From positions 1 through 64,000 of the forward strand of contig JAPDFW010000099.1 of NCBI GenBank assembly GCA_028826165.1: a stretch of 64,000 nucleotides of DNA, in the 5' to 3' direction. Positions 1 to 64,000 of the stretch are shown here, in pieces; within the stretch, counting starts at the first letter, position 1; each line of letters begins with the position of its first letter. The stretch comes from Anaeramoeba ignava BMAN. Taxonomy: Eukaryota > Protista > Anaeramoebae. The position numbers and the translations under genes were made by a program. Under the pieces are notes generated by a model. The model did no database searches, had not been told where the DNA came from, and saw only the letters and a program-made list of their open reading frames with translations.

Positions 1-1299
1 TCTTATTCAGTTATTATTTCCATGGAATTATCCAAATGTTGTTACTAATGAAGGTATTGCTCATCTTGATCATTATAACATTTTCCTATTTCACTACATC
101 TGTTCCTGGATCAATTTCATCAATTTCAATCGATAATTCATCAACTTCATATCTTTTTAGATATTGAATGTGGGAAAATGATTATAATGTTTCAATTTTT
201 GGATGTGGAGAACACCAGAATGTGAAGGAGAAGATCAAGGAGAAGTTGTTGAATCATCAATTTCAATTCCATTTGAAGATATTGAAGATTTAATATGTTC
301 AATTCAATATTCATTAGATATTAATTGTAGTTGGAATCAACCAATTAATTGTTCAATTCCATCTTATTATAATTATTCCTTATCAAGCAATTTCACAAAA
401 GTTATTCAGAGAATTTTAATCCAATTTCATCAAATCAATATTTCACAAATTATTTACAAAATCAAGAATATCAAATCAATGTTTCAGCATGTAATTCAAT
501 GAATAAATGTGGAAATATTTCAACAACTTCAATTACAACTGGAAATTTAGCAACATCTCCAACAATCAATCAATTAAATCCAAAACCTGAAGAAATTGAA
601 TTAAATTTTACAAAAGTATCAAATGCTAATAATTATTCAATTTCAATTTCACTTAATAATGAAACAAATTGGCAAAATTTCACATCTCTTGATTTAAGTG
701 GAAATGAAGGAATTGGAACAATAAGTGGAATATCTGGAAATATTGAATATAATATTTCAATTCGAGGATGTTCAGATTTAAATTGTAAATCTGAATATTT
801 AGGAGAACCAAGTTCATTTGTATTAGAAACACCTAAATTAGGAAATATTACTTCATTAAATTGTTATGGAATAGTTAATGGATTTGTTTGTACTTGGGAT
901 CCATTAAATTTATCAGATGGATTAAAAGCATATCTATTTAAATACAATATGATGATGATTTGTTTACCAAAAACAACAGAATATTATTCAGTTTCAGGAG
1001 TAAATGGAGAAGAAAATTACGAAATTTCAGTTTATTCATCAGCAACTTCAAATTGTGATTATAATGAATATTCAGGAATTAAAACAACAACAATAGTTAC
1101 AACATTATCACCAACTCAAACAAGTGAAAGTACATCAAAAACACCAGTAATTGTTATGGGAGTTATTATTCCAATTCTTGTTATTGGAGGAGTGATTGGA
1201 TTTATTGTTTTGATTAAGAAACAGAAAAAAAGTATCAAAAGGATTATTAAACAAAGAGAAAAAGAACTTGAAAAATCAGGAGGAATTGAAATGATTTAA
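1..1299 (+). CDS. 5'-truncated tandem paralog of the FG-GAP/FN3 type I membrane protein; several indels in the first ~480 bp
   Basis: 1-1299 is colinear with 3481-4770 (FN3-like stalk, TM VIVMGVIIPILVIGGVIGFIVLI, tail ...EKSGGIEMI). Single-base insertions at the window start break the frame (sequencing error or pseudogenisation). Confidence 0.8.
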
Positions 1300-1309
1300 A
1301 ATTGAAATA

Positions 1310-1655
1310 ATTTAAAATTAAAATTAAAATTGAAATTAAATTTAAAATTAAAATTAAATTTAAAATTAAAATTAAAATTAAAATTAAAATTAAAATTAAA
1401 ATTAAAATTAAAATTAAAATTAAAATTAAAATTATATTTAAAATCAAAATTAAATTTAAAATTAAAATTAAAATTAAAATTAAAATCAAAATCAAAATTA
1501 AAATTAAAATCAAAATTAAAATTAAAATTAAAATTAAAATTAAAATTAAAATTAAAATTAAAATTAAAATTAAAATTAAAATCAAAATTAAAATTAAAAT
1601 TAAAATTAAATTTAAAATTAAATTTAAAATCAAAATTAAAATTAAAATTAAAATT
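1310..1655 (+). repeat. (AAAATT/AAAATC)n hexamer array directly after a stop codon
   Basis: Visible tandem repeat; source of the spurious LKLK/ILIL ORFs. Confidence 0.95.
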
Positions 1656-2127
1656 ACAGTTCCTAATCTAAATTCTGAATTAAAATTAAAATTAAAATTT
1701 TCTTTTTGATCACAAAAAAAATAAAAAATAAGAAATAAGAAAGTTTCTTTTGTTTCTTTAGTTTTGTTTTTTTTATTAAAATGAAACTAGCAAAAAAAAA
1801 CTATTTCTTTATTTCTTTTTCTCTTATTTTCTTTTTTTCATTTTTCTTTTTTTCATTTTTCTTTTCTTTTCTTTTCTTTAAATTCAAAGTAAGTTTAAAA
1901 ATAAGTTTTAAAAAAGCAAAAATTTTATCTTTTTATCTTTTTAATAAATAAATAAATAAACATAAAAATAAACCAATTTAACTTATTTATTATTCATTTT
2001 ATTATTTTATTATTTATATTATTTTTATTTTGCTTCTTCAAAAAATAAAAAAAGCAAAAAAAAAAAAAAACAAATTCTTCTTTTAATAATTTCTTATTCT
2101 TTATTTATTAAAAAAAAAAAAGCAAAA

Positions 2128-4770
2128 ATGAAATCAATTCTTTTCATCTTCTTTTTATTCAATTTTCTTATTTTGATTAATTCAATTCAAACTCAAAAAA
2201 CATCAAGATATTATTCTTATGAAGATGAAGCTTACATTTGGAATTTAATTGATAATTTTACAGGAACCAATCAATTTGGATTTCCAGTTTCAATTTATGG
2301 AGATATTTTAGTTATTGGATCTGGATCAGATCAAGTATTTGTTTACAGATATAATGGAACAAATTTTGAACTTGAACAAACTTTAAATGGAACTGAAGGT
2401 TCATATTTTGGAGGTAGTGTTTCAGTTTATGAAGATGTTCTTGTTGTTAGTTCTGCTTCATCAGATCAAGCATTCATTTACAGATATAATGGAACAATTT
2501 GGAATCTTGAAAAAACTTTAAATGGAACTGAAGGTTCATCAGATTGGATTCATGTTTCAGTTTATGAAAATGTTACAGTTGTTGGTTCTCTCAATAAAAA
2601 TCAAACATATATTTACAGATATAATGGATCAATTTGGAATCTTGAACAAATTTTGAATGGAACTGAAGGTTCAAATTTTGGAGAGCGTGTTTCAGTTTAT
2701 GAAAATGTTACTGTTGTTGGCGCTTATGGTTCAGATCAAGTATTCATTTACAGATATAATGGAACAATTTGGAATCTTGAACAAACTTTGAATGGAACTG
2801 AAGGTTCATTCTTTGGTTTTAATGTTCCAGTTTATGAAAATGTTCTTGTTATTGGCGCTTATGGTTCAAGTCAAGTATTCATTTACAGATATAATGAATC
2901 AAATTGGAATCTTGAACAAACTTTGAATGGAACAACTTTTGGACAGCATGTTTCAGTTTATGAAAATGTTCTTGTTATTGGAGTTTTTGATTCAAATAAA
3001 GCATTCATTTATAGATATAATGGATCAATTTGGAATCTTGAAAAAACTTTGAATGGACCTGGATTTTTTGGTTTTGGTGTTTCAGTTTATGAAAATTTTA
3101 CAGCTATTGGTCGTCCAGCCAGTTCTGAAGTATATGTTTATCAATTCACTTTTATTCCACAAGTAAATCTTCATAATTGTTCATCTTTGTTTTCATCATT
3201 TGATTGTTATTGGGATCAAATTCAAATTCCAAATTTGAAATATCAAATCAATTTTGGATATGATTGGATTGATATTGATTCTCCAATTCTTAAAGATGGA
3301 AATGTTCTTTATCAATTATTCAATTCTTCATTTAACTCTAATATTACTGGAAATGAATATTACACAATCCAAATTCAAGCTTGTCATATTGAATCATTGA
3401 AATGTGGTGAAGTTTCTTCGTTTGCTAATTTAACAACAAAAATTGATTCAGTAAAAGATTTTCAATTAGTAGATTCAACTTTTTATTCAGTTAATGCTTC
3501 ATGGAATTATCCAAATGTTGTTATTGATGGAAGTATTCCTCATCTTGATCATTATAATTTTTCTTATTTCAATACATCTGCTCCTGGATCAATTACATCA
3601 ACTTCAATCGATAATTCATCAACTTCATATCTTTTTGATATTGAATGTGGAAATGATTATAATGTTTCAATTTGTGGATGTAGAACACCAGAATGTGAAG
3701 GAGAAGATCAAGGAGAAGTTGTTGAATCATCAATTTCAATTCCATTTGAAAATGTTGAAAATTTAGGATGTTTAGTTTCAGTATCATTAAAGATATTTTG
3801 CTCTTGGACCAAACCAAGTAATTGTAAATATCCATCTTATTATAACTTCACTTATCAAGCAATTTCAGGAAATGATTCAGGAAATTATCATCTAGGTTTA
3901 GGAAATAAAGAATTTATAGCGAAAATTCCTAATCAAGAATATCAAATCAATGTTTCAGCATGTAATTCAATGAATAAATGTGGAAATATTTCAACAACTT
4001 CAATTACAACTGGAAATTTAACAACATCTCCAACAATTAATCAAGCAATTTCCAAAATTGAAGAAATTGAATTAAATTTCACAAAAGTATCAAATGCTAA
4101 TAATTATTCAATTTCAATTTCACTTAATAATGAAACAAATTGGCAAAATTTCACATCTCTTGATTTAAGTGGAAGTGAAGGAATTGGAACAATAAGTGGA
4201 ATATCTGGAAATATTGAATATAATATTTCAGTTTGTGGATGTATTGATTTAAATTGTGAAGTTTATTATTTAGGAGATCCAAGTCCATTTACATTAGTAA
4301 CACCTAAATTAGGAAATATTACTTCATTAGATTGTTATGGAATAGTTAATGCATTTTTTTGTTCTTGGGATTCATTAAATTTATCAGATGGATTAAAAGG
4401 ATATCTATTTAGATATAATTCAATAATGATTTGTTTATCAAGTTCAATTAATTATCAATTAATTTCAGGAGTAAATGGAGGAGAAAATTATGATATTTCA
4501 GTTTATGCATCAGCTGATTCAAATTGTTATTATAATGAATATTCAGGAATTAGCTCGAATACTTCAGTCTCACCTTCATTACCAACTCAAACAAGTGAAA
4601 GTGCATCAAAAACACCAGTAATTGTTATGGGAGTTATTATTCCAATTCTTGTTATTGCATCTATTATTGGATTTATAATTTTGATTAAGAAACAGAAAAC
4701 AAGTATCAAAAGAATTATCAAAGAAAGAGAAAAAGAACTTGAAAAATCAGGAGGAATTGAAATGATTTGA
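2128..4770 (+). CDS. Intronless type I surface protein: signal peptide, 7 FG-GAP-like beta-propeller repeats, several Cys-containing FN3-like domains, TM, short basic tail
   Basis: 880-aa ORF. Hydrophobic N-terminus; ~44-aa repeats FGxxVSVYENVLVIGAxxxxQVFIYRYNGTIWNLEQTLNGTEGS; FN3-like W..P...Y..Y.I.V.A.N patterns; TM near the C-terminus. Confidence 0.85.
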   Translation: MKSILFIFFLFNFLILINSIQTQKTSRYYSYEDEAYIWNLIDNFTGTNQFGFPVSIYGDILVIGSGSDQVFVYRYNGTNFELEQTLNGTEGSYFGGSVSVYEDVLVVSSASSDQAFIYRYNGTIWNLEKTLNGTEGSSDWIHVSVYENVTVVGSLNKNQTYIYRYNGSIWNLEQILNGTEGSNFGERVSVYENVTVVGAYGSDQVFIYRYNGTIWNLEQTLNGTEGSFFGFNVPVYENVLVIGAYGSSQVFIYRYNESNWNLEQTLNGTTFGQHVSVYENVLVIGVFDSNKAFIYRYNGSIWNLEKTLNGPGFFGFGVSVYENFTAIGRPASSEVYVYQFTFIPQVNLHNCSSLFSSFDCYWDQIQIPNLKYQINFGYDWIDIDSPILKDGNVLYQLFNSSFNSNITGNEYYTIQIQACHIESLKCGEVSSFANLTTKIDSVKDFQLVDSTFYSVNASWNYPNVVIDGSIPHLDHYNFSYFNTSAPGSITSTSIDNSSTSYLFDIECGNDYNVSICGCRTPECEGEDQGEVVESSISIPFENVENLGCLVSVSLKIFCSWTKPSNCKYPSYYNFTYQAISGNDSGNYHLGLGNKEFIAKIPNQEYQINVSACNSMNKCGNISTTSITTGNLTTSPTINQAISKIEEIELNFTKVSNANNYSISISLNNETNWQNFTSLDLSGSEGIGTISGISGNIEYNISVCGCIDLNCEVYYLGDPSPFTLVTPKLGNITSLDCYGIVNAFFCSWDSLNLSDGLKGYLFRYNSIMICLSSSINYQLISGVNGGENYDISVYASADSNCYYNEYSGISSNTSVSPSLPTQTSESASKTPVIVMGVIIPILVIASIIGFIILIKKQKTSIKRIIKEREKELEKSGGIEMI

Positions 4771-4864
4771 TTTCTTTTTTTTTTCATTCATTTTTTTTTT
4801 TCTCATTCATTTTTTTTTCTCATCAAATTTTTTTTTCATTTTTTTTCATTTCAAAAAATTAAAA

Positions 4865-7800
4865 ATGAATGATTTAAAAGATTTAAAAGATTTTTATTCA
4901 GGATATTTATTACAAAAATCTATTTTTCATCGATGGAATAAAAAATATATAAAAATAACAAATGAAAGAAAAATTTATATTTTCAAAGAAAAAAATGATA
5001 AAAAAGCAAAACATGAATATCAATTATCAAGTTATGAAGTTAAAGAAACACCAATTTCTAAATTTAAAAAGGCAAATGTTTTTTATATTTCAATGAAAGA
5101 TTTAAAAAGAAAGAAAAAGAAAATATATTTTTGTTGTAATGATCAAAGAGAAAGAAATAATTGGATTGAATCTATTCATTATCTATTTAATCAACAGAAA
5201 AATGATATTAAACAAGCTTTAACAAATCAATCTTTACAAAATTTATCTCCAACTTCAATTCAGCCAGAGTATTTATAAAATTATTTATAAAATTAATTAT
5301 AAAATTATTTATAAAATTATTTATAAAATTAATTATAAAATTATTTATAAAATTATTTATAAAATTATTTATAAAATTAATTATTAAATTATTAATAAAA
5401 TTATATATAAAATTATTTATAAAATTAATTATAAAATTAATTATTAAATTATTAATAAAATTATATATAAAATTATTTATAAAATTAATTATAAAATTAT
5501 TTATAAAATTAATTATAAAATTATTTTATAAAATTAAATATAAAATTAAATATAAAATTAAATATAAAAATTATTTATATAAAAATTAAATATAAAATTA
5601 AATATAAAAATTATTTATAAAAAAAATTAAATATAAAATTAAATATAAAATTAAATATAAAATTATTTATAAAATTAAATATAAAATTATTTTATAAAAT
5701 TATTTATAAAATTATTTATTAAATTATTTATAAAATTAAATATAAAATTAAATATAAAATTATTAATAAAATTATTTATATAAAAATTATTTATTAAATT
5801 ATTTTATAAAAATTATTTATAAAAATTAAAAAATATAAAATTAAAATATAAAATTATTTATAAAATTATTTATAAAAATTATTATAAAAATTAAAATATA
5901 AAATTATTTATAAAATTATTTATAAAATTATTTTATAAAAATTATTTATAAAATTATTTTATAAAATTATTTATTAAATTAATTTAAAAAATTATTTATA
6001 TAAAATTATTAATAAAATTATTAATATAAAATTATTTATAAAATTAATTATAAAATTAATTATTTATAAAATTAATTATAAAATTAATTATAAAAATTAA
6101 ATATAAAATTAATTTATAAAAATTAATTTATAAAATAAATATAAAATTAAATATAAAATTATTTATAAAATTATTTTATAAAATTATTTTTATAAAAATT
6201 ATTTAAAAAATTATTTATAAAATTATTTATAAAATTATTTTTATAAAATTATTTATAAAATTAAATATAAAATTAAATATAAAATTATTTTATAAAATTA
6301 TTTATAAAATTATTTTATAAAATTATTTATAAAATTATTTATAAAATTATTTATAAAATTATTTATTTATAAAAAAATTAAAATTATTTTATAAAATTAA
6401 ATTATAAAATTAATTTATAAAATTATTTATAAAATTATTTATAAAATTATTTATAAAATTAATTATAAAATTATTTATATAAAAATTTTATTAATAAAAT
6501 TATTTATAAAATTATTAATAAAAATTATTTATAAAATTAATTATAAAATTAAATATAAAAATTAAATATAAAATTATTTATAAAAATTATTTTAATAAAA
6601 TTATTTATAAAATTAATTATAAAATTATTTATAAAATTAAATATAAAATTATTTATAAAAATTATTAATAAAATTATTTATAAAATTAATTATAAAAATA
6701 AATATAATTATAAAATAATAAATATAAAAATTATAAAAAATTATAAAAAAAATTATTTTATAAAATTAATTATAAAATTAATTTATAAAACAAATTTATA
6801 AAATTAATATAAAATTATTTTATAAAATTATTTAAAAAATTATTTTATATAAAATTAAATTATAAAATTATTTATAAAATTAAATATAAAATTATTTATA
6901 AAATTATTTATAAAAATTATTTATAAAATTATTTATATAAAATTATTTATAAAAATTAAATATAAAATTAAATAAAATTAATATAAAAATTTATAAAAAT
7001 AAAATTAAAATTATATAAAATTAAATATAAAATTATTTATAAAAAAAATATAAAAAATTTATAAAATTAAAATATAAAAATTTATAAAAATTATTTATAA
7101 AATTATTTATAAAATATTTATAAAATTATTGCAAAAATTAAATATAAAATTATTTATAAAATTATTTTATAAAATTATTTATAAAATTCTAATAAAAATA
7201 AAATTAAATATAAAATTATTTTATAAAATTAAATATAAAATTAATTATAAAATTAAATATAAAATTATTTATAAAATTAAATATATAAAAAATAAAATTA
7301 TTTATAAAATTATTTATAAAATAAAATTAAAAATTATTTATAAAATTAAATAAAAAATAATAAAATTTTTTATAAAAATTAATTTATAAAATTAATTATA
7401 AAATTATTTATAAAATTAAATATAAAATTATTTATAAAAATTATTTATAAAATTATTTATAAAATTATTAAAATAAAATTATTTATAAAATTATTTATAA
7501 AAATTATTTATAAAATTATTTAAAAAATTAAAATTTTTAAAATTAATTATAAAAATTATTTATAAAATTATTTTATAAAATATTTTTTTATAATATAAAA
7601 TTAAAAATTATATAAAATTATTTTATAAAATTATTTTATAAAATTAAATTTAATAAAATTTATTTATAAAAATTAATTTATAAAAATTATTTATAAAATT
7701 ATTTATAAAATTAATTATATAAAAAAAATTTATAAAATTATTTATAAAATATTTATAAAATTATTTTATAAAATTATTTATAAAATTAATAAAATTATTT

Positions 7801-10800
7801 AAAATTATTTATAAAATTATTTATAAAAATTATTTATAAAATTATTAATAAAATTAAATATAAAATTATTTATAAAATTATTTTATAAAATTATTTATAA
7901 AATTATTTATAAAAAATTTATAAAAATTAAAATAAAATTTATTAAAATTATTAAATATAAAATTATTTATAAAATCAATTTATAAAAATTATTAAATATA
8001 TAAAATTAAATATAAAATTATTTATAAATTAAAATATAAATTTATTAAATATAAAATTAAAAATATAAAATTATTAATATAAATTAAATAAAATTATTAT
8101 ATAAAAATTATTTATAAAATTAATTATAAAATTAAATAAAATTAATAAAATTAATTATAAAATTATTTAATAAAATTAATTTATAAAAAAAATTTATAAA
8201 ATTATTTTATAAAATTAATATTTATAAAATTATTATTTATAAAAATAAAAAAAATTTATAAAATTATTTATAAAATTAATTTATAAAATTATTTTATAAA
8301 ATTATTAATAAATAAAAATTAAATATAAAATTAAATATAAAATTAATTATAAAATTATTTTATAAAATTATTTTATAAAAATTAATTATAAAATTAATTA
8401 TAAAAAATTAAATATAAAATTAAATATAAAATTTTATATAAAATTAATTATAAAAATTAAAATATAAAAATTAAAAATATAAAATTATTTTATAAAATTA
8501 TTTTATAAAATTAAATATAAATATAAAATAAAAATATAAAATTATTTATAAAAAAATATAAAAATTTATAAAATTAATTTATAAAAATTAATTATAAAAT
8601 TATTATAAAATTATTTAAAAATTATTTATAAAATTATTAAATTAAATATAAAATTAAATATAAAATTATTTATAAAATTAAATAAAATTTATAAAATTAT
8701 TTATAAAATTATTTATAAAATTATTTTATAAAAATTATTTATAAAATTATTTATAAAATTATTAATAAAATTATTTATAAAATTATTTATAAAATTATTT
8801 ATATAAAATTATTTTATAAAAATTTATAAAATTATTTATAAAATTATTTATAAAATTAAATATAAAATTAAATATAAAATTATTTTATAAAATTATTTTA
8901 TAAAATTATTTATAAAATTAATTATAAAATTAAATATAAAATTAATTTATAAAATTATTTATAAAATTAATTATAAAAATTAAATATAAAATTAAATATA
9001 AAATTAAAATATAAAATTATTTATAAAATTAAATATAAAAATTATTTATAAAATTATTTTATAAAATTATTTATAAAATTATTTTATAAAATTATTTATA
9101 AAATTATTTATTAAATTATTTATAAAATTATTTTATAAAAATTAAATATAAAATTAAATATAAAAATTAAAATATAAAATTAAATATAAAATTAATTATA
9201 AAATTAAATATAAAATTAAATATAAAATTATTTATAAAATTAATTATAAAATTAATTATAAAATTAAATATAAAATTATTTTATAAAATTATTATCAAAA
9301 TTAATTATAAAATTATTTATAAAAATTATTTATAAAATTTATTTATAAAATAATTATAAATTTATTTTATAAAATTATTTATAAAATTAATTATAAAAAA
9401 TTAAATATAAAATTAATTTATAAAATTATTTATAAAATTATTTATAAAATTAAATATAAAATTAAATATAAAATTAAATATAAAATTATTTATAAAATTA
9501 ATTATAAAATTATTTATAAAATTATTTATAAAATTATTTATAAAAATTATTTTATAAAATTATTTATAAAATTATTTATTAAATTATTTATAAAATTATT
9601 TATAAAATTAAATATAAAATTAAATATAAAAATTAAATATAAAATTAAATATAAAATTAAATATAAAAATTAAATATAAAATTAAATATAAAATTAAATA
9701 TAAAATTAAATATAAAATTAAATATAAAATTAAATATAAAATTATTTATAAAATTATTTATAAAATTAATTATAAAATTATTTATAAAATTAAATATAAA
9801 ATTAATTATAAAATTATTAATAAAATTAAATATAAAATTATTAATAAAATTAAATATAAAATTTAAAATAAAATAAATTTAAGTCGCAAAAAAAGAATAA
9901 GTAAACCACTTTCACCAAGTTCTCCTTTTAAAACATTAACAAGTTATACTGAAGATTTTTTTGATGAAGACAAAGAAATTCCAGATTTTCTTGATGATGC
10001 TCCTGATTGGAATCAATCAATCAAAAATCTAATGGAACAATTAAAACAAAATGAAACAAATATTGAAAAATATAATGAAATTATGGATTTAATTGGAAAT
10101 TTCCTTCAAACAGCAACTTATTGCGCTCAAACAATTATTGATGAATATCCATTGAAAAAATCAGATAAAACTTTTAAACCTCTATTCAAATCAAAAGAAA
10201 ATCATCAACTAAAAAAACAATTTCATCAACAAGAACATTTTGAAGATGATCAATTCCAAGAAATTCAATATGAATCCTCAGGACTAACTTTCAAATTTTA
10301 TCACAAATATAAACCAGAATTGGAAAATGAAGAACTTTCAATGAAAATGGCAAATCATTTGATTCAAAATGGAAAATTTATCCAAGAAGCAAATATTCTT
10401 GGAATTCAAATACCTTTACAATGTATTGTTGATTACAAAGGATTTAGAATGCATATCTCTGCAAAATTACCTCAAGATAAAGAATCTGTGAAATTAAAAG
10501 ATATTCAAAATTTGCAACTTAAACAAAAAATTGATTTACTTCTTCGAAAATATGGAATTGCAATGAATGATGAAATTATGGAATCAATTCAAGTTATTGA
10601 GCTTTCAGGAAATGAAAATTATTTGTTAAATGTTGAAAAATTTTTTCCAAATGAGAAATCAAAATCAAAATCAATTGAAATTAAAAATTTAAAGGAAAAT
10701 GTAGTCAATAGAATAAGACCAGAATTGCTTGTTGATATTATTAAAAATAACACAAATCAAAATGAAAATGATGATATCTCTCAAATTGCTTCTGATTACT

Positions 10801-12827
10801 TATTTTCAAATACTTTGCCTAATTTTATTTTACAAACAGATGATTTGAAAATTATCCCACTTGATTCTGAGGAATTGAAAAAAGAAATGCATAAAAATGG
10901 GATTAATATGAGGCATTTAGGAGTTCTTGCGAATTTGACTAAAATACCTCATGTTAGACAACTTTTGATGATTGATATGATTGCACGAATATGCAAAAAA
11001 ATTCTATTCCAACAATTAAGAAAAACAAGCAAAAGAATCAAGAATATTGAATCAAAAGAATTTCCTAATTTGGAAGTTACTGAATTTGACAAGAAAATTA
11101 TGGATTCAAAAGAAGAAACGGAAACAATATCAAACCAAAAGCAAATCGTTTTCCAAACACCCAATAAAAGCATCAAAAAGAATCTATTTTCGGAATTCAA
11201 CACACCTCAAAATCAAAAAACAATCAATCGGATTAACGATAATGTTTCAACAGTTGTTATTGATTTTTTCAATTTGGTTCTTGGATCTTCAGAGGAATGC
11301 GAAATGTACTGGAATTCTGTTTTGATTCCTTCAGTTGAAAAGAAATTTGGATTTTAAAATTGAGTATTTTCTTGTTCACAAACCAGCTTTATTTTTATCA
11401 ATGCAATATCACACTGGCGTTGAATTTCTTGATAGTGATGAATATGATTTCACAAAAGAATTACCAGTTGAAAAACAAGATTTTATTGCAATTCACCCAA
11501 AGCCAAAAGATATTTTATAATGAGAATATATTTGATGGAAAAATTCCAAGCAATTTAAATGAGCATAATCAAATGATCCAAAATTTGAACTTCAAGCTTT
11601 CTGTTCAGAAATCAATATATGGTATTGAGAACATGGAAGTATCACGAATACTAACAAAAACTATCAAATTTACATTTCGAACAAAAAGATTACTCAAACT
11701 CAATATTATGTGCAAATGCAGCACTTGGAGCTTCAAGAAAATTTCATGGTTTCATTTCTTTAACTTACTTGATTTTAATGAAAGCAAAATACCAAGTCGG
11801 AGACACTAAATCCGCCATTGAATGCTTCAAATACTCACTTGATGCAATACGGTTCCATTTGACAGAATATCATCCTTTATTAATCGATGCTTATAATGAA
11901 ATTGCTCATCTTTATCAAAGAGAAAATAATATCCAGTATGCTTTGAAATTTTATACAAAAGCACTTGAATTATCCAAAAAAGTTATTGGAATTGCTCATT
12001 CAAAAACAGCTTGGTGCTTTTTTTATGTTGGAGGATGTTATATCAAGACAAACAATTTTCAGGATGCTTTATCAAATTTGGAAAGTGGATTGGCTGTTAT
12101 TGATTCTTTATTTGGAAAGCAAAATTTTTCTGCTTCAATTTTCCATTTTATTATTTCCGAAATTTTGGTTTCAAAAGGAGATCTTTTAAAAGCAAAAGAG
12201 CACAATGAAAAAGTGATAGAAATCCAAAAAAACGCATTTAATTTGGTTCAGGAATTAAAACTCGAAAATGAAATTGTGAATAAAAACCAAATCCAAAATC
12301 AAGTTCAACATGAAATTGAAAGAGAATTTGAGGATATTTTTAAAGGAAGTGAAAAAGAGTATGGAAAATCAGAAATCAAAGTTATTCTTGTTAAAAGTAT
12401 TGTTCAAATGGGTTATATTTATGAAAAAATGGGAGAAAATTTAAAATCAAATGATTTTTATGAAGAAGCACTTTCATTTTTAAAGGAAATGGAAGAAGAA
12501 GACGATGAAATTCTTGAACAAATTCAATTCATAACAAGAGCAATTTTGAATTTAATTTTTAGAACACTTCCAATTGAAAAACAAGTTATTCTTGATAAGA
12601 TCAAATTGGAAGAAATTCAAGGAAAATCTCAAACTTTGAAATTTCCAATTACAAAAGAATTATTTGAAGATATTGTTGTTGAAATTTTTGGTCAAGATCA
12701 AATTAAGAAATATGTTTATGATTTGATTGAAGATTTTATTCAAAACGGAAATAAAGAAGCTTTGAAGAAGTTAAGATGCGTTTATTTAATTTCTAAAGGA
12801 GAAGATCTTTCCATGTTTGAAAATTAA
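4865..12827 (+). CDS. PH domain + Clu (clustered mitochondria/CLUH-like) domain + TPR protein
   Basis: Exon 1 4865-5268 is a PH domain (SGYLLQK..RWNKKYIKI..ERNNWIESI). GT-AG intron 5269-9883 joins in frame (..PDRKKR..PDWNQSIKNL). Clu motifs PLQCIVDYKGFRM, RIRPELL, EMHKNGINMRHLG; C-terminal TPRs. Homopolymer frameshifts near 11352, 11515 and 11658. Confidence 0.8.
5269..9883 (+). repeat. 4.6-kb spliceosomal intron made of a ~12-bp repeat (AAATTATTTATA/AAATTAAATATA)
   Basis: GT at 5269, AG at 9882-9883, reading frame preserved across the junction; almost pure A/T. Confidence 0.88.
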
Positions 12828-12951
12828 AACAAAGCAAAATTAAGTAAAAAAAGCAAAAAAATTTTTGGAATAAAAAAAAAAGCAAAAAAAGTGGAACAAA
12901 ATTGGAACAAAATTTCTAACAAAAAAAAAATAATAAAATTTTAATTAAAAA

Positions 12952-13954
12952 TTATTTAATTTCTTTTTCATTTTTCAATTCATTTTTGTCTTCTTGATTG
13001 ATGAAGTTGATTATCAAAAGGTGAAGAATTTTTATGTTTTCTTTCATGTTTTCTTTCATGTTTTCTTGAATGATAATTATGATAATTATGATAATTATGA
13101 TGATTTCTTGAATGATGTTTATTTTTGTGATTTTCAATTTTTTCTTTTATATTTTCATTTTTAATTAGATTTGAAATATTTTTTGTTTGTATTTCTTTTT
13201 CTTTTTCTTTTTCTTTTTCTTTTTCTTTATCTTTTTCTTTTTCTATTAATTCCTTTAATTGTTCTCTTTCATTTATTTCAATTTTTTCACGTTTTTTTTG
13301 TAATTCTTGTTGAATTCTATCGTGTTCATCCTTTTATAATTTTAAAATGAATTTTGATTTTAATTTTAAAATGAATTTTAATTTTAATTTTAATTTTAAT
13401 TTTAATTTTAATTTTAAAATGAATTTTAATTTTAAAATGAAATTTGATTTTAAAATTTTAAATCACTTTTTGTTGTTTAATTTCAAGCTTTGTTTGATTA
13501 AGTAAAGAAGAAGGAATTCCACCGACACTATTTTGAGCATCAAGAAGCATTCTCCAGAGTTCTTTCATAAACTGGCCAGTATCTCTATCCATAAAGCCAG
13601 TAAGTTGAACTTGCATTTGTTTTGGATCAGGAAATCGCGTTTCTTCAAGAAGCGCAATTGCAAATTCAGCTAAAACTTCATCTTCAATTACTAAATCATA
13701 TATTTTCTGTGTGATCCATGGAATCACACTTTCTAATTTGATTTTTTTCATGTCTACTTGCTTATTAAATATTTTCGGAAATTTTATTGTTTCTATTAAT
13801 TTTTTATCTTTATTTGTAAATCTTCCATCTTGTTCAAAAGAAGTTCCCTTTTATTTTGTTTTGATTTGTGTTTTTAATCCAAATTTATATTTTATTTTTT
13901 TCATTTGAAAATTTTTAATTGGAAAAAAAATTTACTCTAAAAAGAATCACTCAT
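12952..13954 (-). CDS. PWI-domain splicing factor (SRRM1/SRm160-like), 3 exons
   Basis: Spliced MSDSF(F)R|GTSFEQDGRFTNKDKKL..VDMKKIKLESVIPWITQKI..DPKQMQVQLTGF..FMKELWRMLLDAQNSVGGIP matches the SRRM1 N-terminus and PWI domain. Introns ~13848-13935 and 13331-13466. Exon 1 carries an indel; the 3' end is approximate. Confidence 0.88.
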
Positions 13955-14221
13955 AATTTAAAAAAAGAAAAAGAAAAAAATGAAAAAAAAAAATGGAAAA
14001 AAAAAAACTTTTTTTTAATTTGAAATTTTTTCATTTTTAATAAATAAAACTCTTAAGTTCTTTTCATTTCTTTTCAAAATAATAATTTTTTAAAAAAATC
14101 TATCAAAAAAATTAATTAAAAAAAAAATTTTTTATTTCTTTTTTTTTTCATTTTTTTTTGTGTTATTTTTGACTTTTTCTTTTAAATATTTTATTTTTTT
14201 TGGATAATTCAATTTATAAAA

Positions 14222-17200
14222 ATGAATGAAAACGAATCAAATAAATCAAATTTAACATCTGACAGTAGCATTTACAGTTCTGAAAAAGAAAAAGGAAAAA
14301 GAAAAGAAATTGAAAAAGAAACTGATGATGAAAAACAAAAAGAAAGAAAAAAAGGATTTGAAACTGAAACTGAAACTGATGATGAAATTCAAAAAGAAAG
14401 AGAGAAAGAAAAAATTGCAAAAAAACAAAAAACTGAAGAACTTTTAAAGAAATATAAACCTCGTCCTGGTTTTCTTGGTAATTTAAATGAAAAACAAGAA
14501 GAAGTAAAAAATTTTTTATTTAAATTTAAAATTAAAAAAAAAATTGATCAATAAAAATTTAATTATAAAAAAACCAAACATAAACATAAAATAAACATAA
14601 ATATAAATATAAATATAAATAAAATATAAATATAAACATAAAATAAACATAAATATAAATATAAATATAAATATAAATATAAATATACTATAAATATAAA
14701 TATAACCAAATATAAATATAAATATAAAATATAAATATAAAATATAAATATAAATATAAAATATAAATATAAACATAAACATAAATATAAATATAAATAT
14801 AAAATATAAATATAAAATATAAATATAAAATATAAATATAAATATAAATATAAATATAAATATAAATATAAATATAAATATTAAAAAAAAAAATAAAATA
14901 AATCAAAATATAAATATAAATATAAATATTAAATATAAATATAAATATAAATATAAATATAAATATAAATATAAATATAAATATAAATATAAATATAAAT
15001 ATAAATATAAATATAAATATAAATATAAATATAAATATAAATATAAATATAAATATAAATCTAAATATAAATATAAATATAAATATAAATATAAATCTAA
15101 ATATAAATCTAAATATAAATCTAAATCTAAATCTAAATCTAAATCTAAATATAAATATAAATCTAAATATAAATATAAATTCAGGCATTAAAACAATTAA
15201 GAAAAAAAGTAGAAGATGTTTTACCTGTGTTTCAAGGAGATTATAAAGAACAAGAAACTGATTCATATTTATTACGTTATCTTCGAGGAGCTCAATTTGA
15301 TTTAGAAAAAGCAGAAATTTTCATTAGAAATGAAATTAAATGGAGAGCAGAAAAAAAACCAGAATTAATTACAAAAGAATCAGTTCTTGAAGAATTTAAA
15401 ACAATGAAATTTTATAATTCTGGAGTTGATAAAGAAGGTAGACCTGTTTTAATTGTTGAAGTAGCTAGACACAAAAAAAACAGAACTACAAGTGAAGAAA
15501 TGATTAATTTGATGATTTATGTTACTGAAAATGCAATTAGCAAGTAATTATTTGTTAAATTCAATATTCAATTCAATTTAATATTCAATTCTATATTTAA
15601 TATTCAATATTCAATATTCAATATTTAATTCAATATTCAATTTATTCAATATTTAATTCAATATTCTATATTTAATTCAATATTCAATTCAATATTCAAT
15701 ATTCAATAAATTTAATTCAATATTAAATTCAAAATCTAAATATTCAAAATTTAAACCCAATTCAAAATAAATACTTACCCAATATTCAATTTAAATTCAA
15801 ATCTAATTAAATATTCAATTAAAATATAAATATTCAAATTCAGGCATTAAAATATTTAAGAAAAAATAGAAGATGTTTTTACCTGTATTTCAAGGAGATT
15901 ATAAAGAATTCACAAGAAATTGATTCATATTTAATACGTTATTCGAGGAGCCTCAATTCAATATTTAGAAATTATTCAGAAATATTCAATAGAAATGAAA
16001 TTAAATGGACCCAATTCACCAGAAAAACCATTCAATATTCATTACAATTCAAGAATTAATTCAATATTCACCAATAATCAATATAAAAACAATGAAATTT
16101 TATATTTCAATATTCATGGAATTGATAATATTTAACCCAATATTCAATATTTGTTTTAATATTTATTCAATATTCTAGACACAATTTTCAATATTTAATT
16201 TAATATTCAATATTCAACCAATTATTGAAAATTCAATTCAATATTCAATTCAATTCAATTCAATATTTAAATTCAATATTCACCAATATTCAATATTCAA
16301 TATTCAATATTCAATATTCAATCCAATATTCAATATTTCAATTCAATATTCAATTCACGTTATTCATATTCACCCAATATTTAATTCAATTCATATTCAA
16401 TATTCAATATATTCATTCAATATTCAATATTCAATTCAATATTCAATCAATATTAATTCAATATTCATTCAATATTCAATATTCAATATTCAATATTCAT
16501 TCCAATATTCAATATTTAATTCAATTCAATTCAATATTCAATATTTCAATTCAATTCAATCCAATTCAATTCAATATTTAATTTAATTCAATTCAATTCA
16601 ATTCAATATTCAAATTTCTTTTTATAAATTTAATTCAAATTTCTTTTCTTAGAATGGAATATCCTATTGAAAATGTAACAATCATTTTTAATGTTAAAAA
16701 TATGGGATGGTCAAATTTTGATTATTCTGGTTCCAAAGAAGGTGCTTTCATTTTAATGAATTATTATGTTGAAAGACTTGGAAAATTATTTTTCATTAAT
16801 ATGGGTTGGATTTTTTCAACTTTGTATAAAATTGGGAAATCATGGATTGATCCAGAAACTCAAACAAAAAGTAAATTTTAAAAATTTTAAAAATTTTAAA
16901 AATTTTAAAAATTCTTAAAAATTTTAATTTTGCTTTTTAGTTTTTCTTGAAATCAAATTTTCTTGATACTTTTAAAAACAATATATTGATGAAGATTCTA
17001 TTCCTAAATCTCTTGGTGGAAAATTCCCAGATCCAAAACCAATTCCAAAAAGAAAAACAAAAACAACTTCAAGAAGAAAAAAAAGAAAAAGAAAAGAAAG
17101 AAAAAGAAAAGAAAGAAAAAGAAGAAAAAGTAAATACAAATCAGAAATCAAAAAGTTTTTCTTCAGATAAAGATAATAAACATGATTCTGATGATGATTC

Positions 17201-17240
17201 TGATGATTTCGAAAGTATGCAAAGTGATGATGAAAAATAA
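14222..17240 (+). CDS. Sec14/CRAL-TRIO lipid-binding protein, 4 exons
   Basis: Exons 14222-14503, 15185-15543, 16653-16870, 16941-17240. Motifs PGFLGNLNEKQEEALKQLR, DSYLLRYLRG, GVDKEGRPV, YYVERLGKLFFIN, WIDPETQ, YIDEDSIPKSLGG. Confidence 0.9.
14504..15184 (+). repeat. Intron filled with (ATATAA)n
   Basis: GT at 14504, CAG at 15182-15184, phase-0 join. Confidence 0.88.
15544..16652 (+). repeat. Intron filled with (AATATTC/AATTC)n and containing a degenerate exon copy
   Basis: GTAATT at 15544, AG at 16651-16652, phase-2 join giving K-M-E-Y-P. Confidence 0.85.
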
Positions 17241-17454
17241 AAATAAGATTTTAAGAAAAAATGATTGAATCAAATTTTTTAAAAAGAAAAAAATTTAAGT
17301 TTAAAAGAAAAAGCAATTTAAAATTTTTTTTTTTTTTAGATTCATTTCAATTTCATTTCAATTCCAAAATCAATTCCATTTTTTTTTTTGCTTTTTTTTT
17401 TTATTTCATCAATCCAAATTAAAAGAAAAAAAAAAGATTAAATGAAGAAGAAAT

Positions 17455-17998
17455 TTTTAATTTTGATTTTAATTTATTTTAAATTTGATTTTAAATTTGA
17501 TTTTGATTTTAATTTTAATTTTAATTTTGATTTTGATTTTGATTTAGATTTTGATTTTGATTTTAATTTTAATTTTAATTTTAATTTTAAATTTAATTTT
17601 AATTTTAATTTTGATTTTGATTTTGATTTTGATTTTGATTTTAATTTAGATTTTGATTTTGATTTTGATTTTGATTTTAATTTTAAATTTGATTTTAATT
17701 TTGATTTTGATTTTAATTTTGATTTTGATTTTAATTTTAATTTTGATTTTAATTTTAATTTTAAATTGATTTTAATTTTGATTTTAATTTTAAATTTGAT
17801 TTTAATTTTGATTTTAATTTTGATTTAGATTTTGATTTTAATTTTAATTTTGATTTTGATTTTAATTTTGATTTTAATTTTAAATTTGATTTTAATTTTG
17901 ATTTTTATTTTTGATTTTAATTTTGATTTTGAATTTTAAATTGATTTTGATTTTGATTTTGATTTTGATTTTAAATTGATTTTGATTTTGATTTTGAT
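17455..17998 (-). repeat. (AAAATC/AAAATT)n array between convergent genes, oriented with the minus-strand gene
   Basis: Visible TTTTGA/TTTTAA hexamer array. Confidence 0.92.
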
Positions 17999-20900
17999 TC
18001 AAATAGCAAAAGGAACAAAAACAGCAACAGTAAAAGAAAGAGGATTATTGTTTAAATCTTTAAGAGGAGAAATTCTAATTTTAGAAAAAGGACCAAGAGA
18101 AGTATGGTCAACAGAAATAGAAAAAGGTTTTTGAGATTCAATTTCCAACTGACTAATATGAAGGGGAACAATAACATTGATATCCCTATCATGTTTTTTT
18201 GCTTTTGAAATTCTTTTATCTTGTTCACTAGTGACCAAATAGCATTCCAAAGAGCGGTTAAAAGGGCAAGCAACATAACCAGATTCAGCAGAAGAGGGGA
18301 TATTTTTGACAATAACGGAATAGTAAGTACCTTGAGAAGTGGGGGATACTTTATAAGGAATTCCGTCAGGATTGATGTCGATCCATTTGAGAGATAAATC
18401 AAGATAAGTGATCCTATTCCGCGTGTCTTTGGGGGCAAGAACATGGACGTTTTGAATAAATGGAATTGTGATATCTGGAGCTGTTTCCACATTGGGACGC
18501 GGCGGTTTTTTCCAGCATTCGCATGTGTAAATGGTTATTTCTAAGTATTGATGAGCATTGCGGAAATATCCTTCTATTGTTTCAAAAAGAAGATCTCCTT
18601 GTGTCGGGTTTTCAAATGTGGATTTTGTTGTTTTTCCTTTTTCGGGAAGTGATAATCCAGGTAAAACCCCTTTTTCTTGGATGTTCATCGTCAGAATGTT
18701 TGATGTTTGTGCGCCGATATTCGGTTCTTCTGTTAGTGAAGGAATTAGTTTAAATGGTATTTGACTCCTTAAATTTACGTTTCTATGATATATTCCATCA
18801 TATACTGATAAATATCTAGAAACTCGACAATCTTCACCAATTGGAACTAAATAGAAAATGAATTGTATTTTTCAATTTCAAGAGTTTTATCAAGTTAAAC
18901 TTTTGCAGAATATTTTAAATATTATAAATTTTAATTTTAATAAATTTTAATTTTAATAAATATTAATTTTAATAATAAATTTAATTTTAAAAAGGATATT
19001 TGTTTTTTCCATAAATGCATTTTTAGATAATTTTAGACACGCATAAGTAATCAAAATTTGTTGAATTGTTCCATCATTTCCTGCAATACAAATTTTAAGT
19101 GTTGGACTTCATTGTTTTTTTTTTTGTTTTAAAAAAATCAATCATAAATATATTTAAATTCTTAAAAAATTAAAATTATTTCCTACTTAAAATTTGGAAT
19201 ATCTTTATATTGAGCTTCAATATTAGTAAGTTCTTTTTCAAATTCTTGAGTAAAAGGTAATTTAGGAAACATATGTGGCTTAGCAGTAAAATTTGAAATT
19301 GATCCTTGTGGAGGAATAATAAAATGATTAATAGAAAGTGGACCCAATCTATTAAATATTTTAGTTTGAATTTTAGAGTTTAAAGAAATTTTGTTTTAAA
19401 AATTGCTTTTTCTTTTTGTTTATAATTTTCCAACCTTGAATTGGTACTTCTTCAGTCCAATATTCATCTTTCATAATTGACTTTTTCAAATTTTTGTTGA
19501 TAAAGACACCCTGAATTCTTTTTAATTTTACTTAATAATGGCATAAATCTGTTATTTAAAATTTCTGTTCTTTTGTTCTGCTGATTTTTTTTTGTGTCAT
19601 TTTGACAACTTCATTAACAGTATTCATAACAACTGAGAAATAATAATCAATTTCACTTGAATCAATGCATTGCTCAAGAGAATGTAAATGTGGAATATTT
19701 CCAAATGAACTCAGTAAAGTGTCTAAAATTTTTCATTTTGAGTTTTTCATTTTAAATTTTTCATTTTAAATTTTTCATTTAATTTAATAAACTACGTTTT
19801 AATAAATGAATTTTCATGATCTCTTCTGGAATATCTTCTGAAATTCTTGTTCCAAGAACAGATGAAAATATTAATCCTTTTTGGGAATGAAACATCAATA
19901 AAAAGATAATGAAAAGTTAAACAATCCAAATTTTCTTTTGCTATTTCTGGATTTTTCTTCCACAAATCTTTTGCCTTTAAAAGTTGACCAGGAACTTTAA
20001 TTCTTCTTCAATTATTCCAAGTGTTTCCTAAAAATAAAAATAATTTTTCAATTTGATTTAAATTCAAAAATTCCTTTGTTTTTGCTTGGAATTTACTTGA
20101 GCGAATGTTCCATATGGATTGGGTGATAAAAAGTAAATTTCTTAATACTTTTCTGTATGATTTTAGCAGTTCTCGATTTGTTATTGGATACTGATATATC
20201 ATTTTGTTTTTGTTTTTGTTTTTGATAAATAATAATAAAATATTAAATTTTCTTTTTCTTTTGAAGTAAATTTTCTAAAATAAATCATACAATTGCAATT
20301 AATGATTGAAGAAGCCACAATGTTGCTAATAATTTTGAATTTTCTTTGTATACTTTAAGGAAAAAAAGTAAAGTATCATAAATTGTATCAACATATTTTC
20401 CCGAATATAATAACTTGCGAATATAAAGGTAAATCAATCCATAAGAATCTGTTTTAAATAATGCATTTTAATTTAATTTTTAAATAATAAATTTTAATTG
20501 AATTTTTAAATAATAAATTTTAATTTAAGTTTTAAATAATAAATTTTAATTTAAGTTTTAAATAATAAATTTTAATTGAATTTTTAAATAATAAATTTTA
20601 ATTGAAATATTCTACATTCTTCAATTGGAAGATTTGGTGGAATTTTAGGAAATCCAATAATTCCTGTATAATTTTGAACAGATACACAAAGATCAAGAAA
20701 ACGAATTAATGATTGTTTTGATTCTCGATAAGGTGGTGAAAGAAATTGAATTAGTTCAGTTTTAATATTTTTAGTTCCACATATTGGATCTGTAGTACAA
20801 AGTGTTTGTGTTTTTCCAGGTAATAAATCAATATTACATTTCCAGATCTTGTAAATATTATCCAAATGTTCAACATTTTCAAAGGAATAAAATAATGCAA

Positions 20901-21868
20901 GATAAAATGCAGTTAAGGCAATCCTATCACTTAAATTTTCTTTTTAATTTTCAAAATTTTAATTTTTAATTTTCAAATTTTAATTTTATAAATTGAATTT
21001 TAATTTAATTTTAATTTTATAAATGAATTTTAATTTAATTTTAATTTTATAATTTAAATTCTAATTTTAATTTTATAAATTTAAATTCTAATTTTAATTT
21101 TATAAATGAATTTTAATTTTATAAATTAATTTTATAAATGAATTTTAATTTAATAAATTGAATTTTAATTTTATAAATCAATTTTAATTTTATAATTTAA
21201 TTTTAATTTTATAAATTTAATTTTAATTTTAATTTAATTTTAATTTAATTTTAATTTAATTTTAATTTTATAAATGAATTTTAATTTTAATTTTATATTG
21301 AAATGCTTTTTACTCACCAAAAAAAGGTTGATTTTTAACAGATCCTTTCATAGTATAAGAACCCTTTAAACCAAGATAACGATTAAAAATTTCATTTAAA
21401 TCAATTTGATTAACCAAAAAAGATTGATTTGATTTTATTTGAGAATCAAAACTAATATTCTTTTTTTGAATTTTATCCTTTTTATCTTTCTTATCTTTTT
21501 TTTGAGGTTCAATTTCTTGAGAAACATCAACAACTTCATTAATAGAATCTTTAATTCCATTGATAACATGAACTAAAGTTTCTTTATATTTTAAATCTTC
21601 AAATTGTTTTTGAATCTGAAGATAATTTTTGAACTTTTGTAATTAAATCTGCCATTGAAGTCACTATATTTGTTTGTCCTGCTTCAATAAAATAATAATT
21701 TCATTAATAAAATCCCTAAAAATCCTCCTGCAAATTCTGGGTTTCCTAAATTTGTCCAAAATGTTAAAAATTTTGAAGTGTGATTTTTGTGTTGAATTGA
21801 TTGATAATTGATCGTTGATTATGTTTTTGTGTTGTTCATCAACTCCCTAAATATTTATCTAAAGACAT
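17999..21868 (-). CDS. PI3K class IB regulatory subunit p101/p84 (PIK3R5/6)-like protein; C-terminal half also PACS-like; ~9 exons
   Basis: Hand-spliced at GT-AG sites, with several homopolymer frameshifts corrected. Motifs LLLSPNPYGTFAQ|ETLGIIEEELKVPG, PTLKFCIAGNDG, FYLVPIGEDCRVSRYLSVYDGIYHRNV, DLLFETIEGYFRNAHQYLEITIY, IPFIQNVHV, PFSISVD..KIRISP..SFTVAVF are colinear with p101 motifs as I recall them. Confidence 0.65.
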
Positions 21869-22099
21869 TTCTTTTTGTTTTGATAAATGAAAAATGAAAA
21901 ATGGAAAAATTAAAATTAAAAATTAAAATTTAAAATTAAAATCAAAATTTAAAAATTAAAATCAAAATTCAAAATCAAAATTAAAATTAAAATCAAAATT
22001 AATTCATAAACAAGAACGTCATTTGTTATTGTTATTTTGATTATTTTTATTTTTATTTTTCATTTTTCATTTTTCATTTTTCATTTTTCATTTTTCATA

Positions 22100-25000
22100 A
22101 TGGATTTTTATACAAAATGTCCACGTTGTGGAAATGAAGTTTTAGATGAAGCAAATAATACAATTTATTGTCTTGAATGTGGTTTTGTATGTTTTTTATA
22201 TTTAAAATTAAAAAATTAAAAATTAAAATTAAAAAATTAAATTAAATTAAATTAAAAATAAGATTTTGGAAGAAAAGTACAATTGTTTCTGAATTAACTT
22301 TTATGTCAGTGATAAAGACGGCAAACAATCTGTTGATGGACAATTTGTTTCTAATTCAGGTATTTTTATTCTTAATTTTTATTTTTAATTTAAAATTTTT
22401 TTTAAATTTCTTTAATTTTTTTTAAAGGAATTGTTATTGGTGATAATGGAATTACAATTTTAAATGCCGCACGTGAATTTTGCTCTTCAAAATGGTAATA
22501 TAAATTTAAAAATTAAAAATTAAAATTAAAATTAAAATTAAAATCAAAATAAAAATTAAAATTAAATTTAAAATTAAAATTAAAATTTAAAATCAAAATT
22601 AAAATTAAAATTAAAATTAAAAATCAAAATTAAAAATTAAAATTAAAATTAAAATTAAAATTAAAATTAAAATTAAAATTAAAAATAAAAATTAAAATTA
22701 AAATTAAAATTAAAATTAAAATCAAATTTAAAATTAAAATTAAAATCAAAATTAAAATTAAAATTAAAATTAAAAATTAAAATTAAAATTAAAATTAAAA
22801 TTAAAATTAAAAATTAAAATTAAAATTAAAATTAAAAAGCAAGAAGAGAAATTATGAAACTTTTGCAGAAGATTTATCAATTAATGAAAGTTTTGCTGAA
22901 CAAGCTGCACAAATTTATGCACTTGCTTCTGAAAAAGGATTTATTCGAGGAAGAAAATCAATTCATGTTTGTGCAGCTTGTCTTTATGCAATTTGTAGAA
23001 AAAATGAAACAAGTCGTAAATTTTAAAATTAAAATAAAAATTAAATTTTAAAATTAAAATTAAAATTAAAATTAAAATTAAAATTAAAATTTAAATTAAA
23101 AATTAAAATAAAAATTAAAATTAAAATTAAAATTGAAATCAAAATTAAAATTAAAATCAAAATTAAAATTAAAATTAAAATTAAAATTAAAATTAAAATT
23201 AAAATTAAAATTAAAATTAAAATCAAAATTAAAATTAAAATTAAAATTAAAATTAAAATTAAAATTAAAATTAAAATTAAAATTAAAATTAAAAATTAAA
23301 ATTAAAATTAAAATTAAAATTAAAATTATAATTAAAAAAGATATGTTAATTGATTTCTCTGAAAAAGTGCAAACAAATGTTTATTATTTGGGTCATGTTT
23401 TTCTAAAACTTAGATCATTAATTCCATTAAGAGAAATTAAATTGGCAGATCCTTCATTATTTATTCAAAGATTTGCATCAAAATTAGATTTTGAAAAACT
23501 GTTCTTAGCAAAAATACAGCTCTTCAAAGTTGCAAGAATGAAAAGAGATTGGCTTCAAATTGGGAAGAAGACCAGCTGGAATTTGTGGAGCTGGTATTAT
23601 TATTCTTATTCTTATTCTTATTTAAAATTTTAATTCAATTTTTATTTAAAATTTTATTTTAAAATTTTTAATTTGTTTTTAGCTCTTTTTTATTGCTGCT
23701 AGAATTCATGGATTTAAAAAGAACAACTAATGAAATTACAAATGTTGTTGGTGTTGCTACAGATACAATTGCAAAAAGGTTAAAAATTAAAAATTAAAAT
23801 TAAAATTAAAATTTAAAAAAAAAAATAAAAATTTTAAAAAAATTAAAATTAAAATTAAAATTAAAATTAAAATTAAAAATTAAAATTTTACTAAAATTAA
23901 AATTCATTTTAAAAATTAAAATTAATTTAAAATTAAAATTAAAAATAAAAATTAAAATTAAAATTAAAAATTAAAATTAAAAATTAAAATTAAAATCAAA
24001 AATTAAAATTCATTTTGAAAATTAAAATTAAAATTCATTTTGAAAATTAAAATTAAAATTAAAATTCAAATTAAAATTTAAATTAAAATTAAAATCAAAA
24101 TTCATTTTGAAAATTAAAATTAAAATTAAAATTAATATTAAAATTCATTTTGAAAATTAAAATAGATTATCAGAATTTTGTCGTACAAATGCAGCAGATT
24201 TAACACTTGAAGAATTTAATAACATGGAATTCAAAACTTTTTTATCAATTCCGTCAAAAAAAAATACAGAACAATATCTTTGGAGTCAAACAAATTATGA
24301 TAAAAAAATAACCCAAAAAAAATCCAAAATTCAAAATGAACCAGTTGAAGAACCAAAATATTTACTTTTTGATAAAGAAATTCAACAAGAAATTGAAGAA
24401 ATCTTACATAATGAGAATTTTTAGATAATAAAGATTTTGAATTGATCCACATAAAGGATTTATTCTCAAAAACAACAGAAATTCAAAAGAAAATTGTTAA
24501 AGAATTTGTTAAATCTCAAGAAGTTGAATATAAAAATACTATTGAAAAAACAAAAACAGAAAAAGAAAAAAATATTATTAAAGAAATTGAAGATCAAACA
24601 ACTGAACAATTAATTATTAATTTTGGAGAAAATTTACCAAAAAATAGATTTAATAAAATGCATTATTTTGGAGATGAAGATGAAAATGAAGATGAAGATG
24701 AAAATGAAGATGAAGAAAATGAAAATGGAAATCTTGAAGATGAAATTGAAAATTTTATTGAAAATGAAAATGAAAATGAAAAATGAAAATGAAAATGAAA
24801 AGAAAATGAAAAAGAAAATCAAAATCAAAATGAAAATGAAAATGAAAATGAAAATGAAAATGAAAATCAAATTGAAAATCAAAATCAAAATCAAAATGAA
24901 ATTGAAAATCAAAATCAAAATCAAAATCAAATTGAAAATCAAATTGAAAATCAAATTGAAAAAAAAAAAAAGAAAAATGTAAAAAAAATTTTATGAAAAT

Positions 25001-25413
25001 TTTGATGATATTGATGATAAAGAAATTGAACAATTTATTTTAACAGAAAAGAATATGAATCAAGAAAAAGAGTTTGGGAAAGACTTTATCAAGAATATGT
25101 TGAAGAAGCACAAGAAAAGCGAAGAATAAAAGAAAATGAATTATTAGAAAAACAACAACTTGGAAAAAGAGGAAGAAAAAAAAATGCGAATTTAAATCAA
25201 AAAACTCGATCAAGTCGAGTTAATAATTTTTTGAATGAAGATTCTTTTACTCAAGATTTTACTAATCAATCTTCTTTTCCAAATAAAGGAGACTCTTTAA
25301 AAGAATTTGGTAATTTTGATTTGGAACAAGAAATTTTAAATCAAGATTCTTATGGAAATTTATTTGGTTTTAAAACTGGAGAAGAACAAAATGATATTTC
25401 TTCTGATTATTGA
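22100..25413 (+). CDS. BRF1: Transcription factor IIIB subunit Brf1
   Basis: Zn ribbon CPRCG..YCLECG; IRGRKSIHVCAACLYAICR; HMLIDFSE; DPSLFIQRFA; RMKRDWLQIGRRPAGICGA; KRLSEF..LTLEEF; C-terminal DIDDKEIEQFILT. Several GT-AG introns and homopolymer frameshifts. Confidence 0.93.
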
Positions 25414-25540
25414 AAACAAAAGAAAATATTTTTCTTCTTTTTTTATTTTTTTTATTTTTCTCCTTTTTATTTTTGTAATAAAAAAAAATTAAAAAAAAAA
25501 TTTCATTTTTCATTTTTCATTTTTCTTTTTCTTTCTTAAA

Positions 25541-28326
25541 ATGGATTTTAATGAACTTTATCGTTTATTAAGTTCTTTTACAAATTCTGTTGAAAATGAT
25601 TTTCCAGATTTTCAATATTGTAATGAGTTATTAACTCAATTAAAAGTAAGCAAAATTAAATATGAAATTATTTATAAAATTATTTATAAAATTATTTATA
25701 AAATTATTAATAAAATTATTTATAAAATTAAATATAAAATTAATTATAAAATTAATTATAAAATTATTTATAAAATTATTTATTAAATTATATATTAAAT
25801 TATATATTAAATTATTTATAAAATTATTTATAAAATTATTTATAAAATTATTTATAAAATTATTTATAAAATTAAATATAAAATTATTTATAAAATTATT
25901 TATAAAATTAAATATAAAATTAAATATAAAATTATTTATAAAATTAATTATAAAATTAAATATAAAATTATTTATAAAATTAAATATAAAATTATTTATA
26001 AAATTATTTATAAAATTATTTATTAAATTATTTATAAAATTAATTATAAAATTATTTATAAAATTAATTATAAAATTATTTTATAAAATTATTTATAAAA
26101 TTATTTATAAAATTATTTATAAAATTATTTATAAAATTATTTATAAAATTATTTTATAAAATTATTTATAAAATTATTTTATAAAATTATTTATAAAATT
26201 ATTTATAAAATTATTTATAAAATTATTTATAAAATTATTTATAAAATTATTTATAAAATTATTTATAAAATTAAATATAAAAATTAAATATAAAATTAAA
26301 TATAAAATTAAATATAAAATTATTTATAAAATTATTTATAAAATTATTTATAAAATTATTTATAAAATTATTTTATAAAATTAAATATAAAATTAATTAT
26401 AAAATTAATTATAAAATTATTAATAAAATTATTAATAAAAATTATTTATAAAATTATTTATAAAATTAAATATAAATTTATTTATTAAATTATTTATAAA
26501 ATTATTTATAAAATTAAATATAAAATTATTTATAAAATTATTTATAAAATTATTTATAAAATTAATTATAAAATTAATTATAAAATTAAATATAAAATTA
26601 TTTATAAAATTATTTATAAAATTATTTATAAAATTATTTATAAAATTAATTATAAAATTATTAATAAAATTATTAATAAAATTATTTATAAAATTATTTA
26701 TAAAATTAAATATAAATTTATTTTATTAAATTATTTATAAAATTATTTATAAAATTAAATATAAAATTATTTTATAAAATTATTTATAAAATTATTTATA
26801 AAATTATTTATAAAATTATTTATTAAATTATTTATAAAATTATTTTATAAAATTATTTATAAAATTATTTATAAAATTATTTATAAAATTATTTATAAAA
26901 TTAAATATAAAATTATTTATTAAATTAAATATAAAATTAAATATAAAATTAATTATAAAATTAAATATAAAATTAAATATAAAATTATTTATTAAATTAT
27001 TTATAAAAATTAAATATAAAATTATTTATAAAATTAAATATAAAATATAAAAATTATTTATAAAAATTATTTATAAGATTATTTATAAAATTAAATATAA
27101 AATTATTTATAAAATTATTTATTAAATTAAATATAAAAATTAAATATAAAAATTAAATATAAAATTATTTATAAAATTATTTATTAAATTAATTATAAAA
27201 CTATTTATAAAATTATTTATAAAATTAATTATAAAATTAAATATAAAATTAAATATAAAATTAATTATAAAATTATTTATAAAATTATATATAAAATTAT
27301 TTATAAAATTATTTATAAAATTAAATATAAAATTATTTATAAAATTATTTATAAAATTAATTATAAAATTATTTATAAAATTAAATATAAAATTAAATAT
27401 AAAATTATTTATAAAATTAAATATAAAATTAAATTAGATTCAACTTGCTGAGCAAAATATCCTATTTTCTTCAAAATTAGAAAAACAAAATATAGAAGGA
27501 TTAAAAATTGCAAGTTTGTTATTATTTTATTTTTTCAAAATTAAAATTAAAATTAAAATTAAAATTAAAATTTCTTTGATTTAAAAAAAAAAGGACAAAC
27601 ACTTGAATTTGCTGTTATTTTAAGTGTTAAAATGAAAGAGAATAAATCTTTTGAAAGACATATTTCACAACTTAAACCTTATTATTATGATTATGAGTAA
27701 GTTTTTAAATTTTAAATTTGTTTAAATTTTTAATTTGTTTAAATTTTTAATTTGTTTAATTTTTTAATTTGTTTAATTTGTTTAATTTGTTTAATTTGTT
27801 TAAATTTTTAAATAGAAACTTTTTAGAACCATCAGAATTGAAACTTAAAATTTTAGGAATATATTTACTCTTTTTATTATCACAAAATCGAATTGCAGAA
27901 TTTCATACAGAATTAGAATTAATAAAAATAGAAGAAAGAAAAAGCAAATTTATATCATTTCCAATGAGATTAGAAGAGTTTATTTTGGATGGAAATTATT
28001 TTAAAATTCGAGAAGCATTTTCTGAAAAACCATCAGAATTATTTGATTTTTTTCTTGAAGAATTAATTCTTTCACTTCGTTCGCAAATTGCTGAATGTGT
28101 TCAAGTTTCTTATCCCCATTTGAAAGTTAAAGATGCTTTTGAAATTTTAATGTTAAAAGATAAAAATGATTTAATTGAAATTGCTCAACAAAATGACTGG
28201 TTAATTTCTGAAGATGATACAATTCATTTTAAACTTGAAAATGATAATGAAAATGTTCAAATTCCTTCAGATCGTTTAATAAGAGAAATTATTACTTATG
28301 CAAAAGAAATGGAAAGAATAATTTAA
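25541..28326 (+). CDS. RPN12: 26S proteasome lid subunit Rpn12/PSMD8, 4 exons
   Basis: RQTLEFAVILSV..SFERHISQLKPYYYDY; GIYLLFLLSQNRIAEFHTELE; LEEFILDGNY; C-terminus YAKEMERII. Confidence 0.95.
25646..27437 (+). repeat. 1.8-kb intron made of the same 12-bp AAATTATTTATA repeat as 5269-9883
   Basis: GTAAG at 25646, TAG ending at 27437, phase-0 join LK|IQLAE. Confidence 0.88.
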
Positions 28327-28460
28327 ATTTAAATTTAAATTTAAATCAAAATCAAAATCAAAATCAAAATCTAAAAAAGTTCTAAATTTTTTTTTCATTC
28401 ATTTCTTTTTGAAAATCTCCAAAAAAAAAAATCATTTCATTCATTTTTCTTTTTTTTCTT

Positions 28461-31139
28461 TTATCTAAACCAATTTTCACAATAATAATTATGATCTTCT
28501 TCATTAAAATTTTCTAATAAACAAACTTCTTCACAACTTCGATTTGGAATCATTTCTGGATCAAATAAACTTTGATGAGTGGTTTTTTTATCATAACTTT
28601 CAAAATTATTAATTAAATGAACAAAACTAGAATAAATATCATAAGCTGAAAAAATATTATGTTCATTTCTTTTTAAAATTGTTTTTAAATTTGGAAATTT
28701 TTCAAAGAATTTGTTTGGGAAAATAATATTAAAAAGTGGATATTTATGATAAAATTGTTTGTAATATCCATAATGTGGTCCATGATCTGAAAGTATAACA
28801 ATAATAGTATAATCACCAATACTTTTGGAATAGATATTCTTTAAAAAACTTGATACATCTTTATCAACAGTTTTGAAAACTTTTTGAGTTGATTCATGAG
28901 ATTCATAAAAATTTGAAATGATAAATTTAGGAATTTCAATATATTTTGGATTATTGAGTAAATCATAAGTTGCATTTAAATTATATTGATAACCATAATT
29001 CCCATAAAGACAATGTGCATGATCGTTTTCAAAAGGATTCCAATTAGAACCGCAAAAAGGACGATAGAATCTATAATCAAATGGACAAGCATCTAAGCTC
29101 ATTTCAGGTTCTACTCTCCACATCCATTGATAATAACCAAAACAAATTTCATCAATAAAAGTTGTGAAATATCCTTTTTTTGTAAAAATATTCCAAAGAA
29201 ATGAATCTGAATAAGGTGATTCCATAATTTCTTGTTTTTTCCCACAATACATTGGATGTTGATTTATATATGAATTTAATCCAACTATTCGATATCCTGG
29301 AAATGAAAATGATTTGATTTTCTTTTTTTTATTTTCTAATTCTTCAATAGTTGATATTGTTTTTGTTAGACTTTTTTCATATATAGGTGTACTTGCTGCA
29401 TCAAAAAGAAGAAATACAATATTTGGTTTGATTTCATATTCTTCGATTTTTTTGTTTTGGATTGATTTATGAGGAATACAATTTGGATATTTATTCAAAT
29501 TTTCATTTTCATTTTCTTGATTAATTTGATTGATAATACATCTTTTCTCATTTCTTGAAATTGCTCTTTCAAATATTTTAGGATGAATATATGTTATAAC
29601 TTCTTTTTGATATCCTGGTATAAATGGTATTCTACATTCTCCAATAATTCGATTTTCAATTGAGATGTGTTCAAGATCAAATGGATTTGAATAATTATAA
29701 CTTGTTTCTTTATATTCTGGATAATCTTCAATAATTGTAAAATTTGCAAAACCTTCACAATTTATAAAAAATAGTTTATCATTTTCAATTTTCATTATAT
29801 TTTTTGAATAACATCCTCCAATTTCTTTATCATCTGGTTTCTCCCATATATCAATTTCAATTTCAGGTTTAATTTGATTTGTTTTAAATATCAAAATCCA
29901 AAATAAAGTAATAGAAATTAGTGTGAAAATAACAATAAATTTTTCATTTAATATTTTGTTAGAAAAACTAAATGATATTGTTTTGTTATTTGAATTTGAA
30001 TTTGAATCTGAATTTTCTAAATTGTTTTCATTATTTTGATTTCTTTTTCTAGTATTGCTATCATTATCAATTTCATTTTGAATTTCATTTTCATTTTCAT
30101 TTTCATTTTCATTTTTCATTTTCATTATCTTTTTCATTCTCTTTTTCAAAATTTTGATTTTTGTAAATGAATAAATATCCTATTAAAAGCCAAATATAAT
30201 TGAAAATGAAATTTTGATTTGCGAAAATTGTTTCAGGAATCTTAAAAAGAATTGGAGTTAAACTTCTTGTTAAAGCTGCAAATCCAAAATTAAAAGTAGT
30301 TGAATAAATTTTTGTTGATAACATTTGAATAAAAAATTCCATTCCAATCCATTTGAAAAAATAATTGATTCGATTTCCATAAATTCCTCCCATTTGTGAA
30401 TAAATAAATGGAATTTGATAAATTGAACTAATCAAAGCAGTTAATAAAGTTGCTAAAGGAGCTTGAAATCCTTTTTTCGATAATTCTTTTTTGGAAATTA
30501 AATCAAATAATTCTAATTTTTCAAGAGGTTGATAAATATTTTTAATCAAAATATATTCTTCTGAATAATAAATTAAACTTATTAAAATCACAATTATAAA
30601 AATTCCATATCCTTTGATTAATTCTTTGGAATTAAATTCATTTGCAAAAAAAGATTGAGAAGGAAATATTGAAGTTATTAAATATTGAGATGAAATTGAT
30701 AATAAAACCAAAATAAAAAGGAATGAAATGAGAAAAAAGAAGAAAAAGATATAAAACAAAGGATTTTTTGAAATTGAAAGTGTTTTTCTTCTTATTTTAA
30801 TATTTTTTGGTAAATGAAAGTTTTCAATTTTAAATGAAGTTAATTCCCATAATATAAAAATGATTGGAATTAAGAATCTTGTTGATAAAAAAATGAAGAA
30901 TTGATGATAAAAACCAAAATTAGTTTTTTTGATTGTAAAAAAGAAAATAAAAACTAGAATATTAAATGAAAGAAGGAGAACAATTTTGTTTAAGTAATCT
31001 TTTAACCATTTTCTATTTTTAAATTTTAATTAATATTTTTATCAATAAAAATAAAAATAATAAAAAATACATACTTTAAAACTGTTTCAATTTTTAAAAT
31101 TTCTTTTAAACTTTTAATAAAATTAACTAAATAAATCAT
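28461..31139 (-). CDS. Multi-pass membrane domain probably fused to a DUF229 (alkaline phosphatase/sulfatase superfamily) domain
   Basis: DUF229-type motifs NIVFLLFDAAS, GYRIVGLNS, LWNIFTKKGYFT, TIIVILSDHG, SAYDIY, NRSC. The upstream hydrophobic ORF (30109-31012, plus exon 31075-31139) joins via a frameshift in the (GAAAAT)n tract near 30115. Confidence 0.72.
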
Positions 31140-31371
31140 TTTTATTTCTTTTTAATATCAAAAATAAAAATAAAAAAATGATCTTTTTTTGTTTTAAAAA
31201 AAAATTTTTTCTTTTTAACATTAAATTAAAAAAAAATTTTTTTACTTTCTTACTCATTCTCTTAAAAGAATAAAACAATTTAAAATAAAATAAATATTAA
31301 TTTCTAAAATTAAAAATAAGTCAACAATTAGAAAAAATTTTTTTTGCTTTTTTTTTATTTTGTTTTGTTTT

Positions 31372-32901
31372 TTAAATGAAATAAGTCTCAAGTTCATCAA
31401 CAACCCATTTATCAAAAGAACCAGCTAAATAACTTTGAGCTTCATTTGTTCCCTTTTTAATTCCTTTTGGAAGTGAATAACTATAACCAAAATTTGAATA
31501 ACCACCTTTTAAATGACATTTCAAATAAAAATCAAAATTCTTATCAACTCCTGCAAAACTTGGACCATAACCAATAAAATAATAAATTGAATTACGTTCT
31601 TTTCGAATTCGGAATTTTTCGGAACTTCGATCATTTTTATCATTTCTTAATGAAAAAATAAATGCTTTTGGATCTGAAATGTATCCTCTAATTGGATTTG
31701 TTCTTTTGATACTCCATTTTGATTCATTACTTGTAAATCCAATTGAAGTGAATCCTCCAAAAATATAATTTTCTTTTGTTTGGATAATAACTAATGTTTT
31801 TCCTTTATCATCACAAAATGAATGCCATGTTTTGCAATCAAATCCATCTTTTTTTGCTGAATATCCTTTTTTCATTTTGGAAAAAAAATCATCATCTTTT
31901 ATCCATTCTTTTAATTTCTTCATAAACCCCATTTCTTTAATAATTTCTGAATCTGAAAATGGTGGAAAATTCTTTTTGATTTCATTCTCAATTTGGGAAT
32001 ATTTTTCAAAAATTGGTTTCATTTTCTCAATTTCTAAATTTAGTTTTTCTTTCTCTTTTTCTTTTTCTTCCACTTCTTTTCCTTTTATTTCCAAAAGAGG
32101 TTGTTGAATATCAATTAAAAAAGATTTTGGAAGGAAAAAATCAAGTTTTTTTAATTTATCAAATTCTTGTTTTGAAATTGAATCTTTATCAAATAATGAA
32201 AAAAAAGAATGAGATAATCTTTTCTTCTGTTTTTCTTTCTTTCCTTTTAATCTTTGATTTCTTTTTTCAATCCAATTATTTAAAAATTGAAAAAAATCAA
32301 ATTGAAAAATTTCTTTTTTTTCTTGTTTAAATTGAATAAATTTGATAATTTCTTCTTTAGTTAAATTGAATAAATTTTCATTATTCTGAATTTGGGAAAA
32401 ATTTTGATTTATTAATTCAAAACATTTCATTTCAATTTCATTTAATTTTAAATCTCGATTTTGGAAAAAAAATTGGAAAAAATTTGAATAATTAATTGAA
32501 TTTGAAATTTTTTTTTGAATAATTTCTTTCAATAAATTTAATTTAAAATAAATTGAAATTTCCATTAATTGAATAAGATTTTCTTGATTCTCAAAAGAAA
32601 TATTTCCATAATAAATATAACTCAAAATTGATTCCATTTCTTTTTTATTAAATTGGTTTAAAAAAATTTTACCAATCTCATTTTTTTCTCTTAAAAACTT
32701 ATCAAAAAAAGGAGATCTTGAACATAAAATTGATTTATGAACTTTAAATTCAAAAGGATTTGATTTATTCTCAACAAAAATTGAAAAATCAGTAAATGAA
32801 TTTCCATTTAAAAGGTTTGAATAATCTTTAATTAAATTTTTTGTTACTTTTTTTTGTAAATTTTTCATTTCATTTTGATTTTGATTTTGGTTTGTATTCA
32901 T
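31372..32901 (-). CDS. BTB/POZ + coiled coil + TLDc protein (copy A)
   Basis: BTB FTDFSIFV..FKVHKSILCSRSPFF; TLDc YSAKKDGF..WH..CDDKGKTLVIIQTKENYIFGGFT..AFIFSL..YGPSF..SYLAG..VDELETY. Confidence 0.92.
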   Translation of the reverse strand: MNTNQNQNQNEMKNLQKKVTKNLIKDYSNLLNGNSFTDFSIFVENKSNPFEFKVHKSILCSRSPFFDKFLREKNEIGKIFLNQFNKKEMESILSYIYYGNISFENQENLIQLMEISIYFKLNLLKEIIQKKISNSINYSNFFQFFFQNRDLKLNEIEMKCFELINQNFSQIQNNENLFNLTKEEIIKFIQFKQEKKEIFQFDFFQFLNNWIEKRNQRLKGKKEKQKKRLSHSFFSLFDKDSISKQEFDKLKKLDFFLPKSFLIDIQQPLLEIKGKEVEEKEKEKEKLNLEIEKMKPIFEKYSQIENEIKKNFPPFSDSEIIKEMGFMKKLKEWIKDDDFFSKMKKGYSAKKDGFDCKTWHSFCDDKGKTLVIIQTKENYIFGGFTSIGFTSNESKWSIKRTNPIRGYISDPKAFIFSLRNDKNDRSSEKFRIRKERNSIYYFIGYGPSFAGVDKNFDFYLKCHLKGGYSNFGYSYSLPKGIKKGTNEAQSYLAGSFDKWVVDELETYFI

Positions 32902-33062
32902 TTTTGAAAAAGAAAAAAATGAAAAAAATGAAAAATGAAATTTTAATTTTAATTTTAATTTTAATTTTAATTTTAATTTTAATTTTAATTTTAATTTTAA
33001 TTTTGATTTTCATTTTCATTTTCATTTTAATTTTAATTTTAATTATAATTTAAATTTTAATT

Positions 33063-34839
33063 TTAATTTTGATTTTTAAATTTGTTAATTAATAAATCAA
33101 ATAAATTTGGATTTGTTTGATTTAATTGAAAATAATCAATTCCAATTTGAATTTCATTAATGATTTCTTGTGTAATTTGAATATCATTTTTAATTTGATT
33201 TGAATAAATCCAATATTCAAATATTTGAAATGATTTATTACTTAATTCACTATAATCTGTAACTTTATTAGAAGTATCATTTGTTACAGATAAAAACATT
33301 CCTCGATATAATTCACTTCTCATTATTAATATTAATTTTAGGAAATTTATATTGTTTTTCTTTTCTTTCAATTATAAAATCTTTTTCATTTTCATTTTCA
33401 TTTTCTTTTTCATTTAAATAAATTCTTTTCATTGTTTCTTCAATTTTTTCATTTAAATTTATAATTTCTTTAATTTCAGAATATAATTTTGGATTTATTT
33501 TGGAATTGTTTGAATAAATCATTTCAAATATTTGATTTGATTCTTTAATTGATTTTTTTGAAATTATCTCTTGAAGTTTTTCAATTTGATTTTGATTTAA
33601 TCTATATTTCAATATTAATTTATGAGCTTCAATTATTTCTCCATTTTTGGTTTTAAATGAAATATCACAAAATTCTTTTCTTTCAAATAATTTTATCAAA
33701 TCTTCTTCAAGATTGGAAAAAGAAGGAGGAGAATAATAAAGAAATGAATTCCAAATTCCACAAGAAATATGATAATTAGAAATATCTTCATTAAATATTA
33801 ATTTAGGAAGTTCAATTTGAATTGGAATATATTGATTTTTTGTATCTCCAGTTCCTAATTCACCATTAGAATTATCTCCAAATCCAATTAGTTTTGGATT
33901 GGAGGTTAAAATCAAGTTATGAGAGTTTCCAACAGAAAAATCAATAATATTATCATCATTTTCAAATAAAAATGATTTGATTTCAGTAAATTCATAAGTA
34001 TTTTCATTTTGGCCAAGTCCATTATATTGATAATTTCCGCATGAATAAAATTTTCTTTTTGGATTTTGATTTTCGTCTTCAATCAACATTATTGAATGAT
34101 AATAGCATGTTTGAATATCAATTATTTTGCCTTTTGGAATATTTTGGATTTTGGTTAATTTTTGGACATTTGCTTCTTCTTTTCTTGATTCTCCTAATCC
34201 AAGTTGACCAGATTGATTATTTCCACATGAAAATAATTCATGATTTGAATTTAAAAGAAAAACAAAATTTGAATTAATTCTTGAAAATATTTTAGAAACA
34301 TTTTTCATCATTAAAATTGGTTTTTCTGTTTCTTCAATTTGGAAATAATCAAAACCAAGTTGACCATATTCATTTGAACCAATTCCATAAGCATTTTGAT
34401 TTGAAGTTAATAAGTAAATTGAATAAGCACCACAAAAAATATCTTGAATTATTCTATCATTTGTATCTTCAATTAATGATGAAATATTGATAAATTCATT
34501 TGGATTTTTTGGATTAATGTATTCTCCTTTTGCAAATACATTTCCTTCTATTGTTAAAATAGCTTCATTTTGTGTACCAACAGTTACTTTTTGAATATTT
34601 TCTTCAATTTGGATTTTTTCAGGTTTTTGATTTGATTCATTTTCATTTAAGTATTCTATTGCTTTTCCATTTTTAAAAAGGAAAATTGTTGAAAAATAAC
34701 CTGATGAAATTTGTTTAATTTGTTTTTCATTTTCATTTTCATTTTCAAATTTAAATTGAATTGGTTTTATTATTTTTTCTGGTTCATTTTTGATAAGAAT
34801 TGGATATTTATTTAAACCAAAAAATAAACAATCATTCAT
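33063..34839 (-). CDS. RCC1-repeat beta-propeller + C-terminal BTB domains (copy 1; one frameshift near 33335)
   Basis: GxNxxGQLG RCC1 repeats; FCDISF..AHKLIL; ILIMRSELYRGMF. ORFs 33313-34839 and 33063-33371 join via an extra A. Confidence 0.88.
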
Positions 34840-34877
34840 TTTTGAAAAAGAAAAAAATGAAAAAATAAATTTTGGGA

Positions 34878-35617
34878 TTTTAATTTTGATTTTAATTTTA
34901 ATTTTAATTTTGATTTTAATTTTAATTTTAATTTTGATTTTGATTTTAATTTTAATTTTAATATTGATTTTAATTTTAATTTTAATTTTAATTTTGATTT
35001 TAATTTTAATTTTAATTTTGATTTTAATTTTAATTTTAATTTTAATATTAATTTTAATTTTGATTTTAATTTTAATTTTAATTTTAATTTTGATTTTAAT
35101 TTTGATTTTAATTTTAATTTTAATTTTAATTTTGATTTTAATTTTGATTTTGATTTTAATATTAATTTTAATTTTGATTTTAATTTTAATTTTAATTTTA
35201 ATTTTGATTTTGATTTTAATTTTAATTTTAATTTTAATTTTAATTTTAATTTTGATTTTGATTTTAATTTTGATTTTAATTTTAATTTTAATTTTAATTT
35301 TAATTTCAATTATAATTTTAATTTTGATTTTTGATTTTAATTTTAATTTTAATTTTAATTTTAATTTTAATTTTAATATTAATTTTAATTTTAATTCTAA
35401 ATTTAATTTTGATTTTGATTTTTAATTTTGATTTTAATTTTAATTTTAATTTTAATTTTAATTCTAAATTTAATTTTGATTTTGATTTTTATTTTGATTT
35501 TAATTTTAATTTTGATTTTGATTATTAAATTTAAATTTTAATTTTAATTTTGATTTTGATTATTAAATTTAAATTTTAATTTTAATTTTAATTTTAATTT
35601 TGATTTTAATTTTAATT
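34878..35617 (-). repeat. Intergenic (AAAATT/AAAATC)n array
   Basis: Visible hexamer array between RCC1-BTB copies. Confidence 0.92.
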
Positions 35618-37411
35618 TTAATTTTGATTATTAAATTTGTTAATTAATAAATCAAATAAATTTGGATTTGTTTGATTTAATTGAAAATAATCAATTCCAA
35701 TTTGAATTTCATCAATTATTTCTTGTGTAATTTGAATTTCATTTTTAATTTGATTTGAATAAATCCAATATTCAAATATTTGAAATGATTTATTACTTAA
35801 TTCACTATAATCTGTAACTTTATTTGATTTATCTTCAGTTACAGATAAAAACATTCCTCGATATAATTCACTTCTCATTATTAATATTAATTTTGGAAAT
35901 TTATATTGTTTTTCTTTTCTTTCAATTATAAAATCTTTTTCATTTTCATTTTCATTTTCTTTTTCATTTAAATAAATTCTTTTCATTGTTTCTTCAATTT
36001 TTTCATTTAAATTTATAATTTCTTTAATTTCAGAATATAATTTTGGATTTATTTTGGAATTGTTTGAATAAATCATTTCAAATATTTGATTTGATTCTTT
36101 AATTGATTTTTTTGAAATAATTTCTTGAAGTTTTTCAATTTGATTTTGATTTTGATTTTGATTTAATCTATATTTCAATATTAATTTATGAGCTTCAATT
36201 ATTTCTCCATTTTTGGTTTTAAATGAAATATTACAAAATTCTTTTCTTTCAAATAATTTTATCAAATCTTCTTCAAGATTGGAAAAAGAAGAAAGGAAAG
36301 GAGAATAATAAAGAAATGAATTTCGATATCCGCAAAGAACATGATAATTGAAAATTTCTTCATTAAATCTTAATTTAGGAAGTTCAATTTCAATTGGAAT
36401 ATATTGATTTTTTGTATCTTCAGTTCCTAATTGACCTGAATCATTTTCTCCAAACCCAATTAATTTTGAATTGGAAGTTAAAATCAAAGTATGCATAAAT
36501 CCAACAGAAAAATCAATAATATTATCATCATTTTCAAATAAAGATGATTTGATTTCAGTAAATTCATAAGTATTTTCATCTTCATCTTCGCCAAGTCCAT
36601 TATATAGATAATAACCACATGAATAAAGTTTTCTTTTTGGATTTTCATTTTCATCTTCAATCAACATTATTGAATGATTGTCTCCACATTGAATATCAAT
36701 TATTTTGCCTTTTGGAATATTTTGGATTTTGGTTAATTTATCAATTTTTGTTTCTTTTCTTGATTCTCCTAATCCAAGTTGACCAACTTGATTATAGCCG
36801 CATACAAATAATTCTTGATTTGAATTTAAAAGAAAAACATTATTTGAAGTATTTCCTGAAAATATTTTAGAAACATTTTTCATCATTAAAATTGGTTTTT
36901 CTGTTTTTTTCAGTGTTTCAAAATCAAAACCAAGTTGACCATATTCATTTAAACCAATTCCATAAGCATTTTGATTTGAAGTTAATAAATAAATTGAATA
37001 AGATCCAGAAACAATATCTTGAATTATTCTATCATTTGTATCTTCAATTAATGATGAAATATTGATAAATTCATTTGAATTATTTGGATTGATAATATTT
37101 CCTTTGGCAAATACATTTCCTTCTATTGTTAAAATAGCTTCATTTTGATAACCAACAGTTACTTTTTGAATATTTTCTTCAATTTGGATTTTTTCAGGAT
37201 TCTGATTTGAATATTCTATTGCTTTTCCATTTTTAAAAAGGAAAATTATTGAATAATCTCCTGTTGAAATTTGTTTAATTTGTTTTTCATTTTCATTTTC
37301 ATTTTCATTTTCATTTTCAAATTTAAATTGAATTGGTTTTGTTATTTCATATGGTTCATTTTTGAAAAGTTTTGGAAATGAATTGAAACCAAAAAATAAA
37401 CAATCATTCAT
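35618..37411 (-). CDS. RCC1-repeat + BTB protein (copy 2)
   Basis: Intact 597-aa ORF paralogous to copies 1 and 3. Confidence 0.92.
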   Translation of the reverse strand: MNDCLFFGFNSFPKLFKNEPYEITKPIQFKFENENENENENEKQIKQISTGDYSIIFLFKNGKAIEYSNQNPEKIQIEENIQKVTVGYQNEAILTIEGNVFAKGNIINPNNSNEFINISSLIEDTNDRIIQDIVSGSYSIYLLTSNQNAYGIGLNEYGQLGFDFETLKKTEKPILMMKNVSKIFSGNTSNNVFLLNSNQELFVCGYNQVGQLGLGESRKETKIDKLTKIQNIPKGKIIDIQCGDNHSIMLIEDENENPKRKLYSCGYYLYNGLGEDEDENTYEFTEIKSSLFENDDNIIDFSVGFMHTLILTSNSKLIGFGENDSGQLGTEDTKNQYIPIEIELPKLRFNEEIFNYHVLCGYRNSFLYYSPFLSSFSNLEEDLIKLFERKEFCNISFKTKNGEIIEAHKLILKYRLNQNQNQNQIEKLQEIISKKSIKESNQIFEMIYSNNSKINPKLYSEIKEIINLNEKIEETMKRIYLNEKENENENEKDFIIERKEKQYKFPKLILIMRSELYRGMFLSVTEDKSNKVTDYSELSNKSFQIFEYWIYSNQIKNEIQITQEIIDEIQIGIDYFQLNQTNPNLFDLLINKFNNQN

Positions 37412-37605
37412 TTTTGAAAAAGAAAAAAATGAAAAAAAGAATTTTGGAATTTTTAATTTTGATTTTAATTTTGGTTTTTAATTTTAATTTTGATTTTTAA
37501 TTTTAATTTTGATTTTAATTTTGATTTTCATTTTTATTTTAATTTGGATTTTAATTTTGATTTTAATTTTAATTTTAATTTTAATTTTGATTTTGATTTT
37601 CATTC

Positions 37606-39189
37606 TCATTTTTCATTTTGATTTTGATTTTCATTTTCATTTTCATTTTCATTTTCATTTTCATTTTCATTTTCATTTGGATTCAAAATTTGTGTAAATT
37701 TGTTTAAACCTCTTCTTTTTCTTCTTCTTATCCAAATAATTACGAAAATGATTCCACCAATCAAAACAACACCACCAACAGAAACACCAATAATCCAATA
37801 TTTTTCGGAAGTTTTTTTTGCTTGACTATTAGGATTATCAGGTTCAAAGATAATTTGGAAAGAATAAACTTTTCCTTGAAAAGGATTATCACCAACTTTT
37901 GAATCAGGAGATCCAACAAAAATAAAATCTTGATAAAGAGAAACTTGATAACCAAAAAGATCACCATCTTGTCCATCACTTGCAATTAAAATTTCCTTTT
38001 GATTCCAATTTGTTCCGTTATTCTCAAAAACATAAGCTTTTCCTTGAATTGAATCATTTATTCCAACTTTTGAATAAGGAGATCCAATCAAAAGAAAATT
38101 TCCATAAACAGAAACAGAAAAACCAAAATAATCACCATCTTGTCCATCACTTGCAATTAAAATTTCCTTTTGATTCCAATTTGTTCCGTTATTCTCAAAA
38201 ATATAAACTTTTCCTTGGTTTGAATTTGTTCCAATTTTTGCCATTGGAGATGAAATTATGAGAATTTTTCCCGAATTTGAAATACTGTATCCAAATTCAT
38301 CATTTTGTTGACCATCACTTGCAATTAAAATTTGCTTTTGATTCCAATTTGTTCCGTTATTCTCAAAAATATAAACTTTTCCTTGATTTGAATTTGTTCC
38401 AATTGTTGCCCCCGGAGATGAAATTAAAATGGATTGATCAACAATTACAATACTAGTTCCAAAATAATCATTTTGTTGACCATCACTTGCAATTAAAATT
38501 TGCTTTTGATTCCAATAACTTCCATCAAACTCAAAAATATAAACTTTTCCTTGATTTGAGTTTATTCCAACTGGTGCAACTGGAGCTCCAATTACTGTAA
38601 TATTCCCTGAAATTGCAACAACAAAACCAAGTAAATCTCCACTTTTTCCATCACTTGCAATTAAAATTTCCTTTTGATTCCAATTTGTTCCGTTATTCTC
38701 AAAAATATATGCTTCTCCTTGTCTTGAGTTTATTCCAACTTTTGAATAAGGAGATCCAATTATACAATAATTTCCAGAAAGAGCAACTTCAAAAGCAAAA
38801 ATATTATTTTCCACTCCATCATTTGCAATTAAAATTTGCTTTTGATTCCAATTTGTTCCGTTATTCTCAAAAATATATGCTTCTCCTTGTGATTCTCGAA
38901 TTCCAACGGTTGCGTTTGGTGATCCTATTATTGAATAATTACCTGAAATGAATAAACTTGATCCAAAATTTTGATATGAAATATTCTCTTTTGATGTTAT
39001 TGTTTCTTCATTTGTTATATTTGAACTTCTATATTCATTCTCATCTTCAATTTTAATTTCTTTTATTTTTTGCTTTTTTTCAAATCTTTCTTTAAATGAA
39101 TCATTTTTGGAATTTTTTTGTGTTTCACAATAAAAACAATTAAAAATAATTGAGAAAAGGAAATAAAATCCAATTATCTTTAAATTCAT
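37606..39189 (-). CDS. Type I membrane protein with 7 FG-GAP repeats and no stalk
   Basis: Signal peptide; ~56-aa repeats ILIASDGQxxDxFGxSVxxxGxxxxIGSP..QGKVYIFENNGTNWNQK; TM WIIGVSVGGVVLIGGIIFVIIWI followed by RRRKRR. Confidence 0.88.
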   Translation of the reverse strand: MNLKIIGFYFLFSIIFNCFYCETQKNSKNDSFKERFEKKQKIKEIKIEDENEYRSSNITNEETITSKENISYQNFGSSLFISGNYSIIGSPNATVGIRESQGEAYIFENNGTNWNQKQILIANDGVENNIFAFEVALSGNYCIIGSPYSKVGINSRQGEAYIFENNGTNWNQKEILIASDGKSGDLLGFVVAISGNITVIGAPVAPVGINSNQGKVYIFEFDGSYWNQKQILIASDGQQNDYFGTSIVIVDQSILISSPGATIGTNSNQGKVYIFENNGTNWNQKQILIASDGQQNDEFGYSISNSGKILIISSPMAKIGTNSNQGKVYIFENNGTNWNQKEILIASDGQDGDYFGFSVSVYGNFLLIGSPYSKVGINDSIQGKAYVFENNGTNWNQKEILIASDGQDGDLFGYQVSLYQDFIFVGSPDSKVGDNPFQGKVYSFQIIFEPDNPNSQAKKTSEKYWIIGVSVGGVVLIGGIIFVIIWIRRRKRRGLNKFTQILNPNENENENENENENENENQNQNEK

Positions 39190-39365
39190 TTTTTAAAAAC
39201 AAAAATTCAAAAACAAAAGAGGAAAAAAAAATGAATTTATATAAAAAAATTTTTTTTTTTTTTTGATCAAATTTTAATTTTTTGATCAACTTTTTTTTTA
39301 ATTCCTTTACAATTAATTTTCTTTACTCATCATTTAAAAAAAAAAATTATTTTAAATTAATAAGA

Positions 39366-39980
39366 AAAATTATTAAAAAAAATTCAATAAAATTAATAAA
39401 ATATTTTAATTAATTTATTTTCATTTTTATATCAAGAATATTAAATAATTTCATTTAAAATTAATTCTATTTTATATATTTTATCAACTTTTATTTATTT
39501 CAATTAATATAAAATTATTAAATAAAATTAAATAAAATTAATAAAATATTTTAATTAATTTATTTTCATTTTTAAATCAAGAATATTAAATAATTTCATT
39601 TAAAATTAATTTTATTTTATGTATTTTATCAACTTTTCTTTATTTCAATTAATATAAAATTATTAAAAATAATTCAATAAAATTAATAAAATATTTTAAT
39701 TAATTTATTTTCATTTTTGAATCAAGAATATTAAATAATTTCATTTAAAATTAATTCTATTTTATATATTTTATCAACTTTTATTTATTTCAATTAATAT
39801 AAAATTATTAAAAAAAATTCAATAAAATTAATAAAATATTTTAATTAATTTATTTTCATTTTTAAATCAATATTATTAAATAATTTAATTTAAAATTAAT
39901 TCTATTTTATATTTTATCAACTTTTATTTATTTCAATTAATATAAAATTATTAAAAAAAATTAAATAAAATTAATAAAAT
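39366..39980. repeat. ~145-bp tandem repeat, 4 full copies plus a partial one
   Basis: Unit starts (AAAATTATTA..TCAAGAATATTAAATAATTTCATT..TATCAACTTTT) at 39366, 39511, 39656, 39801 and 39944. Confidence 0.9.
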
Positions 39981-40299
39981 TATGGAATATTTTCATAAAG
40001 ATAAAAATTGAATTTTGATAACATTTTATAATAAATTCTAAAGGATTTTTTTATTAATTTATCTAGTAATAAAGAATTTAAATTTAATTATTAATTTCTT
40101 TTTTCAATTTTTATTTTTGTTTATCATCTTAAAAACAATTTTTTTTACTTCTCTTTCTAAATTTTTTATCATTATTTATAATTATTTTGGAATTGTTTAA
40201 AATTGGATTTGTTTCTTATTTATTGATTTGAAGAATTAAATTTGATTAAAAGTAAAAGAAAATTGAATTGAATTTTGAAAAAAAAAATAGAAAAAGATT

Positions 40300-41922
40300 T
40301 TAAATGAAATAAGTCTCAAGTTCATCAACAACCCATTTATCAAAAGAACCAGCTAAATAACTTTTTGCCTCATTTGTATTATAAGTAATTCCATTAGGAG
40401 AATTATAAGTATGCCCGATATTTGAATAACCAGGTTGTAAGTTTGATCCTAAAAAAAAATCTGTGCTATTTGATGGACCATATCCACCACCTCCAAAACC
40501 TGGACCAAATCTCGAATAGCTATGCTCAATTGCTTTTCCTTCCATCCCTTGTTTAATTGTAAATTTTTCTGGTTTTCTATCTCCTTTATCATTTCTTAAT
40601 GAAAAAATAAATGCATTTCCATCTCGAAGAAAAGAATCACTTCCTTTTCTCCATCCAATTGAAGTAAATCCTCCAAAAATATAATTTTCTTTTGTTTGGA
40701 TAATAACTAATGTTTTTCCTTTATTATCAACTGCTTCATGCCATTTTTTGCAATCAAATCCATCTTTTTTTGCTGAATATCCTTTTTTCATTTTGGAAAA
40801 AAAATCATTATTATTTATCCATTCTTGTAATTTCTTAACATATTCAATATCTTGAACAATTTCTGAATCTGAAAATTGAGGAAAATTCTTATCGAAATCT
40901 TTCATTTGTTTTTCATATTCCAAATCTTTTTGGTATTGATCTCCATATTTATCAAAAATAGGTTTCATTTCCTCAACTTCTTTTTTCCATTTCTCTTCAA
41001 TTTCAATTTTCATTTGTTGATTTTCTTTCTTCCATTTCTCTTCAATTTCCTTTTTCATTTGTTGATTTTCCTTCTCTTTGTTTTCAATTTCTTTTTGATT
41101 TTCTTGAATAACTTTGTTTTGAATATCAATTAAAAAAGAATTTGGAAGAAAAAAATCAAATTGTTTTAATTTATCAAAATCTTGTTTTGAAATTGAATCT
41201 TTATCAAATAATGAAAAAAAAGAATGAAATAATCTTTTCTTTGCATTTATTTTGTGCTTATATTTCTTTCCTTTTAATCTTTCATTTCTTTTTTCAATCC
41301 AATTATTTAAAAATTGAAAAAAATCAAATTGAAAAATTTCTTTTTTTTCTTGTTTAAATTGAATAAATTTGATAATTTCTTCTTTAGTTAAATTGAATAA
41401 ATTCTCATTATTCTGAATTTGGAAAAAATTTTGATTTATTAATTCAAAACATTTTATTTCAATTTCATTTAATTTTAAATTTCGATTTTGGAAAAAAAAT
41501 TGGAAAAAATTTGAATAATTAATTGAATTTGAAATTTTTTTTTGAATAATTTCTTTCAATAAATTTAATTTAAAATAAATTGAAATTTCTAATAATTGAA
41601 TAAGATTTTCTTGATTCTCAAAAGAAATATTTCCATAATAAATATAACTCAAAATTGATTCCATTTCTTTTTTATTAAATTGATTTAAAGAAATAGAAAG
41701 AGATTCTTGCCTTAATGACTCATTAAAAAAAGGAGATCTTGAACATAAAATTGATTTATGAACTTTAAATTCAAAAGGATTTGATTTATTCTCAACAAAA
41801 ATTGAAAAATCTTTAAATGAATTTCCATTTAAAAGGTTTGAATAATCTTTAATTAAATTTTTTGTTACTTTTTTTTGTAAATTTTTCATTTCATTTTGAT
41901 TTTGATTTTGGTTTGTATTCAT
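40300..41922 (-). CDS. BTB/POZ + coiled coil + TLDc protein (copy B)
   Basis: 540-aa ORF; N-terminal half nearly identical to copy A. Confidence 0.92.
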   Translation of the reverse strand: MNTNQNQNQNEMKNLQKKVTKNLIKDYSNLLNGNSFKDFSIFVENKSNPFEFKVHKSILCSRSPFFNESLRQESLSISLNQFNKKEMESILSYIYYGNISFENQENLIQLLEISIYFKLNLLKEIIQKKISNSINYSNFFQFFFQNRNLKLNEIEIKCFELINQNFFQIQNNENLFNLTKEEIIKFIQFKQEKKEIFQFDFFQFLNNWIEKRNERLKGKKYKHKINAKKRLFHSFFSLFDKDSISKQDFDKLKQFDFFLPNSFLIDIQNKVIQENQKEIENKEKENQQMKKEIEEKWKKENQQMKIEIEEKWKKEVEEMKPIFDKYGDQYQKDLEYEKQMKDFDKNFPQFSDSEIVQDIEYVKKLQEWINNNDFFSKMKKGYSAKKDGFDCKKWHEAVDNKGKTLVIIQTKENYIFGGFTSIGWRKGSDSFLRDGNAFIFSLRNDKGDRKPEKFTIKQGMEGKAIEHSYSRFGPGFGGGGYGPSNSTDFFLGSNLQPGYSNIGHTYNSPNGITYNTNEAKSYLAGSFDKWVVDELETYFI

Positions 41923-42061
41923 TTTTGAAAAAGAAAAAAAATGAAAAAAATGAAAAAATGAAATTTTAATTTTAATTTTAATTTTAATTTAAATTTTAAT
42001 TTTAATTTAAATTTTGATTTTAATTTTATTTTTGATTTTAATTTTAATTTTAATTTTAATT

Positions 42062-43834
42062 TTAATTTTGATTATTAAATTTGTTAATTAATAAATCAAA
42101 TAAATTTGGATTTGTTTGATTTAATTGAAAATAATCAATTCCAATTTGAATTTCATCAATTATTTCTTGTGTAATTTCAATTTCATCTTTAATTTGGTTT
42201 GAATAAATCCAATATTCAAATATTTGAAATGATTTATTACTCAATTCACTATAATCTGTAACTTTATTAGAAGTATCATTTGTTACAGATAAAAACATTC
42301 CTCGATATAATTCACTTCTCATTATTAATATTAATTTGGGAAATTTATATTGTTTTTCTTTTCTTTCAATTATAAAATCTTTTTCATTTTCATTTAAATA
42401 AATTCTTTTCATTGTTTCTTCAATTTTTTCATTTGAATTTATAATTTCTTTAATTTCAGAATATAATATTGGATTTATTATTCTGTTTGAATAAATCATT
42501 TCAAATACTTGATTTGATTCTTTAATTGATTTTTTTGAAATAATTTCTTGAAGTTTTTCAATTTGATTTTGATTTTGATTTAATCTATATTTCAATATTA
42601 ATTTATGAGCTTCAATTATTTCTCCATTTTCTGTTTTAAATGAAATATCACAAAATTCTTTTCTTCTAAATAATTTTATCAAATCTTCTTCAAGATTGGA
42701 AAAAGAAGAAAGGAAAGGAGAATAATAAATAAATGAATTTCGATATCCGCAAAGAGTATGATAATTGAAAATTTCTTCATTAAATCTTAATTTAGGAAGT
42801 TCAATTTCAATTATATTTCCTTCTTTTTTAGTATTTCCAGTTCCTAATTGACCAAATAAATCACTTCCAAATCCTATTAGTTTTGAATTAGATGTTAAAA
42901 TCAAGTTATGAGCATCTCCAACAGAAAAATCAATAATATTATCATTTTCAAATAAAGATGATTTAATTTCAGTAAATTCATAAGTATTTCCATCTTCTTT
43001 GTCAAGTCCATTAAATAAATAATTTCCACATGAATAAAGTTTTCTTTTTGGATTTTGATTTTGGTCTTCAATCAACATTATTGAATTTGTCCAACCACAT
43101 TGAATATCAATTATTTTACCTTTTGGAATATTTTGGATTTTGGTTAATTTATCGATTTTTGTTTCTTCTTCTTTTGTTGATTCTCCTAATCCAAGTTGAC
43201 CAAAAAGATTTTCACCACATACAAATAATTCATGATTTGAATTCAAAAGAAAAACATGAAATGAAGAATTTCCTGAAAATATTTTAGAAACATTTTTCAT
43301 CATTAAAATTGGTTTTTCTGTTGTAAAAATTATTTCACAATCGAAACCAAGTTGGCCAGATAAATTAGAGCCAATTCCATAAGCATTTTGATTTGAAGTT
43401 AATAAGTAAATTGAATATTTTCCAGAAACAATATCTTCAATTATTCTATCATTTTTATCTTCAATTAATGATGAAATATTGATAAATTCATTTGGATTTT
43501 CTGGATTAATATTTTCTCCTTTAGCAAATACATTTCCTTCTATTGTTAAAATAGCTTCATTTTTATAACCAACAGTTACTTTTTGAATATTTTCAATTTC
43601 AATTTCTTGAGGATTTTGATTTGAATCATTTTTATTTAAGTATTCTATTGCTTTTCCATTTTTAAAAAGGAAAATTGTTGAATAATTTCCTGATGAAATT
43701 TGTTTAATTTGTTTTTCGTTTTCATTTTCATTTTCATTTTCAAATTTAAATTGAATTGGTTTTTTTATTCTTTTTGGTTCATTTTTGATAAGTTTTGGTT
43801 CTTCATTTTTACCAAAAAATAAAATTTCATTCAT
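42062..43834 (-). CDS. RCC1-repeat + BTB protein (copy 3)
   Basis: Likely start MNEILFFG at 43834 by alignment with the paralogs; the track's upstream extension is repeat-derived. Confidence 0.9.
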   Translation of the reverse strand: MNEILFFGKNEEPKLIKNEPKRIKKPIQFKFENENENENEKQIKQISSGNYSTIFLFKNGKAIEYLNKNDSNQNPQEIEIENIQKVTVGYKNEAILTIEGNVFAKGENINPENPNEFINISSLIEDKNDRIIEDIVSGKYSIYLLTSNQNAYGIGSNLSGQLGFDCEIIFTTEKPILMMKNVSKIFSGNSSFHVFLLNSNHELFVCGENLFGQLGLGESTKEEETKIDKLTKIQNIPKGKIIDIQCGWTNSIMLIEDQNQNPKRKLYSCGNYLFNGLDKEDGNTYEFTEIKSSLFENDNIIDFSVGDAHNLILTSNSKLIGFGSDLFGQLGTGNTKKEGNIIEIELPKLRFNEEIFNYHTLCGYRNSFIYYSPFLSSFSNLEEDLIKLFRRKEFCDISFKTENGEIIEAHKLILKYRLNQNQNQIEKLQEIISKKSIKESNQVFEMIYSNRIINPILYSEIKEIINSNEKIEETMKRIYLNENEKDFIIERKEKQYKFPKLILIMRSELYRGMFLSVTNDTSNKVTDYSELSNKSFQIFEYWIYSNQIKDEIEITQEIIDEIQIGIDYFQLNQTNPNLFDLLINKFNNQN

Positions 43835-43944
43835 TTTTGAAAAGAAAAAAATGAAAAATGATTTTTTAATTTTAATTTTAATTTTGAATTTTAATTTTAA
43901 TTTTAATTTTAATTTTAATTTTAATTTTAATTTTAATTTTAATT

Positions 43945-46900
43945 TTAATTTTGATTTGAATTTTGGTTCATTCGACTTGAACAAACAAAACACCAAAATT
44001 TAGAATTATTTTGATTATTATCTGGAGATTTCTTTTGGATAATTTGACGATTATCAACATCATCAGTTTTGATATTTAAAGTATCACTTAAACAAGATTT
44101 ATGATAAGCATGACCACAATTAAAAACAATAGAATTTTGATGAGGTTGATTAAGTATTGATTCTCCGCATAAATAGCAATGTTGAGAAGAAGTGACTCTT
44201 CTTCCTCTTCTTGATTGCTTATAGAAAACAAACATCAAATCAGTGCAATCCTTCTCAATAATATCTTTTGTAACTTCTCTAAGTTGAACTTGCAATTTAA
44301 AATCATCCAAAATTGCTGTCAATTTATTTTGCAAATGAGGTATTTGCATTTTTGGTGGGATTCTTCTTACAACTTGCAATATATCAAACTTGGTACTTAA
44401 TGTGTGATCCAATAAATCTGAAAGATAATTGGGATTTGTTAAGCAATACTTGATTAAATCGTTCCATAAATCTTTATCTCCTTCTTCTTGAACAAATTCA
44501 ATTGCTTGTTTTATATCCTTTAATTCCTTTATAATAATATCAAGTGTTTGTTTTGCATTTCCCATTCTTTTCATGATGAACACCATTTCCCGAATAAGAT
44601 GGTTTTCTCGACAAACCTCAAGTGCTTTTTCCAATGGGATGCTTGTGCTTGATTTGAGGAAATTCATCATTTTTTCTGGTGCAAATTGGACATATAAATT
44701 TAATTGCAATCCGTGATATTTTCTTGAAATAAGTGGATCTTCTTCAAAAATACCATCCAAATATAAATGCAATAATTTTGCGTCGTGTTTTAATTGAGGC
44801 ACAATTTTATCAATAGGAAGTCTATCGTTATTTTTCACCAACAAATCGATTGTTTCTTCAACTGAGAATTCGATTAATTGTTGGACTTTATCCACAATTG
44901 AATCAAACAAATTGTGTTCATTAATCAATCCAAAAACATCTCCTTTCTTAATTTTCAAAAAGATATCTAGTGCTTGTTCGTGTTTATCGGTTTTACTGTA
45001 TAAATTTGCCAATGTTATTAAGTAATTCTCTTGATTTTCTTTTGTTTCTTGTTTGTGTATGTTTTCCTGAATGAATTGTATTAAAACCTGAGTGTCATAT
45101 AAATTAATTGGCCAATCCTCAATCAATTCATTCATTTTTTCAATATCTTTTTGGAGATAATAATTCAAAATTGATTGATAAGTTTTTGGATCCAATTTTG
45201 GTGTTTTGATTGGGATTTTGCTAATAATATCATCAAGTTTATCATTTTCAATAAATTTTTGAATCCATTTAGCCCATAAACCTTCTTCTTTTTCACAAAC
45301 CCAAGAACAATCATTAATTGCTTCTGAAAAAAGTTGGTTTTGGAATAAATGATTAAGATGTTTTTCTCCCAAATCTTGATAAGTATATGCTTTAAGCTCT
45401 TTTGGGTTTTCTTTTGCCAAAGTTATTGCTGATTTAAATTTGGAAACTTTTACAAGCCAAGAAATTTTATTATCGACTGAAAGTTTTTGAGCAGATAAAA
45501 CTTGTTGAGAAGAAGAAAAAAAGAGTTTTTTTTCATTTTCATTATTTTCTAAGTGGTATTCTAAAGGATTTGGTTTTGAACGAAGACGGATTTGGCATTT
45601 TTCAGTTGCAATTTCATTTCCTTCCAAATTGATGAGTCTAATAATTAATCCTTCATTTGATTTAATTTGTTTTTTTTCATCAATAATTTTTTTTTCATCA
45701 ATAATTTCTTTTTCTTCATTATTAATATTTTCATTATTATTATTTTCATTATTAATATTCTCATTATTAGTATTCTCTTGTGTTTTTTGTGGAGGTTCAA
45801 TATCAGTTTCAGTTTCGGTTTGTGTTAAATTATCAGTTTCTGTTTCTGATCTTAAATTTGATTGATTTTCACTTTTTGATTTTTTCAATTTTTTTTGAGT
45901 AGTTTTTGTTCCATCCAATTCAAGTAATAATTCATCATCTTCCATTGTAAGTAATAATAAATTTGAATCAAAAAAGGAAATTCCACAAATAAAGAAATCA
46001 AATATTTGATAATAAATTGCACTCATTTTGGAAGGAGTGTTTTCATTTTTATATAAATCTTTTTTTAGTTCACAAATTGATAAAAAATTTCCCCAAGCAA
46101 TAGCAAGTTTAGAACCTTTCCATTTAAAAAAGCAACGGAATCCATCAGGTCTTGGAGAATTTAAAGGTCTCAATATATTCTATAAAATATATATATTTTT
46201 CAATTCAATTTAAATTTCAATTCAATTTAAATTTCCATTTTTATTTACATGAATAATTTTTGAATTAATAATATCATAAACATAAATTCCATTATTATTT
46301 GACCAAGTAACATATTGATTTGTCCAATTAATAGAATAAATTGTTCCTTCATTACTATGAATTAATAAATCATTTGTTTTAAAAAATCCTAAAAAAAAAA
46401 ATTTTTAATAAAATAATAAAATTATAAAAAATTAAATTAAATTAAATTAAATTAAATTAAATACCTTTACTACGAAGAACAATATTTCCTGAAACTCCTC
46501 CATAAATAAATGATTGTGATTTTTTTACTCCATATTCTGGATCAATTGCTATTGATTTAATAACTTGTGGGAAAGTATATTGTTGTGATTTATCAGTATT
46601 TATTCCATTTATAACAACATTTCCTATTTTTAATTTTTAATTTTTAATTTTTAATTTTTAATTTTTAATTTTTAATTTTTAATTTTTAATTTTTAATTTT
46701 TAAATAAAATTCACCATCAACAGAACAACTTCCAATATAATCTCCTTTAAAATCAAAACTAATATCATTTACAGAAGCTTCATAAGATTTAAATTCTTTA
46801 ATTTTATTTCCCAAAAAATCAAATATATAAATATAACCATCATATGTTCCAATTGCCTTAACAAAATTAAAATTAATTAAAATTAGAATTATAATTAAAA

Positions 46901-47433
46901 TTAATATTTAAAATTAAAATTATAATTAAAATTATAATTATTATTAAAATTAAAATTAAAATTAAAATTAAAATTAAAATTAAAATTAAAATTAAAATTA
47001 AAATTAAAATTATAATTAAAATTAAAATTAAAATTAAAATTATATTTAAAATTAAAATTAAAATTAAAATTAAAATTAAAATTAAAATTATAATTAAAAT
47101 TAAAATTAAAATTAAAATTAAAATTAAAATTAAAATTAAAATTAAAATTAAAATTAAAATTAAAATTCATTTTATAATTAATATTAAAATTAAAATTAAA
47201 ATTAAAATTATAAAATTTACTAAAAATTTTTCATGAGCTTTAAAACAAGAAACTTTATTTGTTCCAACAATAATTTCATTAATTTTTTTTAATTCAGTAT
47301 AATTAAGTAAAGGTTGTTCACTTGTTTCATCAATATTAAGTGAATTTTCTCTTTTATTTCTATGTCTGTGTCTATGTTTTGATTTATGTTTATGTTTTCT
47401 TTTATTAATTGTTTCTTCTTTTTGATTACTCAT
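43945..47433 (-). CDS. VPS41: HOPS tethering complex subunit Vps41, 5 exons
   Basis: QPLLNYTEL..HEKFL|AIGTYDG..GSCSVDG WD40 region; IAIDPEY; clathrin heavy-chain repeat (LYVQFAPEKMMNFLKSS..PLEKALEVC..EMVFIMKRMGN..DLWNDLI); C-terminal RING-H2 CYLC..CGHAYHKSC..CFVC. Confidence 0.93.
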
Positions 47434-47536
47434 TAATTAAAAAGAAAATTAAAAAAATTGAAAAAAATGAAAATTTAATTTTTTTTTTTCATTTTTTTTT
47501 TTTCATTTTTTTTTTTCTAAATAAAATAATAATAAA

Positions 47537-50500
47537 ATGAATTTAAATCAAACAGTTGAACAAACAATTCAAATTTGGAAAAGTAAAAAATAATTCAAAA
47601 TTAATTTTAATTTTAATTTTAATTTATAAAAAATTTTTTTTAAATTAATTAGATTTTGATTTTGAAAATAAAAGATCTGAATTTGATGAAAATAGTTTAA
47701 AAATTGGAGAATTTCAAGAAAATTCAACAAATTCAAGAAAACAACTTTCAAAAGAAACAAAAAGTATTTTTATTTTTATTATTTTTATTATTTTTTTATT
47801 ATAAAAAAAACATTTTCAAATTAAAAATTTTAATTCATTTTTCATTTTAAAAGATTTTTTATCACTTCAAAATACTGAAAAATTAAAAAAATTTTCATCA
47901 TTGATTAAGAATTATCAAAAGGAAATTGATTCTTTAACTGAAAGAGCCAAATTCTCTGAAAAATCAATTTTATCAATTTATCAATTTTTTTCAACAGCAC
48001 CTGATCCAACTCCAATTCTTGAATTAATTTTAGTACTTTTAATACTTTTAATCCCTATTTACTCAATATTTTTTTAACCTTCGTTTTATTCTCTTTTTAA
48101 TTTGCAAATTTATATTAATAGAAAGAATATATTGAACTTGAAAAAATTAAAGAAAATTATAAACAAAATGAAAACTCAGAAAAAAATTCTAATTCAAAAA
48201 AACAATTATTATTAATTGAAGATTTAAAGAATAAAAATCAACAAATGAAAAAAGATTTTGAAAATCAATTGGAAGAAAAAAAATTACAATATGATTTAGC
48301 AATTCAAGAACTAAATCAAAAATTACAAAAAGAACAAGAAAATTTCAAATTATTTCAATCTAATCAAAATATTGAACAAAATGAAATTTTTGAATTAAAA
48401 ACAAAACATCGTAAATTAAATATTTAATTAAAATAATATTTAATTTAAAAATAATATTTAATTTAAAAATAATATTTAATTTAAAAATAATATTTAATTT
48501 AAAAATAATATTTAATTTAAAAATAATATTCAATTTAAAAATATTTAATTCTAAAAATATTCAATTTACAATATTTAATTCAAAAATAATATTTAATTTA
48601 AAAATAAATATTTAATTTAAAAATAATATTTAATTTAAAAATAATATTTAATTCAAAAATAATATTTAATTTAAATAATAATTCAAAAATAATATTTATT
48701 TAATTTAAAAATAATATTTAATTCAAAAATAATATTTAATTCAAAAATAATATTTAATTCAAAAATAATATTTAATTTAAAAATAATATTTAATTTAAAA
48801 ATAATATTTAATTTAAAAATAATATTTAATTTAAAAATAATATTTAATTTAAAAATAATATTTAATTTAAATCCAAAAATAATATTTAATTTAAAAATAA
48901 TATTTAATCCAAAAATAATATTTAATTCAAAAATAATATTTAATCCAAAATAATATTTAATTCAAAAAAAATAATATTTAATTCAAAAATAATATTTAAT
49001 TTAATTCAAAAAATAATATTTAATTCAAAAATAATATTTAATTTAAAAATAATATTTAATTCAAAAATAATATTTAATTCAAAAATAATATTTAATTCAA
49101 AAATATTATTTAATTTAAAAATAATATTTAATCCAAAAATAATATTTAATTTAAAAATAATATTTAATTTAAAAATAATATTTAATTTAAAATATTTAAT
49201 TTAAAAATATTATTTAATTTAAAAATATTCAATTTAAAATATTTAATTTAAAAATAATATTTAATTTAAAATATTCAATTCTAAAAATTAAATACAAGAA
49301 TTAAATGCAAAAGAAAAAGAAAATGAAATGATTTCTTTAGATCTTCAAAATGCTCATCTTCGTATTTCTGAACTTGAAAAAAATATTGAATTATTAAAAA
49401 ATCCTTCAAATAATCAAGAAGACCAAAAACAACTTCTTCAAAAAATTTCTAAATTGGAAAACAATTATCAAGAAAAAATGGAACAAATCAATGAATTTGA
49501 AGAACAAATTAAAGAACTTGAACAATCAACAAATGAAAAAGAAGTTGAAATTCTAGAACAAAAACAAAAATTCCAAAAAGAAAAAGAAAAATATGAAGAT
49601 AAAATTGAAGAATTAAATTTAAAACTCACTTCACTTCCAAATGAAAAAGAATTTTCTAAAATTAAAAAAGAATTGGAAATTTTAAAAACTGTTGAATTTG
49701 GATTTTTAAATGAAAATGAAAATCAAAATGAAAATGAAAAAGAAATTCAAAATGAAAAAGGATTGAAATTATTGCTATTAAAAAAATCTAGACATCTTGA
49801 AAATCAAGTTACAAAATTTAAAGTGGAATTAAATAAAAAACAACAAATTCTTGAAAATTTAACTCAACAAAATTCTCAACTCAATGAATCATTAAATCAA
49901 TCACAAAATTTAATCAAAAAATTAGAATCAGATTTATTAATTGCACAAAAAGAAAGATTAAAAGGAAATATTTCAACTCAAGAATATGAAAACATTAATA
50001 ACAACAATTTATCAAATCAAAACGATAATAACACAAAAAATTCAATTATTGAAATTGAGGAAAATGAAAAACAAATTCAATCTGATAAAAACGAACAAGA
50101 AAAAAACGAAAAAATTCAACAAAAAATAGTTGAACAAAAAAAAATGTTTGATATTGTTTGTCAACAAAGAGATCGTTTTAGAAATCAATTAGAACAAATG
50201 GAAAACAAAAATCAAGAATTATCATTTCAATATCAAGAATGCTCAAAATTGAATAAAAGATTACAAGCAGATAATCTTAAATTTTATGAGAAAATTAAAT
50301 TTTTACAAAATTATCAACAAACAAGATCAAATCCAAATTCAAAAATTAATTTTTCTGAAAATATTGATTCAGAACTTGGTTTAAATTCATCAAGAATAGA
50401 AAATGATTATGAAAAAATAATGAATAGAAAAAATGAACAATCTGATTTAATTCAACAATATAAAGAAATTTATGATGAAGGAATAAATCCTTTTAATGAA

Positions 50501-50744
50501 TTTAGTATTCAAGTAAATAATTTTTATTAATTTTAATTCAATAATTTTTAATTCAATAATTTTTATTAATATTTTAATTAATTAGGAAAGAAATTCTCAA
50601 TATCAAAATTTACATCCAATTGAAAAAATTACTTTAAAAGCAAGTAAATTTATTTTATCAAATCGAAATGCAAGATTTTTCTTATTTTTTTATACAATTC
50701 TTATTCATTTAATTACTATAATTTTACTTTTTATTTTGATTTAA
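47537..50744 (+). CDS. Golgin CASP (CUX1/Coy1 family), multi-exon
   Basis: N-terminus IWK..SRKQLSKETK..IKNYQKEIDSLTERAKFSE..APDPTPIL; CASP C-terminal IVCQQRDRFR, LQADNLKFYEKIKFLQNY, INPFNEF; TM ARFFLFFYTILIHL with the conserved Tyr and His. Confidence 0.92.
48411..49298 (+). repeat. Intron filled with ~18-bp (AAAAATAATATTTAATTT)n
   Basis: GT at 48411, AAG ending at 49298, phase-1 join H-Q-L-N-A. Confidence 0.85.
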
Positions 50745-51006
50745 TTTTTTGAATTTAGTTCATTTGAATTTTCTTTAAATAAAAAATTTTAATCAATTTT
50801 TTTTTTTCATCAAGCAAACTTTAATAAAAAAAAAAATTTCAAATCAAAATCAATTTAAAATTATAAAACACCCCTAAAAATTAAAATCACAATCACAATC
50901 ACAATCAAAATTTCTTTTAAAATTTTTCTCAAATTCAAAATTAAGTTTAAAATTTTTTTTCAATTTTTTCATTTCATTTTTTTTTTTCAAATTTTAAAAA
51001 TATAAA

Positions 51007-53706
51007 ATGGAACCATCAAGACTTTCAATTTCAAGAAATGTTGATTCACTTGGCAAAAAATTACGCAGAGCTAACCTTTCTAAATTTAATAGAGAAAGTC
51101 GATCAACTTCAGTCCAAGACTCAATTCAACTTTCAACTGAATCTGAAAAATAAACCAAAAGATAATTTGGAAAATGAATCTGATTTTGAAGTTATTGTTG
51201 ATTTTGAAAATCCAAAATTAAATCAAGCAATGGAAAATCATGAAAATCAAGAAATAAGGAATTATGAAAAAAAGAAAAAAAAGAAAAAGAAAAAAATAAC
51301 AGATTTTTCACAACAACCAATTTTATTAAGGAAAATTATTGAACAAAGACTTCAACAAAAAGCTCAAGAACCTTTAAAAGAAAAACATATTCAACACGAA
51401 GAAAAAGAATCAAATGTTTCTTGTTTTTATAAATATAAAAAATTCTTCTTATTTTTGATCCCTTTTTCTATTGTTGGTTTTATTGCTTTGATTTTTTACT
51501 TATTTGGTTCTTCTGCTGAAATTACTGAAGTAAAAGTTCATATGTGGGGTTTTACAATTTTATTTCTTTATGGAACTTATTGGGGATTTTATTTTATTTT
51601 TTCAAGAAGTATTTTTATTTCAAATTCAAATTCAAATTCAAATTCAAATTAAAATCAAAATTAAAAATCAAAATCAAAAAAATTAAAATCAAAATCAAAA
51701 TCAAATTCAAAATCAAAATTCAAATTCAAATTCAAATTCAAATTCAAATTCAAATTCAAAATCAAAATTAAAATCTAAATCAAAATCAAATTCAAAATTA
51801 AAATCTAAATCAAAATCAAATTCAAAATTAAATTTTAAATCAAATTATTTTAGTTTATTGGGCTTTAGGATTTTGTTTAAAACCTTCCAAATTATATAGA
51901 ATTAAACCTCTTCGTTTACCTCTTGGTTTATTTTTTGCATGTAAATTAATAGAAAATAATTAACAAATTTTTTTATATCAAATTTTATTAATAATTTTAT
52001 TAATATTAATAAAGCTCTTACAGCCTATATTGTTTGGGATACAATACTTGCAACATCTTTAAGAACAACATTTATTAATCAATTACTTCTTTTCATAGTA
52101 AATTTTCAAAAAAATTAAATTCAAATCAAATCAAAATTAAATTCAAATCAAAATCAAAATCAAAATCAAATCCAAATTTAAATCAAAATTAATTTAATTT
52201 AAAAATTAGTTAGTTTCATCAATCATAAGATGCTTTCTTGAAATTCTTCTTCAATATGTTGATAAAAGATTACTTGATAAAACTTATTTTGATAAATTAT
52301 TTCAAAGTTTAGAAGAAGAATCTTATATTAAAAATCTCATTTCACAAACTCCTCATTTCCCAAAAAAATTCCAAGAAAAATTAACACAACCTTCTCAAGA
52401 AGATAGTAAAGAAATTCCTTTAGTAGAAATAGCACAACCGATTGAACCACTTCCTCAAACAAAAAAGCCAAGATTAATAAGCAAAAAACAAAAGAAATTA
52501 ATGAATTTTGGAATTTCTAAAGTAAATTATATTTAATAATAAAATAATAAAATATTGAATTGAATTTAAAAATTTAAATCAAAAAGGCTAGAAAATTATT
52601 TCTTCAACAAAATGATGTTCTTTATGTTAAAAAAGATGAAAAATTACACCATAAAGTTAATATATTTGTAGAAGAAATCATGTCAAATGCAGATATTCAA
52701 GAAAAAGGATTTTTAACTTATTTAGATTTTGAATTATTTTTTCATCCACAAAAAGCTAAAAAAGCATTTTTATTTTTTCTAAGTTCACCAATAATAGAAG
52801 AATCAGAATTAAAGGAAAAGAAAATAACACCAGAAATATTAAAACCAAAAATAACAGATTTTTTTATTGAAAGAGGAAATTTAAAAAAAACAATTCAACA
52901 ACATCAAAGTTTATCAGAAATTGTGAAGAAATTATTAAAATTTGTTTATTGGGTTATAATGATAATTGTTTTCCTTATTATTATCAAAGTTGATTTGGGA
53001 AGTTTATTTCTTGCTTTAGTAACTTTATTAGTTTCATTAAGTTTTGCTTTTTCAGGAATAATTAAGAATTTTGTTGATTCATTAACTTTAATATTTGGAG
53101 TTAAACCTTATGATACTGGGGATGTTGTTATAATTGAGGATATTGGGTATACTGTGAAAGGAATGGATTTGTACAAAACAATATTCGAAGATTTTCAAGG
53201 CAGAAGATGGTATTTCGCAAACTGGAGTCTTCTATCAAAACCAATTGCAAATTATAAAAGAAGTCCAAATGTTGTTTTTTTCAGAGAAATTTGGATCAGT
53301 TCAAAAACTTCAACCAAAAAAATTATGCAGTTTGGAGAAAAATTGGATGCTTTTATTAAAGCAAATCCTGAATCATTTGATCCTTTATTTACTTTTAAAA
53401 TTGCAGGATTGGATAAAGTTGTGGAAAAAATATTACTATTATTTTCTATAACGATTAAATGCAATTCTTGGCAAGATTTTACAGTTTGGACAGATTTAAG
53501 GAATGATTTCTATTTATTTTGCAATAATGGTAAATTATTTTTAAAAAATGAAAATAATATTTTTTTGTTCCACTTTTTTTATTAATTAAAATTTAAACAC
53601 AAAAATATTATATTTTTTTTTATAATAAATAGCTTTTAATGAATTAGGTATTGCTTATGAATATCCATCAATGGATCTTGATATTTTTGTTCATCAATCA
53701 AATAAT
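51007..53706 (+). CDS. MscS-like (MSL) mechanosensitive ion channel, multi-exon
   Basis: Multiple TMs; LSFAFSGIIKNFVDSLTLIFGVKPYDTGDVVII..V..MDLYKTIF..YFANWSLLSKPIANYKRS; terminal ELGIAYEYP. Frameshift near 51146. Confidence 0.9.
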
Positions 53707-54016
53707 AAAAAACAAAAATTGCAAAAAGCAAAAAAGAAAAATATTCCAGAAGTAATAATGCCATTTTTAGATAAATAAATTTATTAAAGAGAAAAGAAAA
53801 AGAATAATGAAAATGAAAAGAAGAAAAGAATGAAAAAGAAAAGAAGAATGAAAAAGAAGAATGAAAATGAATAAAAATAAGTTCTGAATTTTTTTTTCTC
53901 CTTTTTTTTTTCTCCTTTTTTAATTTATTTAATTTTTTCCTTTTTTTTTTTTTTTCATTTTTTTTCTCGTTAAAAAACAAAAACAAAAACAAAAAAAATT
54001 TTTTCAATCATATTTA

Positions 54017-56375
54017 ATGAAAGTTGAAAAAAAATCAAAATTATCAAAATCTTTTATTATAATTCTTTTTCTATTTGAGGTTGCAATGTTTTTTGCTTTT
54101 GGATTTTGGATGGATTATGATGATTCCTATGATCCTTCAACTGAAGAAACAGATCCAAGAGTTGAAAATTATTTTACTTTCTTTTCAGATTCAACAGTTT
54201 TGACAGTTTTTGGATTTGCTTTTATGTTAATTTACTTGAGAAAATATGCTTTTTCTTCTGCTGGTTTTTCCTTTTTATTAGCTTCAATTGCTTTTCAATT
54301 AGCTATTGTTTTCTATGGTTTTTTTTATATGATTCATGAAGATGGATTTTCAAAATTTAAGTTAACTATTGAAACTTTAGGTCATGGAATTTATGGAAGT
54401 TTAAGTGTGTTAATTACTTTTGGGTAAATTTCTCTTGAAAAAAATTTTTTTTTTTTCTTTTTCATTCAAATAAAATGAAATGAAATGAAATAATAAGCCA
54501 ACGCACCACCAAAACAAAACAAAACTAAAATTAAAATTAAAATTAAAATTAATTTAAAAATTTCAATTAACATGAAATGAAATGAAATTCATTTAAAAAT
54601 TTCAATTAACATGAAATGAAAATTAAAATTAAAATTAAAATTAAAATTCATTTAAAAATTTTAATTAACATGAAATGAAATGAAATGAAATGAAATTAAA
54701 TTAAATTAAATTAAATTAAATTAAAAACAAAAATAGAGCTGTTATCGGACAAACAACACCCACACAACTAATAATAATCGCAATATTTGAGATATTCTTT
54801 TTCGAATTAAATCATTATGTTTGCATATTTGAAGTTCAAGCTATAGATATTGGAGGTGCAATATATTTACATGAATTTGCAGGATTTTTTGCATATGCGT
54901 TAAGTGCTGGACTTGGAAAAGTGAAGGAGATCAAAAACAATCCTGATCGAAAACCATCATATAATTCAAATTTGTTCTCCATTTTAGGAACAATGTTTCT
55001 TTGGATTTTATGGCCAAGTTTGAATGGAATTTTCGCAATACCTGGCCAACAATTTAGAGCTATTATTAATACTATTCTTGCTATGTCTAGTTCTGTTATT
55101 ACTTCTTTTGCAGTTTCTATTGGTGCTCATGGTAAATTAGATATGTTTGATATACAAAATGCAAGTTTAGCTGGTGGAATTGTTGTTGCTGGAAGGTATT
55201 TATTTTTTGTTATTTTTCAATTAAAATTCTTAAAAACAAGAAATTAAGAACAAAAAAAAATAAATTATTTTATATTTAAAATTAAACAAAAACATGAAAT
55301 TAATTTTTTTTAGTGCAAATTTATCAATTTCTCCTCTTGGTTCTTTAGTATGTGGAATTGTTGGAGCTTTTATTTCAACTATTGGAACAGTTTTTCTACA
55401 TAAATTTTTCTATAAAACATTTGGTTATGCTGATACAAGAGCCTCTTTATTGTAAAATTTATAAATTCATTTTAAAATTAAAATTCATTTTAAAATTAAA
55501 ATTGATTTTTAAATTTAAATTTATTTTAAAATTAAAATTCATTTTGAAATTCATTTTAAAATTAAAATTCATTTTAAAATTTAAATTCATTTTAAAATTG
55601 AAATTCATTTTGAAATTAAAATTCATTTTGAAATTTAAATTCATTTTGAAATTAAAATTCATTTTGAAATTTAAATTCATTTTGAAATTAAAATTCATTT
55701 TGAAATTTAAATTCATTTTGAAATTAAAATTCATTTTGAAATTAAAATTTATTTTGAAATTCATTTTAAAATTTATAAATTAAAATTCATTTTAAAATTT
55801 AAATTCATTTTGAAATTTAAATTCATTTTAAAATTAAAATTCATTTTTAAATTCATTTTAAAATTTAAATTTATTTTAAAATTTAAATTCATTTTAAAAT
55901 TTAAATTCATTTTAAAATTTATAAATTAAAATTCATTTTAAAATTGAAATTCATTTTGAAATTAAAATTCATTTTAAAATTTATAAATTAAAATTCATTT
56001 TGAAATTAAAGTGTTCATGGATTTCCTGGAATTGTTGGAGGAATTGCATCAGTAATAGCAGTTGTAGATGCATCATCAAATGAATATCCATATTATGAAC
56101 ATTATCATGAATTTTTCCCACGAGGAAGTGTACAATTTGCAATTCAAATAGCAGCAATAGGAATTACAATATTAATTGCATATATTTCAGGTTGGTTAGT
56201 TGGAAAAATTTTGAATTTAGGATCTTTTCTTACTGAAACTTTATTTGATGATGGTGATAAATGGCATACTCCTTCTGATTTTAAAAAAACCCAAATTGAC
56301 CCTCTTGGTATTCCTAGAGATACTGATGGAAATGTTGTTGGTGAATGGATTGAAGAAGATTTTAAACAAATTTAA
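54017..56375 (+). CDS. Rh-family ammonium transporter, 4 exons
   Basis: LRKYAFSS, LITFG|AVIGQ, DIGGAIYLHEF, SNLFSILGTMFLWILWPSLNG, IQNASLAGG, VHGFPGIVGG. Introns 54424-54736, ~55196-55313 and 55452-56011. Confidence 0.92.
55452..56011 (+). repeat. Intron filled with ~18-bp (AAATTCATTTTRAAATTW)n
   Basis: GT..AAG boundaries, in-frame join F-V-H-G. Confidence 0.85.
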
Positions 56376-56685
56376 TTTTCAAAAAAAAAAGAATTCCACT
56401 TTTTTTTTTGCTTTTTTTTTTTGATATTTGAACCTTTTTTTTTTTTTTAAAAAGGAAGAATATTTCTTTTTTTTTTTTTGGATTTTCTTTTTTCTGTCTT
56501 TTTTCTCCTTTTTTTTCAATTAATTCTTCTTTTTTTTTTTCTACTTTTTTCTAATCAAAAAAAAAAATAATCAATTAAATTTCCAATTTATTTTTGCTTT
56601 TTCAAAATATCCGTTAAACTAAAAATTATTTTTTCATTTTTTCATTTTTTCATTTTTTCATTTTCCAAATTAATATTAATTAAAA

Positions 56686-57785
56686 ATGGCTGATGATATT
56701 TATTATTCTCCAAAATATTATGATGATGAATTTGAATATCGGTAAATTTTTCATTTTACAAACACAATTTAAATTCAATTCAATAATAAAAATCAATTCA
56801 AAATTAAAATCAAAATCAATATTCAATTCAATATTCAATTCAATATTCAATTCAATATTCAATCCAATATTCAAATCAATATTCAAATCAAAATCAAAAT
56901 TAAAATCAATATTCAATTCAAAATTAAAATCAATATTAAAATCAAAATCAATATTCAATTCAATATTCAAATCAATATTCAATTCAATATTCAATTCAAT
57001 ATTCAATTCAATATTCAATTCAAAATCAAAATTAAAATCAAAATTAAAATCAAAATCAATATTCAATTCAAAATTAAAATCAAAATCAATATTCAATTCA
57101 ATATTCAATTCAATATTCAATTCAATATTCAATTCAATATTCAATTCAAAATTAAAATCAATATTCAATTAAAATCAAAATCAAAATTAAAATCAATATT
57201 CAATTCAATATTCAATTCAATATTCAATTCAATATTCAATTCAATATTCAATTCAATATTCAATTCAATATTCAATTCAATATTCAATTCAATATTCAAT
57301 TCAAAATTCAATTCAAAATTCAATTCAAAATCAAAATTAAATTCAAAATTAAATTCAATATTAAATTCAATATTAAATTCAATATTCAATTCAATATTAA
57401 ATTCAATATTAAATTCAATATTCAATTCAATATTCAATTCAATATTCAATCCAAAATCAAAATCAAAATTAAAATCAAAATCAAAATCAAAATCAAAATC
57501 AAAATCAAAATCAAAATCAAAATCAAAATCAAAATCAAAATCAAAATCAAAATCAAAATCAAAATCAAAACCAGACATGTAATTCTTCCAAAAACAATGG
57601 GAAGAAAAATTCCAAGCGATCATCTATTATCAGAAACAGAATGGAGAGCAATTGGTATTTGTATGAGTAGAGGTTGGATTCATTATCATTATCATAAACC
57701 TGAACCAAATATTTTACTTTTTAGAAGACCTTTAACTGAAGATCAAAAACATTTACAAAAACAATTAGGAACTCAACAAATTTAA
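56686..57785 (+). CDS. CKS1: Cyclin-dependent kinase regulatory subunit Cks1/Suc1, 2 exons
   Basis: MADDIYYSPKYYDDEFEYR|HVILPK..LLSETEWRAIGICMSRGWIHY..HKPEPNILLFRRP; intron 56742-57574. Confidence 0.97.
56742..57574 (+). repeat. Intron filled with (AATATTCAATTC)n and (AAAATC)n
   Basis: GTAAAT..CCAG boundaries, phase-2 join. Confidence 0.9.
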
Positions 57786-57873
57786 AATTCAAAATTCAAA
57801 TTCAAATTCAAATTCAAATTAAATTTCAAATTTAAAATTCAAATTCAAATTCAAATTAAAATCAAAATTCAAA

Positions 57874-57908
<35 letters not shown>

Positions 57909-58067
57909 AAATTTAAATTTAAATTTCGTTCTTCTTATTTTTCTTGTTTTGTTCTTTTTTGATTTTTTTGTTAAAATGAGATTGGAATTATTGTTTTTTT
58001 TTTTCATTTTATTTTTCCTAATAAAATCCAAATTATGAGAAAAAAGAAAAAATCCAAAATTTCACTT

Positions 58068-60876
58068 TCAATTTTTATCTTCTTTTTCTTTTTCATTTTC
58101 TTTTTCATTTTGATTTTCTTTTTCATTTTCATTTGATTTTATATCTGTAACTTTGTTCTTTAATCTTTCTTCCATATTTTCAATAAATTTAGGATTTGAA
58201 CCTTTTTCTTTACTTCCAAAAAGAGCCCAATCAGGTGTTTTCATCATATAATCTTCTCTTGTAAAAGGTTTTTTTTCTTGAAATAATTGCTATAAAATAA
58301 AAGAAGAAAATGTTTTTCAAAATTTTAATTTTCAATTATTATTTTGATTTAAATTTATATTTACAAAAAATTTATCAAAATCTATCCAAGTGTGCCAACT
58401 ATTATTTTTGTAAAAAATTTTCTTTGCAATTAAAATTCCACAACTATGAGCATGTTCACATGCAATTCCATAATTTTCTTTCATATAATCATTTTCCATA
58501 AATTCTTGAGCCATTTTGACAATTTCTTGATGATAAGGAACATTCTAAATTATTTAATAATAATAATATTATTATTTTTATTTCATGTTTTTGTTAATTT
58601 TAATTATCAAAATTACATTCATTGAAACTTTTGGATTTGTTCCAAATCCACCATAAGTAACACCTTTTAATTCAACAAAATCTGGTTTTCCCAATTTAAT
58701 CAAATCAACATAATTTTGGATAAAGTTATCATTATATTGTTTTAAAACTGTAATTCGGAAAACTGTTCTTTCATTTCTTTTTGCTAAATTTTCAATTGAT
58801 TTAAGAAATCTTTCCCAAAAATCAGGAAATAAAGGACGATCCAATTCAAATAAAATATCTTTTGTTGGAGCATCAATACTCAAATATAATTGAGTAACTG
58901 GTTTAATTGATTCAATTTTTTCAGGAAATTGTGCATTTGTCACACAAAATGTTGAGATTCTATTTTCATGGAGAATATCAGTAAATTCATCAAATTGAGG
59001 ATAAATAATTGGTTCTCCAACAAGTGATAAAGCACAATGACGAACCTGATTTAATATTATGGAAATTTAATAATTTAGTGTCATGTTAGTGTTAATAAAT
59101 TTTATATTTTATATTTTCAAATTTACATTAAAAGCATCTTTATATCTATCTGAAGTTACACCAGGAACTCCTTTCCAAGGTTTTATCAAATCTTTTTGAG
59201 CTTTGATTGATCCTTGATAAATCATTTCAGGAGGATCTTGCTAATAAATATTTTTTTTAAATTTCATGTTTTTAAATATTTTTTTGAATTTTTTTTTTAA
59301 ATTTCATGTTTTTAACAAACTTTATAATGCCAAGAAGTGCAAGTTGGATTTTTGTTGTGTCTCCAACAGAAAATACATTTATTAGCACAAGCAAGTGAAG
59401 TTGTCATTTCCATACAAGAATATGAAATAATACCATAAAAGGCATGTTTATAGCAAACACCTTTTCCTCTTAGCATAGCCTTAGCCCATCGGCATAATTT
59501 TACAGCAGAATGAGTTCCTACTGTGATATACTTTTGTTTTGTCAAAATTTTATTCATAATTGGTGTTAACATTTCAACATCTTCAATATCAGTCGTTTGA
59601 TTTTCATCATTTTCATCATTTTCGAAATTATCATCTTCATCTTCATCTTCATTATCAATATCAATATCAATATCTTTATCATTTTCTTTATCGTTATGCA
59701 AAATGACATTTTCATTCAATTTTTCATTTGGTTTTAATATTGCTTTCAATTTTTCAACTAAAATATCAGTAAATCTATTAAAATGCAGAAGAAGTTCTTC
59801 AAATTTATTTCCATGATTTCCTAATCCTTTCTTTAAGATTGAGTTTCCTCCTTTTTTTCTTAAGTAAACATCAACATCTCTTGCAAATTTATTGTATTTT
59901 TCATTATAACTAAGATCACCAATTCCATAAATCCAATATCGTAATTTTGATAAATAATTTTGTGGGATTCTTTGGTCATTAACAAGATCTGTTAAAAAAT
60001 GTGAGAAAGTTTTTGCTGAGCGTGGTGGTCCTCCTTAATTATTTTTAATTTAAATTTAAAATATTTATTTAATTATTGATTTAATTATTTTGTATTTAAT
60101 TATTTTGAATTTAATTATTTATTTAATTATTTATTTAATTATTTTGGATTTAATTATTTTGGATTTAATTATTTATTTAATTATTTATTTAATTATTTAT
60201 TTAATTATTTTGGATTTAATTATTTATTTATTTATTTTGGATTTAATTATTTTGGATTTAATTATTTTGGATTTAATTATTTATTTAATTATTTTGGATT
60301 TAATTATTTATTTATTTATTTATTTAATTATTTATTTAATTATTGATTTAATTATTTATTTAATTATTTTGGATTTAATTATTTATTTAATTAATTGATT
60401 TAATTATTTTGGATTTAATTATTTGATTTAATTATTGATTTAATTATTTGATTTAATTATTTATTTAATTATTTTGATTTAATTATTTTGGATTTTAATT
60501 ATTTTGATTTAATTATTTTGGATTTAATTATTTATTTAATTATTTTGGATTTAATTATTTTGGATTTAATTATTTATTTAATTATTTATTTAATTAATTA
60601 TTTAATTATTTTGGATTTAATTATTGATTTATTTAATTATTATTTTGATTTATTAATTATTTAATTATTTAATTATTTTGGATTTAATTATTTTGGATTT
60701 AATTATTTTTGGATTTAATTATTTATTTAATTATTTATTTAATTATTTATTTAATTATTTTGGATTTAATTATTTTTATTTAATTTATTTATTTAATTAT
60801 TTAATTTTTATTTAATTATTGATTTAATTATTTATTTAATTATTTATTTAATTATTTATTTAATTATTATTGATTT

Positions 60877-60910
<34 letters not shown>

Positions 60911-62832
60911 TTATTTATTTATTTTTTTGATTTAATTATTTATTTAATTATTTATTTTTATTGATTTAATTATTTTGGAATTTAATTATTTTGGATTTAA
61001 TTATTTGGATTTATTTATTTATTTAGTTTATTTAATTATTTTTTAATTATTTAATTATTTATTTATTATTTGGATTTAATTATTTTATTTTTATTTTTTA
61101 TTTAATTTATTTATTTAATTATTTTAGTTTAATTATTTTTGGATTTAATTATTTTGGATTTAATTATTTATTTATTTATTTTGGTTTAATTATTTTGGAT
61201 TTAATTATTTATTTAATTATTTTGGATTTAATTATTTTTGAATTTAATTATTTTGGATTTAATTATTTTATTTAATTATTTTGGATTTAATTATTTAGTT
61301 TAATTATTTTTAGTTTGATTATTGATTTGATTATTGATTTAATTATTTTAATTTAATTATTTTGAATTTAATTATTTATTTAATTATTTTTGGATTTAAT
61401 TATTTTGAATTTAATTATTTTGATTTAATTATTTTGATTTAATTATTTTTGGATTTTAATTATTTTGAATTTAATTATTTATTTAATTATTTTGGATTTA
61501 ATTATTTATTTAATTATTTTGGATTTAATTATTTATTTAATTATTTTGGATTTAATTATTTTGGATTTAATTATTTATTTAATTATTTATTTATTTTTGG
61601 ATTTTGATTATTGATTTAATTATTTTGAATTTAATTATTTTGGATTTAATTGATTTATTGATTAATTTTAATTATTTATTTAATTATTTTGGATTTAATT
61701 ATTTATTTAATTATTTTGTATTTAATTATTTTGGATTTAATTATTGATTTAATTTAATTATTTATTTAATTATTTTGGATTTAATTATTTTATTTAATTA
61801 TTTTGGATTTAATTATTTTGGATTTAATTATTTTGGATTTAATTATTTTGAATTTAATTATTTATTTAATTATTTTTGGATTTAATTATTGATTTAATTA
61901 TTTTGAATTTTTATTTTTGATTTAATTATTATGGATTTAATTATTTATTTATTTATTTTGGATTTAATTATTTATTTAATTATTTTGGATTTAATTATTA
62001 TTTAATTATTTATTTAATTATTGGATTTAATTATTTTTGGATTTAATTATTTATTTAATTATTTTGATTTAATTATTTTGGATTTAATTATTATTTATTT
62101 ATTTATTTATTTATTTTGGATTTAATTATTTTTGGATTTAATTATTATTTAATTTATTTATTTAATTATTATGGATTTAATTATTTTTGAATTTAATTAT
62201 TTTTTAATTATTTATTTTATTATTGAGATTTAATTATTTATTTAATTATTTTGGATTTATTTATTTTGGATTTAATTATTTTGGATTTGATTATTGATTT
62301 AATTATTGATTTAATTATTTTGGATTTAATTATTTTGAATTTAATTATTTTGAATTTAATTATTTTGAATTTAATTATTTTGGATTTAATTATTTTGGAT
62401 TTAATTATTGATTTGATTATTTTGGATTTAATTATTGATTTAATTATTTTGGATTTAATTATTGATTTAATTATTTATTTAATTATTTTGGATTTAATTA
62501 TTTTGGATTTAATTATTTTGAATTTAATTATTTTGGATTTAATTATTTTGAATTAATTATTTATTTAATTAAAGATTTGGAAAAAAATTTTTTTTACCAT
62601 TTAAAGTAGCAATTATAAAAATTAAAATACTTGATTCATCTTGTAAATCATTTGGATCATATTCAGAAATTTCAAAAACTTGAGGAAAAAAAGTTGATAA
62701 TTTTTGGTCTAGCAATTTTTGTTTTAAAGTTAATGCAAATTTTTTAGTTGTTCCAGTTAAAGTACTATAAAGAATTTTAATATTAACTTTTTCTTCCTTT
62801 TTTTCTTTTTCTTCTTTTATATTTTCATTCAT
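58068..62832 (-). CDS. TYW1: tRNA wybutosine biosynthesis protein 1 (flavodoxin + radical SAM), multi-exon
   Basis: Flavodoxin ILYSTLTGTT; GTHSAVKLCRW; CYKHAFYGI; CANKCIFCWRH (CxxxCxxC); HCALSLVGEP; TNAQFP; TQLYLSIDAP; PDFVELKGVTY; ACEHAHS; WHTWIDF; TPDWALFGS. Confidence 0.96.
60034..62597 (-). repeat. 2.6-kb TYW1 intron made of (AAATAATTAAATCCA/AAATAATTAAAT)n
   Basis: GT at 62597-62596 and AAG ending at 60034 on the minus strand; phase-1 join N-G-G-P-P. Confidence 0.88.
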
Positions 62833-63254
62833 TTTTATTGTTTATTGTTTATTAAAATTTAATTTATTGAAAAGAAAAAAATGAAAAAAAAAAAGAAAAA
62901 AATTTTTTATTTAAATTCAATTTATTAGATATATATATTAATATTATTATATTAATAATTATATATAGATATTATTATTTATTTATTTATTTATTTTTTA
63001 ATTTTTTTTTAATTTTTTTTTTTCATTTTTTTTCTTTTCAATTAAAAATTTAAATTTTTAAATTCAAAAAAAAAAAAAACAACAAACAAAATCAATTAAA
63101 AATCAAAAAAAAAACAAAATCAAAAAAACAAAATCAAGATCAGGTTTTTTTTATTATTGATTGGATTTTAAACAAATTTTTGATATCAAAACAAATTCTT
63201 CTCTGTTTTTTTTTAAAACAACTCTTAATTTTTAATTACAAAATTTAATTATAA

Positions 63255-64000
63255 ATGATAAACGATCAAAATTTGTAAAAAAAAATTATTTTAATTTTAA
63301 TTTTAATTTTTATTTTTTAATTTTAATTTTAAATTTAATTTTTAATTAGAATTCGTAACTTTTAATTTTCTTTTAATTTAATTTAATCAACAATAAAAAA
63401 ATCAATTCTAAATTTTATTTATCATTTTATTAACAAAAAAAAAGTTAAAAGAACTTCTTCAGCTCCAGATTTTGAAACTTCAAAAAATAAAAAAAATCAA
63501 TTTAGAAATTTTCAATCAAAATCTGTAAATTTATATAATTTAATTTTAATAATTAAATTTTAATAATTAAATTTTTATAAATAAAATTTTTATAATAAAA
63601 TTTTTATAATTAAATTTTTATAAATTAAATTTTATAATTAAATTTTAATTATATAAATTTATATAATTAAATTTTTATAATTTAAATTTATATAATTAAA
63701 TTTTTATAAATTAAATTTTAATAATTAAATTTATATAATTAAATTTTAATAATTAAATTTATATAATTAAATTTTTATAATTAAATTTTTATAAATAAAA
63801 TTTTATAATTAAATTTTTATAATTTAAATTTTTAAAAGGGATTACCTTTAACAAATTCTGAAGTCCAAACTTTTCCAAGTTCAAAAATATCACAAAATCT
63901 TCATTTAACTTCAAACCTGATCAATGATAATCAAGTTTCAGAAAATAATAAGCAAACTGATTATTTTGATCAAATTGAAAATGAAATTGAAAATTTGAAT
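63255..64000 (+). CDS. 5' part of an unidentified multi-exon gene running off the window
   Basis: ATG at 63255; GT-AG joins give MINDQNL..TSSAPDFETSK..QSKS|GLPLTNSEVQ.., open to the window end. Confidence 0.5.

What the first reader, a model, noticed from the sequence alone, without database searches (positions are those of the whole stretch)
17999..21868. Full-length p101/p84 (PI3K-gamma adaptor)-like gene in a protist, linking the p101 and PACS families
Seen: after hand splicing, the protein has a helical-looking N-terminal half with LLLSPNPYGTFAQETLGIIEEELKVPG (~20130-19989). It continues with PTLKFCIAGNDG (~19105-19072), FYLVPIG..VSRYLSVYDGIYHRNV (~18858-18778), DLLFETIEGYFRNAHQYLEITIYTCE, IPFIQNVHV and a terminal PFSISVD..IRISP..SFTVAVF. 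Recalled knowledge: vertebrate PIK3R5 has, in the same order, WPxPYC..ELKAPG, LRVVVFGSD, FFYVPV..YLGMLDPWYERNV, DMLLYYCRFAARPVLLQVY, IFIHSLELG and PFAVCLD..CEVSP..LPIMTF. The PACS C-terminal region shares the last five blocks (e.g. FLVIPLG.HPVARYLG..D..Y, FIPFVGVVKVG). Inference: p101/p84, the G-beta-gamma-sensing adaptors of class IB PI3K, are usually described as animal-restricted. A protist member would point to ancient G-protein-PI3K coupling and a shared p101/PACS ancestry. The ORF track shows only fragments, so automated annotation would probably miss it.
Basis: partly seen in the sequence, partly recalled or inferred. Interest (0 to 1): 0.85.

Follow-up and report, generated by a model that had tools for sequence, protein, structure and literature searches.

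The report
Ancient protist p101/p84 PI3K-adaptor homolog
This anaerobic amoeba gene is a true full-length relative of the p101/p84 adaptors of PI3K-gamma, published as vertebrate inventions, and belongs to a family found across many protist lineages that also links these adaptors to PACS sorting proteins and to lipid kinases; whether it binds a PI3K is untested.

Summary
Homology confirmed; G-beta-gamma sensing not supported for this gene. The window (Anaeramoeba ignava) holds a 9-exon gene, 21868-17999 (-). Its frameshifts are homopolymer-length differences from an intact second copy on contig C121, most likely assembly errors. That copy's public model (908 aa) passes the Pfam PI3K_1B_p101 cut-off, so annotation did not miss it. 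The last exon retrieves 68 relatives, named ones from Amoebozoa, CRuMs, an apusomonad, Palpitomonas and Rhodelphis. Their profile hits p101 and p84 at E~1e-24. An AlphaFold model of the A. flamelloides ortholog superposes on almost all of p84 (Z 22). The p110-binding turn and C-terminal proline are conserved, and the genome has a class I PI3K, G-beta, many G-alpha and separate PACS genes. But Anaeramoeba has a short loop where p101 carries its G-beta-gamma-binding helices. New here: a ~200-aa N-terminal helical extension; diacylglycerol-kinase motifs intact in 4 of 50 relatives but broken here; and a U12-type AT-AC last intron that the public model mis-splices. Philippon 2015 placed p101/p87 origin in vertebrates. 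The scan noted a p101-like gene and AT-AC introns on other DNA of this genome before. No RNA evidence was obtainable.

The parts
21318..21868 (-). Exon 1 (ATG at 21868): start of the protist-specific N-terminal helical extension; 5 homopolymer indels against the C121 copy
20616..20939 (-). Exon 2: rest of the N-terminal extension and start of the p101-like helical solenoid
   Evidence: E 9e-8 to family profile
20291..20448 (-). Exon 3: p101-like helical solenoid
20097..20190 (-). Exon 4: helix and the conserved (W)PxPYG turn, the counterpart of p101's main p110-gamma contact; Trp is Ser here; one extra T near 20132
19796..20027 (-). Exon 5: helix ending E..PG, first strand of the DAG-kinase-like alpha/beta domain; 5 homopolymer indels
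19435..19722 (-). Exon 6: helical insert (second part of the solenoid); 6 homopolymer indels. The intron before it sits at the same position and phase as a U12-like intron in Planoprotostelium
19187..19348 (-). Exon 7: linker
19000..19106 (-). Exon 8: degenerate DAG-kinase GGDG motif (GNDG) and following helix; longer than in the public model
18865..18999 (-). U12-type AT-AC intron (135 nt, phase 1): 5' ATATCCTTT, 3' AC, branch-like CTTGA upstream; mis-spliced as GT-AG in the public model, which loses 19 residues
   Evidence: U6atac candidate
17999..18864 (-). Exon 9: rest of the alpha/beta domain and the beta-sandwich C-terminal domain shared with p101/p84, PACS and DAG kinases; short beta8-beta9 loop; invariant Asp of the DGE motif; C-terminal FxP

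Best explanation
A catalytically dead, DAG/sphingosine-kinase-fold scaffold of the p101/p84 type, inherited vertically from an early eukaryote. Shown: the gene structure, family membership, the fold, the loss of kinase motifs, conservation of the p110-contact turn and C-terminal proline, and a class I PI3K in the same genome. Inferred: it binds the C2 domain and flanking linkers of that class I PI3K through the helical solenoid, and helps hold or orient the kinase on anionic membranes through the beta-sandwich and its basic loop. [quoted passage not shown] The extra ~200-aa N-terminal helical domain, lost in vertebrate p101/p84, probably binds a further unknown partner. The window copy is an allelic or duplicated copy whose frameshifts are uncorrected long-read errors.
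For: Pfam PI3K_1B_p101 33.3 bits against cut-off 23 for the intact copy, and 29 of 70 family members hit it. Family profile versus PDB: p101 E 1e-24, p84 E 3e-24, no other hit below E 0.1. Single-sequence hit to p84 E 1.4e-4. AF2 model of the A. flamelloides ortholog, pLDDT 82, pTM 0.86: Foldseek p84 E 2.6e-20, TM 0.76 by target; Z 22.1 over 529 of 558 residues, model 204-959 on p84 3-756. The a5-turn-a6 region and the C-terminal Pro are the reported p110-gamma contacts (PMC8397274). In the family P315, P317, E332, G337 and P956 are 90-97% conserved, and that segment averages 0.44 against 0.32 for the rest of the solenoid. A class I-type PI3K (RBD, C2, helical, kinase; best hit p110-alpha E 2e-119) lies on C70. 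The tree groups Amoebozoa (SH-aLRT 98), CRuMs (98) and Anaeramoeba (100) as expected for vertical descent. One locus in two copies.
Against: No interaction was tested and a co-fold was not possible. The conserved turn could be structural. My placing of a5-a6 on the WPxPY turn rests on alignment and the papers' description, not on coordinates. The Trp of the turn is Ser or Leu in Anaeramoeba (it is also Leu in p84). The A. ignava PI3K is closer to p110-alpha than to p110-gamma, and the anionic C2 surface used by p101 is reported absent from other class I enzymes. Philippon 2015 dates class IB catalytic subunits to opisthokonts. The structure was modelled for the ortholog (29% identical), not for this gene. 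No RNA data.
Confidence: 0.5

Rival explanations
1. The ancestral family is a PI3K-independent membrane or trafficking scaffold, as its PACS paralog is thought to be. Vertebrates later recruited a truncated copy as the p110-gamma adaptor. The conserved turn then serves folding or another partner.
For: Homology with the PACS C-terminal region. A conserved ~200-aa N-terminal domain absent from p101/p84. The local PI3K is not gamma-like. The most invariant residues lie in the kinase-fold core.
Against: The segment matching p101's main p110 contact and the terminal Pro are among the best conserved features. The helical solenoid is shared with p101/p84 and not with PACS.
Confidence: 0.3
2. One reading: this protein is a G-beta-gamma-sensing adaptor that couples heterotrimeric G proteins to PI3K, as p101 does.
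For: A. ignava has G-beta, dozens of G-alpha loci and a class I PI3K. Most other protist members do carry a ~40-residue insert with a KxF motif at the position of p101's G-beta-gamma-binding extension. A basic loop is kept.
Against: In all three Anaeramoeba proteins that loop is only about 18 residues. The extension is the main G-beta-gamma site and its absence explains p84's weak response (PMC10068899; PMC10187307). No G-gamma was found by Pfam (inconclusive).
Confidence: 0.12
3. The protein is still an active or nucleotide-binding lipid kinase of the DAGK/SphK/YegS family with a solenoid attached.
For: The fold matches DgkB and SphK1 at Z 18-19. GGDG, PxGxxN and DGE are all intact in 4 of 50 members, the DGE Asp is invariant in 69 of 69, and 6 members hit DAGK_cat.
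Against: In A. ignava the motifs read GNDG, PIGEDC and DHT, and in A. flamelloides GGDL and DYQ. Most members have lost at least one motif. p101 lacks the catalytic residues.
Confidence: 0.04
4. The window copy itself is a decaying pseudogene duplicate and only the C121 copy is functional. This concerns the copy, not the family.
For: 17 exonic indels, several shifting the frame.
Against: All 17 are homopolymer-length changes. 5 of 6 substitutions are synonymous and none is nonsense. Neighbouring genes show the same patchy pattern across a 29-kb collinear block. The assembly is nanopore-based and polished with short reads.
Confidence: 0.1

Closest known systems
p84/p87 (PIK3R6), PDB 8AJ8 chain B
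   Same: Best structural match: the whole domain order solenoid, alpha/beta domain with helical insert, beta-sandwich; 529 residues aligned, Z 22. PxPY turn without Trp, E..PG, terminal Pro. No long G-beta-gamma-binding extension.
   Different: 17% identity; an extra ~200-aa N-terminal helical domain; shorter disordered linkers; partner unknown.
p101 (PIK3R5), PDB 7MEZ / 8SO9 chain B
   Same: Same architecture and motif order; profile E 1e-24; Pfam PI3K_1B_p101 cut-off passed.
   Different: The beta8-beta9 extension with KRL is reduced to a short loop in Anaeramoeba; the DQDE/RKIL segment is not matched; N-terminal extension present; no ~200-aa acidic linker.
PACS-1/PACS-2 C-terminal region (Pfam Pacs-1)
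   Same: Shares the DAG-kinase-like alpha/beta and beta-sandwich module: 17 of 70 members hit Pacs-1; predicted-structure TM 0.55 over 325 residues; the genome's own PACS exons hit the family profile in collinear blocks.
   Different: PACS has an N-terminal C2-like FBR in place of the helical solenoid and is a separate gene in this genome (C75, C103).
DAG kinase / sphingosine kinase / YegS family
   Same: Two-domain fold (Z 18-19) and relic GGDG, PxGxxN and DGE motifs, complete in a few relatives.
   Different: Solenoid added in front and a helical bundle inserted; motifs broken in Anaeramoeba.

Membership tests
p101/p84 (PIK3R5/6, PF10486) | Scores above the Pfam PI3K_1B_p101 gathering cut-off | tested here: met
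   Intact copy P0069: 33.3 bits against 23, E 1.6e-8; isolated window exons do not score alone
p101/p84 (PIK3R5/6, PF10486) | Three-part architecture: helical solenoid, alpha/beta domain, beta-sandwich, collinear over the full length | tested here: met
   Ortholog model 204-959 aligns to p84 3-756 and p101 11-877; profile alignment
p101/p84 (PIK3R5/6, PF10486) | p110-gamma contact elements: a5-turn-a6 and C-terminal proline | tested here: met
   PxPYG, E..PG and FxP present; Trp replaced by Ser. Sequence level only
p101/p84 (PIK3R5/6, PF10486) | Forms a heterodimer with a class I PI3K | not testable with these tools
   Candidate partner on C70; no multimer prediction available
p101 proper (G-beta-gamma sensor) | beta8-beta9 helical extension with KRL, plus the 816-830 segment | tested here: not met
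   Loop about 18 residues in Anaeramoeba against a mode of about 40 in the family; sites defined
PACS family | C-terminal region homologous to Pfam Pacs-1 | tested here: inconclusive
   This protein does not hit Pacs-1 itself; homology holds at family and fold level
PACS family | N-terminal C2-like furin-binding region | tested here: not met
   N-terminal 340 residues are all helical in the model; true PACS genes lie elsewhere
DAGK/SphK/YegS active kinases | Intact GGDG, PxGxxN and DGE motifs | tested here: not met
   GNDG, PIGEDC, DHT in A. ignava; all three intact in 4 of 50 relatives
U12-type intron | AT-AC ends with ATATCCTT 5' site and branch-like sequence near the 3' end, restoring the protein | tested here: met
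   Best of 4 in-frame splice pairs, zero gap, score 39.5 against 8.6 for the annotated GT-AG; gapless match to the intron-free A. flamelloides sequence
U12-type intron | Minor spliceosome present and splicing shown in RNA | tested here: inconclusive
   U6atac candidate 29.9 bits, under the cut-off of 33, with the GGAGAGA box intact; U11 weak at E 0.2; U12 not found; no reads

The most novel reading that the evidence does not exclude
The last eukaryotic common ancestor already had a p101-type adaptor bound to class I PI3K. It derived from a DAG-kinase-like enzyme, some living members of which may still bind ATP, and it was paralogous to PACS. The long-loop members in amoebozoans, dictyostelids included, would be the missing regulatory subunit linking G-beta-gamma to PI3K in amoeboid chemotaxis, with Anaeramoeba having lost that loop.
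Probability: 0.25. Interest if true: 0.88.

Novelty: new variant of a known kind. Interest (0 to 1): 0.64.

Why it matters
The one phylogenetic study of these adaptors that I found concluded that p101/p87 arose in vertebrates. It left open how class I PI3Ks are regulated elsewhere (PMC4617754). A p101-type family in Metamonada, Amoebozoa, CRuMs, apusomonads, Palpitomonas and Rhodelphis moves the origin to near the root of eukaryotes. It supplies a candidate regulatory subunit in dictyostelids, where PI3K chemotaxis genetics is routine. It also gives the PACS C-terminal region, described as lacking a defined function in a 2025 preprint (10.1101/2025.11.05.686565), a fold and ancestry: a dead lipid-kinase module shared with p101. 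The tempering points are that Pfam and GenBank already label such proteins, the p101-DAG-kinase fold link is published, and function is untested.

Tried and rejected
Exon-wise Pfam, PDB and Atlas searches with window pieces gave nothing; the signal appears only through relatives. Word-index homolog searches returned few hits, and no vertebrate or D. discoideum sequence was retrieved by id, so no tree with p101 or PACS could be built and animal orthology rests on profile and fold. The N-terminal extension folded alone gave only generic helical matches, best Z 6.6. Window exons were searched apart by reference and full-length work used public protein records. Only 24-55-residue junction peptides were scored inside one script. 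Rejected: separate N- and C-terminal genes; PACS ortholog; missed annotation; contamination or gene transfer (the tree follows host groups). Literature searches found no report of protist p101 or of minor introns in Anaeramoeba; the library is incomplete. The hits labelled Schistocerca and Batrachochytrium sit among protists in the tree and were not used as evidence for animal or fungal presence.

Full report
Observation. The genome holds two copies with an identical last-exon protein: the window (C100) and C121. Window 1-29 kb is collinear with the end of C121. Cluster look-up names the organism Anaeramoeba ignava. It shows a 908-aa model on the 169-kb contig (C121) and a 357-aa model on another contig, by inference the window's. 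Both are already called 'phosphatidylinositol 3-kinase regulatory subunit'. Mapping the 908-aa model gives nine exons. The window copy differs in exons by 17 indels, all homopolymer-length changes, and six substitutions, five synonymous. Neighbouring genes show the same pattern, and the assembly is nanopore-based. I read the frameshifts as assembly errors in an allelic or duplicated segment.

Family. The last exon alone finds nothing in Pfam, the PDB or the Atlas. It does find 68 proteins among 1.8 billion representatives, the complete ones about 750-1270 aa. Named members come from A. flamelloides, Palpitomonas, Thecamonas, Soliformovum, Rhizamoeba, Planoprotostelium, three dictyostelids, Rigifila, Diphylleia and Rhodelphis. 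A quick ML tree (SH-aLRT only, midpoint root, many long branches) recovers Amoebozoa, CRuMs and Anaeramoeba as clades. Intron positions at reference residues 133, 293 and 393 are shared in the same phase with Planoprotostelium. This fits vertical inheritance from an early eukaryote.

Identity. The intact copy passes the Pfam PI3K_1B_p101 cut-off. Of 70 members, 29 hit that family, 17 hit Pacs-1 and 6 hit DAGK_cat, and no other family is hit. The family profile finds only p101 and p84 in the PDB, at E about 1e-24. An AlphaFold model of the A. flamelloides ortholog (pLDDT 82, pTM 0.86) matches p84 and p101 first and then sphingosine and DAG kinases. It aligns over 529 of 558 p84 residues at Z 22. 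In the Atlas the nearest shapes are PIK3R5, then PACS, then bacterial DAG kinases. Residues 1-200 form an extra helical domain with no specific match.

PACS link. A. ignava has separate PACS genes on C75 and C103. Their exons hit the family profile in three collinear blocks, best E 2e-6. The shared part is the kinase-like module only, so the window gene is p101-type and PACS is a paralog. The kinase ancestry is visible in sequence: GGDG, PxGxxN and DGE are all intact in 4 of 50 members and the DGE aspartate is invariant, but Anaeramoeba has broken all three motifs. The fold link between p101 and DAG kinases is published (PMC8397274). I found no paper linking it to PACS.

Mechanism. p101 and p84 bind p110-gamma mainly through N-terminal helix loops and the C-terminal proline. 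The matching PxPYG turn, E..PG and FxP are among the best conserved positions in the family. The genome encodes a class I-type PI3K, G-beta and many G-alpha subunits; G-gamma was not detected. The G-beta-gamma site of p101 is a helical extension in the C-terminal domain that p84 lacks. By profile alignment most protist members have a ~40-residue insert there, but the three Anaeramoeba proteins have about 18 residues. The most likely role is therefore a p84-like adaptor and membrane scaffold for class I PI3K (0.5; binding inferred, not shown). A PI3K-independent scaffold (0.3), direct G-beta-gamma sensing (0.12) and active kinase (0.04) are the rivals.

Minor intron. The public model has a 19-residue gap between exons 8 and 9. 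An intron from 18999 (ATATCCTTT) to 18865 (AC) closes it exactly. It is the best of four in-frame splice pairs and makes the SNP at 18860 synonymous. A U6atac-like RNA with its GGAGAGA box lies on C71, scoring just under the Rfam cut-off. U11 was weak and U12 was not found. Other readers of this genome noted AT-AC introns in other genes (unchecked). I found no paper on minor introns in Anaeramoeba.

Novelty and limits. Philippon et al. 2015 (PMC4617754) placed the origin of p101/p87 in vertebrates, using BLAST at E 1e-30. I found no later paper on protist members, but databases already label them. This is a new variant of a known kind with a large range extension. No reads were available. No vertebrate sequence could be put in the tree, and the structure is of the ortholog. 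Interest 0.64.

Noticed in passing
G000:C71:58882-58994 (+), locus L004: U6atac-like snRNA (29.9 bits, cut-off 33) with a well conserved 5' half; suggests a minor spliceosome in a metamonad.
   Followed up: partly
L036 (Planoprotostelium ortholog), intron after residue 434; window intron 19795-19723: A U12-like GT-AG intron (GTATCTTT, branch TCCTTGAC) sits at the same position and phase as U2-type introns in A. ignava and Cavenderia: a possible U12-to-U2 conversion. A. flamelloides intron 1 also looks U12-like (L013, after residue 133).
   Followed up: partly
P0007 (Thecamonas AMSG_11887): The family member is fused to an N-terminal Ras-family GTPase domain; a real fusion would fit a Ras-linked role, but it may be a gene-model merge.
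   Followed up: no
P0003, P0010, P0036, P0056: Members with all three DAG-kinase motifs intact: candidates for an enzymatically active ancestor-like form of p101.
   Followed up: partly
G000:C70:~117600-122900 (+), locus L015: Class I-type PI3K (RBD, C2, helical, kinase; possible ubiquitin-like adaptor-binding exon upstream). It is the only RBD hit among about 11 loci with a PI3K helical domain.
   Followed up: partly
genome-wide: About 40 or more G-alpha loci (151 exon-level matches); one clear G-beta locus at C102:31756-33473; no G-gamma detected by Pfam.
   Followed up: partly
window 1-29364 versus G000:C121:134220-169207: Near-identical collinear block; PACS is likewise in two copies (C75, C103). 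Suggests uncollapsed haplotypes or segmental duplications in an assembly posited to be haploid.
   Followed up: partly
window 14222-17240 (+) and 22000-23630 (+): Flanking genes: a CRAL-TRIO (Sec14-like) lipid-binding protein and a TFIIB/BRF-like factor. No shared neighbours in the ortholog loci seen.
   Followed up: partly
P0027 and P0045: Members annotated as Schistocerca gregaria and Batrachochytrium salamandrivorans group with protists in the tree, probably contaminant contigs in those assemblies.
   Followed up: partly

Follow-up and report, generated by a model that had tools for sequence, protein, structure and literature searches.

Three copies of a gene encoding an RCC1-like propeller followed by two BTB domains lie on the minus strand of the window, the 64,000-nucleotide stretch of Anaeramoeba ignava BMAN DNA analysed here. 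Copy B (35618..37411, minus strand) is an intact ORF of 597 residues with Pfam matches to RCC1, RCC1_2, WD40_RLD and BTB, and it serves as the reference for all residue numbering, residue r occupying window positions 37411-3r+1 to 37411-3r+3. Its seven-bladed propeller comprises residues 1-372 (36296..37411, minus strand) and is followed by a partial first BTB domain (residues 378-485; 35957..36280, minus strand), delimited by the first Pfam BTB stretch and by predicted secondary structure, and by a complete second one, termed BTB2 (residues 494-596; 35624..35932, minus strand), which corresponds to the second Pfam BTB stretch. Copy C (42062..43834, minus strand), identified by its ORF and Pfam matches, is also intact and encodes 590 residues from the ATG at 43834. 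In copy A (33063..34839, minus strand), 1 nt is inserted at the codons for Pro506 and Lys507 (~33336-33341), and the gene is thereby broken into two ORFs. Since the frame is otherwise intact past the insertion, copy A is either a very recent pseudogene or carries an assembly error at a homopolymer.

The copies are bracketed by (AATTTT)n arrays detected with TRF. These are situated at the 3' end of copy A (32939..33076, 23 copies), throughout the spacer between copies A and B (34877..35638, 126 copies), upstream of copy B (37451..37678), at the 3' end of copy C (41962..42082) and upstream of copy C (43864..43964). Across 29 loci of the family, the consensus of both flanks is an array of the same hexamer, and a conserved stretch of ~35 nt is found directly 5' of the ATG. 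The flanks showed no sign of a transposase, an integrase or terminal repeats. A BTB-TLDc gene is located directly downstream of copy C (40300..41922, minus strand; Pfam BTB and TLD) and another directly downstream of copy A (31372..32901, minus strand; Pfam). The gene after copy C is a possible cassette partner; coordinate comparison places the order RCC1-BTB then BTB-TLDc, on one strand, in at least 10 other places. The BTB-TLDc genes form a large family too, in which the BTB half is constant and the TLDc half variable.

Copies A-C are part of a family with 1,155-1,355 members in the 42.8-Mb A. ignava genome, which amounts to ~5-6% of the DNA. The range comes from two conserved 24-mers, one with 1,155 matches and another with 1,355, the reversed-pattern controls giving none. 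All 73 genome matches that were scored are full-length with 84-88% identity; 64 of them have no internal stop, and ~12% carry a stop codon. Framework identity between copies stays in the narrow range of 94-98%, and the tree has a star-like shape, 10.8% of its length lying in internal branches. The gene total of A. ignava is ~14,900, as derived from the genome paper, which gives 612 laterally transferred genes as 4.1% of all genes. Among the top 150 representatives looked up, the full-length relatives are A. ignava paralogs and one A. flamelloides protein; those of the same architecture, down to 33% identity, are all from A. ignava, and the A. flamelloides protein, of 1,590 residues and 32% identity, is the nearest foreign relative. 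Scans of viral and metagenome contigs found no relatives, and core members were not found among the transcriptome-derived proteins examined. The family proteins are annotated as "BTK-binding protein-related" or "RCC1 and BTB domain-containing". The literature searched yielded no account of a family of this kind, and the main text of the genome paper mentions neither RCC1 nor BTB.

The propeller scores above the Pfam cut-offs for RCC1 (84 bits) and RCC1_2 (81 bits), and reaches 142 bits for WD40_RLD against a cut-off of 150. The AF2 model of copy B (pLDDT 87) has a 7 x 4 strand pattern, and its best Foldseek matches are the RLDs of RCC1, RPGR and HERC1/2, and UVR8, with target TM-scores of 0.7-0.8 and E-values of 1e-18 to 1e-24. 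In an alignment of 70 distinct full-length paralogs, the median column entropy is 0.11 bit, and 391 of the 597 columns have an entropy below 0.3 bit. Thirty-eight codons exceed 2 bits, with 9-17 residue types each, and all 38 are in the propeller: residues 9, 11, 12, 21, 22, 52, 88, 89, 105, 110, 137, 138, 156, 157, 168, 188, 190, 206, 208, 209, 221, 222, 224, 244, 245, 267, 269, 276-278, 305, 306, 322, 324, 335, 337, 362 and 363. The entropy profile repeats in 68 further annotated paralogs (r=0.97), where 36 of the 38 hypervariable (HV) positions recur. Among copies A-C themselves, 103 of 479 comparable columns vary, and these include 36 of 37 family-wide HV positions against 8 expected (hypergeometric p=1e-25). 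The first-pass annotation had described the three copies as near-identical in framework and BTB regions and different mainly after the conserved Gly of each blade. That pattern is borne out across the 70 paralogs and replicated in the 68, and every motif triplet it listed for the three copies is found in their alignment.

In all seven blades the HV sites are confined to the b1-b2 hairpin and to either end of the b3-b4 loop, and every one of them is in a loop of the same parity, as judged by strand order in the AF2 model. Their counterparts in UVR8 are W94/D96 and the residues that follow Gly in GWRHT, which form the dimer-contact face of UVR8. The equivalent face of RCC1 binds Ran. The HV sites thus appear to form one face of the propeller, placed by strand topology and UVR8 homology rather than by measured distances; the earlier proposal that the variable sites are surface loops of an RCC1 propeller, and not scattered over the structure, agrees with this placement.

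The residue composition at HV sites is paratope-like. Tyr accounts for 17.8% of HV residues but for 2.9% of framework residues; Asp, Arg, His and Trp are enriched as well, while Ile, Leu, Gly and Pro are depleted, and the usage (Ile 2%, Tyr 18%) is far from the A+T-driven expectation. HV haplotypes are unique in 69 of 70 paralogs, and copy-to-copy identity at HV sites (21.5%) equals the value expected for independently varying sites. The combinations are therefore effectively random, so that nearly every copy shows a different surface. Because the copies differ almost only at ~40 positions on one propeller face, they have the appearance of a heritable set of recognition proteins, which probably delivers its targets to a ubiquitin ligase. 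Linkage between variable sites is seen within 1-5 nt (r2 0.15-0.19) and falls to the no-linkage baseline beyond. The third, silent base of the conserved Gly codon goes together with the HV codon that follows it, for example as GGA-AGA in 13 of 13 carriers, and these carriers show no greater likeness to each other anywhere else. Targeted mutagenesis of the DGR type was considered as a source of the variation and rejected: codon position 2 is 63% A yet less variable than position 1 (heterozygosity 0.47 vs 0.58), the copies are germline paralogs, and no reverse transcriptase was seen among the ORFs of the window.

Framework codons have a dS of 0.090 and a dN of 0.029, and dN at HV sites is 0.81, ~9 times the framework dS; the BTB half is near-invariant (dN 0.033). 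A held-out GY codon fit gave omega values of 2.71 for HV, 1.60 for intermediate and 0.26 for framework sites, with 2dlnL=26.8 for HV omega against omega=1 in the held-out likelihood-ratio test; tree-based selection tests can be inflated by recombination among copies, and the pairwise NG86 omega at HV sites is 2.2-2.4. At a Bonferroni threshold of 0.01, change is above the neutral expectation in 59 codons, of which 52 belong to the propeller and 7 to the BTB half (388, 394, 451, 452, 526, 567 and 570). Diversifying selection on a binding face, the face being placed by topology and homology, is well supported. The view that the copies represent a diversifying repertoire on a constant scaffold, put forward from the three window genes, thereby holds across paralogs, in the entropy profile as well as in a held-out HV omega that lies above 1 and not at or below it. 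Purifying selection (omega 0.26-0.38), probably with help from exchange among the genes, keeps scaffold and BTB tail near-identical throughout the family. The framework omega and the stop-free reading of 64 of 73 copies count for a retained function of the family.

It is unlikely that a local mutational process, for which very-short-tract gene conversion among ~1,200 copies and error-prone loop repair are candidates, rather than selection is the main source of the variation. Such a process would explain why linkage is confined to 1-5 nt and why the silent Gly base follows the next HV codon in carriers that are no more alike elsewhere. It would also fit a dS inside HV codons ~3.7 times that of the framework, and a 3-4 fold rise in synonymous diversity within three codons of HV sites (conserved codons, amino-acid-stratified; p=0.003), a rise by which part of the excess change may be mutational or due to hitch-hiking. 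However, the omega of 2.7 was obtained against local dS in held-out data, seven codons stay significant even with the local HV pS as the neutral rate, and the HV residue usage is far from what A+T content would produce. The process is compatible with the explanation preferred below, as it could generate the variation on which selection acts.

The constant tail matches Pfam BTB in two stretches, at 39-42 bits in copies B and C against a cut-off of 20.5 bits. In the tail model (pLDDT 89), BTB2 superposes on the BTB domains of SPOP, BCL6 and KBTBD proteins with an rmsd of 2.4-2.6; its fold matches SPOP (4eoz_A, target TM-score 0.73), KBTBD2/4 and BCL6, and the best match of the whole BTB-BTB tail is to tethered two-BTB Miz1-BCL6 dimers. 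The BTB fold belongs to the long, dimer-type class, on which CUL3 adaptors rely. In the alignment of BTB2 to the BTB domain of KBTBD4, V524-T525-E526 falls one residue off the L-K-E motif; the equivalent of phi-x-E, a motif of the alpha3-beta4 loop in BTB domains of Cullin-3 adaptors, is V-T-E in copy B and V-T-N in copies A and C, and position 526 is variable family-wide. No 3-box or BACK follows BTB2, the protein ending one residue past helix A5 and Pfam detecting no BACK. The genome contains ~8 cullin loci, and for one of these, on contig C58, the largest exon alone has CUL3 as its best solved-structure match (401 bits, against 343 for CUL4B). BTB domains also have roles unrelated to cullins. 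From the RCBTB-like architecture and the presence of a Cul3-like gene in the genome, we infer only a putative Cullin-3 adaptor role for the family. The family proteins have no signal peptide and so would meet cytosolic targets rather than symbionts facing the extracellular side. The immunity or symbiont control suggested in the first-pass annotation is a candidate function.

We lean towards the explanation that these genes constitute a cytosolic RCC1-propeller-BTB-BTB family of ~1,200-1,350 copies, found only in A. ignava, which joins a face for diverse ligands to a common BTB effector coupling, likely Cul3-like. The variable propeller face would bind diverse, fast-changing protein ligands, and the constant BTB-BTB tail, a predicted intramolecular BTB pseudo-dimer, would link every receptor to a single shared effector. 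The examples of RCBTB1, SPOP and KLHL proteins would make the Cul3-like cullin of the genome the most likely effector, and bound targets would be ubiquitinated. The targets may be non-self cytosolic proteins of viral, bacterial-effector or mobile-element origin, which the scale and the pattern of variation fit better than housekeeping regulation.

A match of the variable faces to endogenous partners appears quite improbable. The partners would be either expanded small-GTPase families, with the propellers acting as RCC1-like exchange factors or scaffolds, or paired BTB-TLDc proteins. The equivalent face of RCC1-like domains does bind GTPases, RCC1-Ran and RPGR are among the structural neighbours, and the genome paper reports large expansions of Rab and TBC genes; at many loci, an RCC1-BTB array has a BTB-TLDc gene with a variable TLDc half immediately downstream. 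On the other hand, ~1,200 random, unlinked surfaces with saturated change at a dS of 0.09 are hard to fit to co-evolving pairs, BTB-TLDc genes are far fewer than the RCC1-BTB genes in the arrays, and typical members have no attached GTPase domain.

The favoured explanation, a ligand-binding face on a shared effector module, has parallels in known systems. RCBTB1/RCBTB2, IBTK and the A. ignava family all combine an RLD propeller with two BTB domains that come after it, and for human RCBTB1 a role as CUL3 substrate adaptor is putative (PMC4974088). RCBTB1/RCBTB2 are single-copy and conserved genes in animals, in contrast to A. ignava with its ~1,200 copies, in which one propeller face is hypervariable. 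The RLDs of Arabidopsis UVR8 and human RCC1/HERC2 have the seven-bladed fold in common with the family but present one fixed surface to one partner, with no BTB tail. Thomas reportedly described expanded and positively selected Cullin-RING adaptors of the nematode and plant MATH-BTB and F-box types in Genome Res in 2006. In such families (see also PMC8120010, PMC4091423), for which a defence role has been proposed, lineage-specific adaptor expansions combine a conserved cullin/Skp1 module with positive selection in the substrate-binding domain, and the A. ignava family resembles them, its cullin link being putative. It differs from them in having an RCC1 propeller, in place of MATH, FTH or FBA, as its recognition domain, in numbering hundreds more genes, and in a far greater uniformity of its members, whose framework nucleotide identity is ~96% and whose CDR-like positions are discrete.

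The hnwd/het-e/het-d NLRs of Podospora anserina carry hypervariable WD40 propellers (PMC2873952, PMC4986451, PMC11761791). As in A. ignava, the framework is highly conserved and each blade has a few hypervariable positions on the face that makes the interaction, with positive selection acting and with repeats and paralogs undergoing exchange or evolving in concert. In the fungal genes the fold is WD40 rather than RCC1, the effector module is NACHT and a death domain rather than BTB-BTB, and the diversity resides between intragenic repeats and alleles of few loci rather than between ~1,200 whole-gene paralogs. As in the hnwd NLRs, the MATH-BTB/F-box families and hvNLRs, HV positions in the A. 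ignava family cluster on a conserved scaffold with dN/dS above 1 and, going by topology and the UVR8 alignment, on one face. The hnwd/het-e propellers, the closest evolutionary analogue, act in allorecognition (PMC2873952, PMC4986451), which would suggest self/non-self discrimination between amoebae (allorecognition, mating or kin) instead of pathogen defence. This is very unlikely here, as allorecognition usually relies on few highly polymorphic loci rather than ~1,200 paralogs per genome, and no cell-death or signalling domain is attached. The least probable reading is neutral drift of relaxed loops after a recent duplication burst, or a selfish cassette spreading via (AATTTT)n with no host function, which the star-like tree, the high framework identities, the stop-bearing copies, the frameshift of copy A and the hexamer arrays around every cassette, able to drive unequal exchange, would fit, but which is disfavoured by HV change in excess of the synonymous rate that neutral loops cannot outpace, by an HV composition off mutational equilibrium, by purifying selection on framework and BTB tail, and by flanks free of transposase, integrase and terminal repeats.

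A more specific form of the favoured explanation can be put forward tentatively, as a possibility, namely cell-autonomous anticipatory recognition. Here ~1,200 germline-encoded cytosolic receptors, whose ~40 contacts are reshuffled between copies through very-short-tract exchange and stay diverse under selection, would deliver foreign proteins through one BTB-BTB module to a Cul3-type ligase for destruction. If true, this would be a ubiquitin-ligase-based protist counterpart of the antibody or VLR repertoire, the largest and cleanest system of hypervariable loops on a constant scaffold outside known immune receptors, and the first on an RCC1 propeller. If the genes are expressed and work as proposed, a free-living anaerobic protist would devote ~8-9% of its genes to one recognition repertoire. 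Immunity in deep-branching eukaryotes would then become open to direct tests, as to how a single cell discriminates bacteria inside it, viruses or mobile elements in a lineage that manages prokaryotic partners, and how germline repertoires stay diverse with a uniform framework. We also note that the RCC1-BTB scaffold is a natural library for the engineering of binding proteins.

The window carries three minus-strand genes, copy A (33063-34839), copy B (35618-37411; 597 aa, the numbering reference) and copy C (42062-43834; 590 aa), in each of which Pfam recognizes RCC1 repeats followed by two BTB stretches (BTB1, partial, and BTB2, complete). The motif triplets by which the first-pass annotation told the three copies apart were all found in the alignment. 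Copy A is split into two ORFs by a frameshift, a 1-nt insertion at ~33336-33341 in the Pro506/Lys507 codons (CCT then AAAA, with Pro506 polymorphic), past which the remaining 102 codons are open; either copy A turned into a pseudogene very recently, or the extra base is a homopolymer error of long-read sequencing. Every RCC1-BTB gene in the window is flanked by (AATTTT)n arrays (32939-33076, 34877-35638, 37451-37678, 41962-42082 and 43864-43964; the largest of 126 copies), which are absent from the other genes in this RCC1-BTB stretch. The consensus of 29 loci carries (AATTTT)n on both flanks as well, and a conserved stretch of ~35 nt precedes the ATG. Unequal exchange and copy-number change could be driven by these arrays.

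The alignment of 70 distinct full-length coding sequences, taken from fetched loci, has a median entropy of 0.11 bit over 597 columns, and 391 of the 597 lie below 0.3 bit. The 38 columns that exceed 2 bits (26 exceed 2.5 bits) hold 9-17 residue types each and are all situated in the propeller half; they are termed hypervariable (HV) sites here and the conserved rest the framework. A second set of 68 other annotated paralogs gave the same entropy profile (r = 0.97) and 36 of the 38 HV positions again. Among the window's three copies, 36 of 37 comparable HV positions vary, compared with 8 expected (p = 1e-25). The constant scaffold with variable loop positions that had been proposed from three copies is thus confirmed by entropy in 70 paralogs and again in 68 others. 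This pattern of variability is real; it extends over the whole genome and is highly non-random.

An AlphaFold2 model of copy B (mean pLDDT 87), whose input alignment included paralogs at 33-59% identity, matches solved RCC1-like propellers at target TM-scores of 0.7-0.8, namely RCC1, RPGR, UVR8 and the RLDs of HERC1/2. In each blade of the model, strands b1 and b3 both end in Gly (that of b1 being the conserved one), b2 stands between them, and a long loop leads from b3 to b4. HV sites occur in three places per blade: two residues past the b1 Gly, in the G-x-x-H hairpin (52; 88/89; 137/138; 188/190; 244/245; 305/306; 362/363), just past b3 (105; 156/157; 206/208/209; 267/269; 322/324; 9/11/12), and just ahead of b4 (110; 168; 221/222/224; 276-278; 335/337; 21/22). 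By the same strand order, the b2-b3 and b4-b1' loops hold none of the 38. The links from b1 to b2 and from b3 to b4 share one face in a blade of four antiparallel strands; since HV sites are found only at these connections, we infer from strand topology, rather than from three-dimensional coordinates, that all of them would lie on one face of the propeller. In the HMMER alignment to UVR8, HV sites 244/245 and 305/306 stand opposite W-R of the GWRHT motifs and 267/269 opposite W94/D96, residues that form the dimer-contact face of UVR8. The strand order of the model and the UVR8 alignment both bear out the earlier placement of the variable sites in propeller loops.

Selection was estimated from pooled and disjoint pairwise counts and from maximum-likelihood codon fits on a held-out half. 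The pooled counts gave dS of 0.090 and dN of 0.029 for the framework, and dN of 0.81 and dS of 0.34 for the HV codons. Circularity was avoided by defining the HV codons on 35 sequences and fitting the GY codon model to the other 35; the held-out omega was 2.71 for HV, 1.60 for intermediate and 0.26 for framework codons, and the tree length of the HV codons was 22x that of the framework. Fixing omega at 1 for the HV codons gave 2dlnL = 26.8, in agreement with the diversifying selection suggested in the first-pass annotation. In 35 disjoint pairs, amino-acid change exceeded the framework synonymous rate at 59 codons (Bonferroni 0.01), of which the propeller holds 52, and 7 codons are still significant with the high local pS as the neutral rate. 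HV residues are enriched in Tyr (17.8% vs 2.9%) and also in Asp, Arg, His and Trp, whereas Ile, Leu, Gly, Pro and Met are underrepresented; NAN-type codons account for 63% of those at HV positions. This make-up is far from the expectation of A+T-driven drift. There is good support for diversifying selection on one face of the propeller. Purifying selection acts on the framework and the BTB tail, from which it appears that most copies are kept as functional genes. In-frame stops were present in 9 of 73 copies, in addition to the frameshifted copy A, in a sample biased towards intact copies.

The HV haplotypes are unique in 69 of 70 sequences, and their pairwise identity of 21.5% is exactly that expected of independent sites. 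Framework identities are narrowly spread (94.2%-99.7%, median 96.1%), and at a framework difference of ~2.3% HV identity is already at the baseline. The nucleotide tree has the shape of a star, its internal branches amounting to 10.8% of the total length. Variable sites are appreciably linked only at 1-5 nt, and beyond 5 nt linkage stays at the no-linkage baseline; ~88% of site pairs show four gametes, and 27 intermediate-frequency synonymous variants are in mutual equilibrium, among them A/T variants near 50:50, which recurrent mutation does not easily produce. Conserved codons at most 3 codons from HV sites show a 3-4 fold rise in synonymous diversity (amino-acid-stratified, p = 0.003). At the conserved Gly, the silent base goes with the HV codon beside it, as with GGA-AGA in 13 of 13 carriers, and the carriers of such micro-haplotypes are not otherwise more alike, even 2-4 codons off. 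Read most simply, the paralogs form a well-mixed pool in which very short tracts are exchanged and old HV alleles are kept by diversifying selection. Parallel mutation may also have played some part. A star burst with point mutation only would account for the C-to-T/A synonymous variants through the genome's GC-to-AT mutation bias; it leaves the ~50:50 A/T synonymous variants in full linkage equilibrium unexplained and is rejected. Mutagenesis of the kind caused by diversity-generating retroelements (DGR) is rejected too, as codon position 2 is 63% A yet less variable than position 1 (heterozygosity 0.47 vs 0.58), the copies are germline paralogs, and no reverse transcriptase was seen among the window's ORFs.

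A genome search returned 2,855 first-look candidates, and all 73 that were scored are full-length with 84-88% identity. Counts of conserved 24-mers over the genome, allowing two mismatches, are 1,355 for BTB2 and 1,155 for the propeller, with 0 for reversed-pattern controls. At ~1.8 kb per gene the family takes up ~5-6% of the 42.8-Mb assembly, and ~8-9% of the gene set when compared with the ~14,900 genes implied by the genome paper (PMC11550330). The copies form tandem arrays on one strand with ~2-kb spacing on many contigs. We also note that many members are within a few kb of contig ends (C4:403, C5:3272, C9:524, C10:552, C108:1228, C37:3194 and C131:139789 of 143637); the arrays are either subtelomeric or assembly-breaking.

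All same-architecture relatives that were looked up, down to 33% identity, belong to A. ignava, some with armadillo-type N-terminal extensions; the fragment proteins looked up are genome models, not transcripts. The closest foreign relative is an A. flamelloides protein of 1,590 aa with 32% identity, and the other matches beyond these two species are bacterial multi-RCC1 proteins. By these matches the family is apparently confined to A. ignava. A viral or environmental origin is rejected on the basis of scans of viral contigs (IMG/VR), which hold no RCC1-BTB relatives, and of JGI metagenome contigs, which hold no close relative and only one RCC1 protein, 24% identical. The words RCC1, BTB, ubiquitin and cullin do not occur in the main text of the genome paper; in its supplement, the PANTHER names are confined to one table listing lateral-transfer candidates, where the counts are chiefly those of A. 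flamelloides, and the family's locus tags are absent from the supplementary files searched (PMC11550330). In the hydrothermal-vent metagenome run X6, contig pieces of 50-163 nt match the window's RCC1-BTB genes (33000-38000) with 0-1 mismatches, suggesting that the vent is home to A. ignava or a very close relative.

Residues 373-597 of copy B (window 35621-36295) were modelled separately (pLDDT 89), and the PDB structures which this tail matches best are the single-chain POZ dimers engineered from Miz1-BCL6 and Miz1-Nac1. The prediction from these matches is that the tandem BTB domains pack together as an intramolecular pseudo-dimer, like a BTB dimer. Structural matches of the single BTB domain include SPOP (in its Cul3 complex), KBTBD2/4 and BCL6. 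The same RLD+BTB+BTB architecture is seen in human RCBTB1, which is reported to be a putative adaptor of CUL3 (PMC4974088). The genome holds ~8 cullin loci (L071-L078; contigs C64, C71, C74, C109, C57 and C58, with a tandem pair on C57); the cullin set is itself expanded. Among the loci examined, the best match is CUL4 for at least four and CUL2/CUL1 for one; the multi-exon gene on C58 is Cul3-like by the best match of its largest exon (CUL3 401 bits vs CUL4B 343 bits). Homology thus speaks for a Cul3 link, whereas neither a 3-box nor a BACK domain is found past BTB2 and the candidate phi-x-E position, read as V-T-E or V-T-N, varies across the family. Weighing both sides, we regard the Cul3 link proposed in the first-pass annotation as plausible, and substrate receptors of a Cul3-type ligase as the best mechanistic guess.

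RCC1-BTB proteins have no signal peptide, the N-terminus being a propeller strand, so they would meet cytosolic targets rather than the symbionts, which sit in a symbiosomal membrane network (PMC11550330). An immune or symbiont-control role of the family may be hypothesized. Conceptually, two groups come nearest: the MATH-BTB and F-box families of adaptors, which are positively selected, and the fungal NLRs with hypervariable WD40 propellers (PMC2873952, PMC4986451); compared with these, the scaffold, scale and uniformity of the RCC1-BTB family are new.

BTB-TLDc proteins form a second large A. ignava family, with 1,277 first-look candidates and at least 80 loci, in which the BTB half is conserved at 85-91% and the TLDc half at 60-73%. 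Two paralogous members are present in the window on the minus strand (31372-32901 and 40300-41922); twice in the window, and in at least 10 other places, an RCC1-BTB gene or array has a same-strand BTB-TLDc gene as its immediate downstream neighbour. Between copy B and the second such cassette lies an FG-GAP membrane-protein gene (37606-39189), which has seven repeat units of 168 nt, nearly identical to one another, and whose product has a transmembrane segment at the C-terminus, and a second FG-GAP-repeat protein is encoded at 2128-4770. An intergenic 145-nt tandem repeat (39366-39980) has 4.3 copies at 95% identity. The gene directly upstream of copy C (43945-46173) encodes Vps41, a HOPS subunit; expansions of HOPS subunits were noted in the genome paper (PMC11550330). 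Near-pure A+T stretches occur at 6001-10000 (GC 0.3-1.8%), 26001-28000 (GC 5%) and 60001-62000 (GC 7.6%), the last with a GC skew of +0.92.
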